Sequence record: PP766721.1
Length of the DNA: 39,500 bases
Source of the DNA: Escherichia phage Baskent_phicoli_1
Reading direction: 5' to 3' (one strand)
Shown: one piece after another, positions 1 through 39,500 of the stretch
Layout: each line of letters opens with the position of its first letter
Position numbering within the stretch: the first letter of the stretch is position 1
Position numbers and translations under genes: made by a program
The notes under the pieces: generated by a model
What the model saw: the letters and a program-made list of their open reading frames with translations, nothing else
Told to the model about the DNA's origin: nothing
Databases searched by the model: none

Positions 1-300
1 CATCGTCTGATTTACACCGAGAACTTCGGTCCAATCCCGGATGGTCTGGTAGTCAGGCATAAATGCGACAACCGTTGGTGCGTTAACCCTGAGCACTTAG
101 AGCTTGGGACTCAGCGTGATAACATACACGACTGCGTTACCCGTGGTCGTCACAATAACGCCAAGCTGTCAGACCAGCAGGTCCGTGAAATCCGAAAGGA
201 TAAGCGTAGCTCCCGTGCTGTAGCGGCTGACTATGGCATTGACCATAAGGGCGTATTGGCGGTCAGGAACCGTAAGTCTTATCAACATGTGGAGGACTGA
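1..300 (+). CDS. HNH homing endonuclease, 3' portion (ORF starts at 39165 and continues across the window wrap; stop TGA 298-300)
   Basis: Frame open from base 1; translation ...AHRLIYTENFGPIPDGLVVRHKCDNRWCVNPEHLELGTQRDNIHDC... is a classic HNH motif; bases 1-252 repeat 39249-39500. Confidence 0.85.
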   Translation, partial: HRLIYTENFGPIPDGLVVRHKCDNRWCVNPEHLELGTQRDNIHDCVTRGRHNNAKLSDQQVREIRKDKRSSRAVAADYGIDHKGVLAVRNRKSYQHVED

Positions 301-1167
301 ATGTCTGAAAAGAAAATAGCTCTGGTGCTGGACGGTGATTACCTAGTATTCTCTTCTATGGCTGCTGCCGAGGATGAGACTGACTGGGGTGATGATATTT
401 ATACTCTGATTTGTGACCACGCCAAGGCTCGTCGTATCCTTGAGAACACCATCGCTGAAATCGTTAAGAAGCGCAAGGCGTGGAAAGACGCTAAGATTGT
501 GATGTGCTTCACCGATGACGTGAACTGGCGCAAGTCAATATTACCTACCTATAAGGCTAACCGTAAAGGTTCTCGCAAGCCTGTAGGTTACAAGAAGTTC
601 GTAGCCGAAGTGATGGCTGACCCACGGTTCAACAGCTTCCTTCGTCCTACGCTTGAGGGTGATGACTGTATGGGTATCATCGGGACACGACCTCAGATTG
701 TAGGTTGTGACCATGCGGTTCTGGTATCATGCGATAAGGATTTCAAGACCATCCCGAACTGTGAGTTCTTCTGGTTAACCACTGGTGAAATCCTGAGTCA
801 TACGACTGCTGAGGCAGACTACTGGCACATGGAGCAAACCATCAAGGGTGACACTACAGATGGCTACGGCGGGATTCCGGGGATGGGTGAGGACACCACT
901 CGTGCGTTCCTTGACGAGCCGTACTACTTCGTGCAGGAGAGCCGTGAGCTTAAGACTGGCAAGAACAAAGGCCAGATTAAGACTGAGTGGAAGAAGCATC
1001 CTAAGCGTGAAGACATGACGCTGTGGGACTGCATGGTAACTCTGGCTGCTAAAGCTGGGATGACCGAGGAGGAACTTCTGGTCCAAGCTCAGGTCGCTCG
1101 TATTTGCCGAGCCTCCGACTACGACCCTAAGTCCAAGGAGGTCATCCTGTGGACACCATCCATGTAA
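301..1167 (+). CDS. gp6: 5'-3' exonuclease (T7 gene 6 homolog)
   Basis: 288 aa; CDHAKAR, FTDxVNWRK, YKANRK, KPVGY, LEGDDxMG, SCDKDFKTIPNC, QTIKGDxTDGY, SGKNKGQ, LWDC, AKAGMTEE all align with remembered T7 gp6. Confidence 0.95.
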   Translation: MSEKKIALVLDGDYLVFSSMAAAEDETDWGDDIYTLICDHAKARRILENTIAEIVKKRKAWKDAKIVMCFTDDVNWRKSILPTYKANRKGSRKPVGYKKFVAEVMADPRFNSFLRPTLEGDDCMGIIGTRPQIVGCDHAVLVSCDKDFKTIPNCEFFWLTTGEILSHTTAEADYWHMEQTIKGDTTDGYGGIPGMGEDTTRAFLDEPYYFVQESRELKTGKNKGQIKTEWKKHPKREDMTLWDCMVTLAAKAGMTEEELLVQAQVARICRASDYDPKSKEVILWTPSM

Positions 1168-1293
1168 TTTACTGGGCCGGACTTCTGGCCCTTTACTGCA
1201 TGTACAAGTGGTTCGGGTCGAACAACCGCCCTAAACACTGAGTCTAACCGATAGTCATATCCTATCAATCCAACAGTCATCCATAGGTGAAAC

Positions 1294-1316
1294 ACTAAAC
1301 TATCACTATAGGGACT
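1294..1316 (+). promoter_or_regulatory. Phage RNAP promoter (phi6.5-like), predicted +1 G at 1311
   Basis: TAAACTATCACTATAGGGA; identical to T7 promoters from -8 to +6, distinct at -15 to -9. Confidence 0.8.
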
Positions 1317-1377
1317 TTAGGACCTAAGATATGACTATAAGATAGACTTTAGTCTTAACTTAAAGAGGAGATTCAAG

Positions 1378-1650
1378 ATGGCGATTAATGCTATTGAAAA
1401 CGTTGTTAAGCAGTTACAGGAAGAAAGACTTGATGTCCCGAACATCTCCCAGTCTGCCATCCAGTTCCTGCACGTACTGTTTAACGCAAGCTACGCTGAG
1501 AAGACGGGAGCTATAAGTCTCCTCAAGCAGCAGGGCTACAGCGATGCGTTCATTGCCGGGTTCATCAAGGGTCTCCAGTATTGTTCTGACACTCTCGACT
1601 CTGCGATTGCTATGCGTCGTGAGCTGAAAGATACCGTTCAGTTCGATTAA
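1378..1650 (+). CDS. Hypothetical protein at gene 6.5 position
   Basis: 90 aa ORF with AAGAGGAG Shine-Dalgarno upstream; synteny only. Confidence 0.65.
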   Translation: MAINAIENVVKQLQEERLDVPNISQSAIQFLHVLFNASYAEKTGAISLLKQQGYSDAFIAGFIKGLQYCSDTLDSAIAMRRELKDTVQFD

Positions 1651-1664
1651 CTGTAGGAGGGACT

Positions 1665-1889
1665 ATGTGTTTCAGTCCAAAGATTAGCACTCCGAAGCCT
1701 TCGGTCCAAGCACCTGAACCAGCACCTCTGAGTGAGGAAGTTGCGTCAGTTGACATCGGGGCTGAATCGGATGTGGACACAAACGAGACCAAAGGTATCA
1801 AAGACCTTAAGGTTAAGAAGGAGTCTGCACCAAAAGATAAATCGTCAGTGAGCCGCGCTATGCGAGCCTCTGGCGTAAACATGGGGTAA
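1665..1889 (+). CDS. gp6.7: Virion protein gp6.7 homolog
   Basis: 74 aa; N-terminus MCFSPKI...EPAPL matches remembered T7 gp6.7; basic C-terminus. Confidence 0.8.
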   Translation: MCFSPKISTPKPSVQAPEPAPLSEEVASVDIGAESDVDTNETKGIKDLKVKKESAPKDKSSVSRAMRASGVNMG

Positions 1890-1893
1890 GACA

Positions 1894-2298
1894 ATGCTAC
1901 CATATCTCAACTCACGCGAAGGTCGCCACATGTGTGCCTGTCGCCTCTGGGAAGACGGGCAGTCTAACTTCAAGTCATTCGAGGACTTCAAGGCTCATAC
2001 TTACCGTATGGCTGACGAGTTCGACGGTGAAGAGTACACAATCTACGATGTCTCAGGTCAACCAGTAGCGTATCTCTACATGCTGGCTACCGCATCTTGG
2101 CACCGACCTACTCCCGGTCTTGACCTTTCAATCGTCGCTATTCGTCGTGACTCGCAGTCCTCCCGCAAGGTTCTTGAGACTGTCAGACACATCATAGACG
2201 AAGAGTGCAAGCGTTGGGGTCTTGGCTGGTATTCTCGTGTCAAGCATGTTTCCGGGTCGGTAGACATCGTAACAACTAAGGAGATTAATCGTGGGTAA
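1894..2298 (+). CDS. gp7: Virion protein at gene 7 position (host range protein-like)
   Basis: 134 aa, size and position match T7 gp7; tight coupling to neighbours. Confidence 0.65.
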   Translation: MLPYLNSREGRHMCACRLWEDGQSNFKSFEDFKAHTYRMADEFDGEEYTIYDVSGQPVAYLYMLATASWHRPTPGLDLSIVAIRRDSQSSRKVLETVRHIIDEECKRWGLGWYSRVKHVSGSVDIVTTKEINRG

Positions 2299-2539
2299 AT
2301 CAATCAGTAAGGCCTTCAAGAAAGTGGTGAAAAGTACGCTAGGGACCGTTGGGCTTGGCTCTGATGACGCGCCTAAGGTTGTTGAGGCTCAGACCCCAGC
2401 AGCACCAGTGGAAGTACCGAACGACAAAGTGGAGGATGTGGATACTGAAGCAACCGCATCTGACGAGAAGAAAGTGAAGCGTTCCGGTAAGCGGACCCTT
2501 CAGGTCTCTCGCACCTCGGGTGGCGGTATTTCTATTTAA
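2291..2539 (+). CDS. gp7.3: Tail assembly/ejected protein gp7.3 homolog (GTG start)
   Basis: 82 aa; MGK...KAxKKVxKS N-terminus and SGGGIxI C-terminus as in T7 gp7.3. Confidence 0.8.
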   Translation: MGKSISKAFKKVVKSTLGTVGLGSDDAPKVVEAQTPAAPVEVPNDKVEDVDTEATASDEKKVKRSGKRTLQVSRTSGGGISI

Positions 2540-2550
2540 GGAGGTGACGA

Positions 2551-4119
2551 ATGGCTGAACGCGAAGGGTTCGCTGCTGAAGGAGCCAAAGCGGTCTATGA
2601 CCGACTGAAGAACGGGAGACAGCCATATGAGACACGCGCTCAGAACTGCGCTGCTGTCACTATCCCGTCACTGTTTCCTAAGGAGTCCGACAACTCATCT
2701 ACTGAGTATACCACTCCGTGGCAATCCGTAGGTGCTCGCTGCTTGAACAATTTGGCTGCAAAGCTGATGTTGGCGTTATTCCCTCAGTCACCATGGATGC
2801 GACTGACAGTCTCCGAATATGAGGCAAAGACCTTGAGTCAGGACTCAGAGGCGGCTGCTCGTGTTGACGAAGGGCTGGCTATGGTCGAGCGTGTGTTGAT
2901 GGCTTACATGGAGACTAACAGTTTCCGCGTCCCATTATTCGAGGCGCTGAAGCAGCTTATCGTCTCAGGTAACTGTCTGCTCTACATTCCAGAGCCTGAA
3001 CAGGGTACCTACAGTCCCATGCGAATGTACCGCTTAGTGTCTTACGTTGTTCAACGTGATGCGTTCGGTAACATCTTGCAGATTGTGACTCTCGACAAGG
3101 TAGCGTTTAGTGCTCTACCGGAAGACGTGAAGTCTCAGCTCAACGCAGACGACTATGAGCCTGACACCGAGCTGGAAGTATATACACACATCTACCGTCA
3201 GGACGACGAGTATCTGCGCTACGAGGAAGTGGAAGGCATTGAGGTGACAGGGACCGATGGTTCCTACCCGCTGACTGCATGTCCATACATCCCGGTACGA
3301 ATGGTTCGACTGGATGGTGAAGACTACGGTCGTTCTTACTGCGAGGAGTATCTGGGAGACCTCAACTCGCTGGAGACGATTACAGAAGCTATCACCAAAA
3401 TGGCTAAGGTAGCCTCCAAGGTGGTGGGCCTCGTTAACCCGAACGGTATCACGCAACCTCGACGTCTGAACAAGGCGGCTACAGGTGAGTTCGTGGCTGG
3501 TCGCGTTGAGGACATCAACTTCCTGCAACTGACGAAAGGTCAGGACTTTACGATTGCCAAGTCGGTGGCTGATGCTATCGAGCAACGTTTAGGCTGGGCC
3601 TTCCTTCTTAATAGTGCTGTTCAGCGTAATGCCGAGCGGGTCACTGCTGAAGAGATTCGTTATGTTGCTGGCGAACTGGAGGCGACCTTAGGTGGCGTGT
3701 ACTCAGTTCAGTCACAAGAGCTTCAGTTACCTATAGTCCGTGTGCTGATGAACCAACTTCAGTCTGCTGGCATGATTCCTGACCTTCCGAAAGAAGCGGT
3801 AGAACCTACTGTATCCACTGGTCTGGAAGCTCTGGGCCGTGGTCAGGACTTAGAGAAGCTAACTCAGGCAGTCAACATGATGACCGGGCTACAGCCTCTG
3901 CAACAGGACCCAGACATTAACTTGCCGACCCTGAAGCTGCGACTGCTGAATGCCTTAGGCATTGACACCGCTGGTCTACTGCTGACTCAGGACGAGAAGC
4001 TGCAACGTATGGCTGAACAATCCGCTCAAGGAGCTGTGGTCAACGGTGCGTCTGCTGCTGGTGCTAACATGGGCGCTGCTGTAGGTCAAGGAGCTGGTGA
4101 GGATATGGCTCAGGCCTAA
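2551..4119 (+). CDS. gp8: Portal (head-to-tail connector) protein, gene 8
   Basis: 522 aa; size and position as T7 gp8 (536 aa); GGAGG SD. Confidence 0.93.
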   Translation: MAEREGFAAEGAKAVYDRLKNGRQPYETRAQNCAAVTIPSLFPKESDNSSTEYTTPWQSVGARCLNNLAAKLMLALFPQSPWMRLTVSEYEAKTLSQDSEAAARVDEGLAMVERVLMAYMETNSFRVPLFEALKQLIVSGNCLLYIPEPEQGTYSPMRMYRLVSYVVQRDAFGNILQIVTLDKVAFSALPEDVKSQLNADDYEPDTELEVYTHIYRQDDEYLRYEEVEGIEVTGTDGSYPLTACPYIPVRMVRLDGEDYGRSYCEEYLGDLNSLETITEAITKMAKVASKVVGLVNPNGITQPRRLNKAATGEFVAGRVEDINFLQLTKGQDFTIAKSVADAIEQRLGWAFLLNSAVQRNAERVTAEEIRYVAGELEATLGGVYSVQSQELQLPIVRVLMNQLQSAGMIPDLPKEAVEPTVSTGLEALGRGQDLEKLTQAVNMMTGLQPLQQDPDINLPTLKLRLLNALGIDTAGLLLTQDEKLQRMAEQSAQGAVVNGASAAGANMGAAVGQGAGEDMAQA

Positions 4120-4137
4120 ACTATCACTATAGGAACA
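4115..4137 (+). promoter_or_regulatory. Phage RNAP promoter (phi9-like), +1 G about 4132
   Basis: TAAACTATCACTATAGGAAC overlapping gene 8 stop. Confidence 0.75.
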
Positions 4138-4234
4138 CCGAAAGTAAGAGCGACTAAGCCGACCATATGGTAGCCGTTAGTCCCACACTGCAAGTAGGTG
4201 TTTACCTATTAACGACTTAAAGGAGAATGACTCA

Positions 4235-5119
4235 ATGTCTCAATCAGTTTATGCCGAGTTTGGCGTTAGCTCTACTGCAATCACGGGTTCCGTTGAGGAC
4301 CTGAACGAACACCAAAAGTCTATGCTTGAACAGGACGTAGCTGTTCGTGATGGAGACGACGCTATTACCTTCAAGCAACTGGAAGCCGAAAACGAAGAGG
4401 CGACCGAAGAAGACGAGAACGTCGAAGAGACTGAAGGTGAAGAAGACCATGAGTCCGATGACGAAGAGTCTGAGACCGATGGTGAGCAGCCTGAGTTCAT
4501 CGAACTGGGTGATGCACCGAAAGAGCTGACCGAAAGTGTCACCGCCTTGGATGAAAATGAAGCTGCATTCGACGACATGGTGTCTTCTGCTGTGGAAGCT
4601 GGCAAGGTCACTGCTGATGAAATTACCGCTATCAAGGCTGAATACGCCAAGGACGGTAAGCTGTCTGACGCATCCTACGCTAAGTTGCAGGAAGCAGGTT
4701 ACACCAAGCGTTTCGTAGATTCGTTTGTACGTGGTCAGGAAGCTCTGGCTGAACAGTATGCTGCTGGTGTGGTTCGCTACGCTGGTGGAGCTGAACAGTT
4801 TAATCGAATCCTGTCACACCTTGAGTCCAACGACCCGTCAACTCGTGAAGCACTGGAAGCTGCTATCGTTCGTAAGGACATCGCGACTACCAAAGCTCTG
4901 CTGAATCTGGCTGGAAAGACTCTGGGTAAAGCTGTGGGTGTTAAACCTCAGCGTACCATCACCACTCAGGCTAAACCTGTGGTCGCACCTAAGGCTCCTC
5001 AGACCGAAGCATTCAGCTCCAAGGCTGACATGATTAAGGCAATGAGTGACCCGCGCTACCTGCGTGACGCTAAGTACACGATGGAAGTTCGCGCTAAGGT
5101 AGCTGCCTCAAGCCTGTAG
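4235..5119 (+). CDS. gp9: Capsid assembly scaffolding protein, gene 9
   Basis: 294 aa, strongly acidic (E/D-rich) N-terminal third, position between portal and capsid genes. Confidence 0.88.
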   Translation: MSQSVYAEFGVSSTAITGSVEDLNEHQKSMLEQDVAVRDGDDAITFKQLEAENEEATEEDENVEETEGEEDHESDDEESETDGEQPEFIELGDAPKELTESVTALDENEAAFDDMVSSAVEAGKVTADEITAIKAEYAKDGKLSDASYAKLQEAGYTKRFVDSFVRGQEALAEQYAAGVVRYAGGAEQFNRILSHLESNDPSTREALEAAIVRKDIATTKALLNLAGKTLGKAVGVKPQRTITTQAKPVVAPKAPQTEAFSSKADMIKAMSDPRYLRDAKYTMEVRAKVAASSL

Positions 5120-5120
5120 G

Positions 5121-5143
5121 ACTAAACTATCACTATAGGGAGA
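5121..5143 (+). promoter_or_regulatory. Phage RNAP promoter phi10 (full consensus), +1 G about 5138
   Basis: TAAACTATCACTATAGGGAGA directly upstream of major capsid gene with long leader and strong SD. Confidence 0.85.
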
Positions 5144-5243
5144 CCAAGACGCGACTCAAGGTTTCCCATTACTTCAGTCCATACGGATTGGGCGTACAGT
5201 AAGTAATAAACTTTATCTTTCAATTGAATAGGAGAATTATCAT

Positions 5244-6293
5244 ATGGCAAACGTTCCGGGTCAGAAAATTGGTACAGACCAAGGTAAAGGCAAATCTAGT
5301 TCCGACGCTCTGGCGTTGTTCCTGAAGGTCTTTGCTGGTGAAGTCCTGACCGCATTCACTCGCCGCTCTGTAACGGCTGACAAGCATATTGTCCGTACCA
5401 TTCAGAACGGTAAGTCTGCTCAGTTCCCGGTCATGGGTCGCACCTCTGGTGTGTATCTGGCTCCCGGTGAGCGACTGTCCGATAAGCGTAAAGGTATCAA
5501 ACATACCGAGAAAGTGATTACCATTGATGGTCTGCTGACTGCCGATGTGATGATTTTCGACATTGAAGACGCGATGAACCACTATGACGTGGCTGGCGAG
5601 TACTCCAACCAGTTGGGTGAAGCTCTGGCTATCGCTGCTGATGGTGCGGTTCTGGCTGAAATGGCTCTCCTGTGTAACCTCCCGGCCGCATCCAACGAGA
5701 ATATTGCCGGTCTGGGCACTGCGTCAGTACTTGAAGTTGGTACTAAAGCCGACCTGAACACTCCGGCTAAGCTGGGTGAAGCAATCATCGGTCAACTGAC
5801 CATTGCTCGTGCGAAGCTGACCTCCAACTACGTTCCTGCTGGCGACCGATACTTCTACACCACGCCGGACAACTACTCTGCAATCCTCGCGGCTCTGATG
5901 CCGAACGCTGCTAACTATGCTGCGCTGATTGACCCAGAGACTGGCAACATCCGTAACGTGATGGGCTTCGTTGTTGTTGAGGTCCCGCATCTGGTGCAGG
6001 GTGGTGCTGGTGAGACCCGTGGTGACGATGGTATCTCTATCGCCTCCGGTCAGAAACACGCATTCCCGGCGACTGCTGCTGGCGACGTTAAAGTTGCTAT
6101 GGACAACGTTGTGGGTCTGTTCTCTCACCGTTCTGCTGTGGGTACTGTGAAGCTGCGTGACTTGGCGCTGGAACGTGACCGTGACGTCGATGCTCAGGGC
6201 GACCTGATTGTTGGTAAGTACGCTATGGGTCACGGTGGTCTGCGTCCTGAAGCAGCGGGCGCACTGGTTTTCACAGCAGCGTCAGCGGGTTAA
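5244..6293 (+). CDS. gp10A: Major capsid protein 10A
   Basis: 349 aa; LALFLKVFxGEVLTAF, KSAQFPV, KHTEKVITIDGLLTADV, EDAMNHYDV, LMPNAANYAALIDPE, RNVMGF, HRSAVGTVKLRDLALER, KYAMGHGGLRPEAAGA match T7 gp10A. Confidence 0.97.
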   Translation: MANVPGQKIGTDQGKGKSSSDALALFLKVFAGEVLTAFTRRSVTADKHIVRTIQNGKSAQFPVMGRTSGVYLAPGERLSDKRKGIKHTEKVITIDGLLTADVMIFDIEDAMNHYDVAGEYSNQLGEALAIAADGAVLAEMALLCNLPAASNENIAGLGTASVLEVGTKADLNTPAKLGEAIIGQLTIARAKLTSNYVPAGDRYFYTTPDNYSAILAALMPNAANYAALIDPETGNIRNVMGFVVVEVPHLVQGGAGETRGDDGISIASGQKHAFPATAAGDVKVAMDNVVGLFSHRSAVGTVKLRDLALERDRDVDAQGDLIVGKYAMGHGGLRPEAAGALVFTAASAG

Positions 6294-6556
6294 CGACCTT
6301 TAAGGCCCTCTCTACCGAGGGTCCTACCTTAGAGACGTATAGTTCTACGGTGGGAACCAGCTTGAAGGTTGACTTACCGGAGCTTTCAGATGTGACCGAC
6401 TGGTCGCTGCTTGATGTTACTACGCCTGATGGTGTTAGTTACTCCCGTAGAACCAACAGTCTCTACTTCAAGGCCACCTCTGGCGTGGAAGGTCTAGTGA
6501 TTGTTGAGTATGACGGTTCGCCTGTGCGTTCCTTCAACGTATCTTTCACAAACTAA
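6266..6556 (+). CDS. gp10B: Predicted -1 frameshift extension producing minor capsid protein 10B (slippery heptamer G GTT TTC at 6266-6272; -1 frame open to TAA 6554-6556)
   Basis: The -1 frame is open from 6251 across the 10A stop to 6556; heptamer sits 7 codons before the 10A stop, homologous to the T7 10A/10B site. Confidence 0.6.
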   Translation, partial: GFHSSVSGLTTFKALSTEGPTLETYSSTVGTSLKVDLPELSDVTDWSLLDVTTPDGVSYSRRTNSLYFKATSGVEGLVIVEYDGSPVRSFNVSFTN

Positions 6557-6558
6557 TT

Positions 6559-6598
6559 GAAACCCCTTGGGTGCCTTCGGGTGCTTGAGGGGTTTTTT
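6559..6598 (+). terminator. Tphi-like terminator for phage RNAP
   Basis: AACCCCTTGGGTGCCTTCGGGTGCTTGAGGGGTTTTTTG, near-identical in design to T7 Tphi (AACCCCTTGGGG...CTTGAGGGGTTTTTTG). Confidence 0.8.
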
Positions 6599-6613
6599 GC
6601 TTAAGGAGGGCCT

Positions 6614-7180
6614 ATGGCTCAATACATTCCACTGAATGCTAACGATGACTTAGATGCCATCAACGATATGTTAGCTGCTATCGGTGAACCAGCAGTCCTA
6701 CAGCTTGACGAAGGCAATGCTGACGTCTCGAATGCTCAACGTATCCTGCATCGTGTCAATCGTCAGGTCCAAGCTAAAGGCTGGAACTTTAATATCAACG
6801 AAGCTGCCGTCCTGACACCTGATGTCAAAGACAATAGGATTCGATTCTTGCCGTCATACCTTCGTGTAATGACCGCTGGTGCCACCAGCTACTACAGCAA
6901 CATGGGTGGATACCTGTACGACCTATCCACTCAGTCAACCACTTTCACCGACCCTATCACGGTAGAGCTTGTGGAGATGAAGCCATTCTCCGAGATGCCT
7001 GTGGTCTTCAGGGACTACATCGTCACTAAAGCTAGCCGTGAGTTTAACGCTAAGTTCTTCGGTAGCCCAGAGTCAGAGCTATACCTTCGTGAGCAGGAAG
7101 CAGAACTCTATCAGCAGGTTATGGAGTACGAGATGGACACTGGTCGCTACAACATGATGTCTGACATCGGGAGGGACTAA
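6614..7180 (+). CDS. gp11: Tail tubular protein A, gene 11
   Basis: 188 aa; position and size as T7 gp11 (196 aa). Confidence 0.88.
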   Translation: MAQYIPLNANDDLDAINDMLAAIGEPAVLQLDEGNADVSNAQRILHRVNRQVQAKGWNFNINEAAVLTPDVKDNRIRFLPSYLRVMTAGATSYYSNMGGYLYDLSTQSTTFTDPITVELVEMKPFSEMPVVFRDYIVTKASREFNAKFFGSPESELYLREQEAELYQQVMEYEMDTGRYNMMSDIGRD

Positions 7181-7407
7181 TGGCTAGTCACAACCTGAAG
7201 ATTCACCGCCAGCATTTTGGTCCGGTACAGCTAGGTCTAAAGACAGCAGAGCTTAGACTTAACGACCGGGACTTTAAGGTTGGTGACTGGCTTATCCTGA
7301 ATGAGTGGGACAACGGGTATACTGGACAACAGGTAGCGCGTAAGGTTGTCCACATTGCTGACGTTGGTGACATCGCTGAAGGATACGTCCTAATGAGTAT
7401 GATTTAA
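7180..7407 (+). CDS. DUF3850/ASCH-like small protein (extra gene, not in T7)
   Basis: 75 aa; HNLKIHxxHFxPVxxGxKTAELRLNDRDFKVGDWLILNEW fits the DUF3850 (ASCH/PUA-like) signature from memory; ATGA-coupled to gene 11. Confidence 0.55.
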   Translation: MASHNLKIHRQHFGPVQLGLKTAELRLNDRDFKVGDWLILNEWDNGYTGQQVARKVVHIADVGDIAEGYVLMSMI

Positions 7408-7416
7408 GGAGGGCCT

Positions 7417-9774
7417 ATGCCACTAATTACTCAATCAATCAAGAACCTTAAAGGTGGCATTAGCCAGCAGCCTGATATACTGAGGTTCTCAGACCAAGGC
7501 GAGGCACAGGTTAACTGCTGGTCATCCGAGAGTGATGGCCTCCAGAAGCGCCCACCTACAGTCTTCAAGAGACGTATTAACATCGACGTTGGGAGTAACC
7601 CTAAGTTCCACCTGATTAACCGTGACGAGCATGAGCAGTATTACATCGTGTTCAATGGGTCAAACATTCAGGTAGTTGACTTGAGTGGTAATCAATACCC
7701 AGTGTCAGGTGCGGTAGACTACGTTAAGTCCTCCAACCCACGAGATGACATCCGTGTCGTTACCGTGGCAGACTATACGTTCGTAGTTAACCGTAAGGTT
7801 GTCGTCAAAGGTGGAAGCGAGAAGTCACACTCTGGCTATAACCGCAAAGCACGAGCTTTAATTAATCTTCGTGGTGGACAGTATGGTCGAACCCTTAAGG
7901 TTGGAATCAACGGAGGAGTAAAGGTCTCGCATCAGCTACCAGCAGGTAATGACGCCGAGAATGACCCACTTATGGTGGACGCTCAGGCCATCGGTGCAGC
8001 TCTGAGAGACTATCTTGTTGTTGCGTACCCTACCTTCACGTTCGACCTTGGGTCTGGCTTCCTGTTAATCACTGCCCCTGAAGGGACTGACATTAACTCA
8101 GTGGAGACGGAGGATGGCTACGCTAACCAGCTAATAAGCCCAGTCCTAGACACTGTGCAGACAATCTCTAAACTGCCTCTTGCAGCTCCTAATGGGTATA
8201 TCATTAAGATTCAAGGTGATACAAACAGTAGCGCCGATGAATATTACGTGATGTATGACTCCAACACTAAGACGTGGAAGGAGACAGTGGAGCCGGGAGT
8301 TGTCACTGGGTTCGATGTCACCACAATGCCACATGCTCTGGTCAGACAGTCTGATGGCTCCTTTGAGTTCAAGACTCTGGATTGGTCCAAGCGTGGTGCT
8401 GGCAACGATGACACAAACCCTATGCCTAGCTTCGTGGATGCTGCGATTAATGATGTGTTCTTCTACAGGAACAGACTTGGGTTCTTGTCGGGTGAGAACG
8501 TAATCATGAGCCGTTCAGCCAGCTACTTTGCGTTCTTCCCTAAGAGTGTGGCGACACTGAGTGATGATGACCCTATTGATGTAGCTGTAAGTCACCCTCG
8601 AATCTCAATCCTTAAGTATGCCGTTCCGTTTAGCGAGCAGCTACTACTTTGGTCGGATGAGGTTCAGTTCGTGATGACAAGCTCTGGGGTACTTACCTCG
8701 AAGTCTATCCAGCTTGATGTAGGCTCAGAGTTTGCCCTAGGGGACAATGCCAGACCGTTCGCTGTAGGACGCTCAGTCTTCTTCTCAGCGCCTCGTGGGT
8801 CATTCACCAGCATTAAGCGATACTTTGCTGTAGCTGATGTGTCTGATGTGAAGGATGCCGATGATACAACTGGTCACGTACTGTCCTACATCCCTAACGG
8901 GGTGTTTGATATTCAAGGTACAGGTACTGAGAACTACATCTGCGTCAACTCTACAGGTGCATACAACCGAATCTACATCTACAAGTTCTTGTTTAAGGAT
9001 GGCGTACAGCTTCAAGCCTCTTGGTCACACTGGGAGTTCCCTAAAGATGATAAGATTCTGGCGTCTGCTTCTATTGGCTCTACCATGTTCATCGTTCGTC
9101 AGCACCAAGGAGGGGTAGACATTGAGCACCTTAAGTTCATCAAGGAGGCAACTGACTTCCCGTCAGAGCCTTATAGACTACACATTGACTCCAAGGTGTC
9201 TATGGTAATTCCAATTGGCTCATATAATGCAGACACATATAAGACTACGGTTGACATTGGTGCTGCTTATGGTGGCAACGCTCCGTCTCCCGGTCGGTAC
9301 TATCTGATTGACAGTCGGGGTGCTTATGTGGACCTTGGGGACTTGACCAGTATCTCTACTGTGGTTAGCCTCAACGGCGATTGGTCAGGACGCACAGTGT
9401 TCATCGGACGGTCCTATCTGATGTCCTACAAGTTCTCACGGTTCCTGATTAAGATTGAAGATGATAGTGGCACTCAGTCTGAAGACACTGGTCGTCTACA
9501 ACTTCGTCGGGCTTGGGTCAACTACAAAGACACTGGCGCTCTGAGACTCATTGTCAGAAACGGTGAGCGGGAGTTCGTAAATACCTTCAACGGGTACACC
9601 CTTGGGCAGCAAACCATCGGGACTACAAACATTGGTGACGGGCAGTATCGCTTCGCTATGAATGGTAACGCATTAACCACGAGTCTAACCTTAGAGTCCG
9701 ACTATCCTACCCCAGTGTCAATCGTTGGGTGTGGCTGGGAGGCGTCATACGCTAAGAAAGCTCGTTCCGTCTAA
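7417..9774 (+). CDS. gp12: Tail tubular protein B, gene 12
   Basis: 785 aa; size and position as T7 gp12 (794 aa). Confidence 0.93.
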   Translation: MPLITQSIKNLKGGISQQPDILRFSDQGEAQVNCWSSESDGLQKRPPTVFKRRINIDVGSNPKFHLINRDEHEQYYIVFNGSNIQVVDLSGNQYPVSGAVDYVKSSNPRDDIRVVTVADYTFVVNRKVVVKGGSEKSHSGYNRKARALINLRGGQYGRTLKVGINGGVKVSHQLPAGNDAENDPLMVDAQAIGAALRDYLVVAYPTFTFDLGSGFLLITAPEGTDINSVETEDGYANQLISPVLDTVQTISKLPLAAPNGYIIKIQGDTNSSADEYYVMYDSNTKTWKETVEPGVVTGFDVTTMPHALVRQSDGSFEFKTLDWSKRGAGNDDTNPMPSFVDAAINDVFFYRNRLGFLSGENVIMSRSASYFAFFPKSVATLSDDDPIDVAVSHPRISILKYAVPFSEQLLLWSDEVQFVMTSSGVLTSKSIQLDVGSEFALGDNARPFAVGRSVFFSAPRGSFTSIKRYFAVADVSDVKDADDTTGHVLSYIPNGVFDIQGTGTENYICVNSTGAYNRIYIYKFLFKDGVQLQASWSHWEFPKDDKILASASIGSTMFIVRQHQGGVDIEHLKFIKEATDFPSEPYRLHIDSKVSMVIPIGSYNADTYKTTVDIGAAYGGNAPSPGRYYLIDSRGAYVDLGDLTSISTVVSLNGDWSGRTVFIGRSYLMSYKFSRFLIKIEDDSGTQSEDTGRLQLRRAWVNYKDTGALRLIVRNGEREFVNTFNGYTLGQQTIGTTNIGDGQYRFAMNGNALTTSLTLESDYPTPVSIVGCGWEASYAKKARSV

Positions 9775-9782
9775 CTTATTGA

Positions 9783-9831
9783 AGGGCCTATAGATTTACC
9801 TTAACTATCACTATAGGGGACTATAGGCCCT
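9783..9831 (+). repeat. 11-bp perfect inverted repeat (AGGGCCTATAG / CTATAGGCCCT) enclosing promoter phi13
   Basis: Arms at 9783-9793 and 9821-9831 read directly; promoter core in the 27-nt loop. Confidence 0.8.
9799..9821 (+). promoter_or_regulatory. Phage RNAP promoter (phi13-like), +1 G about 9816
   Basis: TTAACTATCACTATAGGGGA. Confidence 0.75.
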
Positions 9832-9851
9832 TAAGGTTATAAGGAGACTTT

Positions 9852-10322
9852 ATGTATATTCGCAAGGCTACGGAACCAGATGTCCACCACTTTCTGTGGC
9901 ATCTTTCAGCAGATGATGTTAATGAGTGCAAAGCAAACTATGGGTCAACCGTTGGTCTCTCTGAAAGACTGCTTAAGCACCTATCTCCGTCATCTGTGGT
10001 TTTAACGAACGGTGTAGGAGAAGTGTTTGCCTATGGCGGAAACCAAGGGGATAACGTGTGGTTCTTGACTTCCGGTCAGGTCTACAAGCTGAGACCTAAA
10101 GAGAAGAGAGAGTTCATAAAGCGTATCTCTGAGTACAGGGACTTAATGTTAGACCAATACGGGACCATCTGGAACTACGTGTGGTCAGGCAATAAGTCTC
10201 ACATTAAATTCTTGAAGTTGCTTGGAGCTAAATTCCATGATGATTGGACTGTAAGCCCAGTAACTGGTGAGCGTTTTCAACTATTCACTATCTCTAAGGA
10301 GGACGTATGTGCGAGCCAGTAA
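9852..10322 (+). CDS. gp13: Internal virion protein, gene 13
   Basis: 156 aa at the T7 gene 13 position, overlapping gene 14 start. Confidence 0.8.
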   Translation: MYIRKATEPDVHHFLWHLSADDVNECKANYGSTVGLSERLLKHLSPSSVVLTNGVGEVFAYGGNQGDNVWFLTSGQVYKLRPKEKREFIKRISEYRDLMLDQYGTIWNYVWSGNKSHIKFLKLLGAKFHDDWTVSPVTGERFQLFTISKEDVCASQ

Positions 10323-10894
10323 GTATCGGCATGGGTATTATGGCTGTAGCTGGTGCCACTATGTCCGCATCCCAGCAGGCCAAGGCCGAGGGTGCTGCTA
10401 TCGACGCTCAGAACCGACAGGCTCAGGAAATGGTTAAGCAGATGAACTACTCTGACGCCAACCTGAAGATGCAGGAGCGAGACCTGAAGGAGCAGCAGAT
10501 GGCTGAACTGACAGAGACCACGTTAAACGGTATCCGCAATCAGGGTATGGTCCGAGCTGCGGTAGCTGAGTCCGGTCTGGAAGGTAACTCTATGGACAGG
10601 ATTGAACGTCAGGTCGAGGGAGACACAGTCAAGGAGAGGGCCGGGATTACCGAAAGTTACAACCGTGACTATGCGGCTATCTTCGGGAACCGTATCGCCA
10701 ACATTGAGAACACCAAGTCTGCTATCCGTGGTCAAGGTAAAATCATCAAGACCAGCCCACTAGCTCACGCACTTAATGTTGCAAGCGCCGGGATGCAAGG
10801 GTACGCTGCTGGTAAGTCAATCTCTGGGGCATCAAGCTCTGGTGGTTCTGCACCGATTAGTGCTGCTAAAGGCACACCTACAGGTCATAGCTAA
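10307..10894 (+). CDS. gp14: Internal virion (core) protein, gene 14
   Basis: 195 aa; MC... N-terminus, EGxSMDRI, YxRDYxAIF and C-terminal AAKGTxTG as in T7 gp14 (196 aa). Confidence 0.9.
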   Translation: MCEPVSIGMGIMAVAGATMSASQQAKAEGAAIDAQNRQAQEMVKQMNYSDANLKMQERDLKEQQMAELTETTLNGIRNQGMVRAAVAESGLEGNSMDRIERQVEGDTVKERAGITESYNRDYAAIFGNRIANIENTKSAIRGQGKIIKTSPLAHALNVASAGMQGYAAGKSISGASSSGGSAPISAAKGTPTGHS

Positions 10895-10905
10895 GAGGAG
10901 GACTA

Positions 10906-13188
10906 ATGGCTAGTAATATTGAATCAGCTCTGGCTAATCGGACTATGGGTCGTGGCAGAGCGCCTGGTAAAACTATCGCCGTAAACTATCAAGCAGCCAG
11001 CGTTCAGGCTCCGACTGGTGACTCCGGTCTGGCCCGTGCGTTAACCAACTTCGTTGAGTCTGGGACTGGATTGTACAAGCAGTTCAAAGACGATGAGAAG
11101 ACCAGAGCTGACGAGCGGTCTAACGAGATTATCCGTAAGCTGACACCTCAGCAAAGACGTGAGGCTATCCAGAACGGCACACTGCTGTATCAGGACGACC
11201 CTTACGCTATGGAAGCACTTCGAGTCAAGACTGGACGTAACGCTGCCTTTGCGGTGGATGACGAGATTAACGTTAAGATTCAGAACGGTGAGTTCCGTAC
11301 ACGTCAGGAAATGGAAGAATATCGCCACCAGCGACTTCAGGATGCAGCTACGTCCTATGCTGAAGAGGCGGGTATTAACCCTACCGACGAGTTCTTCCAG
11401 CGTGGATTCAACGATAACATCACGGACCGAAACATCGCTATCTATGGGTCTTTCAATAAGTATTTCAGCAAGCAGTCTGAAGAGACAGCAATGTTGAACA
11501 CTCGTATTGAGATGAACTCGTTCCTTAACGATGGGGACCTGATGCGTTCGCCTGAGTCTGGAAAGACCTTCATGGCCTACCTTCGTGATGGACTGACGAC
11601 TGCTGCTATCCCTTCGGACCAGCGAGCACGAGAGGTCATTACCCAGACGGTCCGTGACGCAATCCAGAAGTCTGGTGGCTCAAACTTCCTACAGCAAGTA
11701 CGAGGCGAGCGAATCACCCTTAACGGTGTGGACGCTACAGTCGAGGAGATTGTAGGACCTGATGTCTTCAACGCTGCTATTGTTGAGGCACAAGGAACCG
11801 AGTACAAGCTGGTGGCTAAGTATCAGGAGGACTTAGCGTTAGGCGTTCAGTCTGCGATTCTTCAGGACGACCCAACCATCGGTCTTGCCCAGATTCAGAA
11901 ACTCAAGGAGCAGAACAACCTGCTTCAGCCGGGTGAAGAACTCACGCCTCAGCGTCAGATGCTTATTAATGCCGAAGCCAGCTTACTGGAAGCGGTCAAA
12001 CGTAAGTCTGCTGAACAGGCGAAGGAGAACACTAAGTTAATCCAGACCCAGAACAAGCAGCTAGTCATAGACCAAGTGTATCAGCGACGTCTGGCTGGTG
12101 ACAATGTATCCACCAACTATGAGGACCTTCCGGTCTCAGATGCTACAGGTGAGTTCAAGCGTTCGGACATGAACAACTATGCGTCTGCCAAGCTACAGCA
12201 GATTGACCAGATGGACATCCCTGAGGCTGCTAAAGACGCGCATAAGGTGGCATTGTTAAGGGCTGACACTAACAATGGTCCGTTCCGTAATGCCTTCCAG
12301 ACGCTGACTCAGGACGCTGCTGGTGAGTGGCAAGCTGCGGTCATCCGTGGGCAGTACGACCCAGACAAGATGCAACGCTTCGAATCCCTTCGTCGTGCCT
12401 ACACTCAGGACCCTTCAAGTTTTGCTGCCCTGTATCCTGACCAAGCTCAGTTGTTCTCTACGTTCGACCAGATGGACAAGATAGGTCTGGACCCTCAGAC
12501 GATGATTGAGGCTGATAAGCAAGCTGCAAGTCAAAGCCGTGAGATGCGCATGGAGTCAGACAAGGCGTGGCAGGAGTTGAAGAACGACTCCAAGAACGCC
12601 CAGTTGTCTCGCCTCCCAACGTCTCTGGACTCAAGTGCTCGTAAGGTCTGGGACTCATGGTACTATCGTACAGGTAACGCTGACGCCGCAACTCAGCAGA
12701 CTCAACGCTGGCTGAATGAGAACACCGTAACGTTCCAGTCTGAAGGTTCTGACGGTAAGTCCATCGGCATGGTGTCAAAACACCAGCTTATGGTCGGGGA
12801 TAACCCAGAGTCGTGGCAGGTTGGCCGAGACATTATCGACACAGCTCGTAAGCAGCTCATTAAAGCCAACCCTTGGGTAGTGAACTCTCAGTTGTCCGTT
12901 GTTGAACAGAATGGCTCTATCTTCCTCCAAGACGCTACAGGTACTATTCGTATTCGCTACGATAAGGAACTTGTAGGTAAACTCTACCGCGAACAACAGC
13001 AGAAGGCACAAGATGCCGCATACGCTCAGGCAGAACGTGACGCTAACAAGCGAGCGCGTATCGTCGGGACTAAAGCTGCTGGTGATAAACGTCGAGCTGA
13101 CCGAGAGGCCAACATCGAGAAGCGCGGAGGGATGTACAATGACGTCTCACTGGAGGGTATCGCAAACGCACTAATCGGTAAGGAGTAA
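10906..13188 (+). CDS. gp15: Internal virion (core) protein, gene 15
   Basis: 760 aa; position and size as T7 gp15 (747 aa). Confidence 0.9.
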   Translation: MASNIESALANRTMGRGRAPGKTIAVNYQAASVQAPTGDSGLARALTNFVESGTGLYKQFKDDEKTRADERSNEIIRKLTPQQRREAIQNGTLLYQDDPYAMEALRVKTGRNAAFAVDDEINVKIQNGEFRTRQEMEEYRHQRLQDAATSYAEEAGINPTDEFFQRGFNDNITDRNIAIYGSFNKYFSKQSEETAMLNTRIEMNSFLNDGDLMRSPESGKTFMAYLRDGLTTAAIPSDQRAREVITQTVRDAIQKSGGSNFLQQVRGERITLNGVDATVEEIVGPDVFNAAIVEAQGTEYKLVAKYQEDLALGVQSAILQDDPTIGLAQIQKLKEQNNLLQPGEELTPQRQMLINAEASLLEAVKRKSAEQAKENTKLIQTQNKQLVIDQVYQRRLAGDNVSTNYEDLPVSDATGEFKRSDMNNYASAKLQQIDQMDIPEAAKDAHKVALLRADTNNGPFRNAFQTLTQDAAGEWQAAVIRGQYDPDKMQRFESLRRAYTQDPSSFAALYPDQAQLFSTFDQMDKIGLDPQTMIEADKQAASQSREMRMESDKAWQELKNDSKNAQLSRLPTSLDSSARKVWDSWYYRTGNADAATQQTQRWLNENTVTFQSEGSDGKSIGMVSKHQLMVGDNPESWQVGRDIIDTARKQLIKANPWVVNSQLSVVEQNGSIFLQDATGTIRIRYDKELVGKLYREQQQKAQDAAYAQAERDANKRARIVGTKAAGDKRRADREANIEKRGGMYNDVSLEGIANALIGKE

Positions 13189-13192
13189 CATA

Positions 13193-16100
13193 ATGGCGAC
13201 TCGTGGTATTCGCAATAACAATCCGGGTAACATCCGGGTAAGTAAGGACCAATGGGAAGGAATGACTGGAGATGATGGAGCATTCGTCACCTTCGATAGT
13301 CCAGAGTCTGGCGTCCGAGCTTTAGGTAAAAACCTGCTGTCCTACGGTCGCCAAGGTTATGACTCCATCGAGAAGATTATCAACCGATGGGCTCCTCCTA
13401 ATGAGAATGACACTCAGGCTTATATTGACTCAGTGGTGGCTGCGACTGGTATCCCAGCTACCCAGAGTCTCGACCTCTCTAACCCGGACACCCTGTCTGC
13501 TCTGGCGCAAGCTATCAGCTTCCATGAGACAGGCTCCCGGTACAACCCTGAAGTCTACCAGCAGGGGGTCGCAAGAGCACTCAACGGTATCAGCCCAAAG
13601 ACTCCACCAGTAAGCGCTAACGTATTTGACGCACTCACGGAAGGACTCAAGGCTAAACCTAAAGTAGCTCTGGGTGAGAACCTTCCGACCGCTGCTGGTC
13701 TGAACATTGAGGGTCAAGCACCTGAAGCTCCAAACGAATCGTTCGGTGAGATGTTCTATAAAGCTACTGGAGAGACCATGCAGGAACGAGAGAACCGCTC
13801 TACGTGGTTCGGTTTCGGGGCGGCTACAGAAGCTGAAGTGAAGAACTCTATGGTCGGCGTGGCTATCCGAGCTGGTCAGACTGAGGACTCACTGGATGTC
13901 ATTGGCGATGTGTTCAACCCAACCAGATGGAACAACCATAAGTGGTCTCGTGAAGAGCTGGACCAGATTCGTAACGCTGGGGTTCTGCCTCAGTATTACG
14001 GAGTCATTACTGGTGGTTCTCCTCAGAACCTGACCGAGCTTATTAACTTGGCGCTTGAGAACCAGAAGTTGGACCAAGAGAAGGCCAAGGCTGGGACTGG
14101 TGCTCAGTTGGCTGCTGGTGTGATTGGCGCTGGTGTGGACCCTCTGACCTACGTTCCCATTGCTGGACAGGTTGGTAAGGGCGGTAAGCTGGTCAATAAG
14201 ATGTTCACCGTGGCTGCTCAATCTGGAGCACTAGCTGGTGTGTCTGAGATGGCCCGTACCTCAGTGGCTGGTGGTGATGCTCATGTGGCTGAAGCTATCC
14301 TTGGTGGTGCTCTCTTCGGTGGTGGTATGACTGCTATCGCTGATGGACTAGGCAGAGCCTTAGGCCGAAACACTAATGAGTTTGCTGGTCCAGCTACACG
14401 TCTGGAAGCTCGTGAGACTGCTCGTAACGTTGATGGTCAGGACCTATCTCGTCTACCTATTCAGGAAGGTGAGCAGACCTTTATTCATCAAGGTGTTAAG
14501 TTCGCAGACGTTCCGAACGAGCCGGGTAGTGTACGACTGGAAGATGGTTCAATCCTGATTGGTGAGAACCCTCTGAACCCTAAGACACGTCAAGTCTTTG
14601 ACGAAGTGATTGAGCCGGAACGTGCCGCTGCTGGTGTGAACCTTGGTGGACTTACCGAGATTGGCCTGAAGCTGCTTCGGTCTGAGAACCCTGAGATTCG
14701 TGGAGTAGCTGCTGACTTAGTACGTTCACCGACTGGTATGCAGTCTGGGGCCTCAGGTAAAATAGGGACAACTGCGTCAGACGTGTTCGAGAGACTTCGT
14801 GCTGTTGACCATCGGTTCTACAACGACATCGACGATGCGGTTACTGAGGCACTAAAGGACCCGTACTTCCAGACAGCATTCTGGCGAGACTCTGGCGCAT
14901 TCCGTCAGGACATCTACCAGCGTGTGTCTATGGCTATCGAAGATGGTAGCGGAAACCTGAAGGCTGAACTGACTCCGGGAGAGCTGAAAGTCTATGACCT
15001 ACTGAAGAACCAGTTTGACGCCAAGCGTGAGATGATGGAGAATCCAGCTATGTTTGGTCGTCCAGACGCTAAGTCTATCTTTCCGGGTAGCCGCTTCAAG
15101 GGAACCTACGTCCCTCATGTGTACAGCAAACAGATGAAGGAGCTGTACATCAAGGAGCTTGGGAGTACAGAGGCGTTACAGGAGGCAATCAAGAAGTCAT
15201 GGCTTACCAGCTATGCGTCTCGACCTGAAGTCAAGAAACGCGTGGACGAGGCACTCTTAGAGGCCGACCCTACGTTGACTCCAGAAGGACTTGCGGCTGC
15301 GGTCGATAAGTACGCCAACGATAAGGCTTACGGTATCTCTCACACTGAGCAGTTCGAGCGTTCATCCGTAATGGAAGAGAATATCAACGGTCTGGTAGGT
15401 CTGGAGAACAACAGCTTCCTTGAGGCGCGCAACCTGTTCGATAGCGATATGTCAATCGTCCTGCCTAACGGTCAGACCTTCAGTGTCAATAACCTACGTG
15501 AGTGGGACATGGACAAGATTGTCCCGGCCTACAATCGTCGAGTTAACGGCGACATTGCTATCATGGCTGGTACAGGCAAAACCACGAAGGACATGAAGGA
15601 CTTGGTTGAGACCATGATGAACAAGGCTGGGGATGACGGTAAGTTGAAAGGTGAAGTATCTACCTTACGTGACACCTTGAAGATTCTAACTGGTCGTGCT
15701 CGACGTGATGGTGCTGATGATGCAGCCTTCGCTACCGTGATGCGCACAATGACAGACCTATCGTTCTTCGCTAAGAATGCCTACATGGGTGTTCAGAACT
15801 TAACGGAGATTGGTGGTATGCTGGCTCGTGGCAACGTTCGTGCGCTGCTGCATGGAGTCCCGATTTTCCGTGACCTAGCCTTCCGTAACAAGAAGGTAGG
15901 GGCCTCAGAGATTAAGGACCTGCATAGTGTTCTCTTCGGTAAAGAATTGGATGACTCAATCCGCCCGTCTAAACAGGATGTCATTGACCGTCTGCGATCT
16001 TACAGTGACCTCGGGCGTGGTACAGCTACAGCTCTGGGGACTGCCAAGTATTACACTGGTGAACTTGCAGTACGCTCTCCGTTCACTAAAGTCCTAAACG

Positions 16101-17080
16101 GTACGACCAACTACCTGTTAGATGCTGGACGTCAAGGCTTTCTGTCTGACATCGTGGAGCATAGCCTGACTGGTAGTAAGCGTAAGTTCGATGACCGCTG
16201 GCTGAAGACAGCTGGTATCTCTGACGAGCAGTGGAAGGGCATTAAGTCCCTAATCCGTGAGTCAGTGACTCGTGGTCCAGACGGGAAGTACACCATCAAG
16301 GATAAGAAGGCGTTCAGTCAGGACCCAAGGGCTATGGACCTGTGGCGTATGGGAGACACCATCGCTGACGAAACGTTACTCCGTCCTCATAAGCTGTCAA
16401 ACATGGACGCCAAGGCTTATGGTCCTCTCGCTAAGACTGTCCTTCAGTTTAAGAACTTCGTCATCAAGTCCATCAATGGTCGAACAATGCGAACCTTCTA
16501 TAACGCCACGAAGAACAACCGAGCGATGGATGCTGCTCTGTCCACTGTGATGTCTATGGGCCTTGCTGGTATCTACTACATGGCTCAGGCACACATCAAG
16601 GCTTACGCTATGCAGGATGGTCGAGACCGTGACTATCTCAAGCAAGCTCTGGACCCGACGATGATTGGCTATGCAGCTCTATCGCGTAGTTCACATCTTG
16701 GTGGACCACTTGGGGTAGCTAACATTCTTGGGGGTATCGCTGGGTACGAGGACACTAAGATGCTCCGTTCGTCTATCCTACCTCGTTCGCCTACAGAGAA
16801 GCCTGAACGTGCCATCGCGTATGGTGCATCTACAAGTGACCCTGTGATGAATGTTGTTGGTAACTTCTTGGAGCAGGTTCCAGCTTTCGGATATGCTGCT
16901 AACGTTGGCGCTTCGGCTTACAACTTGGCTGGCTACCTCAAGGCCGATACTCGTGTCAACGAGCGTGACTACATGACAGGGATGTATAATACGTTCCGTG
17001 AACTGGTTCCGAACGACCCCATTACCCAGAGGCTGTTGCTTGGAACGTTTGAGGAGCAAGGCATCCACATCAAGGACTAA
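13193..17080 (+). CDS. gp16: Internal virion (core) protein, gene 16
   Basis: 1295 aa; long collinear similarity to T7 gp16 from about residue 190 (STWFGF, RWNxHxWxxEELxxIR, VITGGSPxNL, AGxIGAGVDPLxYVP, ARETARN, VRSPTGMQSGASGK, TYVPHVY, SFLEARNLFDSD, NYLLDAxRQG, AMDLWR); N-terminal about 120 aa differ. Confidence 0.95.
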   Translation: MATRGIRNNNPGNIRVSKDQWEGMTGDDGAFVTFDSPESGVRALGKNLLSYGRQGYDSIEKIINRWAPPNENDTQAYIDSVVAATGIPATQSLDLSNPDTLSALAQAISFHETGSRYNPEVYQQGVARALNGISPKTPPVSANVFDALTEGLKAKPKVALGENLPTAAGLNIEGQAPEAPNESFGEMFYKATGETMQERENRSTWFGFGAATEAEVKNSMVGVAIRAGQTEDSLDVIGDVFNPTRWNNHKWSREELDQIRNAGVLPQYYGVITGGSPQNLTELINLALENQKLDQEKAKAGTGAQLAAGVIGAGVDPLTYVPIAGQVGKGGKLVNKMFTVAAQSGALAGVSEMARTSVAGGDAHVAEAILGGALFGGGMTAIADGLGRALGRNTNEFAGPATRLEARETARNVDGQDLSRLPIQEGEQTFIHQGVKFADVPNEPGSVRLEDGSILIGENPLNPKTRQVFDEVIEPERAAAGVNLGGLTEIGLKLLRSENPEIRGVAADLVRSPTGMQSGASGKIGTTASDVFERLRAVDHRFYNDIDDAVTEALKDPYFQTAFWRDSGAFRQDIYQRVSMAIEDGSGNLKAELTPGELKVYDLLKNQFDAKREMMENPAMFGRPDAKSIFPGSRFKGTYVPHVYSKQMKELYIKELGSTEALQEAIKKSWLTSYASRPEVKKRVDEALLEADPTLTPEGLAAAVDKYANDKAYGISHTEQFERSSVMEENINGLVGLENNSFLEARNLFDSDMSIVLPNGQTFSVNNLREWDMDKIVPAYNRRVNGDIAIMAGTGKTTKDMKDLVETMMNKAGDDGKLKGEVSTLRDTLKILTGRARRDGADDAAFATVMRTMTDLSFFAKNAYMGVQNLTEIGGMLARGNVRALLHGVPIFRDLAFRNKKVGASEIKDLHSVLFGKELDDSIRPSKQDVIDRLRSYSDLGRGTATALGTAKYYTGELAVRSPFTKVLNGTTNYLLDAGRQGFLSDIVEHSLTGSKRKFDDRWLKTAGISDEQWKGIKSLIRESVTRGPDGKYTIKDKKAFSQDPRAMDLWRMGDTIADETLLRPHKLSNMDAKAYGPLAKTVLQFKNFVIKSINGRTMRTFYNATKNNRAMDAALSTVMSMGLAGIYYMAQAHIKAYAMQDGRDRDYLKQALDPTMIGYAALSRSSHLGGPLGVANILGGIAGYEDTKMLRSSILPRSPTEKPERAIAYGASTSDPVMNVVGNFLEQVPAFGYAANVGASAYNLAGYLKADTRVNERDYMTGMYNTFRELVPNDPITQRLLLGTFEEQGIHIKD

Positions 17081-17098
17081 ACTATCACTATAGGAAAC
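17076..17098 (+). promoter_or_regulatory. Phage RNAP promoter (phi17-like), +1 G about 17093
   Basis: TAAACTATCACTATAGGAAA overlapping gene 16 stop. Confidence 0.75.
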
Positions 17099-17144
17099 TG
17101 GAGGCGCTACCATAGGTCTCCGTTTAAATCACAAAGGAGGCATA

Positions 17145-19301
17145 ATGTCCACGATTACACAATTCCCTTCAGGAAACACTCAGTACAGGATTGAGTTCGA
17201 CTACCTAGCCAGAACGTTTGTTGTTGTTACGCTGGTGAATAGCTCTAACCCTACCCTGAACCGTGTACTGGAAGTTGGTAGAGATTACCGATTCCTTAAT
17301 CCAACGATGATTGAGATGTTGGTTGACCAATCAGGTTTCGACATCGTTCGTATTCACCGTCAGACTGGAACTGACTTAGTGGTAGACTTCAGGAATGGCT
17401 CAGTGTTGACAGCTAGTGACCTGACCAATGCAGAGCTTCAGGCTATCCATATTGCAGAGGAAGGTCGAGACCAAACTGTTGACTTAGCGAAGGAATATGC
17501 TGATGCTGCTGGCAGCTCTGCTGGCAACGCTAAGGATAGCGAGGACGAAGCACGACGAATCGCTGAGAGTATCAAGGCAGCTGGTCGCTTTGGCTATATT
17601 ACCCGTCGCTCCTTCGAGAAAGGCTTCAACGTTACAACATGGAACGAGGCCCTGCTATGGGAAGAGGATGGTGATTATTACCGCTGGGATGGTACGCTTC
17701 CAAAGAACGTTCCTGCTGGTTCAACTCCTGAAGCGTCTGGTGGTATTGGTCTTGGTGCGTGGGTTAGCGTTGGTGACGCATCATTACGAGCCGATTTGTC
17801 GTCAAAAGATGGGATGGAATTAATAGGAGGCGACCTTAAATCATACGGAGCAGATGCTTCTGGGTCAACTCCATGTGACAGCCAACTTTCACAAATGCTA
17901 GCTGATAAAAAATTCATAGTTAACTCTGGAACTTACTTAATAACATCTACTATTGAGGTGGACATTTCCTCACTTGAATATGTAGAAGTTGGTCCTGATG
18001 TTGAATTTATCATTAAAAGCAACATTAATGGTTTCATATTTAAGAATCCGAATGCTAATTTCGACGCTAACGGTATGCGTATAACCGTAGACATCCCCGG
18101 AGGTGGATACACAAGTACAGCACTAACCTTAAGGGGGGGTAAATATTACACTGGGCCTGCTAACTTTAGCCGGTTATCCCATAAGAATAAATTTGGACCA
18201 TTTTACGTATACAACAGACAGGGTGCCGTTAAGCAAGAGTCAGCGTCTGCTCCTGTTACCGATGAGGGGTACGGCTTCTCTATAGACTGCAACTCAGCAG
18301 GTGAAGAAATTCTGATATGGAACGAAGTTGATGTCTCATCCACCGGGTTTACTGTTGCTCATGCAATTGGCGTAGGAACCAATCCACTTAACTTTATTTC
18401 ATCTCTTGACCTTAAGTTGGTATCCTGGTTCAGTACATATCACTTCAGGGACACCAGTATCCCGAAATCTGGCGGCAACGTAGCTGGGGGAATTGGGGAT
18501 GTGCGTGTGCGATTACAATCACAACCTCACGCTCAGATGGTTAAAGTTGTGCATATGGAGCACGCACCTGGCTTCATGAGTGGTTGCCGATTTGACCTGT
18601 CAATCTGGGACCCTAACGCCTATGGATATACCGCGAACGTGGTCGATGCATCCGTGACGAACGAATATACAAATACTATGGAGCGGAAAGCATATCCGTT
18701 AACTCGAGTGTTGAACATGGTAGATGGTAGTATATTCCCGGTCGTGAATTACACCAGTAGCATCCAGCAGTCTGATATACTTTCCAGTAGTGACCCTGAA
18801 CTGGCTAAGTACCTGTACCTATCAACTGTAACGCCAGAAATGACAGTGTTACAAGCATGTAACGCTATTAAAACATGGTGTAACGAAAATAACATCCGTA
18901 ATAATTTTGAATTCAAAGTGTTTTTAGGAGACTCTACCGCCGACATACGTAACGTTTTTCTCCCGTGGATAACAGCTATAGGTGACTCCTCAGGATACTT
19001 ACATCTATATGCTACTTTTTACAATGGAATTATAAATACAGTGCGTGTCGAGTACGAGGTTAATCCGATAACCAGCGGCGGAAAGACAGAAAAACACGAA
19101 ATATTATGGACAAACACAACAGGTCTTGTGTTGCATCGCCTGATTGAGTACTCATTCGGTACCACGGCTGAGATAAAAAGCAAGGTAGCCATACAAGTGA
19201 AAGGCTTCACTACTTTTGACTCAACTTTCAACATCCCTGTTTGGTATAATGGCAATAGTTCATGGCTTAAAGCAGACGGTTCTGTGGCATATTCTGCTTA
19301 A
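17145..19301 (+). CDS. gp17: Tail fiber / tailspike: T7 gp17-like N-terminal adaptor fused to a large C-terminal domain (putative polysaccharide depolymerase)
   Basis: 718 aa; N-terminal about 150 aa (FDYLARTFVVVTL, LVVDFRNGSVLTASDL, QAIHIAEEGRD) match T7 gp17; linker WxSVGDASLRADLSSKDG is typical of tailspike beta-helix starts; C-terminal region is visibly AT-rich. Confidence 0.88.
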   Translation: MSTITQFPSGNTQYRIEFDYLARTFVVVTLVNSSNPTLNRVLEVGRDYRFLNPTMIEMLVDQSGFDIVRIHRQTGTDLVVDFRNGSVLTASDLTNAELQAIHIAEEGRDQTVDLAKEYADAAGSSAGNAKDSEDEARRIAESIKAAGRFGYITRRSFEKGFNVTTWNEALLWEEDGDYYRWDGTLPKNVPAGSTPEASGGIGLGAWVSVGDASLRADLSSKDGMELIGGDLKSYGADASGSTPCDSQLSQMLADKKFIVNSGTYLITSTIEVDISSLEYVEVGPDVEFIIKSNINGFIFKNPNANFDANGMRITVDIPGGGYTSTALTLRGGKYYTGPANFSRLSHKNKFGPFYVYNRQGAVKQESASAPVTDEGYGFSIDCNSAGEEILIWNEVDVSSTGFTVAHAIGVGTNPLNFISSLDLKLVSWFSTYHFRDTSIPKSGGNVAGGIGDVRVRLQSQPHAQMVKVVHMEHAPGFMSGCRFDLSIWDPNAYGYTANVVDASVTNEYTNTMERKAYPLTRVLNMVDGSIFPVVNYTSSIQQSDILSSSDPELAKYLYLSTVTPEMTVLQACNAIKTWCNENNIRNNFEFKVFLGDSTADIRNVFLPWITAIGDSSGYLHLYATFYNGIINTVRVEYEVNPITSGGKTEKHEILWTNTTGLVLHRLIEYSFGTTAEIKSKVAIQVKGFTTFDSTFNIPVWYNGNSSWLKADGSVAYSA

Positions 19302-19403
19302 GTCATGGAATAATTGATTGTGGAGGTATAGGCTAACTACACGCTGACCAACGTATGGTAACAACTTTGGGTCACGGACGACCCGCTTTAAACTGGAGGT
19401 TTT

Positions 19404-19598
19404 ATGATTGAGTTAGACTTCAAGAATGAGGTCCTTAAAGCCTCTCCTATCGTCGGGACCGCTGCGGCTGATGGTGCCAGTCGGTTCTTCTTCGGACTTA
19501 CACTGAACGAATGGTTCTACGTTGCAGCTATCGCGTACACCGTTGTCCAGATTGGTGTGCTAGTCTACAAAACGATTAAAGGAGGTGGTAAAACATGA
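19404..19598 (+). CDS. gp17.5: Holin (T7 gp17.5 homolog)
   Basis: 64 aa; LDFxNExxKAxPIVGT...FFGLxLNEWFYVAAIAYTVVQIG nearly identical to T7 gp17.5. Confidence 0.92.
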   Translation: MIELDFKNEVLKASPIVGTAAADGASRFFFGLTLNEWFYVAAIAYTVVQIGVLVYKTIKGGGKT

Positions 19599-19858
19599 CG
19601 CAGATGGACTTAGAGAAGTTCCTCTTAATGCTAGATACTGAACGTGCTCGACTCATGCTGAAAGACCTGCGGGATGACTCTAAGCGTTCACCTCAGCTCT
19701 ACAACGCCATTGAGAAGCTGCTTGCTCGTCACAACTTTGTGTTAAGCAAGGTGTCTGTGGACGAGAAGACGCTGGCTGATATGGAGGCCCTGAACGCAGA
19801 GTACGATAAGGTGCTTTCAGCGACTGAGGATAATGACACCGGGTATGGTGTTCAATAA
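19595..19858 (+). CDS. gp18: Terminase small subunit (DNA maturase A), gene 18
   Basis: 87 aa, ATGA-coupled to holin; position and size as T7 gp18 (89 aa). Confidence 0.85.
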   Translation: MTQMDLEKFLLMLDTERARLMLKDLRDDSKRSPQLYNAIEKLLARHNFVLSKVSVDEKTLADMEALNAEYDKVLSATEDNDTGYGVQ

Positions 19859-19860
19859 GT

Positions 19861-19908
19861 GTTAGACTCAAGGTCATTACTATATGTAGTGGCCTTTATG
19901 GTTAACAC
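19861..19908 (+). promoter_or_regulatory. Conserved structured element (putative RNase III processing site, R18.5-like)
   Basis: TAGACTCAAGGTCAT-N11-GTGGCCTTTATGGTTA; same motif recurs at 24457, 29273 and 36452. Confidence 0.55.
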
Positions 19909-19959
19909 TAACTAGTGGAGGAGACTCTACGTGAAATCTGATAAACCGGGAGGGCAACT

Positions 19960-20403
19960 ATGCTCGAATTTTTAAAGAGAGCGGCTCCGTGGTTACTTGC
20001 AGCAGTGATGTTTGCTGGTGGCTACCACACCGCTAACAATAAGTGGGAGGCTAAGATCAATGCAGAATACACCTCGAATCTTAAGGCATCGGAAGATACA
20101 AGGCTTGCTGTCCAAGCTGAAGTCAACAAAGTGTCCAAACGGTTTCAGGACGAAATGTCCTCGCTGGAAGGCAGCACTGATAGGATTATTGCTGACCTTC
20201 AGTCTGACAATAAGCGGCTGCGCATCAGAGTCAAACCAACGAGTGGAACCACGCAAAGTGACGGTCGATGCGTCATTGATGATTACGCCGAACTTGACGA
20301 ACGAGATGCTAAACGTCTTATCGCCATCGGAGTGAAAGGAGACAAGTGGATTAAGGCCCTTCAGGACACTGTGAGAGCCTTGCAGCAAGATAGGGGGGAG
20401 TAA
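19960..20403 (+). CDS. gp18.5: Rz-like i-spanin, gene 18.5
   Basis: 147 aa; N-terminal TM helix, EGSTDRIIxDLxSDNKRLRxRVK and DxRDAKRxxAxxxKGDxWIxALQDT match T7 gp18.5. Confidence 0.9.
   Translation: MLEFLKRAAPWLLAAVMFAGGYHTANNKWEAKINAEYTSNLKASEDTRLAVQAEVNKVSKRFQDEMSSLEGSTDRIIADLQSDNKRLRIRVKPTSGTTQSDGRCVIDDYAELDERDAKRLIAIGVKGDKWIKALQDTVRALQQDRGE
20060..20335 (+). CDS. gp18.7: Rz1-like o-spanin lipoprotein embedded in +1 frame of gene 18.5
   Basis: PRWKxALIGLxL...ISGCASES lipobox and PNLTxEMLNV C-terminus match T7 gp18.7; start at internal ATG 20060 inferred. Confidence 0.7.
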   Translation: MQNTPRILRHRKIQGLLSKLKSTKCPNGFRTKCPRWKAALIGLLLTFSLTISGCASESNQRVEPRKVTVDASLMITPNLTNEMLNVLSPSE

Positions 20404-20569
20404 TGATTAGAGTTAAATGCTTAAAGTCTGACTCAAATGGGATTCTTGAGGTGGGTTCAGTCTACTGGGTGGACTCGCTTGATGATATTGACTCCTATGT
20501 GCATATTAGGGGAGGGCGTTATATTGGTATGTTCCCATCTAAGTGGTTCGAGCCTAAGGAGGTGACGCA

Positions 20570-22333
20570 TTGAGTAAAGACTTAGTGGCGCGTCAGGCGC
20601 TAATGACTGCCCGTATGAAGGCAGACTTCGTGTTCTTCCTGTTCGTCCTGTGGAAAGCTCTGTCGCTCCCAGTCCCGACTCGCTGTCAGATTGACATGGC
20701 GAAGAAACTATCGGCTGGGGACAACAGGCGCTTCATCCTGCAGGCGTTCCGTGGTATCGGGAAGTCCTTCATTACGTGTGCCTTCGTTGTCTGGAAGCTA
20801 TGGAACAACCCAGACTTGAAGTTCATGATTGTGTCGGCCTCAAAGGAACGAGCCGATGCTAACTCCATCTTCATCAAGCGAATCATCGACCTCATGCCTC
20901 AGCTTCAGGAACTCAAACCTAAGCAGGGACAGCGAGATGCGGTTATCAGCTTCGACGTTGGACCAGCCAAGCCCGACCACTCACCTTCGGTTAAGTCCGT
21001 TGGTATCACTGGTCAGTTGACTGGTAGTCGTGCTGACATCCTGATTGCCGATGACGTGGAGGTCCCTAACAACTCAGCGACTCAGGCTGCACGAGACCGT
21101 CTGTCAGAGCTTGTGAAAGAGTTCGACGCTATCCTGAAGCCGGGAGGTACAATCATCTATCTGGGTACTCCTCAGAACGAGATGACCTTGTATCGTGAGC
21201 TGGAAGGCCGTGGATACACCACTACTATCTGGCCTGCTCGTTATCCACGCGATAAGAAGGACTGGCAGTCTTACGGCGACCGTCTGGCACCGATGCTTCA
21301 GGCAGAGCTGGAAGAGGACCCTGAGTCCTTCTACTGGCGTCCGACTGATGAAGTACGCTTCGATGATACGGACCTGAAGGAACGTGAGCTGTCCTATGGT
21401 AAAGCTGGCTTCGCTCTACAGTTCATGCTTAACCCGAACCTTAGTGATGCCGAGAAGTACCCTCTGAAGCTCCGTGACCTTATCGTAGCAGACTTGGACC
21501 CAGCGTCCAGCCCAATGGTCTACCAATGGCTGCCAAACCCTCAGAACAAGCGTGAGGACGTCCCTAACGTTGGACTCATGGGTGACTCATACCACACGTA
21601 TCAGACTGTAGGTTCTGCCTTCAGTTCGTACACCCAGAAGATTCTGGTCATTGACCCTAGTGGTCGTGGTAAGGATGAAACTGGCTATGCGGTACTGTAC
21701 CAGCTCAACGGCTACATCTTCGCTATGGAAGTTGGTGGTATGCGTGGTGGTTATGAAGACTCTACGCTGGAAGCTCTGGCTAAGATTGGTCGTAAGTGGA
21801 AGGTCAACGAATACGTCATTGAGGGTAACTTCGGTGATGGTATGTACCTTGAGCTATTCAAGCCCGTAGCAGCCCGTATCCACCCTGCTGCTGTAACTGA
21901 AGTGAAGAGTAAGGGTCAGAAAGAACTCCGCATCTGTGACGTTCTGGAGCCTATCATGGGGTCTCACCGACTTATCGTTAACGCTGCTGCTATCGTCCAA
22001 GACTACCAGTCGGCCTCTGATAAGGATGGTGTTCGTAACCCTATCTACTCTCTCTTCTACCAGATGACACGTATCTCTCGTGAACGTGGAGCCTTGGCAC
22101 ACGATGACAGACTTGATGCGCTGGCTATCGGTGTACAGTTCTTCGTTGAGTCTATGGCTAAGGATGCCAACAAAGGCGAACGTGAAGTCACTGAGGAGTG
22201 GCTGGAGGAACAGATGGAGAACCCACGGAAAGGCTTCGAGTCCATCCACACTGAGTTCTGGGACAATGGGGTCCGGGTAACTCACGATACGGACGACGAG
22301 CTGGGGCTAGGGTCCTACGTTACGTTTCACTAG
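20570..22333 (+). CDS. gp19: Terminase large subunit (DNA maturase B), gene 19; apparent TTG start
   Basis: 587 aa; [23 protein letters not shown], [76 protein letters not shown], [25 protein letters not shown] essentially as in T7 gp19; AAGGAGG SD 7 nt before TTG. Confidence 0.97.
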
Positions 22334-22427
22334 CTGAATGAATAACTATGGGTGAAAGCTGCATGAATACGCAGTTAGTAACCTATGGTTACAACCAGGC
22401 TAACCTACTGTTTTATAAGAAGTTTGG

Positions 22428-22450
22428 ACTTAACTATCACTATAGGGAAG
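22428..22450 (+). promoter_or_regulatory. Phage RNAP promoter (phiOR-like), +1 G about 22445
   Basis: CTTAACTATCACTATAGGGAAG downstream of terminase gene. Confidence 0.75.
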
Positions 22451-22630
22451 ACCCCCGGTTACTTATAGTATTACTGTAGTGAATATACATATGCAGACTT
22501 TATGCAAGACCTTAGGAGGCAGACTCCGAGTTCTTACCTAAGGCTTGCACCGATGGAAGGAGGGTGATATTAATAATAATCCCTCCAATACAGATAGTCA
22601 CCGACCATAGATACAGGAGGTATGTAGCAT

Positions 22631-22789
22631 ATGGCAAAGACCAAAGCTGTACTTAAAGCTCTGGCGACCAATCGAGCTACATACAGGTTTCTTGCTGCTG
22701 TTCTACTTGCTGCTGGCGTTACTGCTGGAAGTAAGTGGGTCGGGTGGGTCGAGACTCTCGTATGTTCTCTGGTGTCTGAGTGTCATTAA
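22631..22789 (+). CDS. gp19.5: gp19.5 homolog (small membrane protein)
   Basis: 52 aa ORF below the ORF-track cutoff; RxTYRFL, hydrophobic core and SLESVVCS-like end resemble T7 gp19.5; AGGAGG SD. Confidence 0.65.
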   Translation: MAKTKAVLKALATNRATYRFLAAVLLAAGVTAGSKWVGWVETLVCSLVSECH

Positions 22790-22949
22790 CGCCATAATGG
22801 TAACAATCAACGAAAGTAAGACCTAAGGTCAGTTCATAGCTGACGCTACTCTACTGACCTTAGCTACTGTAGTCAAGGACTTTAGGTAACACCTTAAGAG
22901 AAGCTCACTTAGGGTCATCCTACTTATTGGTCTATCCTAGTGTCGCCTG

Positions 22950-22987
22950 ACCTACGGTCCTTGACCTACAGTGGCTGTGGCCTACAG
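22950..22987 (+). repeat. CCTAC(G/A)G heptamer repeats just inside the inferred right genome end
   Basis: CCTACGG...CCTACAG...CCTACAG read directly; analogous to T7 CCTAAAG repeats near the terminal repeat. Confidence 0.55.
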
Positions 22988-23026
22988 TAGTGACGATGAG
23001 TTTTGGACCAAAAGTTTGAGACCACA

Positions 23027-23210
23027 TCTCACAGTTCAAGAACCTCAAGTCTCCCCATAGGCCCTCTTTCAGTCCAGACCAAAGGCCCTACCCAGTCTAT
23101 CATAAGGTTGGACCGATGGTCAAGACTTCAGGTCAACGATAGGTTGAGGCTATGGCTGGAGGTCGGGACGATAGGTTGGGACTATGGGTCTGTCTCTGAG
23201 TCTCTATCTG
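23027..23210 (+). repeat. Inferred left genome end and direct terminal repeat (collapsed to one copy here)
   Basis: TCTCACAGTTCAAGAACC...CCCCATAGG matches the T7 left end TCTCACAGTGTACGGACC...CCCCCATAGGGGG; the 3' boundary of the repeat is a guess. Confidence 0.45.
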
Positions 23211-23240
23211 TATAGTGTTATAGTATAACATTACGTCCTA

Positions 23241-23310
23241 CACCTACAGTCTCACTACCTACAGTCTCCGACCATGAGACACTCACTACCTACAGTCATA
23301 GACCTACAGA
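23241..23310 (+). repeat. Array of four (A)CCTACAG(T) heptamer repeats downstream of the terminal repeat
   Basis: ACCTACAGTCTC, CTACCTACAGTCTCC, CTACCTACAGTCAT, GACCTACAGATAA read directly. Confidence 0.6.
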
Positions 23311-23422
23311 TAATAGACATAAAGCTATAGACTTAAGGTCTAAGACATGTTAGTCAAAAGACTACATCCTCTTACACCATGGGGCCGACGATAGCTTAAT
23401 TAATATTATTTCAAATTACCTA

Positions 23423-23452
23423 TTGACTATAGGTCTAGACTGTGGCTTAATA
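23423..23452 (+). promoter_or_regulatory. Host sigma70-type early promoter (A1-like)
   Basis: TTGACT at 23423-23428, 17-bp spacer, CTTAAT; AT-rich UP-like tract upstream; T7 A1 also has TTGACT. Confidence 0.55.
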
Positions 23453-23563
23453 GCTTCCGTCAACACGACACGGCAACAACCGGATAGTGAAGACGCCGGG
23501 TCATCCCGGTTAAGTAGACAGCCTGATAAGTCATACGAACAACAGGCAGATGACAGAAAGTAG

Positions 23564-23593
23564 TTGACAAGCAGTAACGACTTAAAGTAGTAT
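23564..23593 (+). promoter_or_regulatory. Host sigma70-type early promoter (A2-like)
   Basis: TTGACA at 23564-23569, 18-bp spacer, TAGTAT; flanks match the T7 A2 region (ACAGGxxTTGACAA). Confidence 0.6.
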
Positions 23594-23711
23594 GTACCAC
23601 GTAGCAAGATGGCGTAGGGATAGGAACCGAGAAACCTGCCAGAGGCCAGCCAAGGATAAGGCACCAGCCGTGAGTCGAATTCGGTCACTCACCGCATAAA
23701 AGAATAACAGG

Positions 23712-23740
23712 TTGACAGCCTCCTTTAAAAGCTGTAAGCT
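23712..23740 (+). promoter_or_regulatory. Host sigma70-type early promoter (A3-like)
   Basis: TTGACA at 23712-23717, 17-bp spacer, TAAGCT; downstream CCACATCGAAACGACGGTGA matches T7 A3 context CCACATGAAACGACAGTGA. Confidence 0.6.
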
Positions 23741-23941
23741 GTGCCACATCGAAACGACGGTGAAGCCTAACACTGAAACAGGCTAGCACGGCGACGACAG
23801 CCAATGCGAATGCTCTTTAACAATCTGGATAAACTCTTAATGTGCGCCGATAGCGACTAACTACAGGGTCTTTGAGTCTACATCTGAAGGCCCTGACTGA
23901 TAGTCACTAACATACACAAACAACTTTGAGAGGATATAACT

Positions 23942-24277
23942 ATGGAACGTAACGCTAACGCATACTATGAGCTGCTGGCTGCAACCGTTGAAGCATTTAA
24001 CGAGAGCATTCAGTACGACAAAATAGCTGAAGGTGATGACTACAGCGATGCGCTGCATGAAGTCGTAGACAGTCATGTTCCGCACTATTACCACGAGATT
24101 TTCACGGTGATGGCTGCTGATGGTATTGACCATGAGTTCGAAGACTCTGGGCTGATGCCTGAGACCAAGGACGTAACGCGTATACTACAAGCTCGCATTT
24201 ATGAAGCACTGTATAACGATGTATCTAATAGCTCGGATGTAGTCTGGTTCGAGTCTACTGAGGAGGAATGCGAGTGA
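23942..24277 (+). CDS. ocr: Ocr (gene 0.3) DNA-mimic anti-restriction protein
   Basis: 111 aa, very acidic; VPHYYxxIFxVMAxxGIDxEFEDSGLMPxTKDVxRILQARIYE nearly identical to T7 Ocr. Confidence 0.92.
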   Translation: MERNANAYYELLAATVEAFNESIQYDKIAEGDDYSDALHEVVDSHVPHYYHEIFTVMAADGIDHEFEDSGLMPETKDVTRILQARIYEALYNDVSNSSDVVWFESTEEECE

Positions 24278-24429
24278 TGGTAACTTATGGCCTATGCCAG
24301 CACCACGTCACCAACGCCCGGCTTATGGTCAAGACCGGGCAGTTAAACCACGATGCGATTATGCGTCACCTGAAGGCGGTCTATGAGGGCCGCAAGCGTA
24401 TACACGACAGTTTGCACGCTGAGGTGTAA
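24277..24429 (+). CDS. Small early protein at gene 0.4 position (50 aa)
   Basis: ORF below track cutoff, ATG overlapping ocr stop (TGATG); function unassigned. Confidence 0.4.
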   Translation: MVTYGLCQHHVTNARLMVKTGQLNHDAIMRHLKAVYEGRKRIHDSLHAEV

Positions 24430-24456
24430 CTTACTGGCGGGTACTGAGTGATAAAT

Positions 24457-24490
24457 GAGAGGTCATCGACTGATAGGTGGCCTCAAAGAT
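24457..24490 (+). promoter_or_regulatory. Conserved structured element (putative RNase III site, R0.5-like)
   Basis: GAGAGGTCAT-N11-GTGGCCTCAAAGATTA, variant of the AGGTCAT...GTGGCCTT element. Confidence 0.45.
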
Positions 24491-24517
24491 TACCACTTGC
24501 ATTAATAGGAGTTAACT

Positions 24518-24685
24518 ATGAAATTTACAATCATCGCACTTTATGTAACCATTATTCTATCTTGGCTTACTGCGGTGCTCACTGATGGGAACGCATTACG
24601 ACTGGGATGGCTGGCAGTGGACATTATATTCTCTCCGGTAGGGGTCGTGCGGGGCATCTTGATGTGGTTTGGATTGGTGGGATAA
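24518..24685 (+). CDS. Small hydrophobic early protein (55 aa, predicted membrane)
   Basis: MKFTIIALYVTIILSWLTAVL... with AGGAG SD 6 nt upstream; below track cutoff. Confidence 0.4.
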   Translation: MKFTIIALYVTIILSWLTAVLTDGNALRLGWLAVDIIFSPVGVVRGILMWFGLVG

Positions 24686-24774
24686 ACTATGAGTATTGGA
24701 CATTGGGTATGCCTAGCGCCAGTTATCTCGATGATAGGTTATGGGATATATGATTGTATTAAACGGAAATCACT

Positions 24775-24972
24775 ATGAGTCTTGCACTATTGATAGCCAT
24801 AGGATATGGACTTATCGCCTACGTGCTGATGAGAGACATCAACAAAGCGCGTAAAGTCTACAAATTCAACTATGTACGGCTGGGCCGCTGGACTGTACGT
24901 CAACCTAACGGACGATTCATGCGAAACTTAGCGAACGTCTGGGACATAGCAACTCTGGGAGGTAAACTGTGA
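24775..24972 (+). CDS. Small early protein with N-terminal TM helix (65 aa)
   Basis: MSLALLIAIGYGLIAYVLM then basic tail; coupled upstream and downstream. Confidence 0.5.
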   Translation: MSLALLIAIGYGLIAYVLMRDINKARKVYKFNYVRLGRWTVRQPNGRFMRNLANVWDIATLGGKL

Positions 24973-25397
24973 TGGAAAAGCTATGCAGAACATGCCACGC
25001 TTTAAAGCCGCTGGAAGAGTACCACAAGCATAAAACCTCCAAAGACGGCAGGGAGAGTCAGTGTAAGACTTGCCGCAATAAGCAGATTATGAAGACCAGG
25101 AAACTACGATACAGTAAGTCTGCTAGCTTCAGGGAGTCTAAACGGAACGAAACCCTGCGTAAACTGTACGGGATTACAGTAGATGACTATGAGGAGATGT
25201 TTAAGCGGCAGGGCGGGGTGTGCGCTATCTGTCATCAGCCGGAAACTGGTAACATACGAATGGCGGTAGACCACTGTCATGCAAGTGGTAAAGTTCGCGG
25301 GCTACTGTGTAAAAACTGCAACACTGCGCTAGGAAACCTAAAAGACTCGATTGAGATTCTCACAAACGCAATCACATATCTTCAGGAGAACAATTAA
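24969..25397 (+). CDS. Endonuclease VII-family (HNH-fold) nuclease, probable homing endonuclease
   Basis: 142 aa; GGVCAICHQPETGNIRMAVDHCHASGKVRGLLCKNCNTALG aligns with T4 endonuclease VII GKCLICQREL...HLDHDHELNGPKAGKVRGLLCNLCNAAEG; extra N-terminal CxxC...CxxC. Confidence 0.8.
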   Translation: MMEKLCRTCHALKPLEEYHKHKTSKDGRESQCKTCRNKQIMKTRKLRYSKSASFRESKRNETLRKLYGITVDDYEEMFKRQGGVCAICHQPETGNIRMAVDHCHASGKVRGLLCKNCNTALGNLKDSIEILTNAITYLQENN

Positions 25398-25399
25398 TA

Positions 25400-25708
25400 A
25401 TGAGCAAGTCAAACGGTCTGGCATACGCAATGGTGGTAGCAATGGAAGAAGCAATCATGGCCCGTAAGTCCCGCTCTGAACGCGAACAAGCGGAGCGTGA
25501 TATGGTCCTGACTAAGCGCATGTTGGCTGAGGGCCACAAGGTAGACACCATGATTTATGTCTACGGGTCCACCAACATGAAGTCTGAAGACGGTAAGCTG
25601 CTGCTGGCAGGTAGACGGGCTGACATCCAACGGGCAAGCCTGAAGCACACGACACGCGGTGACTTCAGTCATCTTCACGCTAACCAACTGATATGCAAGC
25701 AATTCTGA
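25400..25708 (+). CDS. Hypothetical early protein (102 aa)
   Basis: ORF with compact spacing after the Endo VII-like gene; no motif recognised. Confidence 0.55.
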   Translation: MSKSNGLAYAMVVAMEEAIMARKSRSEREQAERDMVLTKRMLAEGHKVDTMIYVYGSTNMKSEDGKLLLAGRRADIQRASLKHTTRGDFSHLHANQLICKQF

Positions 25709-25730
25709 CTTAACTATCACTATAGGACTC
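25708..25730 (+). promoter_or_regulatory. Phage RNAP promoter immediately upstream of the RNAP gene, +1 G about 25725
   Basis: CTTAACTATCACTATAGGACTC, one or two mismatches to the window consensus, 75 bp before gene 1 ATG. Confidence 0.65.
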
Positions 25731-25799
25731 AAGGTCTAAGACTCCAAGTGAAAGACCAAAGAGACTTTAAGTGAAAGACTAATAACAAGGACTTTAAGT

Positions 25800-28481
25800 A
25801 TGAGCGTCATCTCTATTGACAAACACGACTTCTCTGATGTGTCAAACGCCATTGAGCCGTTTAACCTGCTGGCCGACCACTACGGGCAAGACCTTGCAGT
25901 CAAACAGCTTCAGCTTGAGCATGAGGCATACACTGAAGGCGAGCGACGTTTCATCAAAAACCTTGAGCGACAGACTGAGCGCGGGGAACTGGCAGACAAT
26001 CAGGTCGCCAAGCCTTTGATGCAGACTCTGGTTCCTAAGATTGCGCAAGCCGTCAGGGAGTGGCACGAAGGTCCAGACGGGAAGCTGTCAACCTCTCGTC
26101 CGAGCGTAGCGTTCACCATGTTGAGCACTGAAGAGAAGGCCGTCAAGGACCGCTCTATGCGTATCTCCTGTGAGTCTGCTGCGGTCATCATACTGAAGGT
26201 CATACTCTCCAAGCTGGTCAAGCCTGAAGGTATACCGATTACACCGATGGCCTCAGCGATAGGTCGCACACTTGAGGACGAAATCCGCTTCGGTCGCATC
26301 CGTGACAAGGAGAAGGAGCATTTCAAGAAGGCGATAGCTGAGAACTTGAACAAGCGAGCTGGGGTATCCTACAAGAAAGCCTACATGCAAGCTGTCGAGG
26401 CATCCATGCTGGAGCAAGGCCAACTGGAAGATGCATGGGGAACTTGGAGTCCGACCGAGGCTGTCCACGTTGGAATCAAGATGCTTGAGATCGTCATCCA
26501 GTCAACACAGCTGGTCGAGCTTAAGCGTTATGGTGCTGGCAATGCAGCAGCTGACGTCGAGATGGTCCACCTGACAGACTTCTGGGTCAAGAAGATGGCA
26601 CAACGAGGATTCAGCCTTGCGGGTATCGCTCCAGTCTACCAGCCTTGCGTAGTTCCACCTAAGCCGTGGACTGGTGTAGTGGGAGGTGGATACTGGGCCA
26701 AAGGTCGCAGACCGTTGCCATTGATTCGCTTAGGGTCTAAGTCTGCGGTGGCACGTTATGAAGACGTATACATGCCTGAAGTCTATGACGCTGTGAATAT
26801 CATCCAGAATACACCTTGGAAAGTGAACAAGAAGGTTCTGGACGTGGTGAACATGGTCGAGAAGTTGAACAACACGCCTATTGATGACATCCCTCAGATG
26901 GAGCCACTGAAGCCTGAAGACTATGCGGGCGAGACTGAAGAGGAACTCAAGGCATGGAAGAAAGCTGCTGCTGGTATCTACCGCCGAGAGAAGGCCCGGC
27001 AGTCACGCAGATTGTCACTAAGCTTTATCGTCAACCAAGCGAACAAATTCTCTCAGTTCAAGGCCATCTGGTTCCCGTACAACATGGACTGGCGCGGACG
27101 CGTCTACGCTGTTCCGATGTTCAACCCTCAGGGTAACGACATGCAAAAAGGGCTCCTTACTCTGGCAGTCGGCAAGCCCATTGGTGCCGATGGTTTTAAA
27201 TGGCTGAAGGTCCACGGTGCAAACTGCGCGGGTATTGATAAAGTCACCTTCGAGGAGCGCATCAAGTGGGTGGAAGACAACCACGACAACATCATGGCTG
27301 CTGCTAAGGCACCGATGGACAGCATTGAGTGGTGGGGAAAGTTAGACTCTCCATTCTGCTTCCTAGCGTTCTGCTTCGAGTATGCTGGCGTAATGCACCA
27401 CGGATTGTCTTACTCCTGCTCGCTGCCGATAGCGTTCGATGGGTCATGCTCTGGGATTCAACACTTTAGCGCGATGCTTCGTGATCACATCGGTGGACAT
27501 GCAGTAAACCTGACGCCTTCAGGTAAGGTCCAAGACATCTACCGCATCGTGTCTGACCGCATTGAGGAAGAGCTTAAAGTCCTGCTGGTTAAGGGCACGG
27601 ACAACGAGGTGGTCACTCACGAGGACAAGAAAACTGGTGAGATTACCGAACGTCTCAAGCTGGGGACACGAGAGCTGGCCCGTCAGTGGCTGACTTACGG
27701 TATGTCACGCAAGGTCACTAAGCGCTCAGTCATGACTCTGGCCTACGGGTCGAAAGAGTATGGCTTCGCAGACCAAGTTTACGAGGACATCGTGATGCCA
27801 GCGATTGACTCAGGGTCTGGCGCTATGTTCACCGAACCAAGCCAAGCGTCCCGCTTCATGGCTAAGATGATTTGGGAAGCTGTGAGCGTGACCGTAGTTG
27901 CTGCTGTTGACGCGATGAAGTGGCTTCAGGGTGCTGCCAAGCTGCTGGCTGCTGAAGTGAAGGACAAGAAGACTGGAGAAATCCTGAAGCCTTGCCTTCC
28001 GGTACACTGGGTCACACCTGATGGTTTCCCTGTCTGGCAGGAATACCGCAAGAAGGATACCACTCGTCTGAACCTGATGTTCTTAGGGTCATTCAACCTT
28101 CAACCTACGGTCAACAAGGGCACGAAGAAAGAGCTGGACAAGCACAAGCAGGAGTCAGGCATTAGCCCGAACTTCGTCCACTCACAAGATGGGAGCCACC
28201 TACGCAAGACTGTAGTCCACACTCACCGCAAGTATGGTGTTATGTCATTCGCAGTGATTCACGATAGCTTCGGGACCATCCCGGCTGACGCTGAGTATCT
28301 GTTCCGTGGTGTCCGTGAGACGATGGTCGAGACCTACCGCGACAACGACGTGCTGCTTGACTTCTACGAGCAGTTCGAATACCAGCTTCATGAGAGCCAG
28401 CGCGACAAGTTGCCCGAGCTTCCGAAGAAAGGTAAACTGAACATCGAAGACATTCTGTCTTCAGACTTTGCATTCGCTTAA
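25800..28481 (+). CDS. gp1: Single-subunit DNA-dependent RNA polymerase, gene 1
   Basis: 893 aa; collinear with T7 RNAP throughout (NxAKxDFSD, PFNxLADHYG, FPYNMDWRGRVYAV, MFNPQGNDMxKGLLTLA, DGSCSGIQHFSAMLRD, VTKRSVMTLAYGSKE, VHWVTPDGFPVWQEY, HKQESGIxPNFVHSQDGSHLRKTV, IHDSFGTIPADA, FAFA C-terminus). Confidence 0.98.
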   Translation: MSVISIDKHDFSDVSNAIEPFNLLADHYGQDLAVKQLQLEHEAYTEGERRFIKNLERQTERGELADNQVAKPLMQTLVPKIAQAVREWHEGPDGKLSTSRPSVAFTMLSTEEKAVKDRSMRISCESAAVIILKVILSKLVKPEGIPITPMASAIGRTLEDEIRFGRIRDKEKEHFKKAIAENLNKRAGVSYKKAYMQAVEASMLEQGQLEDAWGTWSPTEAVHVGIKMLEIVIQSTQLVELKRYGAGNAAADVEMVHLTDFWVKKMAQRGFSLAGIAPVYQPCVVPPKPWTGVVGGGYWAKGRRPLPLIRLGSKSAVARYEDVYMPEVYDAVNIIQNTPWKVNKKVLDVVNMVEKLNNTPIDDIPQMEPLKPEDYAGETEEELKAWKKAAAGIYRREKARQSRRLSLSFIVNQANKFSQFKAIWFPYNMDWRGRVYAVPMFNPQGNDMQKGLLTLAVGKPIGADGFKWLKVHGANCAGIDKVTFEERIKWVEDNHDNIMAAAKAPMDSIEWWGKLDSPFCFLAFCFEYAGVMHHGLSYSCSLPIAFDGSCSGIQHFSAMLRDHIGGHAVNLTPSGKVQDIYRIVSDRIEEELKVLLVKGTDNEVVTHEDKKTGEITERLKLGTRELARQWLTYGMSRKVTKRSVMTLAYGSKEYGFADQVYEDIVMPAIDSGSGAMFTEPSQASRFMAKMIWEAVSVTVVAAVDAMKWLQGAAKLLAAEVKDKKTGEILKPCLPVHWVTPDGFPVWQEYRKKDTTRLNLMFLGSFNLQPTVNKGTKKELDKHKQESGISPNFVHSQDGSHLRKTVVHTHRKYGVMSFAVIHDSFGTIPADAEYLFRGVRETMVETYRDNDVLLDFYEQFEYQLHESQRDKLPELPKKGKLNIEDILSSDFAFA

Positions 28482-28493
28482 CAGGAGAGAGTT

Positions 28494-28709
28494 ATGAAAT
28501 TTGCACACAAGCAGACTGGCGTTAAGGGTGGGACTCAAATCGTTACCGTAACAGAACACAACGGCAAGGGTCTGGTGAAGACCACAATCATCCCTACCGA
28601 GATGTCAAAGCAGCTTAACATCCCGTTCAAGACTCTTGTATATCTGGTCGAGTCCAGCCACGAGAAGTACCTGAAGGACGCAGTGTCCAAGCTGGAGCAG
28701 GCAAAATGA
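28494..28709 (+). CDS. Hypothetical early protein (71 aa)
   Basis: ORF 13 bp after gene 1 with AGGAG SD; no phage promoter between it and gene 1. Confidence 0.55.
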   Translation: MKFAHKQTGVKGGTQIVTVTEHNGKGLVKTTIIPTEMSKQLNIPFKTLVYLVESSHEKYLKDAVSKLEQAK

Positions 28710-28783
28710 CATACCTACAGTTACTGGCCATGTGGCTGGGAGCACTTGCAGTATTCACTTTAATCCAACGAAGAAGAGGTTAA
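28706..28783 (+). CDS. Tiny hydrophobic peptide (25 aa), tentative
   Basis: MTYLQLLAMWLGALAVFTLIQRRRG; ATG overlaps preceding stop (ATGA). Confidence 0.3.
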   Translation: MTYLQLLAMWLGALAVFTLIQRRRG

Positions 28784-28787
28784 CCCT

Positions 28788-29258
28788 ATGTTCGGTAAGT
28801 CAAAACTTAAAGCACAAATCAAAGAGTTGAGCATGAAGGTGGCATACTTGGAGCGAGCCATAAAGGTACGGGACTATGACAACGAGAGACTGAAGGCTAA
28901 ACTTGCTGAATCAGAGCGTAAGCGCCTAACGCCACCAGCGGCTGTAACTGTCAAGCGTATGGTCGGCATCAAGTTCAAGGCACTGTTCGACGGTAAGTAT
29001 CAACCGACTGAGTTCAAGACAGGCCCGGGACCATGTGGCAAGACGGTGACGCACTTCACCATAAGTTGGACAGAGCGAAGTATGACCGTCCACCAGCATC
29101 ATACGGATGGCTCTCAGAAGGACTTCGTGTACCGACTGAGCGACATCGACGGTCGAATACAGTATGACTACGAGCAAGTTAAAATCTACGGAGAAGAGGC
29201 CAAACGTGAGTCAGCGCTTCAGGCATTCATGCGGATAGGGCCGCGCATCCTATTCTAA
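28788..29258 (+). CDS. Hypothetical early protein (156 aa), helical/charged N-terminus
   Basis: ORF with GAAGAGG SD; absent from T7 at this position. Confidence 0.6.
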   Translation: MFGKSKLKAQIKELSMKVAYLERAIKVRDYDNERLKAKLAESERKRLTPPAAVTVKRMVGIKFKALFDGKYQPTEFKTGPGPCGKTVTHFTISWTERSMTVHQHHTDGSQKDFVYRLSDIDGRIQYDYEQVKIYGEEAKRESALQAFMRIGPRILF

Positions 29259-29276
29259 ACTATCACTATAGGATTA
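29254..29276 (+). promoter_or_regulatory. Phage RNAP promoter (phi1.1-like), +1 G about 29271
   Basis: TAAACTATCACTATAGGATT. Confidence 0.75.
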
Positions 29277-29318
29277 GACTCAAGGTCATGACTCAAAGTC
29301 GTGGCCTTCATGATTAAC
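29273..29318 (+). promoter_or_regulatory. Conserved structured element (putative RNase III site, R1.1-like)
   Basis: TAGACTCAAGGTCAT-N11-GTGGCCTTCATGATTA. Confidence 0.55.
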
Positions 29319-29366
29319 CCTGTAGCAAAGCTACTACCTAACGTAAACTACTGGAGATTTAACCAC

Positions 29367-29546
29367 ATGTATCAAAACACTATCAACTTCGAGCGCATCC
29401 GTGAACGTCAGCAGACTGAAGGTTACATTCCTAAGGGCCGCAAGCTGAACAAGACTAAACGTGGTGGTGGTATCAAAGGCGCTTTCCGAAACGCTGAAGG
29501 TAAAGACTCTCTGGTCAACCAAGAGAAATACTTCGTAGGAGTGTAA
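29367..29546 (+). CDS. gp1.1: gp1.1-like small basic protein (ORF-track start 29301 lies inside the RNase III-like element; ATG 29367 preferred)
   Basis: KGRKLNKTKR motif as in remembered T7 gp1.1; start choice is inference. Confidence 0.55.
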   Translation: MYQNTINFERIRERQQTEGYIPKGRKLNKTKRGGGIKGAFRNAEGKDSLVNQEKYFVGV

Positions 29547-29549
29547 GCC

Positions 29550-29801
29550 ATGAGTAAACGTTGGTTATTCGACGCATCCCCGAGCCAGTGGTCAGTGTTA
29601 GGCCGGACTCACCGCGAGATGAGTGAGGCAGGACTTGATGTCCTAATGGATGACTCGCCGTGCTCCGGAAAAACTCTGGTCAGAATAATTGAAGCAGACG
29701 GTGGGAGGTTTCTGGTCTCCAGAGAATTTACCGAAGATGAAATCTTTAGCTGTGAGCAATGGTGCTTACAACAATTGAACGCTTATAGGAGCTGGAAATA
29801 A
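29550..29801 (+). CDS. gp1.2: gp1.2-like protein (dGTPase inhibitor position)
   Basis: 83 aa, same size and position as T7 gp1.2, ends ...WK; similarity is weak by eye. Confidence 0.5.
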   Translation: MSKRWLFDASPSQWSVLGRTHREMSEAGLDVLMDDSPCSGKTLVRIIEADGGRFLVSREFTEDEIFSCEQWCLQQLNAYRSWK

Positions 29802-30919
29802 TGACAACTATTAAAACCAACCCGCACCGCGCTGTAGATTACTCTGAGTATGGCATTAAGAAGGCGCTGGAAGCAGCCGGGTCTCTGGAAGCTGAAGTGA
29901 AGTACGATGGTGTGCGGTTGAACCTTCCAGTATTCCCAACAGGAGAGACCCAATGGTTGAGCCGTGAGTCCAAAGAGCTTCCAGCGCTTCAGCATCTGAA
30001 GTCAGAACATGGGAGTCCTACCGAATTAACAAACTGTGGAGACTGGCGATGGTTCCTTAAACAGGCTGGCTACGAAGGTACGGGCCTGATGATTGACGGT
30101 GAGGTCATGGTTCCTGCAACCGACTTCAACACTTCCTCAGGTCTAGTCCGTACCATGTGGTCAGACACTAAGAACTACGCTTGGAATGGCAACCCAGATG
30201 CTGACATCGACACCAAGAAGAAGCATAAGGTCCCTTTCCATCTGGCAACCGACCACATCCGTGTGGTTGTCTACGGTATCGTAGACCTTAACGTCATCAA
30301 CGACCCGAAAGCAGAAGGACCTATCCATAGCGTAACCCGCCTGAAGGCCGAAGCTATCGTCCCTCTCCTGCAGAAATACTTCCCGGAAATCGACTGGGTT
30401 CTGTCTGAGTCACACACGGTCTATGACCTTGAGTCGCTCAACTCCCTGTACGAAGAGAAGCGTCTGGAAGGACATGAGGGTCTGGTAGTCAAGGACCCAC
30501 TTGGTAAATACAAGCGTGGCAAGAAGTCTGGTATGTGGAAAATGAAGCCTGAAGACACCATTGACGGTATCGTGGTCGGACTGAATTGGGGGACTGAAGG
30601 TCTCGCAAACGAAGGTAAAGTGATTGGGTTCGACGTACTGCTTGAGAACGGTATGGTAGTGGCCGCTAACAATATCTCTCAGGCCCTGATGGATGAGTTC
30701 ACCGAAGCGGTTAAAGCTGAACGTGCCTATATTTGGAATGACTGCATGACTGATATTGAGCGGGAAGAATGTGATGATGAATGTCTTGAGGATGTGAACC
30801 CCTACAAAGGACATCAATGCGAAGTCTCCTACATGGAGATGACACCAGATGGTTCCTTACGTCACCCTAGCTTCAAGTGCTGGCGCGGGACGGAAGATAA
30901 CCCGACCATTAAGAGCTAA
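29801..30919 (+). CDS. gp1.3: ATP-dependent DNA ligase, gene 1.3
   Basis: 372 aa; IKTNP, AExKYDGVR (active-site lysine motif), EGHEGLxVKDP, YKRGKKSGxWKMKPE, WGTxGLANEGKVIGFxVLLE, TPDGSLRHPSF, RGTEDNP match T7 ligase. Confidence 0.95.
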   Translation: MTTIKTNPHRAVDYSEYGIKKALEAAGSLEAEVKYDGVRLNLPVFPTGETQWLSRESKELPALQHLKSEHGSPTELTNCGDWRWFLKQAGYEGTGLMIDGEVMVPATDFNTSSGLVRTMWSDTKNYAWNGNPDADIDTKKKHKVPFHLATDHIRVVVYGIVDLNVINDPKAEGPIHSVTRLKAEAIVPLLQKYFPEIDWVLSESHTVYDLESLNSLYEEKRLEGHEGLVVKDPLGKYKRGKKSGMWKMKPEDTIDGIVVGLNWGTEGLANEGKVIGFDVLLENGMVVAANNISQALMDEFTEAVKAERAYIWNDCMTDIEREECDDECLEDVNPYKGHQCEVSYMEMTPDGSLRHPSFKCWRGTEDNPTIKS

Positions 30920-30928
30920 CTAAATGTC

Positions 30929-30960
30929 AACCCAGTGGTCTTAGGACTACTGGGTTTCTT
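30929..30960 (+). terminator. Intrinsic terminator (TE-like) after the ligase gene
   Basis: AACCCAGT...ACTGGGTT 8-bp stem with 12-nt loop followed by TCTTT; same position as T7 TE. Confidence 0.7.
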
Positions 30961-30983
30961 TACGTCTAGGACACCAGCTAGAC

Positions 30984-31006
30984 CCTAAGCTATCACTATA
31001 GGACAA
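30984..31006 (+). promoter_or_regulatory. Phage RNAP promoter variant, +1 G about 31001
   Basis: CTAAGCTATCACTATAGGACAA (G at -12). Confidence 0.65.
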
Positions 31007-31030
31007 CCATCAACAACCTAAGGAGACTCT

Positions 31031-31291
31031 ATGTCTAAGAACTTAATGTTCAACCGTTATTCCAATACCTTCCACCTGTCCAACAACCCGTTCGCTTGCA
31101 TTAAGAGAAACGAGAAGCTGGGCTACTTCGGTAAGGCCGTTAAGCTGTCACCTACAGTATTCGCTCTGATTACTCCGGGCAAAGCTGAAGAGGCTCGCCA
31201 GAAGCGTGAGACAAATGTGCCCGTGGTCTACACCAAGTGGCCCCGCGTTCGTCTGTTCGTTGAGTTCGTGAAGGAGGTGATAAATGATTAA
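31031..31291 (+). CDS. Hypothetical protein (gene 1.4-1.6 region)
   Basis: 86 aa ORF with AAGGAG SD; synteny only. Confidence 0.55.
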   Translation: MSKNLMFNRYSNTFHLSNNPFACIKRNEKLGYFGKAVKLSPTVFALITPGKAEEARQKRETNVPVVYTKWPRVRLFVEFVKEVIND

Positions 31292-31727
31292 GGTGGGGGA
31301 TATAGTTAAATATGTTGGACCAATTAACACCCACAGAGGACGCTCATGTGGCAAGGTGATAATGGTTAAAAATGAGCACATAGCTGTTGTTAAGTGGCCC
31401 CGTTTATCTGAACCACTTAGTCACTCCATTAGTGCCTTAAGTATTACCAATCAGGATCAGGCCGAGCCGACAACCGTAGGTCATGAAGATATCGTCCGCA
31501 AGCCATCCCACTATCAGGTCTTTGACGGTGTTGAGTCCATTGAGATTATAGCTCGGTCCATGACCATGAGCGAGTTCCGTGGGTTCTGCATGGGTAACGT
31601 CCTGAAGTATCGACTACGGGCTGGTAAGAAGTCCGAGCTGGCTACTATGGAGAAGGACCTGAACAAAGCAGCCTTCTATCAGGAGCTGTTCGACCTGCAT
31701 AAAGGTAAGTGCTATGCTGCCGAGTGA
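31284..31727 (+). CDS. gp1.7: Nucleotide kinase gp1.7 homolog
   Basis: C-terminal half KPSHYxxFDxxExIExIARSMTxxxFxGxCxGNxLKYRLRAGKKSELAxxEKDLxKAxFYxELFxxHKxKCYA matches T7 gp1.7. Confidence 0.8.
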   Translation: MIKVGDIVKYVGPINTHRGRSCGKVIMVKNEHIAVVKWPRLSEPLSHSISALSITNQDQAEPTTVGHEDIVRKPSHYQVFDGVESIEIIARSMTMSEFRGFCMGNVLKYRLRAGKKSELATMEKDLNKAAFYQELFDLHKGKCYAAE

Positions 31728-31921
31728 GTGGTGCCGGGGGATGTATGAGAAGACTCTCAACCCAGACTACATTACGTTATACAACCAATGGAAGGAGCGC
31801 GGTTTATGAACCAAGACCAGATTAACTTTGTGTGTCAGCTTATTAAGGAGTTCGTGGACTTCACTGATTTATCCGAAGATGAACTTGTTAAGCTGGAAGA
31901 GATTCTAGACAAGGAGATTTT

Positions 31922-32080
31922 ATGAGTGACGCCGAGAAGAAATACATCGTTGAGCTTGAGGGCCGCACTCAGTACTTCGAGGTTCCTGTGTACGCAAAGT
32001 CTCTTGAAGAGGCTACCCTGAAGTCCCAAGAGTATGAGGACGCTGGGTTTGTGGTCGGACGGATTCGTCCTGAGACCTAA
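31922..32080 (+). CDS. gp2: Host RNA polymerase inhibitor gp2 homolog
   Basis: 52 aa ORF below track cutoff; [13 protein letters not shown]...[10 protein letters not shown] matches T7 Gp2 FEVPIYAETLDEA...AGFEVTRVRP; AAGGAG SD. Confidence 0.75.
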
Positions 32081-32098
32081 ACTATCACTGTAGGACAG
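32076..32098 (+). promoter_or_regulatory. Phage RNAP promoter variant (phi2.5-like), +1 G about 32093
   Basis: TAAACTATCACTGTAGGACAG (G at -3). Confidence 0.6.
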
Positions 32099-32137
32099 AC
32101 GTCCAGTTCGTAACTTTAAATTAGGAGATTTACACCG

Positions 32138-32836
32138 ATGGCTAAAGAGCAACTGAAGACTTTCACCACTCCGGTAGCTGGTATCGTTGAGCCTTACGCA
32201 TGGCTGAACAAAGCAGACACCAAGTTTAACGAGCGTGGTGAGCATAAGGTTAACCTGACTTTCAGTCTGGATGACCCGAAGGTCCGTAAGATGATTGATG
32301 TCTTACAGAAGATTCACGACGATGCGTATGCGAAAGCACTCGCAGACCACGAGAAGAACCCGCCTCAGGTTCAGCGTGGCAAGAAGCCTATCGAGCCGCG
32401 TGAGGGCGACATGCCGTGGGTTGAGAATGGTGACGGTACTGTTACCATGAAGTTCAAATGCTTTGCGTCTTACCTGAAAGACGGCAAGTCAGAGCCTATC
32501 GTATTACGGTTCTATGACACCGATGCTAAACTCATCCGTGACGTCCCGAATATTGGCGCTGGGTCTAAGCTGAAGGTCAAGTTTAAAGTCCTGCCGTTCA
32601 AGTGGAACGCTGCGACTGGTGCAAGCGTTAAGCTCCAGCTTGAGTCCTGCCTTCTGGTAGAACTGAAGGAGTGGAAAGGTGATGGTGCTGGTGGCGATGG
32701 TGGTTGGGGTGATGATGAAGACCTCGGTACTGGTTACAAAGCGTCAACTGATGGTGACTTCGGGTCGGATGACTTCGGTGACGATGGTTCCGAAGGGGGT
32801 GACGACTCCGGCTCTGGTGGTGATTACGACTTCTAA
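32138..32836 (+). CDS. gp2.5: Single-stranded DNA-binding protein, gene 2.5
   Basis: 232 aa; EPYAWxxKxD, ANPPxVxRGKKP, EGDMPWxxNGDGTxTxKFKC, GSKLKVKF, WNAATGASVKLQLES and acidic tail ending DF as in T7 gp2.5. Confidence 0.95.
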   Translation: MAKEQLKTFTTPVAGIVEPYAWLNKADTKFNERGEHKVNLTFSLDDPKVRKMIDVLQKIHDDAYAKALADHEKNPPQVQRGKKPIEPREGDMPWVENGDGTVTMKFKCFASYLKDGKSEPIVLRFYDTDAKLIRDVPNIGAGSKLKVKFKVLPFKWNAATGASVKLQLESCLLVELKEWKGDGAGGDGGWGDDEDLGTGYKASTDGDFGSDDFGDDGSEGGDDSGSGGDYDF

Positions 32837-33291
32837 TGGCCCAATGGTCTGCAAAACGGGGGCACTCTGTGGGTGCCTACCGCTCTGGACTTGAAGCCAA
32901 GAACCAGCAGTGGCTGGAACAGAATGGCGTCAAAGCGGAGTACGAAAGCCATTATATCAACTATGTGATTCCGGCTTCCGACCACAAGTACACACCAGAC
33001 TTTATCCTTCCTAACGGTATCATCGTTGAGACCAAAGGTATCTTCGATAGTGAAGACCGTAAGAAGCACCTTCTGGTACGAGAACAGCACCCAGAGTTAG
33101 ACATCCGGTTCGTGTTCTCAAGTTCACGCTCCAAGTTATACAAAGGGTCTCCGACCACGTATGGCGCATGGTGCGAAAAGAACGGCTATAAGTATGCCGA
33201 TAAGTTCATCCCGGTTGAGTGGTTGCGAGAGGCGACTGTACGTCTGCCTTCAGGTATACTCATTCCCAAGAAGAAAGGAGTTAAGAAATGA
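32836..33291 (+). CDS. gp3: Endonuclease I (Holliday junction resolvase), gene 3
   Basis: 151 aa; GAxRSGLE, YVIPASxHxYTPDFxLPNGIxVETKG, DRKKHLLxREQHPELDIRxVFSSSRxKLYKGSPTxYG match T7 gp3. Confidence 0.95.
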   Translation: MAQWSAKRGHSVGAYRSGLEAKNQQWLEQNGVKAEYESHYINYVIPASDHKYTPDFILPNGIIVETKGIFDSEDRKKHLLVREQHPELDIRFVFSSSRSKLYKGSPTTYGAWCEKNGYKYADKFIPVEWLREATVRLPSGILIPKKKGVKK

Positions 33292-33779
33292 GCAAGAAGT
33301 TTAAACTGTCAGTAGATACGTGTGGCTGGCCTCGTGGAACTATCGTTACCAAGTGTGAGAAGGCTCCCAGATCCTATCCGCACATGACCCTAGTTGAGTG
33401 CCGTACTCCAGGCCGCTACAAACACGGGTCTAACGGCTACGATACTCAGCCTGATGGTATGTGGGGAGCATGGGTCTATGATCATCAACTTGAGGAAATC
33501 AAGCCGGAAGAGAAACTCACTGGTGTACAGACCACTCAAGTCCTGCCAGCTTCGAGCGTACCGCCTGTGACTGTGAAGCGTGAAGTCCTGACCATCGACA
33601 AGATTGGTGTAGGCCAGACGTTCATCGTCCACGGAAAGCCTGAAGAAGTTTACGTTAAGATTAGCAACTCACACGTCTTCAACCATAAGCGTCTCCAGAT
33701 GCACACCACGGACGCACAACGCTTCACCCAGCACCTGAATCTGGTGGTCGTAGAATTGGTGGTGTACAATGGTAAGTAA
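33288..33779 (+). CDS. Hypothetical protein (163 aa) inserted between endonuclease I and amidase genes
   Basis: ORF overlapping both neighbours by a few bases; no T7 counterpart at this position; no motif recognised. Confidence 0.6.
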   Translation: MSKKFKLSVDTCGWPRGTIVTKCEKAPRSYPHMTLVECRTPGRYKHGSNGYDTQPDGMWGAWVYDHQLEEIKPEEKLTGVQTTQVLPASSVPPVTVKREVLTIDKIGVGQTFIVHGKPEEVYVKISNSHVFNHKRLQMHTTDAQRFTQHLNLVVVELVVYNGK

Positions 33780-34227
33780 GGTACAGTTCAACCCCCGGTC
33801 CCGGACTGACGCTATCTTCGTTCACTGTTCGGCTACCAAGCCAGAGATGGACATCGGGGTAGAGACAATCCGTATGTGGCACAAGCAGCAAGGCTGGCTG
33901 GACGTAGGCTACCACTTTATCATCAAGCGCGATGGCACTGTGGAAGAGGGTCGCCCGGTCAATGTCGTAGGGTCACACGTTAAGGACTGGAACTCCAAGT
34001 CCGTAGGCGTCTGCCTTGTAGGTGGAATCAACGCTAAGGGCAAGTTTGAAGCTAACTTCACTCCGGCTCAGATGAACTCCCTGCGAAACAAGCTGGCTGA
34101 CCTGAAGGCCATGTATCCTCAGGCTGAAATAAAAGCACACCATGACGTAGCGCCAAAGGCGTGTCCAAGTTTCGACTTGCAACGCTGGCTGTCTACCAAC
34201 GAGCTGGTCACTTCCGACCATGGTTAA
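33769..34227 (+). CDS. gp3.5: N-acetylmuramoyl-L-alanine amidase (T7 lysozyme, gene 3.5)
   Basis: 152 aa; TDAIFVHCSATKP, WHKxQGWLDVGYHFIIKRDGTVE, GVCLVGGI, KGKFxANFTPAQM, AHHxVAPKACPSFDL, NELVTSD match T7 gp3.5. Confidence 0.96.
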   Translation: MVSKVQFNPRSRTDAIFVHCSATKPEMDIGVETIRMWHKQQGWLDVGYHFIIKRDGTVEEGRPVNVVGSHVKDWNSKSVGVCLVGGINAKGKFEANFTPAQMNSLRNKLADLKAMYPQAEIKAHHDVAPKACPSFDLQRWLSTNELVTSDHG

Positions 34228-34251
34228 TAAACTCTAAAGGAGAACAACTCA

Positions 34252-34467
34252 ATGATTAAACTTATCGAATTTCTGGGTCGTCTGGTGGTGCGTGGTTATC
34301 GTCGCGCTGCGGCTATGGAACGAAAGGTAGCAGAGAAGTCTGCTGACGGTGCGGCTGATGCTGCTGCTCTGGCTGACAAGCTAACCATCACATCACTGGA
34401 AGCTGGCATGAGGGCGCGTCAAGCTGATACCAAGGCTGACCAGTTGGCCCAGTTCTTCAAAGCCTAA
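34252..34467 (+). CDS. Hypothetical small protein (71 aa)
   Basis: ORF with AAGGAGA SD; Ala-rich; ends QLAQFFKA. Confidence 0.55.
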   Translation: MIKLIEFLGRLVVRGYRRAAAMERKVAEKSADGAADAAALADKLTITSLEAGMRARQADTKADQLAQFFKA

Positions 34468-34485
34468 ACTATCACCTTAGGGATG
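34463..34485 (+). promoter_or_regulatory. Degenerate phage promoter-like sequence upstream of gene 4
   Basis: TAAACTATCACCTTAGGGAT: two mismatches in the -4/-3 melting region. Confidence 0.35.
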
Positions 34486-34532
34486 GGACCATAAGTCCTG
34501 TCCCTCTGTTCGCATTTGTGATTAAGGAGTGA

Positions 34533-36236
<1,704 letters not shown>

Positions 36237-36287
36237 ATGTCAATGCCCTGATTGCGACTGGAAGTCACCATACGGAGGACACCATTA

Positions 36288-36452
36288 GTGTTTACGAAAC
36301 TTAAAGCTCGATACCATCGGTTCATGTACAAATGGTGGAGCGATGAAGCAGCCTGCCTGTCGAACATTCTGGGAGACCAGCGGTTCAACTCTGCGGCGTG
36401 GAAGAGAGCTAACCGTAAGTTTATGTATCACTTCTTGCGTACAGACTTCTAG
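36288..36452 (+). CDS. Tentative small protein (54 aa from GTG 36288), C-terminus ...LRTDF
   Basis: GGAGG 9 nt upstream of GTG; ORF-track version starts at TTG 36252; no homolog recognised. Confidence 0.3.
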   Translation: MFTKLKARYHRFMYKWWSDEAACLSNILGDQRFNSAAWKRANRKFMYHFLRTDF

Positions 36453-36497
36453 GTCTAGACTCAAGGTCATTCACATCGAGTGGCCTTTATGATTAGA
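36452..36497 (+). promoter_or_regulatory. Conserved structured element (putative RNase III site, R4.7-like) upstream of gene 5
   Basis: TAGACTCAAGGTCAT-N10-GTGGCCTTTATGATTA. Confidence 0.55.
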
Positions 36498-36515
36498 CTA
36501 AACGGAGGATTAACC

Positions 36516-38687
36516 ATGTTTGACCTTAAGAGTATCTGGGGTTCTGACATCGAGACCAACGGTCTCCTTGATACAGTCTCCCAGTTTCACTGTGGGGTCC
36601 TGATTAACGCCGAGTCGAATGAGACCCTTAAGTATGGGGTGGCTCCGATGGTCGGTATCGTCGGTGGCTTCAAAGAGTATGTGCGGAAGGTGGAAGAGAT
36701 TGCCGCATCACCTGATGGTATGCTGGTATTCCACAATGGTATCAACTATGACGTCCCTGCTATTGACAAGCTGAAACGTCTGTACTTTGGGAAACGATTT
36801 AACTTCCCGAAACACAAGATGATTGATACCTTGGTTCTGGGACGCTTGATGTATCCCAACATTAAGTTCTCAGACATGGGCGCGGTGAAAGCTGGTCGTC
36901 TGCCACCTAAGATGATGGGACGCCAGTCTCTTGAGGCTTGGGGCTATCGTCTCGGTGAAATGAAGGGTGAGTACAAACACGATTACGTTGCCAAGTGCAA
37001 GGCTGAAGGTATCGAATATAAGTCTGGGGACGAATGGTTGTTCCCGTCTCAGGAGATGCTGGACTATAACGTTCAGGACGTTGTGGTCACATTGGCATTG
37101 TTCAAGAAGTTCCTGACTGACAAGTATTACTTCCAGTCTGAACAGTTCGCCTTCGAACAGATTTATGCGTTGCGTCTGGAACATGATGCTGCGTGGACCT
37201 GTGCGAAGATGGAGCGTAACGGCTATCCGATGAACACAGAGATGGTCGAAGGCTTATATCGTGAACTCACTGTCAAACGTGCGGAGTTGCTGGACAAGCT
37301 GCGCTCGACTTTCGGTAGCTGGTATGCACCAAAGGGTGGCAAGGAGTTCTTCAGGCATCCACGTACAGGTAAGGACCTTCCGAAGTATCCGAGAGTCGTG
37401 TATCCTAAGGTCGGTGGCATCTTTAAGAAGCCGAAGAACAAAGCTCAACGCTTAGGTCTTGAACCTTGTGAACGCGATACGCGAGACACGATGGAAGGAG
37501 CACCATTCACGCCAATCACTTACGTTGAGTTTAATCCGGGAAGCGGAGACCACTTAGCGAAAGTCTTGATGGAGCGTGGCTGGGAGCCTGTGGACTTCAC
37601 TGACACTGGGAAACCTGTAGTCGATGACGAGACGTTGGAACACGTTAAGTTACCAGACGCAGAGGCTCAGGCTTGCGTAGAGCTGGTCCGTGAGTATCTG
37701 GTAGTCCAGAAGCGCATCGGGCAGGCTGCTGAAGGTAAGAACGCTTGGTTGAAACTTGTAGGTCCAGACGGACGTATGCACGGTTCAATCAACCCTTGTG
37801 GAGCAGTAACCGGACGTGCGACCCATAGTTCACCAAACATGGCTCAGGTCCCGGCTAACGGTGCTCCGTATGGTGAGACTTGCCGTGGTGCTTTCGGTGC
37901 AGCGTGGAACAAGAAGGACGGTAAGCCAGACCCTTGGATTCAAGTAGGTGTGGACGCCTCAGGTCTTGAGCTTCGTTGTCTGGGGAACCGAGCGGCTCCG
38001 TTTGATGGTGGAGATTATGCGAAGACTGTGGTCGAAGGTGACATCCACTGGGCCAACGCAGTCAACGCTGGGTTAGCACCTAACGTCCCACGCGACAAGT
38101 CGAGCCACGACCACGATGCTTTCCGTAACAACGCTAAGACGTTCATCTATGCGTTCCTGTATGGTGCAGGGGCAGCTAAGATTGGACTGATAGTCGGCGG
38201 TGGTAAGAAGGAAGGCGCGGCCCTGATGAAGAAATTCATTGAGGGTACACCAGCCATCAAGGATCTGCGAGAGGCTGTGCAGAACACGCTCATCTCAGAG
38301 TCGAAGTGGGTAGATGGTGAGAACATCGTGAAGTGGAAACGTCGCTGGCTGAAAGGTCTGGATGGTCGCCGCATTCACATCCGGTCCCCACACTCAGCAC
38401 TTAACGCCCTACTTCAGGGTGATGGTGCGGTAGTCTGTAAGCACTGGATTGTCGAGACCGAGCGTATGCTCGAAGAGGCCGGGTATGTCCACGGCTGGGA
38501 AGGAGACTTCGCGTACATGGCTTGGGTTCACGATGAGCTACAGATTGCGTGTCGTACTCAGGAGATTGCCGAAGAAGTCGTCAAGATTGCTCAACTTGCT
38601 ATGCGTAAGGTGGGTGAGTTCTATAACTTTAAATGTGTCCTTGATACCGAAGGTAAGATTGGACCAACGTGGAAGGAGTGTCACTAA
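36516..38687 (+). CDS. gp5: DNA polymerase, gene 5 (start moved to ATG 36516 with GGAGG SD; ORF-track start 36480 lies in the upstream element)
   Basis: DIExNxLLxxVxxFHCGV, HNGxxYDVPA, IDTLVLxRL, LEAWGYRLGEMKGEY, DYNVQDVVVT, thioredoxin-binding-loop-like PKYPRxxxPKVGGIFKKPKNKAQR, AVTGRATH, DASGLELRCL, NAKTFIYxFLYGAG, AYMAWVHDE match T7 gp5. Confidence 0.96.
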   Translation: MFDLKSIWGSDIETNGLLDTVSQFHCGVLINAESNETLKYGVAPMVGIVGGFKEYVRKVEEIAASPDGMLVFHNGINYDVPAIDKLKRLYFGKRFNFPKHKMIDTLVLGRLMYPNIKFSDMGAVKAGRLPPKMMGRQSLEAWGYRLGEMKGEYKHDYVAKCKAEGIEYKSGDEWLFPSQEMLDYNVQDVVVTLALFKKFLTDKYYFQSEQFAFEQIYALRLEHDAAWTCAKMERNGYPMNTEMVEGLYRELTVKRAELLDKLRSTFGSWYAPKGGKEFFRHPRTGKDLPKYPRVVYPKVGGIFKKPKNKAQRLGLEPCERDTRDTMEGAPFTPITYVEFNPGSGDHLAKVLMERGWEPVDFTDTGKPVVDDETLEHVKLPDAEAQACVELVREYLVVQKRIGQAAEGKNAWLKLVGPDGRMHGSINPCGAVTGRATHSSPNMAQVPANGAPYGETCRGAFGAAWNKKDGKPDPWIQVGVDASGLELRCLGNRAAPFDGGDYAKTVVEGDIHWANAVNAGLAPNVPRDKSSHDHDAFRNNAKTFIYAFLYGAGAAKIGLIVGGGKKEGAALMKKFIEGTPAIKDLREAVQNTLISESKWVDGENIVKWKRRWLKGLDGRRIHIRSPHSALNALLQGDGAVVCKHWIVETERMLEEAGYVHGWEGDFAYMAWVHDELQIACRTQEIAEEVVKIAQLAMRKVGEFYNFKCVLDTEGKIGPTWKECH

Positions 38688-38959
38688 TGGCTATTACTAA
38701 ACGCCTTACCTGTAAGTTTGACATGAAGATTGTAGTTACGTCTGAGGACGTGGAGTCATACGTTCTTAATATGGTGGAGCTTACCAAGGGTTATGTCTCA
38801 GGTGAGAAACTGGACGGCATGGCCCGGAAGCTGGTAGAGACTGCTGTAGAGCAGGGTGTCGAAGCTGCCATTGAGCTGCACCTGAAGTCTGTTCTAGCAT
38901 CCAAACTGAAAGACGAGCTGCAAGGGGTCTACAATATCAGCACGAGGTTCAAGCAATGA
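38687..38959 (+). CDS. gp5.5: gp5.5 homolog (H-NS-binding protein in T7)
   Basis: ATG overlapping gene 5 stop (TAATG); MAxTKxxxxxFDxxxxxxSxDV N-terminus resembles T7 gp5.5. Confidence 0.7.
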   Translation: MAITKRLTCKFDMKIVVTSEDVESYVLNMVELTKGYVSGEKLDGMARKLVETAVEQGVEAAIELHLKSVLASKLKDELQGVYNISTRFKQ

Positions 38960-39165
38960 GTGAATACTTACGGGTCCTAGCGGCCCTTAAGTCCTGCCCG
39001 AAGACCTTCCAGTCCAACTATGTGCGCAACAACGCTGCACTTGTGGCTGAGGCTGCGAGTCGTGGACATCTGAGCTGCCTGTCTACGGATGGGCGTAACA
39101 ATGGTGCGTGGGAGATTACCGCCGAAGGCGTTAAGTTCCTGAACAAACATGGAGGCTGTCTATAA
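38956..39165 (+). CDS. gp5.7: gp5.7 homolog (host RNAP/sigma-S associated inhibitor in T7)
   Basis: 69 aa; MSEYLRVLAALKSCPKTFQSNYVRNNAALVAEAASRGHLSCL...GAWEITAEG...GGC nearly identical to T7 gp5.7. Confidence 0.88.
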   Translation: MSEYLRVLAALKSCPKTFQSNYVRNNAALVAEAASRGHLSCLSTDGRNNGAWEITAEGVKFLNKHGGCL

Positions 39166-39500
39166 TGACCGAGTGTACCCGTTGGACTGGCTATTTCCTA
39201 TCTAATGGGTATGGTCAGATAAAGAAATCTGGCGTCAAGTGGCTGGCTCATCGTCTGATTTACACCGAGAACTTCGGTCCAATCCCGGATGGTCTGGTAG
39301 TCAGGCATAAATGCGACAACCGTTGGTGCGTTAACCCTGAGCACTTAGAGCTTGGGACTCAGCGTGATAACATAAACGACTGCGTTACCCGTGGTCGTCA
39401 CAATAACGCCAAGCTGTCAGACCAGCAGGTCCGTGAAATCCGAAAGGATAAGCGTAGCTCCCGTGCTGTAGCGGCTGACTATGGCATTGACCATAAGGGC
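39165..39500 (+). CDS. HNH homing endonuclease, 5' portion (continues at window start; full gene 384 nt / 127 aa)
   Basis: ATG overlaps gp5.7 stop (TAATG); MTECTRWTGYFLSNGYGQIKKSGVKWLAHRLIYTENFGPIPDGLVVRHKCDNRWCVNPEHLELGT... Confidence 0.85.
   Translation, partial: MTECTRWTGYFLSNGYGQIKKSGVKWLAHRLIYTENFGPIPDGLVVRHKCDNRWCVNPEHLELGTQRDNINDCVTRGRHNNAKLSDQQVREIRKDKRSSRAVAADYGIDHKG

What the first reader, a model, noticed from the sequence alone, without database searches (positions are those of the whole stretch)
33288..33779. 163-aa ORF with no T7 counterpart wedged between endonuclease I and the amidase
In T7, gene 3.5 follows gene 3 closely. Here a 163-aa ORF overlaps the gene 3 stop and the gene 3.5 start by a few bases, which suggests genuine translational coupling. 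I see no recognisable catalytic motif. Its place in the DNA-metabolism/lysis-control block makes it a candidate modulator of replication, recombination or lysis timing.
Basis: inference. Interest (0 to 1): 0.5.

Follow-up and report, generated by a model that had tools for sequence, protein, structure and literature searches.

The report
Modular orphan gene gp3.2, K1F-like phage
The ORF is a real, conserved gene already annotated as gp3.2 in K1F-like relatives of phage T7. It encodes a small non-enzymatic two-domain protein of unknown function, whose front half is swapped or rapidly altered between related phages while its back half is almost invariant.

Summary
ORF 33288-33779 (+), 163 aa, overlaps the gene 3 stop by 4 nt (ATGA) and the gene 3.5 start by 11 nt, and T7 has nothing between those genes.

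It is not new as an ORF. The window is a Kayfunavirus (95% nt identity to EcoDS1), where this gene is annotated "gp3.2" (PHROG 16385/15211, function unknown). No paper on its function was found.

It is clearly coding:
- The frame is open in all 44 loci examined.
- It has a strong Shine-Dalgarno sequence.
- dN/dS is about 0.1 in the C-terminal half and 0.3-0.5 in the N-terminal half.

New here is its anatomy. A basic, nearly invariant C-terminal core of about 70 aa (motif SNSHxFN…QMHTT…RF) is present in about 220 phage records and stands alone as a 74-aa protein in many. It is preceded by an exchangeable N-terminal cassette (33292-33530) of at least seven unrelated types. Both halves are predicted to be SH3-like beta-barrels with no catalytic motif. 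The window's N-module has hypervariable loops: against EcoDS1, 14 codons are replaced versus 2 synonymous changes.

Best reading, with low confidence: a middle-expressed binding or adaptor protein with a constant core and a host-specific variable module.

The parts
32076..32098 (+). Phage-RNAP promoter phi2.5, start of the middle (class II) transcription unit that contains gp3.2
   Evidence: Identical (0 mismatches) to the annotated EcoDS1 phi2.5 promoter. No promoter-like site lies inside gp3.2.
32836..33291 (+). Gene 3, endonuclease I (upstream neighbour). Its last about 20 nt carry the gp3.2 ribosome-binding site and form the conserved 5' arm of the cassette.
   Evidence: PF05367 E=3e-81. 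The sequence AGAAAGGAGTTAAGAAATGA is conserved in 40 or more loci.
33275..33280 (+). Shine-Dalgarno AAGGAG, 7 nt before the gp3.2 ATG
   Evidence: Read from the sequence. Conserved in related loci.
33288..33779 (+). gp3.2 ORF, 163 aa (stop codon included)
   Evidence: PHROG 16385 E=2e-92 over the full length. 91% identical to EcoDS1 gp3.2.
33288..33503 (+). N-terminal module type A (aa 1-72): predicted SH3-like beta-barrel with a conserved scaffold (GWPxGTIVTKC, LVE, QPxGMWGAWV) and hypervariable loops (aa 9-12, 24-34, 39-43, 49-52, 64-67)
33292..33530 (+). Exchangeable cassette: the stretch replaced by unrelated sequence in otherwise 95-96% identical phages
   Evidence: blastn breakpoints against Vec13, YIO1 and PRF-SP4 fall at 33291 and 33530-33538.
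33504..33572 (+). Linker (aa 73-95), Pro/Ser-rich. Its 3' part, QVLPASSVPPVT, is conserved across different N-module types and forms the 3' arm of the cassette.
   Evidence: Low pLDDT. Conservation. Breakpoints.
33573..33776 (+). Constant C-terminal core (aa 96-163): basic (pI 9.5) small beta-barrel with invariant motif G..F…Y…SNSHxFN….QMHTT…RF
33758..33779 (+). gp3.2/gene 3.5 junction: weak SD-like GGTGGTG (33758-33764), gene 3.5 ATG (33769-33771) and gp3.2 stop (33777-33779), giving an 11-nt overlap
   Evidence: Sequence. The 11-nt overlap occurs in 35 of 38 loci where it could be measured.
33769..34227 (+). Gene 3.5, N-acetylmuramoyl-L-alanine amidase (downstream neighbour)
   Evidence: PF01510 E=2.7e-16 and PHROG 822 E=7e-81.
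34463..34485 (+). Next phage promoter (before gene 4), end of the unit
   Evidence: Identical to the EcoDS1 promoter annotated before gene 4.

Best explanation
gp3.2 is a genuine middle-expressed (class II) accessory gene specific to Kayfunavirus-type T7 relatives. It is translated in series with endonuclease I and the amidase.

The protein is non-enzymatic: two small SH3-like beta-barrels joined by a flexible Pro-rich linker.
- The C-terminal barrel is the constant functional core. It is kept in essentially every member, alone or fused. It is inferred to bind one conserved partner, either a phage or host macromolecule or a nucleic acid, through the invariant polar SNSHxFN/QMHTT/RF surface.
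- The N-terminal barrel is an optional, exchangeable specificity module. It is replaced as a cassette by recombination between the end of gene 3 and the linker, and it diversifies in its loops. It is inferred to recognise a variable, host-specific factor.

The protein would thus act as an adaptor or inhibitor in host take-over or counter-defence.

Shown: coding status, operon and coupling geometry, domain architecture, predicted folds, cassette boundaries, and contrasting selective regimes.
Inferred: binding as the activity, the adaptor logic, and the host-interaction role.
For: Coding status and expression context:
- Strong SD, conserved overlaps, and phi2.5 to phi4 promoters flanking the unit.

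No enzymatic signature:
- No Pfam, NCBIfam, PADLOC or PDB-sequence hit.
- Both halves are predicted small barrels.

The core is the selected unit:
- About 220 phage records carry it, against 55 carrying the type A module.
- 74-aa core-only genes occur in Dev2 and 13 IMG/VR loci.
- Independent in-frame N-module deletions keep the core (P0123, P0140, P0142).
- dN/dS is 0.09-0.10 with normal dS.

The N-module is exchangeable:
- At least seven unrelated N-types, and tandem A+B or A+C forms, sit on the same core.
- Breakpoints fall exactly at 33291 and 33530-33538, between flanks 95-96% identical.
- Types B and C are found only in this slot.

Fast loop evolution:
- dN is 0.26 in the N-module against 0.04 in the core.
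- Window versus EcoDS1: 14 replaced codons and 2 synonymous in aa 1-72, against 1 and 14 in aa 73-163 (Fisher p=1.5e-5).
- A second pair shows 22.5 nonsynonymous to 2.5 synonymous.
- The best database identity of the window's N-module is only 84.7%.

Host bias:
- Type A occurs in 45 of about 104 Escherichia-type records against 1 of 59 Salmonella records.
- Type C occurs in 7 of 18 Enterobacter records.

Prior from established T7 biology (own knowledge): most small non-enzymatic early and middle T7 proteins (Ocr, gp0.4, gp1.2, gp2, gp5.5, gp5.7, gp5.9) are inhibitors of host factors.
Against: - No partner, ligand or phenotype is known, and no literature on function was found.
- Positive selection is not formally shown. 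Parsimony counts give omega about 0.9 at the 26 variable codons, which were chosen post hoc, and only one site reaches uncorrected p<0.05. This is equally compatible with relaxed constraint on loops.
- Host bias is confounded by phylogeny and sampling.
- Strict synteny and coupling with gene 3 and gene 3.5 would fit a phage-internal role equally well.
- The other N-module types were not modelled.
Confidence: 0.4

Rival explanations
1. Nucleic-acid-binding accessory factor of phage DNA metabolism. The basic C-terminal barrel binds DNA or RNA, as Sso7d, KOW, Tudor or L2-type barrels do. It assists or modulates recombination and replication together with gp2.5 and endonuclease I.
For: - The core is basic (pI 9.5-9.8 in four of five divergent representatives).
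- The gene sits in the phi2.5 unit with the ssDNA-binding protein and the Holliday-junction resolvase, and is coupled to the latter.
Against: - The Providencia-type core is neutral (pI 6.8).
- A general DNA-metabolism factor does not explain the swappable, hypervariable N-modules.
- T7 and T3 manage without a counterpart.
Confidence: 0.2
2. Partner or regulator of the gene 3.5 amidase. It could act as a separately encoded SH3-like (cell-wall-binding or regulatory) subunit. Alternatively it could modulate the lysozyme-RNA polymerase interaction, affecting lysis timing or late transcription.
For: - The invariant 11-nt overlap and weak SD of gene 3.5 make gp3.5 synthesis depend on gp3.2 translation, which favours near-stoichiometric co-production.
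- SH3-type barrels are common wall-binding modules of endolysins (established knowledge).
Against: - No match to SH3b-type Pfam families (SH3_3, SH3_5 and others) even at E<=5.
- Enterobacterial peptidoglycan is conserved, so variable modules are unexplained.
- PRF-SP4 and PSTCR2 have extra genes inserted between gp3.2 and gene 3.5, which breaks the coupling without loss of gp3.2.
- The T7 amidase works without such a partner.
Confidence: 0.12
3. The C-core is itself a direct counter-defence effector that binds a small molecule, for example as a sponge for an immune signalling nucleotide or a metal. The N-modules are add-on activities.
For: - The invariant residues are almost all polar (S, N, S, H, N, Q, H, T, T, R) and are clustered on one hairpin of a very small protein.
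- Known sponges are similarly small.
Against: - There is no DUF2829 or other anti-defence family hit.
- The oligomeric state is unknown.
- No defence phenotype is reported for Kayfunavirus that maps here.
Confidence: 0.08
4. The ORF has no protein function of its own: it is a spacer or an old insertion kept only as a translational bridge that delivers ribosomes to gene 3.5.
For: - Overlaps on both sides.
- T7 lacks the gene.
- There is no known domain.
Against: - The amino-acid sequence of the core is nearly invariant while its synonymous sites vary (dS 0.39, dN/dS 0.09-0.10).
- 57%-identical relatives keep the motif.
- The scaffold of the N-module has omega 0.13.
- Confident fold predictions exist for both halves.
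Confidence: 0.03

Closest known systems
gp3.2 of Escherichia phages EcoDS1 and K1F (Kayfunavirus); PHROG 16385
   Same: - Same gene: 91% (EcoDS1) and 78.5% (K1F) amino-acid identity over the full length.
- Same slot between gene 3 and gene 3.5, with the same overlaps.
   Different: - The window's N-module is a distinct allele. The best match in the phage collection is 84.7%, and 14 loop residues differ from EcoDS1.
- None of these proteins has an assigned function.
Short gp3.2 of Cronobacter phage Dev2 and many Salmonella, Citrobacter and Shigella Kayfunaviruses (74 aa; PHROG 15211)
   Same: Homologous to aa 94-163 of the window protein (about 80% identity), in the same slot with the same 11-nt overlap with gene 3.5.
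   Different: Lacks the linker and any N-terminal module. This shows that the core can function alone.
SH3-like small beta-barrels (eukaryotic SH3; FeoA; KOW/EF-P domain I; ribosomal L2; Tudor-like CarD/UvrD domains)
   Different: - No sequence relationship (6-20% identity, no Pfam hit).
- The similarity is at fold level only and carries no functional transfer.
- The two halves are not detectably related to each other.
Small non-enzymatic host-takeover proteins of T7 (Ocr, gp2, gp5.5, gp5.7, gp5.9)
   Same: Works-like analogy only: small early or middle proteins without catalytic motifs that act by binding. gp2 is present in the same window unit (31922-32080, PF16857).
   Different: - No homology.
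- None of them has a constant-core plus swappable-module architecture.
- The target of gp3.2 is unknown.
Phage tail fibres and tailspikes with a conserved anchor domain and exchangeable receptor-binding domain
   Same: Same evolutionary logic: a constant docking part, a cassette-like replaceable specificity part, and recombination at conserved junctions.
   Different: - gp3.2 is a middle-gene product in the DNA-metabolism block.
- It is far smaller.
- It is not known to be a virion component.

Membership tests
gp3.2 family (PHROG 16385 long form / PHROG 15211 core) | Significant full-length profile match | tested here: met
   PHROG 16385 E=2.1e-92 over aa 1-163. PHROG 15211 E=5.7e-40 over aa 94-163.
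gp3.2 family (PHROG 16385 long form / PHROG 15211 core) | Core motif G..F…Y…SNSHxFN….QMHTT…RF | tested here: met
   All motif residues are present in the window protein and invariant in alignments A1, A2 and A3.
gp3.2 family (PHROG 16385 long form / PHROG 15211 core) | Position between endonuclease I and the amidase, with overlapping junctions | tested here: met
   Holds in the window and in 40 or more loci, including divergent members P0130 and P0131.
SH3-like beta-barrel fold class | Five- or six-stranded small barrel with structural match to SH3-type domains | tested here: met
Canonical (eukaryote-type) SH3 domain | Sequence-family membership and a PxxP-binding aromatic pocket | tested here: not met
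   No Pfam SH3 family hit at E<=1-5. The ligand pocket was not examined.
Endolysin cell-wall-binding SH3b modules (SH3_3, SH3_5 and related) | Pfam profile match | tested here: not met
   No hit at E<=5 for 23 family members.
Imm11 immunity protein (PF07791) | Score at or above the gathering threshold (22.1 bits) | tested here: not met
   11.5-12 bits over 27 residues of a 194-position model, in 5 of 23 members. This is chance level.
Known anti-defence or defence protein families (PADLOC models; Tad2/DUF2829) | Profile match or strong structural match | tested here: not met
T7 gene set | A homologous ORF in T7 between genes 3 and 3.5 or elsewhere | tested here: not met
   T7 genes 3 and 3.5 abut. 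tblastn of gp3.2 against 50,697 phage records hits only Kayfunavirus-type genomes and one divergent Providencia Studiervirinae phage. Only 17 clusters were found among 1.84 billion representative proteins.

The most novel reading that the evidence does not exclude
gp3.2 is the founding member of a new class of modular phage counter-defence or host-takeover adaptors. A constant effector or anchor barrel (the SNSHxFN/QMHTT core) would be combined, by cassette exchange at a fixed recombination junction, with interchangeable host-factor-recognition barrels that are under diversifying selection. This would be an intracellular analogue of tail-fibre domain swapping.
Probability: 0.2. Interest if true: 0.65.

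Novelty: new member of a known kind. Interest (0 to 1): 0.3.

Why it matters
As an ORF this is ordinary. It is a new allele of an orphan gene annotated since the K1F and EcoDS1 genomes were published, so the claim "no T7 counterpart" is true but not a discovery.

What could matter is the architecture documented here:
- An almost invariant core, found only in Kayfunavirus-type genomes and their close Studiervirinae relatives and present in nearly all of those examined.
- A hot spot where unrelated small modules are swapped in frame and whose loops change mainly by amino-acid replacement.

That pattern is typical of proteins at a phage-host interface. Kayfunaviruses (K1F, LM33_P1, CLB_P1, Bas105) are used in therapy and host-range studies. 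A host-specific intracellular determinant in this slot would help explain strain-level infection outcomes that receptor binding alone does not predict. It is cheaply testable by deletion and module swapping.

Tried and rejected
- **Pfam, NCBIfam and PADLOC scans of the ORF:** no hits.
- **PDB sequence profile search:** one chance hit, E=0.93.
- **Weak Imm11 match on the core:** 11-12 bits against a cutoff of 22.1. Rejected as chance.
- **Zinc site from Cys/His in the N-module:** rejected. Only C23 is invariant; C12 and C38 vary.
- **Internal duplication (N-module related to the core):** hhalign probability below 0.1%.
- **First AlphaFold run:** gave no usable core model (pLDDT below 50), because the alignment was invariant there. 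It was rescued by adding divergent members.
- **Second large homology search with divergent cores:** returned only 8 proteins and added little.
- **PHROG scan of seven other N-modules:** nothing significant.
- **BFVD fold search:** only the protein's own family plus uncharacterised proteins of about 75 aa.
- **Internal promoter, terminator or Rfam element in or near the ORF:** none.
- **Foreign composition of the cassette:** GC 0.506 against 0.501 for the genome, so no signal.
- **Site-wise positive selection by parsimony counting:** not significant.
- **Literature searches for gp3.2, accession numbers, PHROG ids and Kayfunavirus anti-defence:** no functional information.
- **Antisense ORFs 33390-33632 and 33724-33915:** treated as spurious, because the substitution pattern fits the + frame.

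Full report
**Observation.**
- Upstream lies endonuclease I (32836-33291; PF05367, E=3e-81). Downstream lies the gene 3.5 amidase (33769-34227; PF01510).
- The gp3.2 ATG is embedded in ATGA with the gene 3 stop, a 4-nt overlap. It is preceded by AAGGAG at a 7-nt spacing.
- The gene 3.5 ATG lies 11 nt before the gp3.2 stop, behind a weak GGTGGTG.
- In T7, gene 3 (10257-10706) and gene 3.5 (10706-11161) abut, so there is indeed no T7 counterpart.

**Is it more than chance?** ORF length alone does not decide, because the window contains antisense, non-genic ORFs of 156-169 aa. Comparative data decide.
- A 1.5-kb query around the ORF finds 224 phage records. The best is EcoDS1 at 95% nt identity, followed by K1F, LM33_P1, Bas105 and other Kayfunavirus genomes.
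- In all 44 loci I retrieved, the frame is open. Homologues differ in length only by whole codons.
- The upstream overlap is 4 or 1 nt in every locus where it could be measured. The downstream overlap is 11 nt in 35 of 38.
- Over 18 distinct type A alleles, Nei-Gojobori dN/dS is 0.12 for gene 3, 0.10 for gene 3.5 and 0.23 for gp3.2. Within gp3.2 it is 0.28 for aa 1-72, 0.16 for the linker and 0.10 for aa 96-163, with dS of 0.39-0.93. The conservation is therefore at the protein level.

**What it is called.** The gene is already annotated as "gp3.2" in K1F, EcoDS1 and Dev2, and as "hypothetical protein" elsewhere.
- It matches PHROG 16385 over its whole length (E=2e-92). Its C-terminal 70 aa match PHROG 15211 (E=6e-40). 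Both are of unknown function.
- Pfam, NCBIfam, PADLOC and PDB sequences give nothing.
- Full-text searches for gp3.2, its accession numbers, the PHROG ids and Kayfunavirus anti-defence returned only genome tables and no functional statement.

**Distribution.**
- A profile of 45 homologues searched against 1.84 billion representative proteins found only 17 clusters, and every neighbourhood examined is T7-like phage.
- Two divergent members (57% identity in the core) lie in the same endonuclease I / gp3.2 / amidase slot.
- tblastn finds the C-terminal part in 220 phage records but the whole protein in only 54.

**Anatomy.** The protein has three parts.
1. **A constant C-terminal core (aa 96-163).**
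   - It has the invariant motif G..F…Y…SNSHxFN….QMHTT…RF, kept even at 35-57% identity.
   - It is basic (pI 9.5).
   - It forms a complete 74-aa protein on its own in Dev2 and in many Salmonella, Citrobacter, Cronobacter and Shigella phages. From the evenly spaced listing, roughly 45% of records appear to have this short form.
2. **A Pro/Ser-rich linker.** Its 3' part, QVLPASSVPPVT, is shared by long forms regardless of what precedes it.
3. **An N-terminal module of at least seven unrelated kinds.**
   - Type A occurs in the window and K1F (55 records).
   - Type B occurs in Vec13 (27 records).
   - Type C occurs in phiYIO1-1 and Enterobacter phages (10 records).
   - Further types occur in P0125, P0128, P0131 and the Providencia phages.
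   - Tandem A+B and A+C proteins of 220-227 aa exist.
   - Independent in-frame deletions remove the N-module but keep the core (P0123, P0140, P0142).
   - Types B and C occur only in this slot.

**Cassette boundaries.** Against Vec13, phiYIO1-1 and PRF-SP4, the window is 95-96% identical up to the gene 3 stop (33291) and again from 33530-33538 onward, with no similarity in between. So 33292-33530 is a replaceable cassette. It is flanked by the conserved end of gene 3 (AGAAAGGAGTTAAGAAATGA) and by the linker. Its base composition is not foreign.

**Predicted structure.**
- With the 45-sequence alignment, AlphaFold models aa 1-72 with pLDDT of about 90 as an all-beta domain, but fails on the invariant C-half.
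- After adding divergent members, the C-half model reaches a mean pLDDT of 80, and 86-94 in the core.
- In BFVD it matches only its own family and uncharacterised phage proteins of about 75 aa.
- The two halves are not detectably related in sequence.
- These are fold-level statements on predicted models. No catalytic motif or known binding motif follows from them.

**Selection in the N-module.**
- Conserved scaffold positions (GWPxGTIVTKC, LVE, QPxGMWGAWV) alternate with loop positions that carry 5-9 different residues among 18 alleles.
- Between the window and EcoDS1, aa 1-72 show 14 replaced codons against 2 synonymous changes. Ten of the replacements are single-nucleotide changes.
- In the same pair, aa 73-163 show 1 replacement against 14 synonymous changes (Fisher p=1.5e-5).
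- An independent pair (Bas105 versus the LM33_P1 group) shows 22.5 nonsynonymous to 2.5 synonymous.
- Parsimony counting on a tree gives omega of about 0.51 for the module (about 0.9 at 26 variable codons, 0.13 at the other 46) and 0.09 for the core. No site reaches significance after correction.
- Rapid loop evolution is therefore shown, but positive selection is only suggested.
- The window's N-module is at most 84.7% identical to any deposited phage, although the flanks are about 95% identical at the nucleotide level.
- Module types are unevenly spread over host genera: type A is almost only in Escherichia phages and type C mostly in Enterobacter phages. This is confounded by phylogeny and sampling.

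**Expression context.** Exact copies of the EcoDS1 phi2.5 and pre-gene-4 promoters lie at 32076 and 34463. The transcription unit is 2.5 - 3 - 3.2 - 3.5 - 3.7. No phage promoter, sigma-70-like site above background, terminator or Rfam element lies in or next to gp3.2.

**Mechanism.** I commit, with low confidence (0.4), to a non-enzymatic binding or adaptor protein.
- The constant basic barrel is the functional core and binds one conserved partner.
- The exchangeable barrel adds host-specific recognition.
- The likely arena is host take-over or counter-defence, by analogy with the many small binding inhibitors encoded by T7 early and middle genes (own knowledge).

Rivals:
- A nucleic-acid-binding helper of recombination or replication (0.2). 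It fits the basic core and the neighbourhood but does not explain the variable modules.
- A partner or regulator of the amidase (0.12). It fits the coupling, but there is no SH3b signature, and extra genes interrupt the pair in PRF-SP4 and PSTCR2.
- A small-molecule-binding counter-defence core (0.08).
- A mere translational bridge (0.03), contradicted by the protein-level constraint.

**Verdict.** The proposed role is untested. The ORF is a new allele of a known, uncharacterised family. Its modular, hot-spot architecture is a modestly interesting and cheaply testable lead, not a categorical novelty.

Noticed in passing
window 31284-31727 (+): The gene 1.7 homologue (147 aa) matches DUF3310 only at aa 71-133. 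Its 70-aa beta-rich N-terminal extension is absent from EcoDS1's 114-aa gp1.7. This is a second class II gene with an add-on N-terminal module.
   Followed up: partly
whole window: The window is a circular permutation of the canonical Kayfunavirus map. Genes 2.5 to 4 lie at about 32-36 kb instead of about 9-12 kb, and structural genes come first. Phage-promoter-like sites (at most 5 mismatches to EcoDS1 promoters) occur at 1294, 1323, 4115, 5121, 9799, 17076, 22428, 25708, 29254, 30984, 32076 and 34463.
   Followed up: partly
P0032, P0098 (homologues; linker equivalent to window 33504-33572): The linker carries short in-frame tandem duplications: TGVQT twice and PEVGEQT twice. This suggests a length-tolerant flexible spacer prone to slippage.
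   Followed up: no
L006 1457-1906 (Salmonella phage PRF-SP4); L007 1705-2278 (Providencia phage PSTCR2): Extra genes are inserted between gp3.2 and the amidase: a 149-aa ORF in PRF-SP4 that looks HNH-like by eye (not tested), and two small ORFs in PSTCR2. The 3' side of gp3.2 is therefore also an insertion hot spot.
   Followed up: no
window 34252-34467 (+): gp3.7 (71 aa) matches PHROG 1950 (E=1.7e-24) and, weakly and below threshold, DUF5471. EcoDS1 annotates only a 31-aa gp3.7 at the same place, so the annotations of this small gene disagree between records.
   Followed up: no
NC_007456 / DQ111067 versus AM084414 (two K1F records): In one K1F record, gp3.2 aligns only to residues 1-141, and the region is annotated as two "unknown" ORFs. 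The other record has an intact 157-aa gene. This is probably a sequencing frameshift in one deposit.
   Followed up: no
phage collection hits: Records named "Enterococcus phage" appear among near-identical Kayfunavirus matches, which is implausible for this enterobacterial phage genus. They are probably mislabelled or contaminated deposits.
   Followed up: no

Follow-up and report, generated by a model that had tools for sequence, protein, structure and literature searches.

The gene between gp5.7 and gene 6 of Escherichia phage Baskent_phicoli_1 is best read, with a probability of roughly 0.7, as a free-standing homing-type HNH endonuclease gene (HNH_3, T7 gp7.7-like) that would have entered a cassette hot spot of Kayfunavirus in a lineage with an empty slot, without any loss of gp5.9. 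The analysis covered the whole stretch of 39,500 nucleotides, termed the window. As the same gene is already present at the same junction in public phage genomes, it represents an ordinary, already deposited and annotated gene within a hypervariable slot. From genome comparison, it appears to show the population pattern expected of a free-standing homing endonuclease, comprising exact insertion, presence/absence polymorphism and carriers that are not nearest neighbours by their flanking genes.

Architecture of the HNH gene and of the window

The window is a circularly permuted, circularly closed assembly of a genome whose true length is 39,248 bp, bases 1–252 being a repeat of bases 39249–39500 with a single mismatch (C127 versus A39375). 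Megablast placement assigned the genome to Kayfunavirus, the K1F-like genus of the Studiervirinae, where the E. coli phages TH20, TH16 and ST31 were ~94–95% identical over 86–89% of a 25-kb query. All large open reading frames are located on the plus strand and follow the T7 order, but permuted: the window opens inside the HNH gene and continues with gene 6, the structural genes and the terminase (20570–22333), followed by the early region including Ocr and the RNA polymerase (25800–28481), and then by the primase/helicase and the DNA polymerase (36480–38687). The 3' end comprises the DNA polymerase, gp5.5, gp5.7 and the HNH reading frame, in this order.

The gp5.5-like gene (38687–38959, plus strand; 90 residues) starts with an ATG overlapping the DNA polymerase stop codon as TAATG and matches PHROG 1452 ('Gp5.5-like host HNS inhibition', E 2.3e-19), whereas the gp5.7 gene (38956–39165, plus strand; 69 residues; PHROG 1334, E 1.5e-38) forms the upstream border of the slot. 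The preliminary description had considered both proteins well conserved, which is the case for gp5.7 with 77% identity to its T7 counterpart, but not for the gp5.5-like protein with 25% identity (E 9e-5). The HNH start codon (ATG, 39165–39167) overlaps the gp5.7 stop codon (TAA, 39163–39165) in a TAATG arrangement, confirming the described coupling of a 127-residue HNH endonuclease to gp5.7. The interval 39165–39500 (plus strand) that had been given for this gene has the correct start but comprises only the first 112 codons, as the remainder is read through the terminal repeat to a TGA at 298–300, with the last 99 codons and the stop located at 1–300 (plus strand). The joined reading frame thus attains its full 127 residues only because the window is circularly permuted with a 252-bp terminal overlap. 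The single mismatch within this overlap (127 versus 39375, C versus A) switches residue 71 between His and Asn, the latter being found in the relatives KE14, pO91 and Monomax, and stems either from variation in the population or from a mistake in assembly.

Gene 6 (301–1167, plus strand) encodes a 5'-3' exonuclease of 288 residues (Pfam 5_3_exonuc_N, E 9.5e-9; PHROG 107, E 5e-80) with 52% identity to T7 gp6 and forms the downstream border, the HNH gene adjoining gp5.7 and gene 6 with zero intergenic bases. A putative GGAGG Shine–Dalgarno element at 39151–39155 (plus strand), read from the sequence and the junction alignment, is located within the 3' end of gp5.7 with the HNH ATG 9 nt downstream, and in the junction alignment the same GGAGG stands 6 nt upstream of the gene 6 ATG in the empty-slot relatives. 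A second GGAGG at 291–295 (plus strand), encoded within the final HNH codons (V-E-D) 5 nt upstream of the ATG at 301, presumably acts as the Shine–Dalgarno element for gene 6. The other cassettes also carry at their 3' ends a purine-rich GGAGG-type stretch directly upstream of the gene 6 start.

The HNH protein matches Pfam HNH_3 (PF13392) over residues 27–69 with 61.8 bits (gathering cut-off 24.8; E 4.7e-17), and its match to PHROG 59 'HNH endonuclease' (E 2.7e-32) was the best of eleven matching PHROG HNH/endonuclease families, both assignments being far above chance. In a weak match (E 0.024) to the homing endonuclease I-HmuI (PDB ID: 1u3e), residues H48, H60 and N69 correspond to H75, N87 and N96 of that enzyme. 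Four of the five orthologs share the motif H-K-C-D-N-R-W-C-V-N-P-E-H-L unchanged; KE14 has an N at the position of E59. The aligned I-HmuI residues are those that we take to be the catalytic histidine and the metal-binding asparagine of a beta-beta-alpha-metal motif. The protein is basic (pI 9.4), residues about 80–127 likely form a DNA-binding tail, and a pN/pS of 0.04–0.11 indicates purifying selection on the gene. Together, the aligned active-site residues and the purifying selection mark it, at the level of sequence, as an intact nuclease gene. A relocated T7 gene 5.3 protein was rejected as its identity, as blastp against T7 gp5.3 yielded no match.

Several further features of the window were observed. 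A second free-standing nuclease gene (24969–25397, plus strand; 142 residues) immediately precedes that for the RNA polymerase; its match is to Pfam Endonuclease_7 (E 1.8e-29), whose fold also occurs in certain homing endonucleases. The DNA polymerase gene (36480–38687) is uninterrupted, whereas in K1F the annotation of gene 5 (locus L006, 12921–15690) joins two segments that are separated by an HNH endonuclease reading frame; TH20 and pO91 carry a different HNH gene in the slot between DNA polymerase and gp5.5, where the window has none. The tail fibre/tailspike gene (17145–19301) encodes 718 residues, much shorter than the 1064-residue gene 17 product of K1F ('tail protein'), and is the stretch of lowest GC content (0.45 versus ~0.50 elsewhere), its low GC content and shortness suggesting a swapped host-range module. 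Between the tail tubular genes 11 and 12, where K1F has no gene, the window carries a gene for an ASCH/DUF3850 protein (7180–7407, plus strand; 75 residues; E 1.9e-19).

gp5.9 and the variable slot between gp5.7 and gene 6

The junction occupied by the HNH gene had been described as the place where T7 carries gene 5.9, and genes of Pfam family PF25708 are indeed found exactly there in T7, Berlin and GW1. The gp5.9 RecBCD inhibitor family was defined as PF25708 together with PHROGs 9014, 4790 and 6234. As had been described, no gp5.9-like reading frame was detected, neither in the slot nor elsewhere in the genome searched in six frames, where a homolog had been named as the finding that would refute the observation. 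T7 gp5.9 (NC_001604) gave no match by phmmer against the six-frame stop-to-stop segments of the circularised genome (best E 1.3) and no homolog by tblastn against the genome (best E 0.36), an HMM built from eight diverse members of the gp5.9 family yielded nothing over six frames (best E 0.56), PF25708 was not found among 34 small plus-strand proteins (curated Pfam, E ≤ 0.1), and the VDNW motif was absent from the three plus-strand reading frames. The other RecBCD inhibitors lambda Gam and P22 Abc2 were rejected as candidates, with no Pfam match among the 34 small proteins.

Small acidic proteins, proposed as a place to look for gp5.9, were likewise reviewed and rejected as analogs. The acidic reading frames have other identities, namely Ocr (23942–24277; PF08684, E 1.4e-31), the gp2 RNA polymerase inhibitor (31922–32080), the small terminase (19595–19858) and a dGTPase inhibitor (29550–29801), and the one orphan among them is not callable as gp5.9-like. 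This very acidic orphan of 39 residues (31806–31925, plus strand) lies between genes 1.8 and 2, with ATGA coupling at either end and an AAGGAG 8 nt upstream. It matched no Pfam or PHROG family, has no counterpart in K1F and occurs in just five further Kayfunaviruses (ASO2B, EcoDS1, IME177, pO2, R1). It is a candidate small inhibitor.

PF25708 is broader than T7 gp5.9 alone, also matching the 59-residue slot protein of Yersinia phage Berlin (E 2.6e-17), the 66-residue slot protein of the Kayfunavirus Cronobacter phage GW1 (E 4.4e-15) and two further slot proteins (IMG/VR loci L063 and L036), yet it is missing from most K1F-like phages. T7-type gp5.9 is limited to 187 GenBank records, mainly T7, T3 and close relatives, nearly all with at least 80% identity, and none of these records is named Kayfunavirus. 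Within Kayfunavirus, a gp5.9-family gene was found in GW1 only, in a version unique in GenBank. The absence of gp5.9 is thus the rule in the genus and does not result from the HNH gene. gp5.9 acts as a DNA-mimic inhibitor of RecBCD (PMC9836394) and sets off abortive infection by retron Ec48, a T7 escape mutant carrying L23P in gene 5.9 (bioRxiv 10.1101/2020.06.21.156273); triggering of this retron could plausibly explain why many T7-like phages lack the protein, whose gene is labelled 'not essential' in the T7 RefSeq record. The findings are compatible with the phage coping with RecBCD without gp5.9.

For the slot survey, 80 IMG/VR loci were retrieved via gp5.7, and slot families were assigned by inspection together with Pfam and PHROG; single-linkage clustering of the slot reading frames was dropped, as shared carboxy-terminal tails joined unrelated families. 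Across the 80 loci, gp5.7 and gene 6 are separated by −4 to 586 bp. In these loci, the slot contains either nothing or one of at least six unrelated gene families: a 60-residue protein (PHROG 12303), proteins of 68–94 (PHROG 2251), 93–117 (PHROG 18166) and 129–150 residues (PHROG 4382), gp5.9-family proteins (PF25708) and the HNH gene. Most slots hold a single gene, and the HNH-bearing genomes examined had no second cassette. The slot of the T7 RecBCD inhibitor is thus a hypervariable cassette site across the sampled T7-like phages bearing gp5.7.

The junctions are defined to the nucleotide. In K1F and ASO2B the slot is empty, with a 4-nt ATGA shared by the stop of gp5.7 and the start of gene 6, gp5.7 ending in ...GGAGGCTGTCTATGA with the gene 6 ATG within those letters, and the junction alignment revealed that every cassette starts directly after ...GGAGGCTGTCTAT (...CTGTCTAT) and ends before the GA(A/G)AAGAA of gene 6. 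The slot is also empty in ST31 and TH20, the nearest whole-genome relatives inspected, and in L011, the IMG/VR locus whose gp5.7 comes closest (99%). Of the 23 loci with a gp5.7 of 91% or higher identity to that of the window, seven are empty, a single one (GW1, locus L024) carries a gp5.9-family gene and none the HNH gene. Presence or absence of the HNH gene is hence polymorphic at one exact site, which is empty in K1F, ASO2B, ST31, TH20 and L011 and occupied in pO91, Monomax, KE14, FE44 and PC192.

The carboxy-terminal part of the 149-residue PHROG 4382 proteins (locus L004, 1074–1523; ...SHLNSEDNDMAHEF...) resembles the amino-terminal part of the gp5.9-family proteins of GW1 and of locus L036 (PHROG 6163). 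This shared module suggests that slot cassettes may recombine with each other.

Origin of the HNH gene and alternative explanations

Carriers of the HNH gene at the gp5.7/gene 6 junction were found in Kayfunavirus, with amino-acid identities of 97.6% (pO91), 98.4% (Monomax) and 96.1% (KE05, KE14 and KE18), and in Berlinvirus, with 77% (FE44) and 75.6% (PC192 and PC127). The gene order gp5.7, HNH, exonuclease was observed in every annotated carrier record checked. Although 1144 phage records match the HNH family by tblastn, only about nine do so with at least 60% identity, all of them at this junction and five with at least 95%. Distant paralogs (44–50%) occupy other T7-like junctions, located after gene 7.3, before gene 16 or beside the ligase.

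The carriers are not nearest neighbours in the flanks formed by DNA polymerase or gene 6: the 3' end of the DNA polymerase gene of the window is 80–83% identical to those of pO91 and Monomax, versus 96% to that of the HNH-less PRF-SP2. Among carriers, the nucleotide identity of the HNH gene (92–93.5%) equals that of its flanks; for the Berlinvirus copy (71%), gene and flanks have likewise diverged to the same degree. As the divergence of the gene thus corresponds to that of the flanks in both genera, there is no sign of recent horizontal transfer. From these comparisons, long vertical residence with repeated loss would fit the pattern of the HNH gene as well as transfer does.

The reading that we favour can be formulated as a sequence of steps. 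The HNH gene is inserted exactly at the 4-nt ATGA overlap seen in the empty-slot relatives, where it presumably took over the GGAGG (39151–39155) serving gene 6 in empty-slot phages, its own last codons bringing a new GGAGG (291–295) for gene 6. Due to this replacement, expression of gene 6 should be preserved. In mixed infections, as expected from its family, the enzyme would nick or cut HNH-less alleles near the junction, and recombinational repair off the HNH-bearing genome would copy the gene in, overwriting the cassette of the recipient. The recipient lineage probably had an empty slot, in which case no gp5.9 would have been lost via the HNH gene, and the phage would, like most of its genus, simply be without a gp5.9-type RecBCD inhibitor. 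An empty recipient is favoured for the Kayfunavirus of the window by parsimony from a few relatives.

A broader conjecture, to which we assign a low probability, regards the junction as an exchange point for host-takeover and counter-defence cassettes, which may include the gp5.9-family RecBCD inhibitors and PHROG families 2251, 18166, 4382 and 12303, with the HNH gene as a site-specific homing element overwriting the cassettes of rivals and the acidic reading frame as a candidate inhibitor. Since gp5.9 triggers abortive infection of the retron Ec48 type, HNH-driven loss of gp5.9 alleles could be favoured in some host populations. Independently of this, the 39-residue acidic protein (31806–31925) could be a DNA-mimic-like inhibitor that has gone unrecognised, in phages lacking gp5.9.

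The preliminary description had offered displacement of gp5.9 by the nuclease as one possibility, together with alignment to relatives lacking the HNH gene as a check. In its explicit form, this possibility has the HNH cassette taking the place of an ancestral gp5.9-family gene, with the RecBCD inhibitor lost through homing-linked conversion across the homologies of gp5.7 and gene 6. By its mechanism, homing into an allele that bears gp5.9 would remove this gene, and the slot is the genuine gp5.9 slot, with PF25708 genes in T7, Berlin, GW1 and the loci L063 and L036. Furthermore, as Berlin carries a gp5.9-like gene where FE44 and PC192 carry the HNH gene, the two are alternative alleles within Berlinvirus. 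Most slots hold one gene, and the HNH-bearing genomes examined lack a second cassette. However, the nearest relatives TH20, ST31, ASO2B, K1F and L011 are empty at the junction, the HNH-less K1F and ASO2B displaying the bare ATGA overlap and no gp5.9. The GW1 gene, unique in GenBank, is the sole gp5.9-family gene among the 23 close loci, and no gp5.9 remnant is found beside the HNH gene, which has no intergenic bases to hold one. For the phage of the window, displacement therefore appears improbable.

We also give little credence to a domesticated rather than selfish HNH gene that aids the phage, for instance through breakdown of the DNA of host or competitors or by keeping out co-infecting relatives. 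The strong purifying selection (pN/pS 0.04–0.11) would also fit such a domesticated function, as would the divergence equal to that of the flanks in two genera and the tight translational coupling between two conserved genes, but the distribution is very patchy (about nine of the 1144 records at 60% identity or more) and the closest relatives manage without the gene. To our knowledge, T7-like replication and packaging require no HNH partner, which likewise counts against domestication.

That the HNH protein substitutes for gp5.9 in neutralising RecBCD is highly improbable, since position in the slot of T7 gp5.9 is what the two have in common, whereas a basic protein (pI 9.4) of nuclease fold is the opposite of a small acidic DNA mimic (PMC9836394), empty-slot relatives have neither protein, and HNH paralogs occupy many unrelated slots.

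HNH genes dispersed across T7-like genomes are commonplace, and the one described here is of little consequence in itself. The picture of this slot is relevant for predicting which T7-like phages trigger defences that guard RecBCD, such as retron Ec48, as well as for the choice of phages for therapy or engineering.

Comparison with known systems

T7 gp5.9 and its PF25708 relatives share with the HNH gene of the window only the position between gene 5.7 and gene 6, T7 gp5.9 being a small, acidic protein of 52 residues without sequence similarity to the basic 127-residue nuclease. The closest counterparts are the HNH genes of Escherichia phage pO91 (WMM35639.1), Dickeya phage Monomax and the Salmonella phages vB_STmST19_KE05, KE14 and KE18 (XCH39853.1), all likewise Kayfunaviruses, with identical junction and 127-residue length; these genes are 92–93.5% identical to that of the window at the nucleotide level and their products differ from it by few amino-acid changes. 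Between DNA polymerase and gp5.5, pO91 has a second HNH gene and KE14 a 53-residue reading frame, whereas the window has neither.

Gp28 of Erwinia phage FE44 (YP_008766742.1), annotated as '7.7; putative homing endonuclease', exhibits the identical junction and architecture in a different genus, Berlinvirus, whose type phage Berlin has a gp5.9-like gene at this junction. The gp7.7-type HNH proteins, such as gp7.7 of Escherichia phage 13a and 7.7C of Citrobacter phage CR44b ('predicted homing endonuclease'), are HNH_3 proteins with 44–48% identity to the protein of the window, of similar size and with a helix-turn-helix-like carboxy-terminal tail, but are encoded at different junctions, either downstream of gene 7.3 or upstream of gene 16. 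For I-HmuI (PDB ID: 1u3e) of Bacillus phage SPO1, the HNH core aligns with weak similarity (E 0.024); I-HmuI is an intron-encoded nicking enzyme, whereas the HNH gene of the window is free-standing.

Follow-up and report, generated by a model that had tools for sequence, protein, structure and literature searches.

A 252-bp end duplicate in the genome record of Escherichia phage Baskent_phicoli_1, very probably an untrimmed contig overlap within an HNH endonuclease gene

General features of the genome record

The stretch of DNA analysed here, referred to as the window, comprises 39,500 nucleotides of Escherichia phage Baskent_phicoli_1 and begins and ends within the same gene, which encodes a predicted free-standing homing endonuclease of the HNH_3 family and is flanked by the genes for a gp5.7-like protein and the gp6 exonuclease (Table 1). 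All of the large open reading frames are located on the plus strand in the T7 order, and the phage is a T7-like member of the genus Kayfunavirus, approximately 94% identical to Escherichia phages TH20, TH16 and ST31. The record PP766721 was described as 'circular', with a length of 39500 bp and a GC content of 50.06%, and was obtained from a Nextera XT library sequenced on the NovaSeq 6000, with Shovill v1.0 as the assembler and RASTtk for the annotation (PMC13319148); the accession of the reads is PRJNA1330585. The GC content of the window is 0.50063, and the gene coordinates 5244-6293, 6614-7180, 10307-10894, 23942-24277 and 31922-32080 given in that paper coincide with open reading frames of the window, which identifies it as the entire deposited record. 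The contig was deposited unaltered, as a 'circular 39,500-bp genome'.

The consensus sequence of the K1F-type phage RNA polymerase promoter, CTAAACTATCACTATAGG, was found in ten copies, all on the plus strand, a count that is to be read as at least ten. Two intergenic sites (19862-19909 and 29274-29321) share a 48-nt element with 83% conservation; a third, partial copy occurs at 36450-36470, and the element may represent a conserved RNA processing site or terminator hairpin. The tail fibre/tailspike gene (17145-19301) lies in the stretch of lowest GC content, 0.44-0.47 vs about 0.50 overall, and only the first ~220 residues of its product match the N-terminal families of T7-type tail fibres; both features are consistent with a swapped receptor-binding module. 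The paper describing the phage reports a siphovirus-like morphology (210-nm tail) and a 'tape measure protein', while the genome is that of a T7-like podovirus. A PHROG family named tape measure protein is matched by the transglycosylase domain at the N-terminus of the gp16-like internal virion protein (13193-17080), and this match may be the source of the annotation.

Table 1. Features of the window, with coordinates counted from its first base
Feature	Position	Strand	Remarks
Predicted HNH_3 homing-endonuclease gene, 5' part (codons 1-112)	39165..39500	+	Continues at 253 after trimming
HNH gene, 3' part (codons 29-127 and stop)	1..300	+	
gp5.7-like gene	38956..39165	+	Upstream flank of the HNH insertion
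gp6 exonuclease gene	301..1167	+	Downstream flank of the HNH insertion
Start copy of the 252-bp duplicate	1..252	+	HNH codons 29-112; C at 127 (His71)
End copy of the 252-bp duplicate	39249..39500	+	A at 39375 (Asn71), allele common to relatives
Variant base C, codon CAC, His71	127..127	+	Flanked within the repeat by 126 nt on the left and 125 nt on the right
Variant base A, codon AAC, Asn71	39375..39375	+	
Putative copy-end to copy-start junction of the 252-bp duplicate			...GACCATAAGGGC followed by CATCGTCTGATT...
Homolog of the K1F 178-bp direct terminal repeat	23027..23204	+	Starts TCTCACAG, ends ...GAGTCTC at 23204; single copy
K1F-type promoters	1291-1318, 4112-4139, 5118-5145, 17073-17100, 22425-22452	+	
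K1F-type promoters	25705-25732, 29251-29278, 30981-31008, 32073-32100, 34460-34487	+	

The HNH gene and its insertion site

Read from 39165 to 39248 and onwards from 1 to 300, the HNH gene comprises 384 nt and encodes a protein of 127 aa. The two allelic forms of this protein that can be read from the record (see below) match the Pfam family HNH_3 with scores of 61.4 and 61.8 bits, the gathering threshold being 24.8, and HNH families of the PHROG collection are matched as well. The gene represents a clean insertion of approximately 384 bp, with the gp5.7 stop codon on one side and the gp6 start codon (ATG) on the other. Most of the matches to Kayfunavirus genomes end at position 39163 of the window, and in ASO2B the gp5.7 gene abuts that of gp6 with no insert (2057-2266 and 2263-3129 in sequence L016). 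The HNH gene is absent from most Kayfunavirus genomes and present in Monomax, pO91 and KE05/14/18, while the berlinviruses FE44 and PC192 carry an HNH gene in the same slot with an amino-acid identity of 76-77%. A gene that occurs in some genomes and is missing from others, while its neighbours are conserved, is what is usually seen with free-standing homing endonucleases, the homing itself being predicted from sequence. In Salmonella phage vB_SalS_PC192 (1501-1878 in sequence L005) the homologous frame is interrupted by a stop codon, and the annotation is limited to a 57-aa piece; this may reflect decay of a homing-endonuclease gene or a sequencing error.

In an alignment of 120 homologs, residues H48, C50, C55, H60, G64, N69 and D72 are invariant. 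Alignment with the homing endonuclease I-HmuI (PDB 1U3E), which is weak (E = 0.024) and consistent with the Pfam match, places H48 opposite His75, N69 opposite Asn96 and residue 71 opposite Glu98. The residues His75 and Asn96 of I-HmuI are reportedly the catalytic histidine and the metal-binding asparagine of the beta-beta-alpha-metal motif, and their counterparts H48 and N69 are conserved in 120 of 120 homologs. Position 71 is occupied by Arg in 27 of the 120 homologs, by Gln in 25, Asn in 21, His in 9, and Lys and Ala in 8 each. The possibility that residue 71 is a zinc ligand or a catalytic residue was rejected on account of this variable alignment column. According to the alignment, it is a variable position, predicted to be non-catalytic, in the helix following the metal-binding Asn69.

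The end duplicate and its single mismatch

An initial reading made from the sequence alone (the sequence-only reading) had reported a 252-bp duplicate at the two ends with one mismatch, and direct comparison confirmed this in all details: the first 252 bases of the window are identical to the last 252 except for C127 and A39375. A repeat finder returned the end duplicate as a single 252-nt family with a spacing of 39,248 bp. The longest other exact direct repeat within the 39,248-bp unit is just 22 bp long, and the duplicate is therefore not a product of chance.

The mismatch affects the first base of codon 71 of the HNH gene, which is CAC in the start copy and AAC in the end copy, and translation bore out the proposed change between His and Asn at residue 71 of the 127-aa protein. 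The site had also been placed two residues beyond the asparagine of the HNH motif, which agrees with the identification of N69 as that residue by its invariance and its alignment with Asn96 of I-HmuI. However, the weight given to the change of an HNH residue was overstated, since position 71 is among the most variable of the motif helix. As His and Asn are both found there in natural homologs, the substitution would not be expected to alter function.

Position of the genome ends

The genome of phage K1F (NC_007456) has an exact direct terminal repeat of 178 bp, determined by experiment, whose left end maps to position 23027 of the window and whose right end maps to 23204. The sequence TCTCACAG, aligned at 23027, is the end sequence of the T7 group, and the homologous segment is preceded by the large terminase gene (20570-22333) and followed by the ocr-like gene (23942-24277). 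Since this homolog is present in a single copy, we infer that the virion DNA would be linear with fixed ends at this place, and it is probably neither circular nor permuted; the physical ends at 23027-23204 were probably collapsed by the assembly. By homology to K1F, the packaged DNA would be approximately 39,426 bp long, extending from 23027 through the trimmed junction of the record to 23204. Just downstream of the terminal-repeat homolog there are two 23-nt direct repeats (CTCACTACCTACAGTC...), 31 nt apart (23251-23304), which resemble the short repeat arrays beside the left end of T7.

The sequence-only reading had interpreted the window as a circular permutation of a unit of roughly 39,248 bp. 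It was right in that both ends represent the same locus and that the unit is 39,248 bp long, but this describes the assembly and not the phage, whose fixed ends would lie at the homolog of the K1F terminal repeat, found once in the record.

Origin of the duplicate

The 252-bp duplicate is very probably an overlap of the two contig ends that was left untrimmed in a short-read de Bruijn-graph assembly (Shovill/SPAdes) and not a biological repeat, and with such an overlap the record is best explained as containing 39,248 bp of non-redundant sequence. The duplicate occupies precisely the first and the last bases of the window, which is the whole of record PP766721. Trimming of one copy restores the single-copy colinearity with relatives: the resulting junction can be aligned colinearly and without gaps to the KE05 gene, which is single-copy, and also aligns with Monomax and pO91. 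Searches of IMG/VR with HNH peptides and with an exact DNA pattern did not recover the contig itself, yielding only FE44 and distant homologs. The copy-to-copy junction was not found in IMG/VR or GTDB contigs, and in the five phage records carrying this HNH gene the junction query matched only as two separate pieces; this absence is weak evidence, since few records carry the gene at all. The variant lies at the centre of the overlap, with 126 nt on one side and 125 nt on the other, i.e. with flanks within 1-2 nt of 127, the maximum k of SPAdes, and this central position suggests that the variant caused the overlap. The collapse of the 178-bp direct terminal repeat to one copy would have closed the linear genome as a circle in the assembly graph, and most likely there were two alleles among the reads at this site, the assembler coming in on one and going out on the other. 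As the path would have entered and left the site on different alleles, the two contig ends would never have been recognised as identical.

A location at both ends of the record and a size like that of terminal repeats are what biological terminal redundancy would also present, be it a direct terminal repeat or headful permutation, and end repeats of this kind are taken for terminal repeats by completeness tools. However, the duplicate lies within the protein-coding sequence of the HNH gene between genes 5.7 and 6, whereas the direct terminal repeat is expected in non-coding DNA between gene 19/19.5 and gene 0.3. The segment to which the K1F terminal repeat maps is about 16 kb distant from the window ends and is flanked by the terminase and ocr genes. 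T7-like phages package their DNA from concatemers at fixed ends and not by headful, and the conserved K1F-type terminal repeat, the T7-group end sequence, the T7-like terminase and the gene order all stand against a headful, permuted genome. The duplicate was therefore rejected as the terminal repeat of the phage in favour of the K1F repeat homolog, and terminal redundancy in either form appears almost inconceivable as its origin.

A more serious competitor is a real in-frame tandem duplication of 252 bp in the HNH gene, of the form X-R(A)-R(C)-Y, producing a 211-aa protein with two HNH cores. The assembly would have been broken at the repeat, giving R, the rest of the genome and R again, and polishing would have restored the bases specific to each copy. 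Repeats longer than k land at both contig ends in de Bruijn assemblers, so that such a duplication would likewise yield a contig beginning and ending with the repeat, which counts against the overlap explanation. It also predicts the observed arrangement of the alleles, with the C copy beside the 3' flank and the A copy beside the 5' flank, and the record read as a circle contains an uninterrupted 211-aa open reading frame, 252 being divisible by 3. The length of the duplicate also favours it. A plain circular contig of SPAdes overlaps by exactly k (at most 127) and not by 252; an unresolved SNP bubble at k=127 predicts 255, a dead-end branch 254 and the k-1 convention 253, and with 2x150 reads Shovill normally caps k near 111, for which the predicted overlap is 223. 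The 252 nt, or 126 + 1 + 125, match none of the lengths 127, 223, 253, 254 and 255, the k used in the assembly not being reported, so that the geometry is close to k-derived lengths but leaves 1-3 nt unexplained under an overlap origin. Moreover, SPAdes normally collapses simple SNP bubbles, and an additional condition, such as very high coverage, must therefore be assumed for an overlap.

Nevertheless, a tandem duplication appears improbable. Under this explanation the placement of the only difference at the centre of the repeat would be a coincidence of the order of 1%, while it is expected for a k-mer artefact, and the first copy would have its C-terminal region split. In T7-like phages, which are proficient in recombination, tandem repeats are unstable; the junction is missing from the IMG/VR and GTDB contigs and the five phage records mentioned above, and the only duplicated protein among the 15 listed members of the 34-member HNH cluster is the record's own entry. 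Were the duplication real, Baskent_phicoli_1 would be a Kayfunavirus with a recent in-frame duplication of 84 codons in a free-standing homing endonuclease, now of 211 aa, whose two HNH catalytic cores differ at one residue (N71 vs H155).

Allelic state of the mismatch

The A (Asn71) allele is found in Monomax, pO91 and KE05, as determined by alignment, and the listed 127-aa members of the HNH cluster have Asn71 except for one with Lys. A scan of metagenomes with a pattern spanning the variant recovered one SPAdes contig from ENA (L015), which belongs to a different phage, is 97% identical and carries the A allele. The C/His71 allele was found in none of these close relatives (Monomax, pO91, KE05, the ENA contig and the 127-aa cluster members). 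On this distribution, A/Asn is the lineage-typical and ancestral allele, and since nearly all of the relatives have Asn, C/His at the start of the record represents a derived or erroneous state.

The proposal of the sequence-only reading that the mismatch reflects either population heterogeneity or an assembly or sequencing error at the contig overlap was framed correctly, the window being a deposited Shovill/SPAdes contig. The second possibility, in which the duplicate is still an overlap artefact and the mismatch is a recurrent base-calling error or an assembly or polishing error at a contig end, with the C allele absent from the population, is a sub-case of the assembly overlap and not an alternative to it. 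The absence of C/His from all of the close relatives examined speaks for an error, and support in an assembly is weakest at the ends of contigs. However, Shovill combines graph assembly, read correction and Pilon polishing, which retain only bases with repeated read support, and the variant, being central, seems to have shaped the graph; an error of this kind has somewhat less than an even chance. As between a subpopulation variant and a recurrent error, we lean slightly towards a real variant, because a base retained through graph assembly and polishing needs repeated support from the reads.

Consequences for the deposited record

A practical consequence that escaped the sequence-only reading is that an HNH protein of 211 aa with an internal duplication of 84 aa is now present in public protein databases. 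The entry UniRef100_A0AAU8B8S7 (Baskent_phicoli_1, 211 aa) is the exact translation of join(39165..39500,1..300), which appeared in the annotation because the record was treated as circular, and it is probably an artefact. In the 90%-identity cluster of this HNH protein, which has 34 members, 13 of the 15 listed are 127 aa long, the other two being the 211-aa entry itself and a 57-aa fragment. An exact look-up of both 127-aa HNH alleles found neither in the protein collection, as expected when the deposited protein is the 211-aa read-through; no identical protein was recorded for the exonuclease either.

The value of these observations is for curation and not for new biology: the duplicate exists in the file, but the phage itself most likely lacks it. 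The published genome of a therapeutic candidate, PP766721, would accordingly be 252 bp too long, have the wrong (circular) topology and lack the real 178-bp terminal repeat, and through it a probably artefactual 211-aa 'HNH endonuclease' has entered UniRef. Tools that accept end repeats as proof that a genome is complete or has terminal repeats would go wrong with this record. An end overlap near 2k in length, bearing one mismatch at its centre, is a recognisable signature, which may serve to flag within-sample variants in short-read assemblies of phages.

Comparison with known systems

The HNH protein resembles the free-standing HNH_3 homing endonucleases of T7-like phages (gp7.7 or gp5.3-like) in its Pfam HNH_3 and PHROG matches and in the clean insertion of its gene between conserved genes. 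Unlike I-HmuI (1U3E), the structural prototype, it belongs to a subfamily with invariant C50, C55 and H60, which I-HmuI lacks.

As to the ends of the genome, the segment at 23027-23204 is homologous to the K1F/T7 terminal repeat (178 bp in NC_007456), with the same position, length and TCTCACAG start, while the 252-bp end duplicate shares neither sequence nor position with it, and the real repeat occurs only once in the record.

The closest parallel to the duplicate is provided by the untrimmed k-mer overlaps at the ends of SPAdes/Shovill contigs that assemble as circles, among them Shovill assemblies of T7-like przondoviruses, in which the terminal repeats were lost and repeats of approximately 79 bp were gained, the latter being artefacts according to Sanger sequencing (PMC10438801). 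As in Baskent_phicoli_1, the same locus was found at both contig ends of a T7-like phage assembled by the same pipeline, the real terminal repeat was collapsed, and the duplicate lay outside the terminal-repeat region and inflated the genome length. In contrast to a plain overlap of length k (31, 55, 79, 103 or 127), the overlap of Baskent_phicoli_1 is 252 bp long with one central mismatch, and it looks like a variant-centred double-k overlap.
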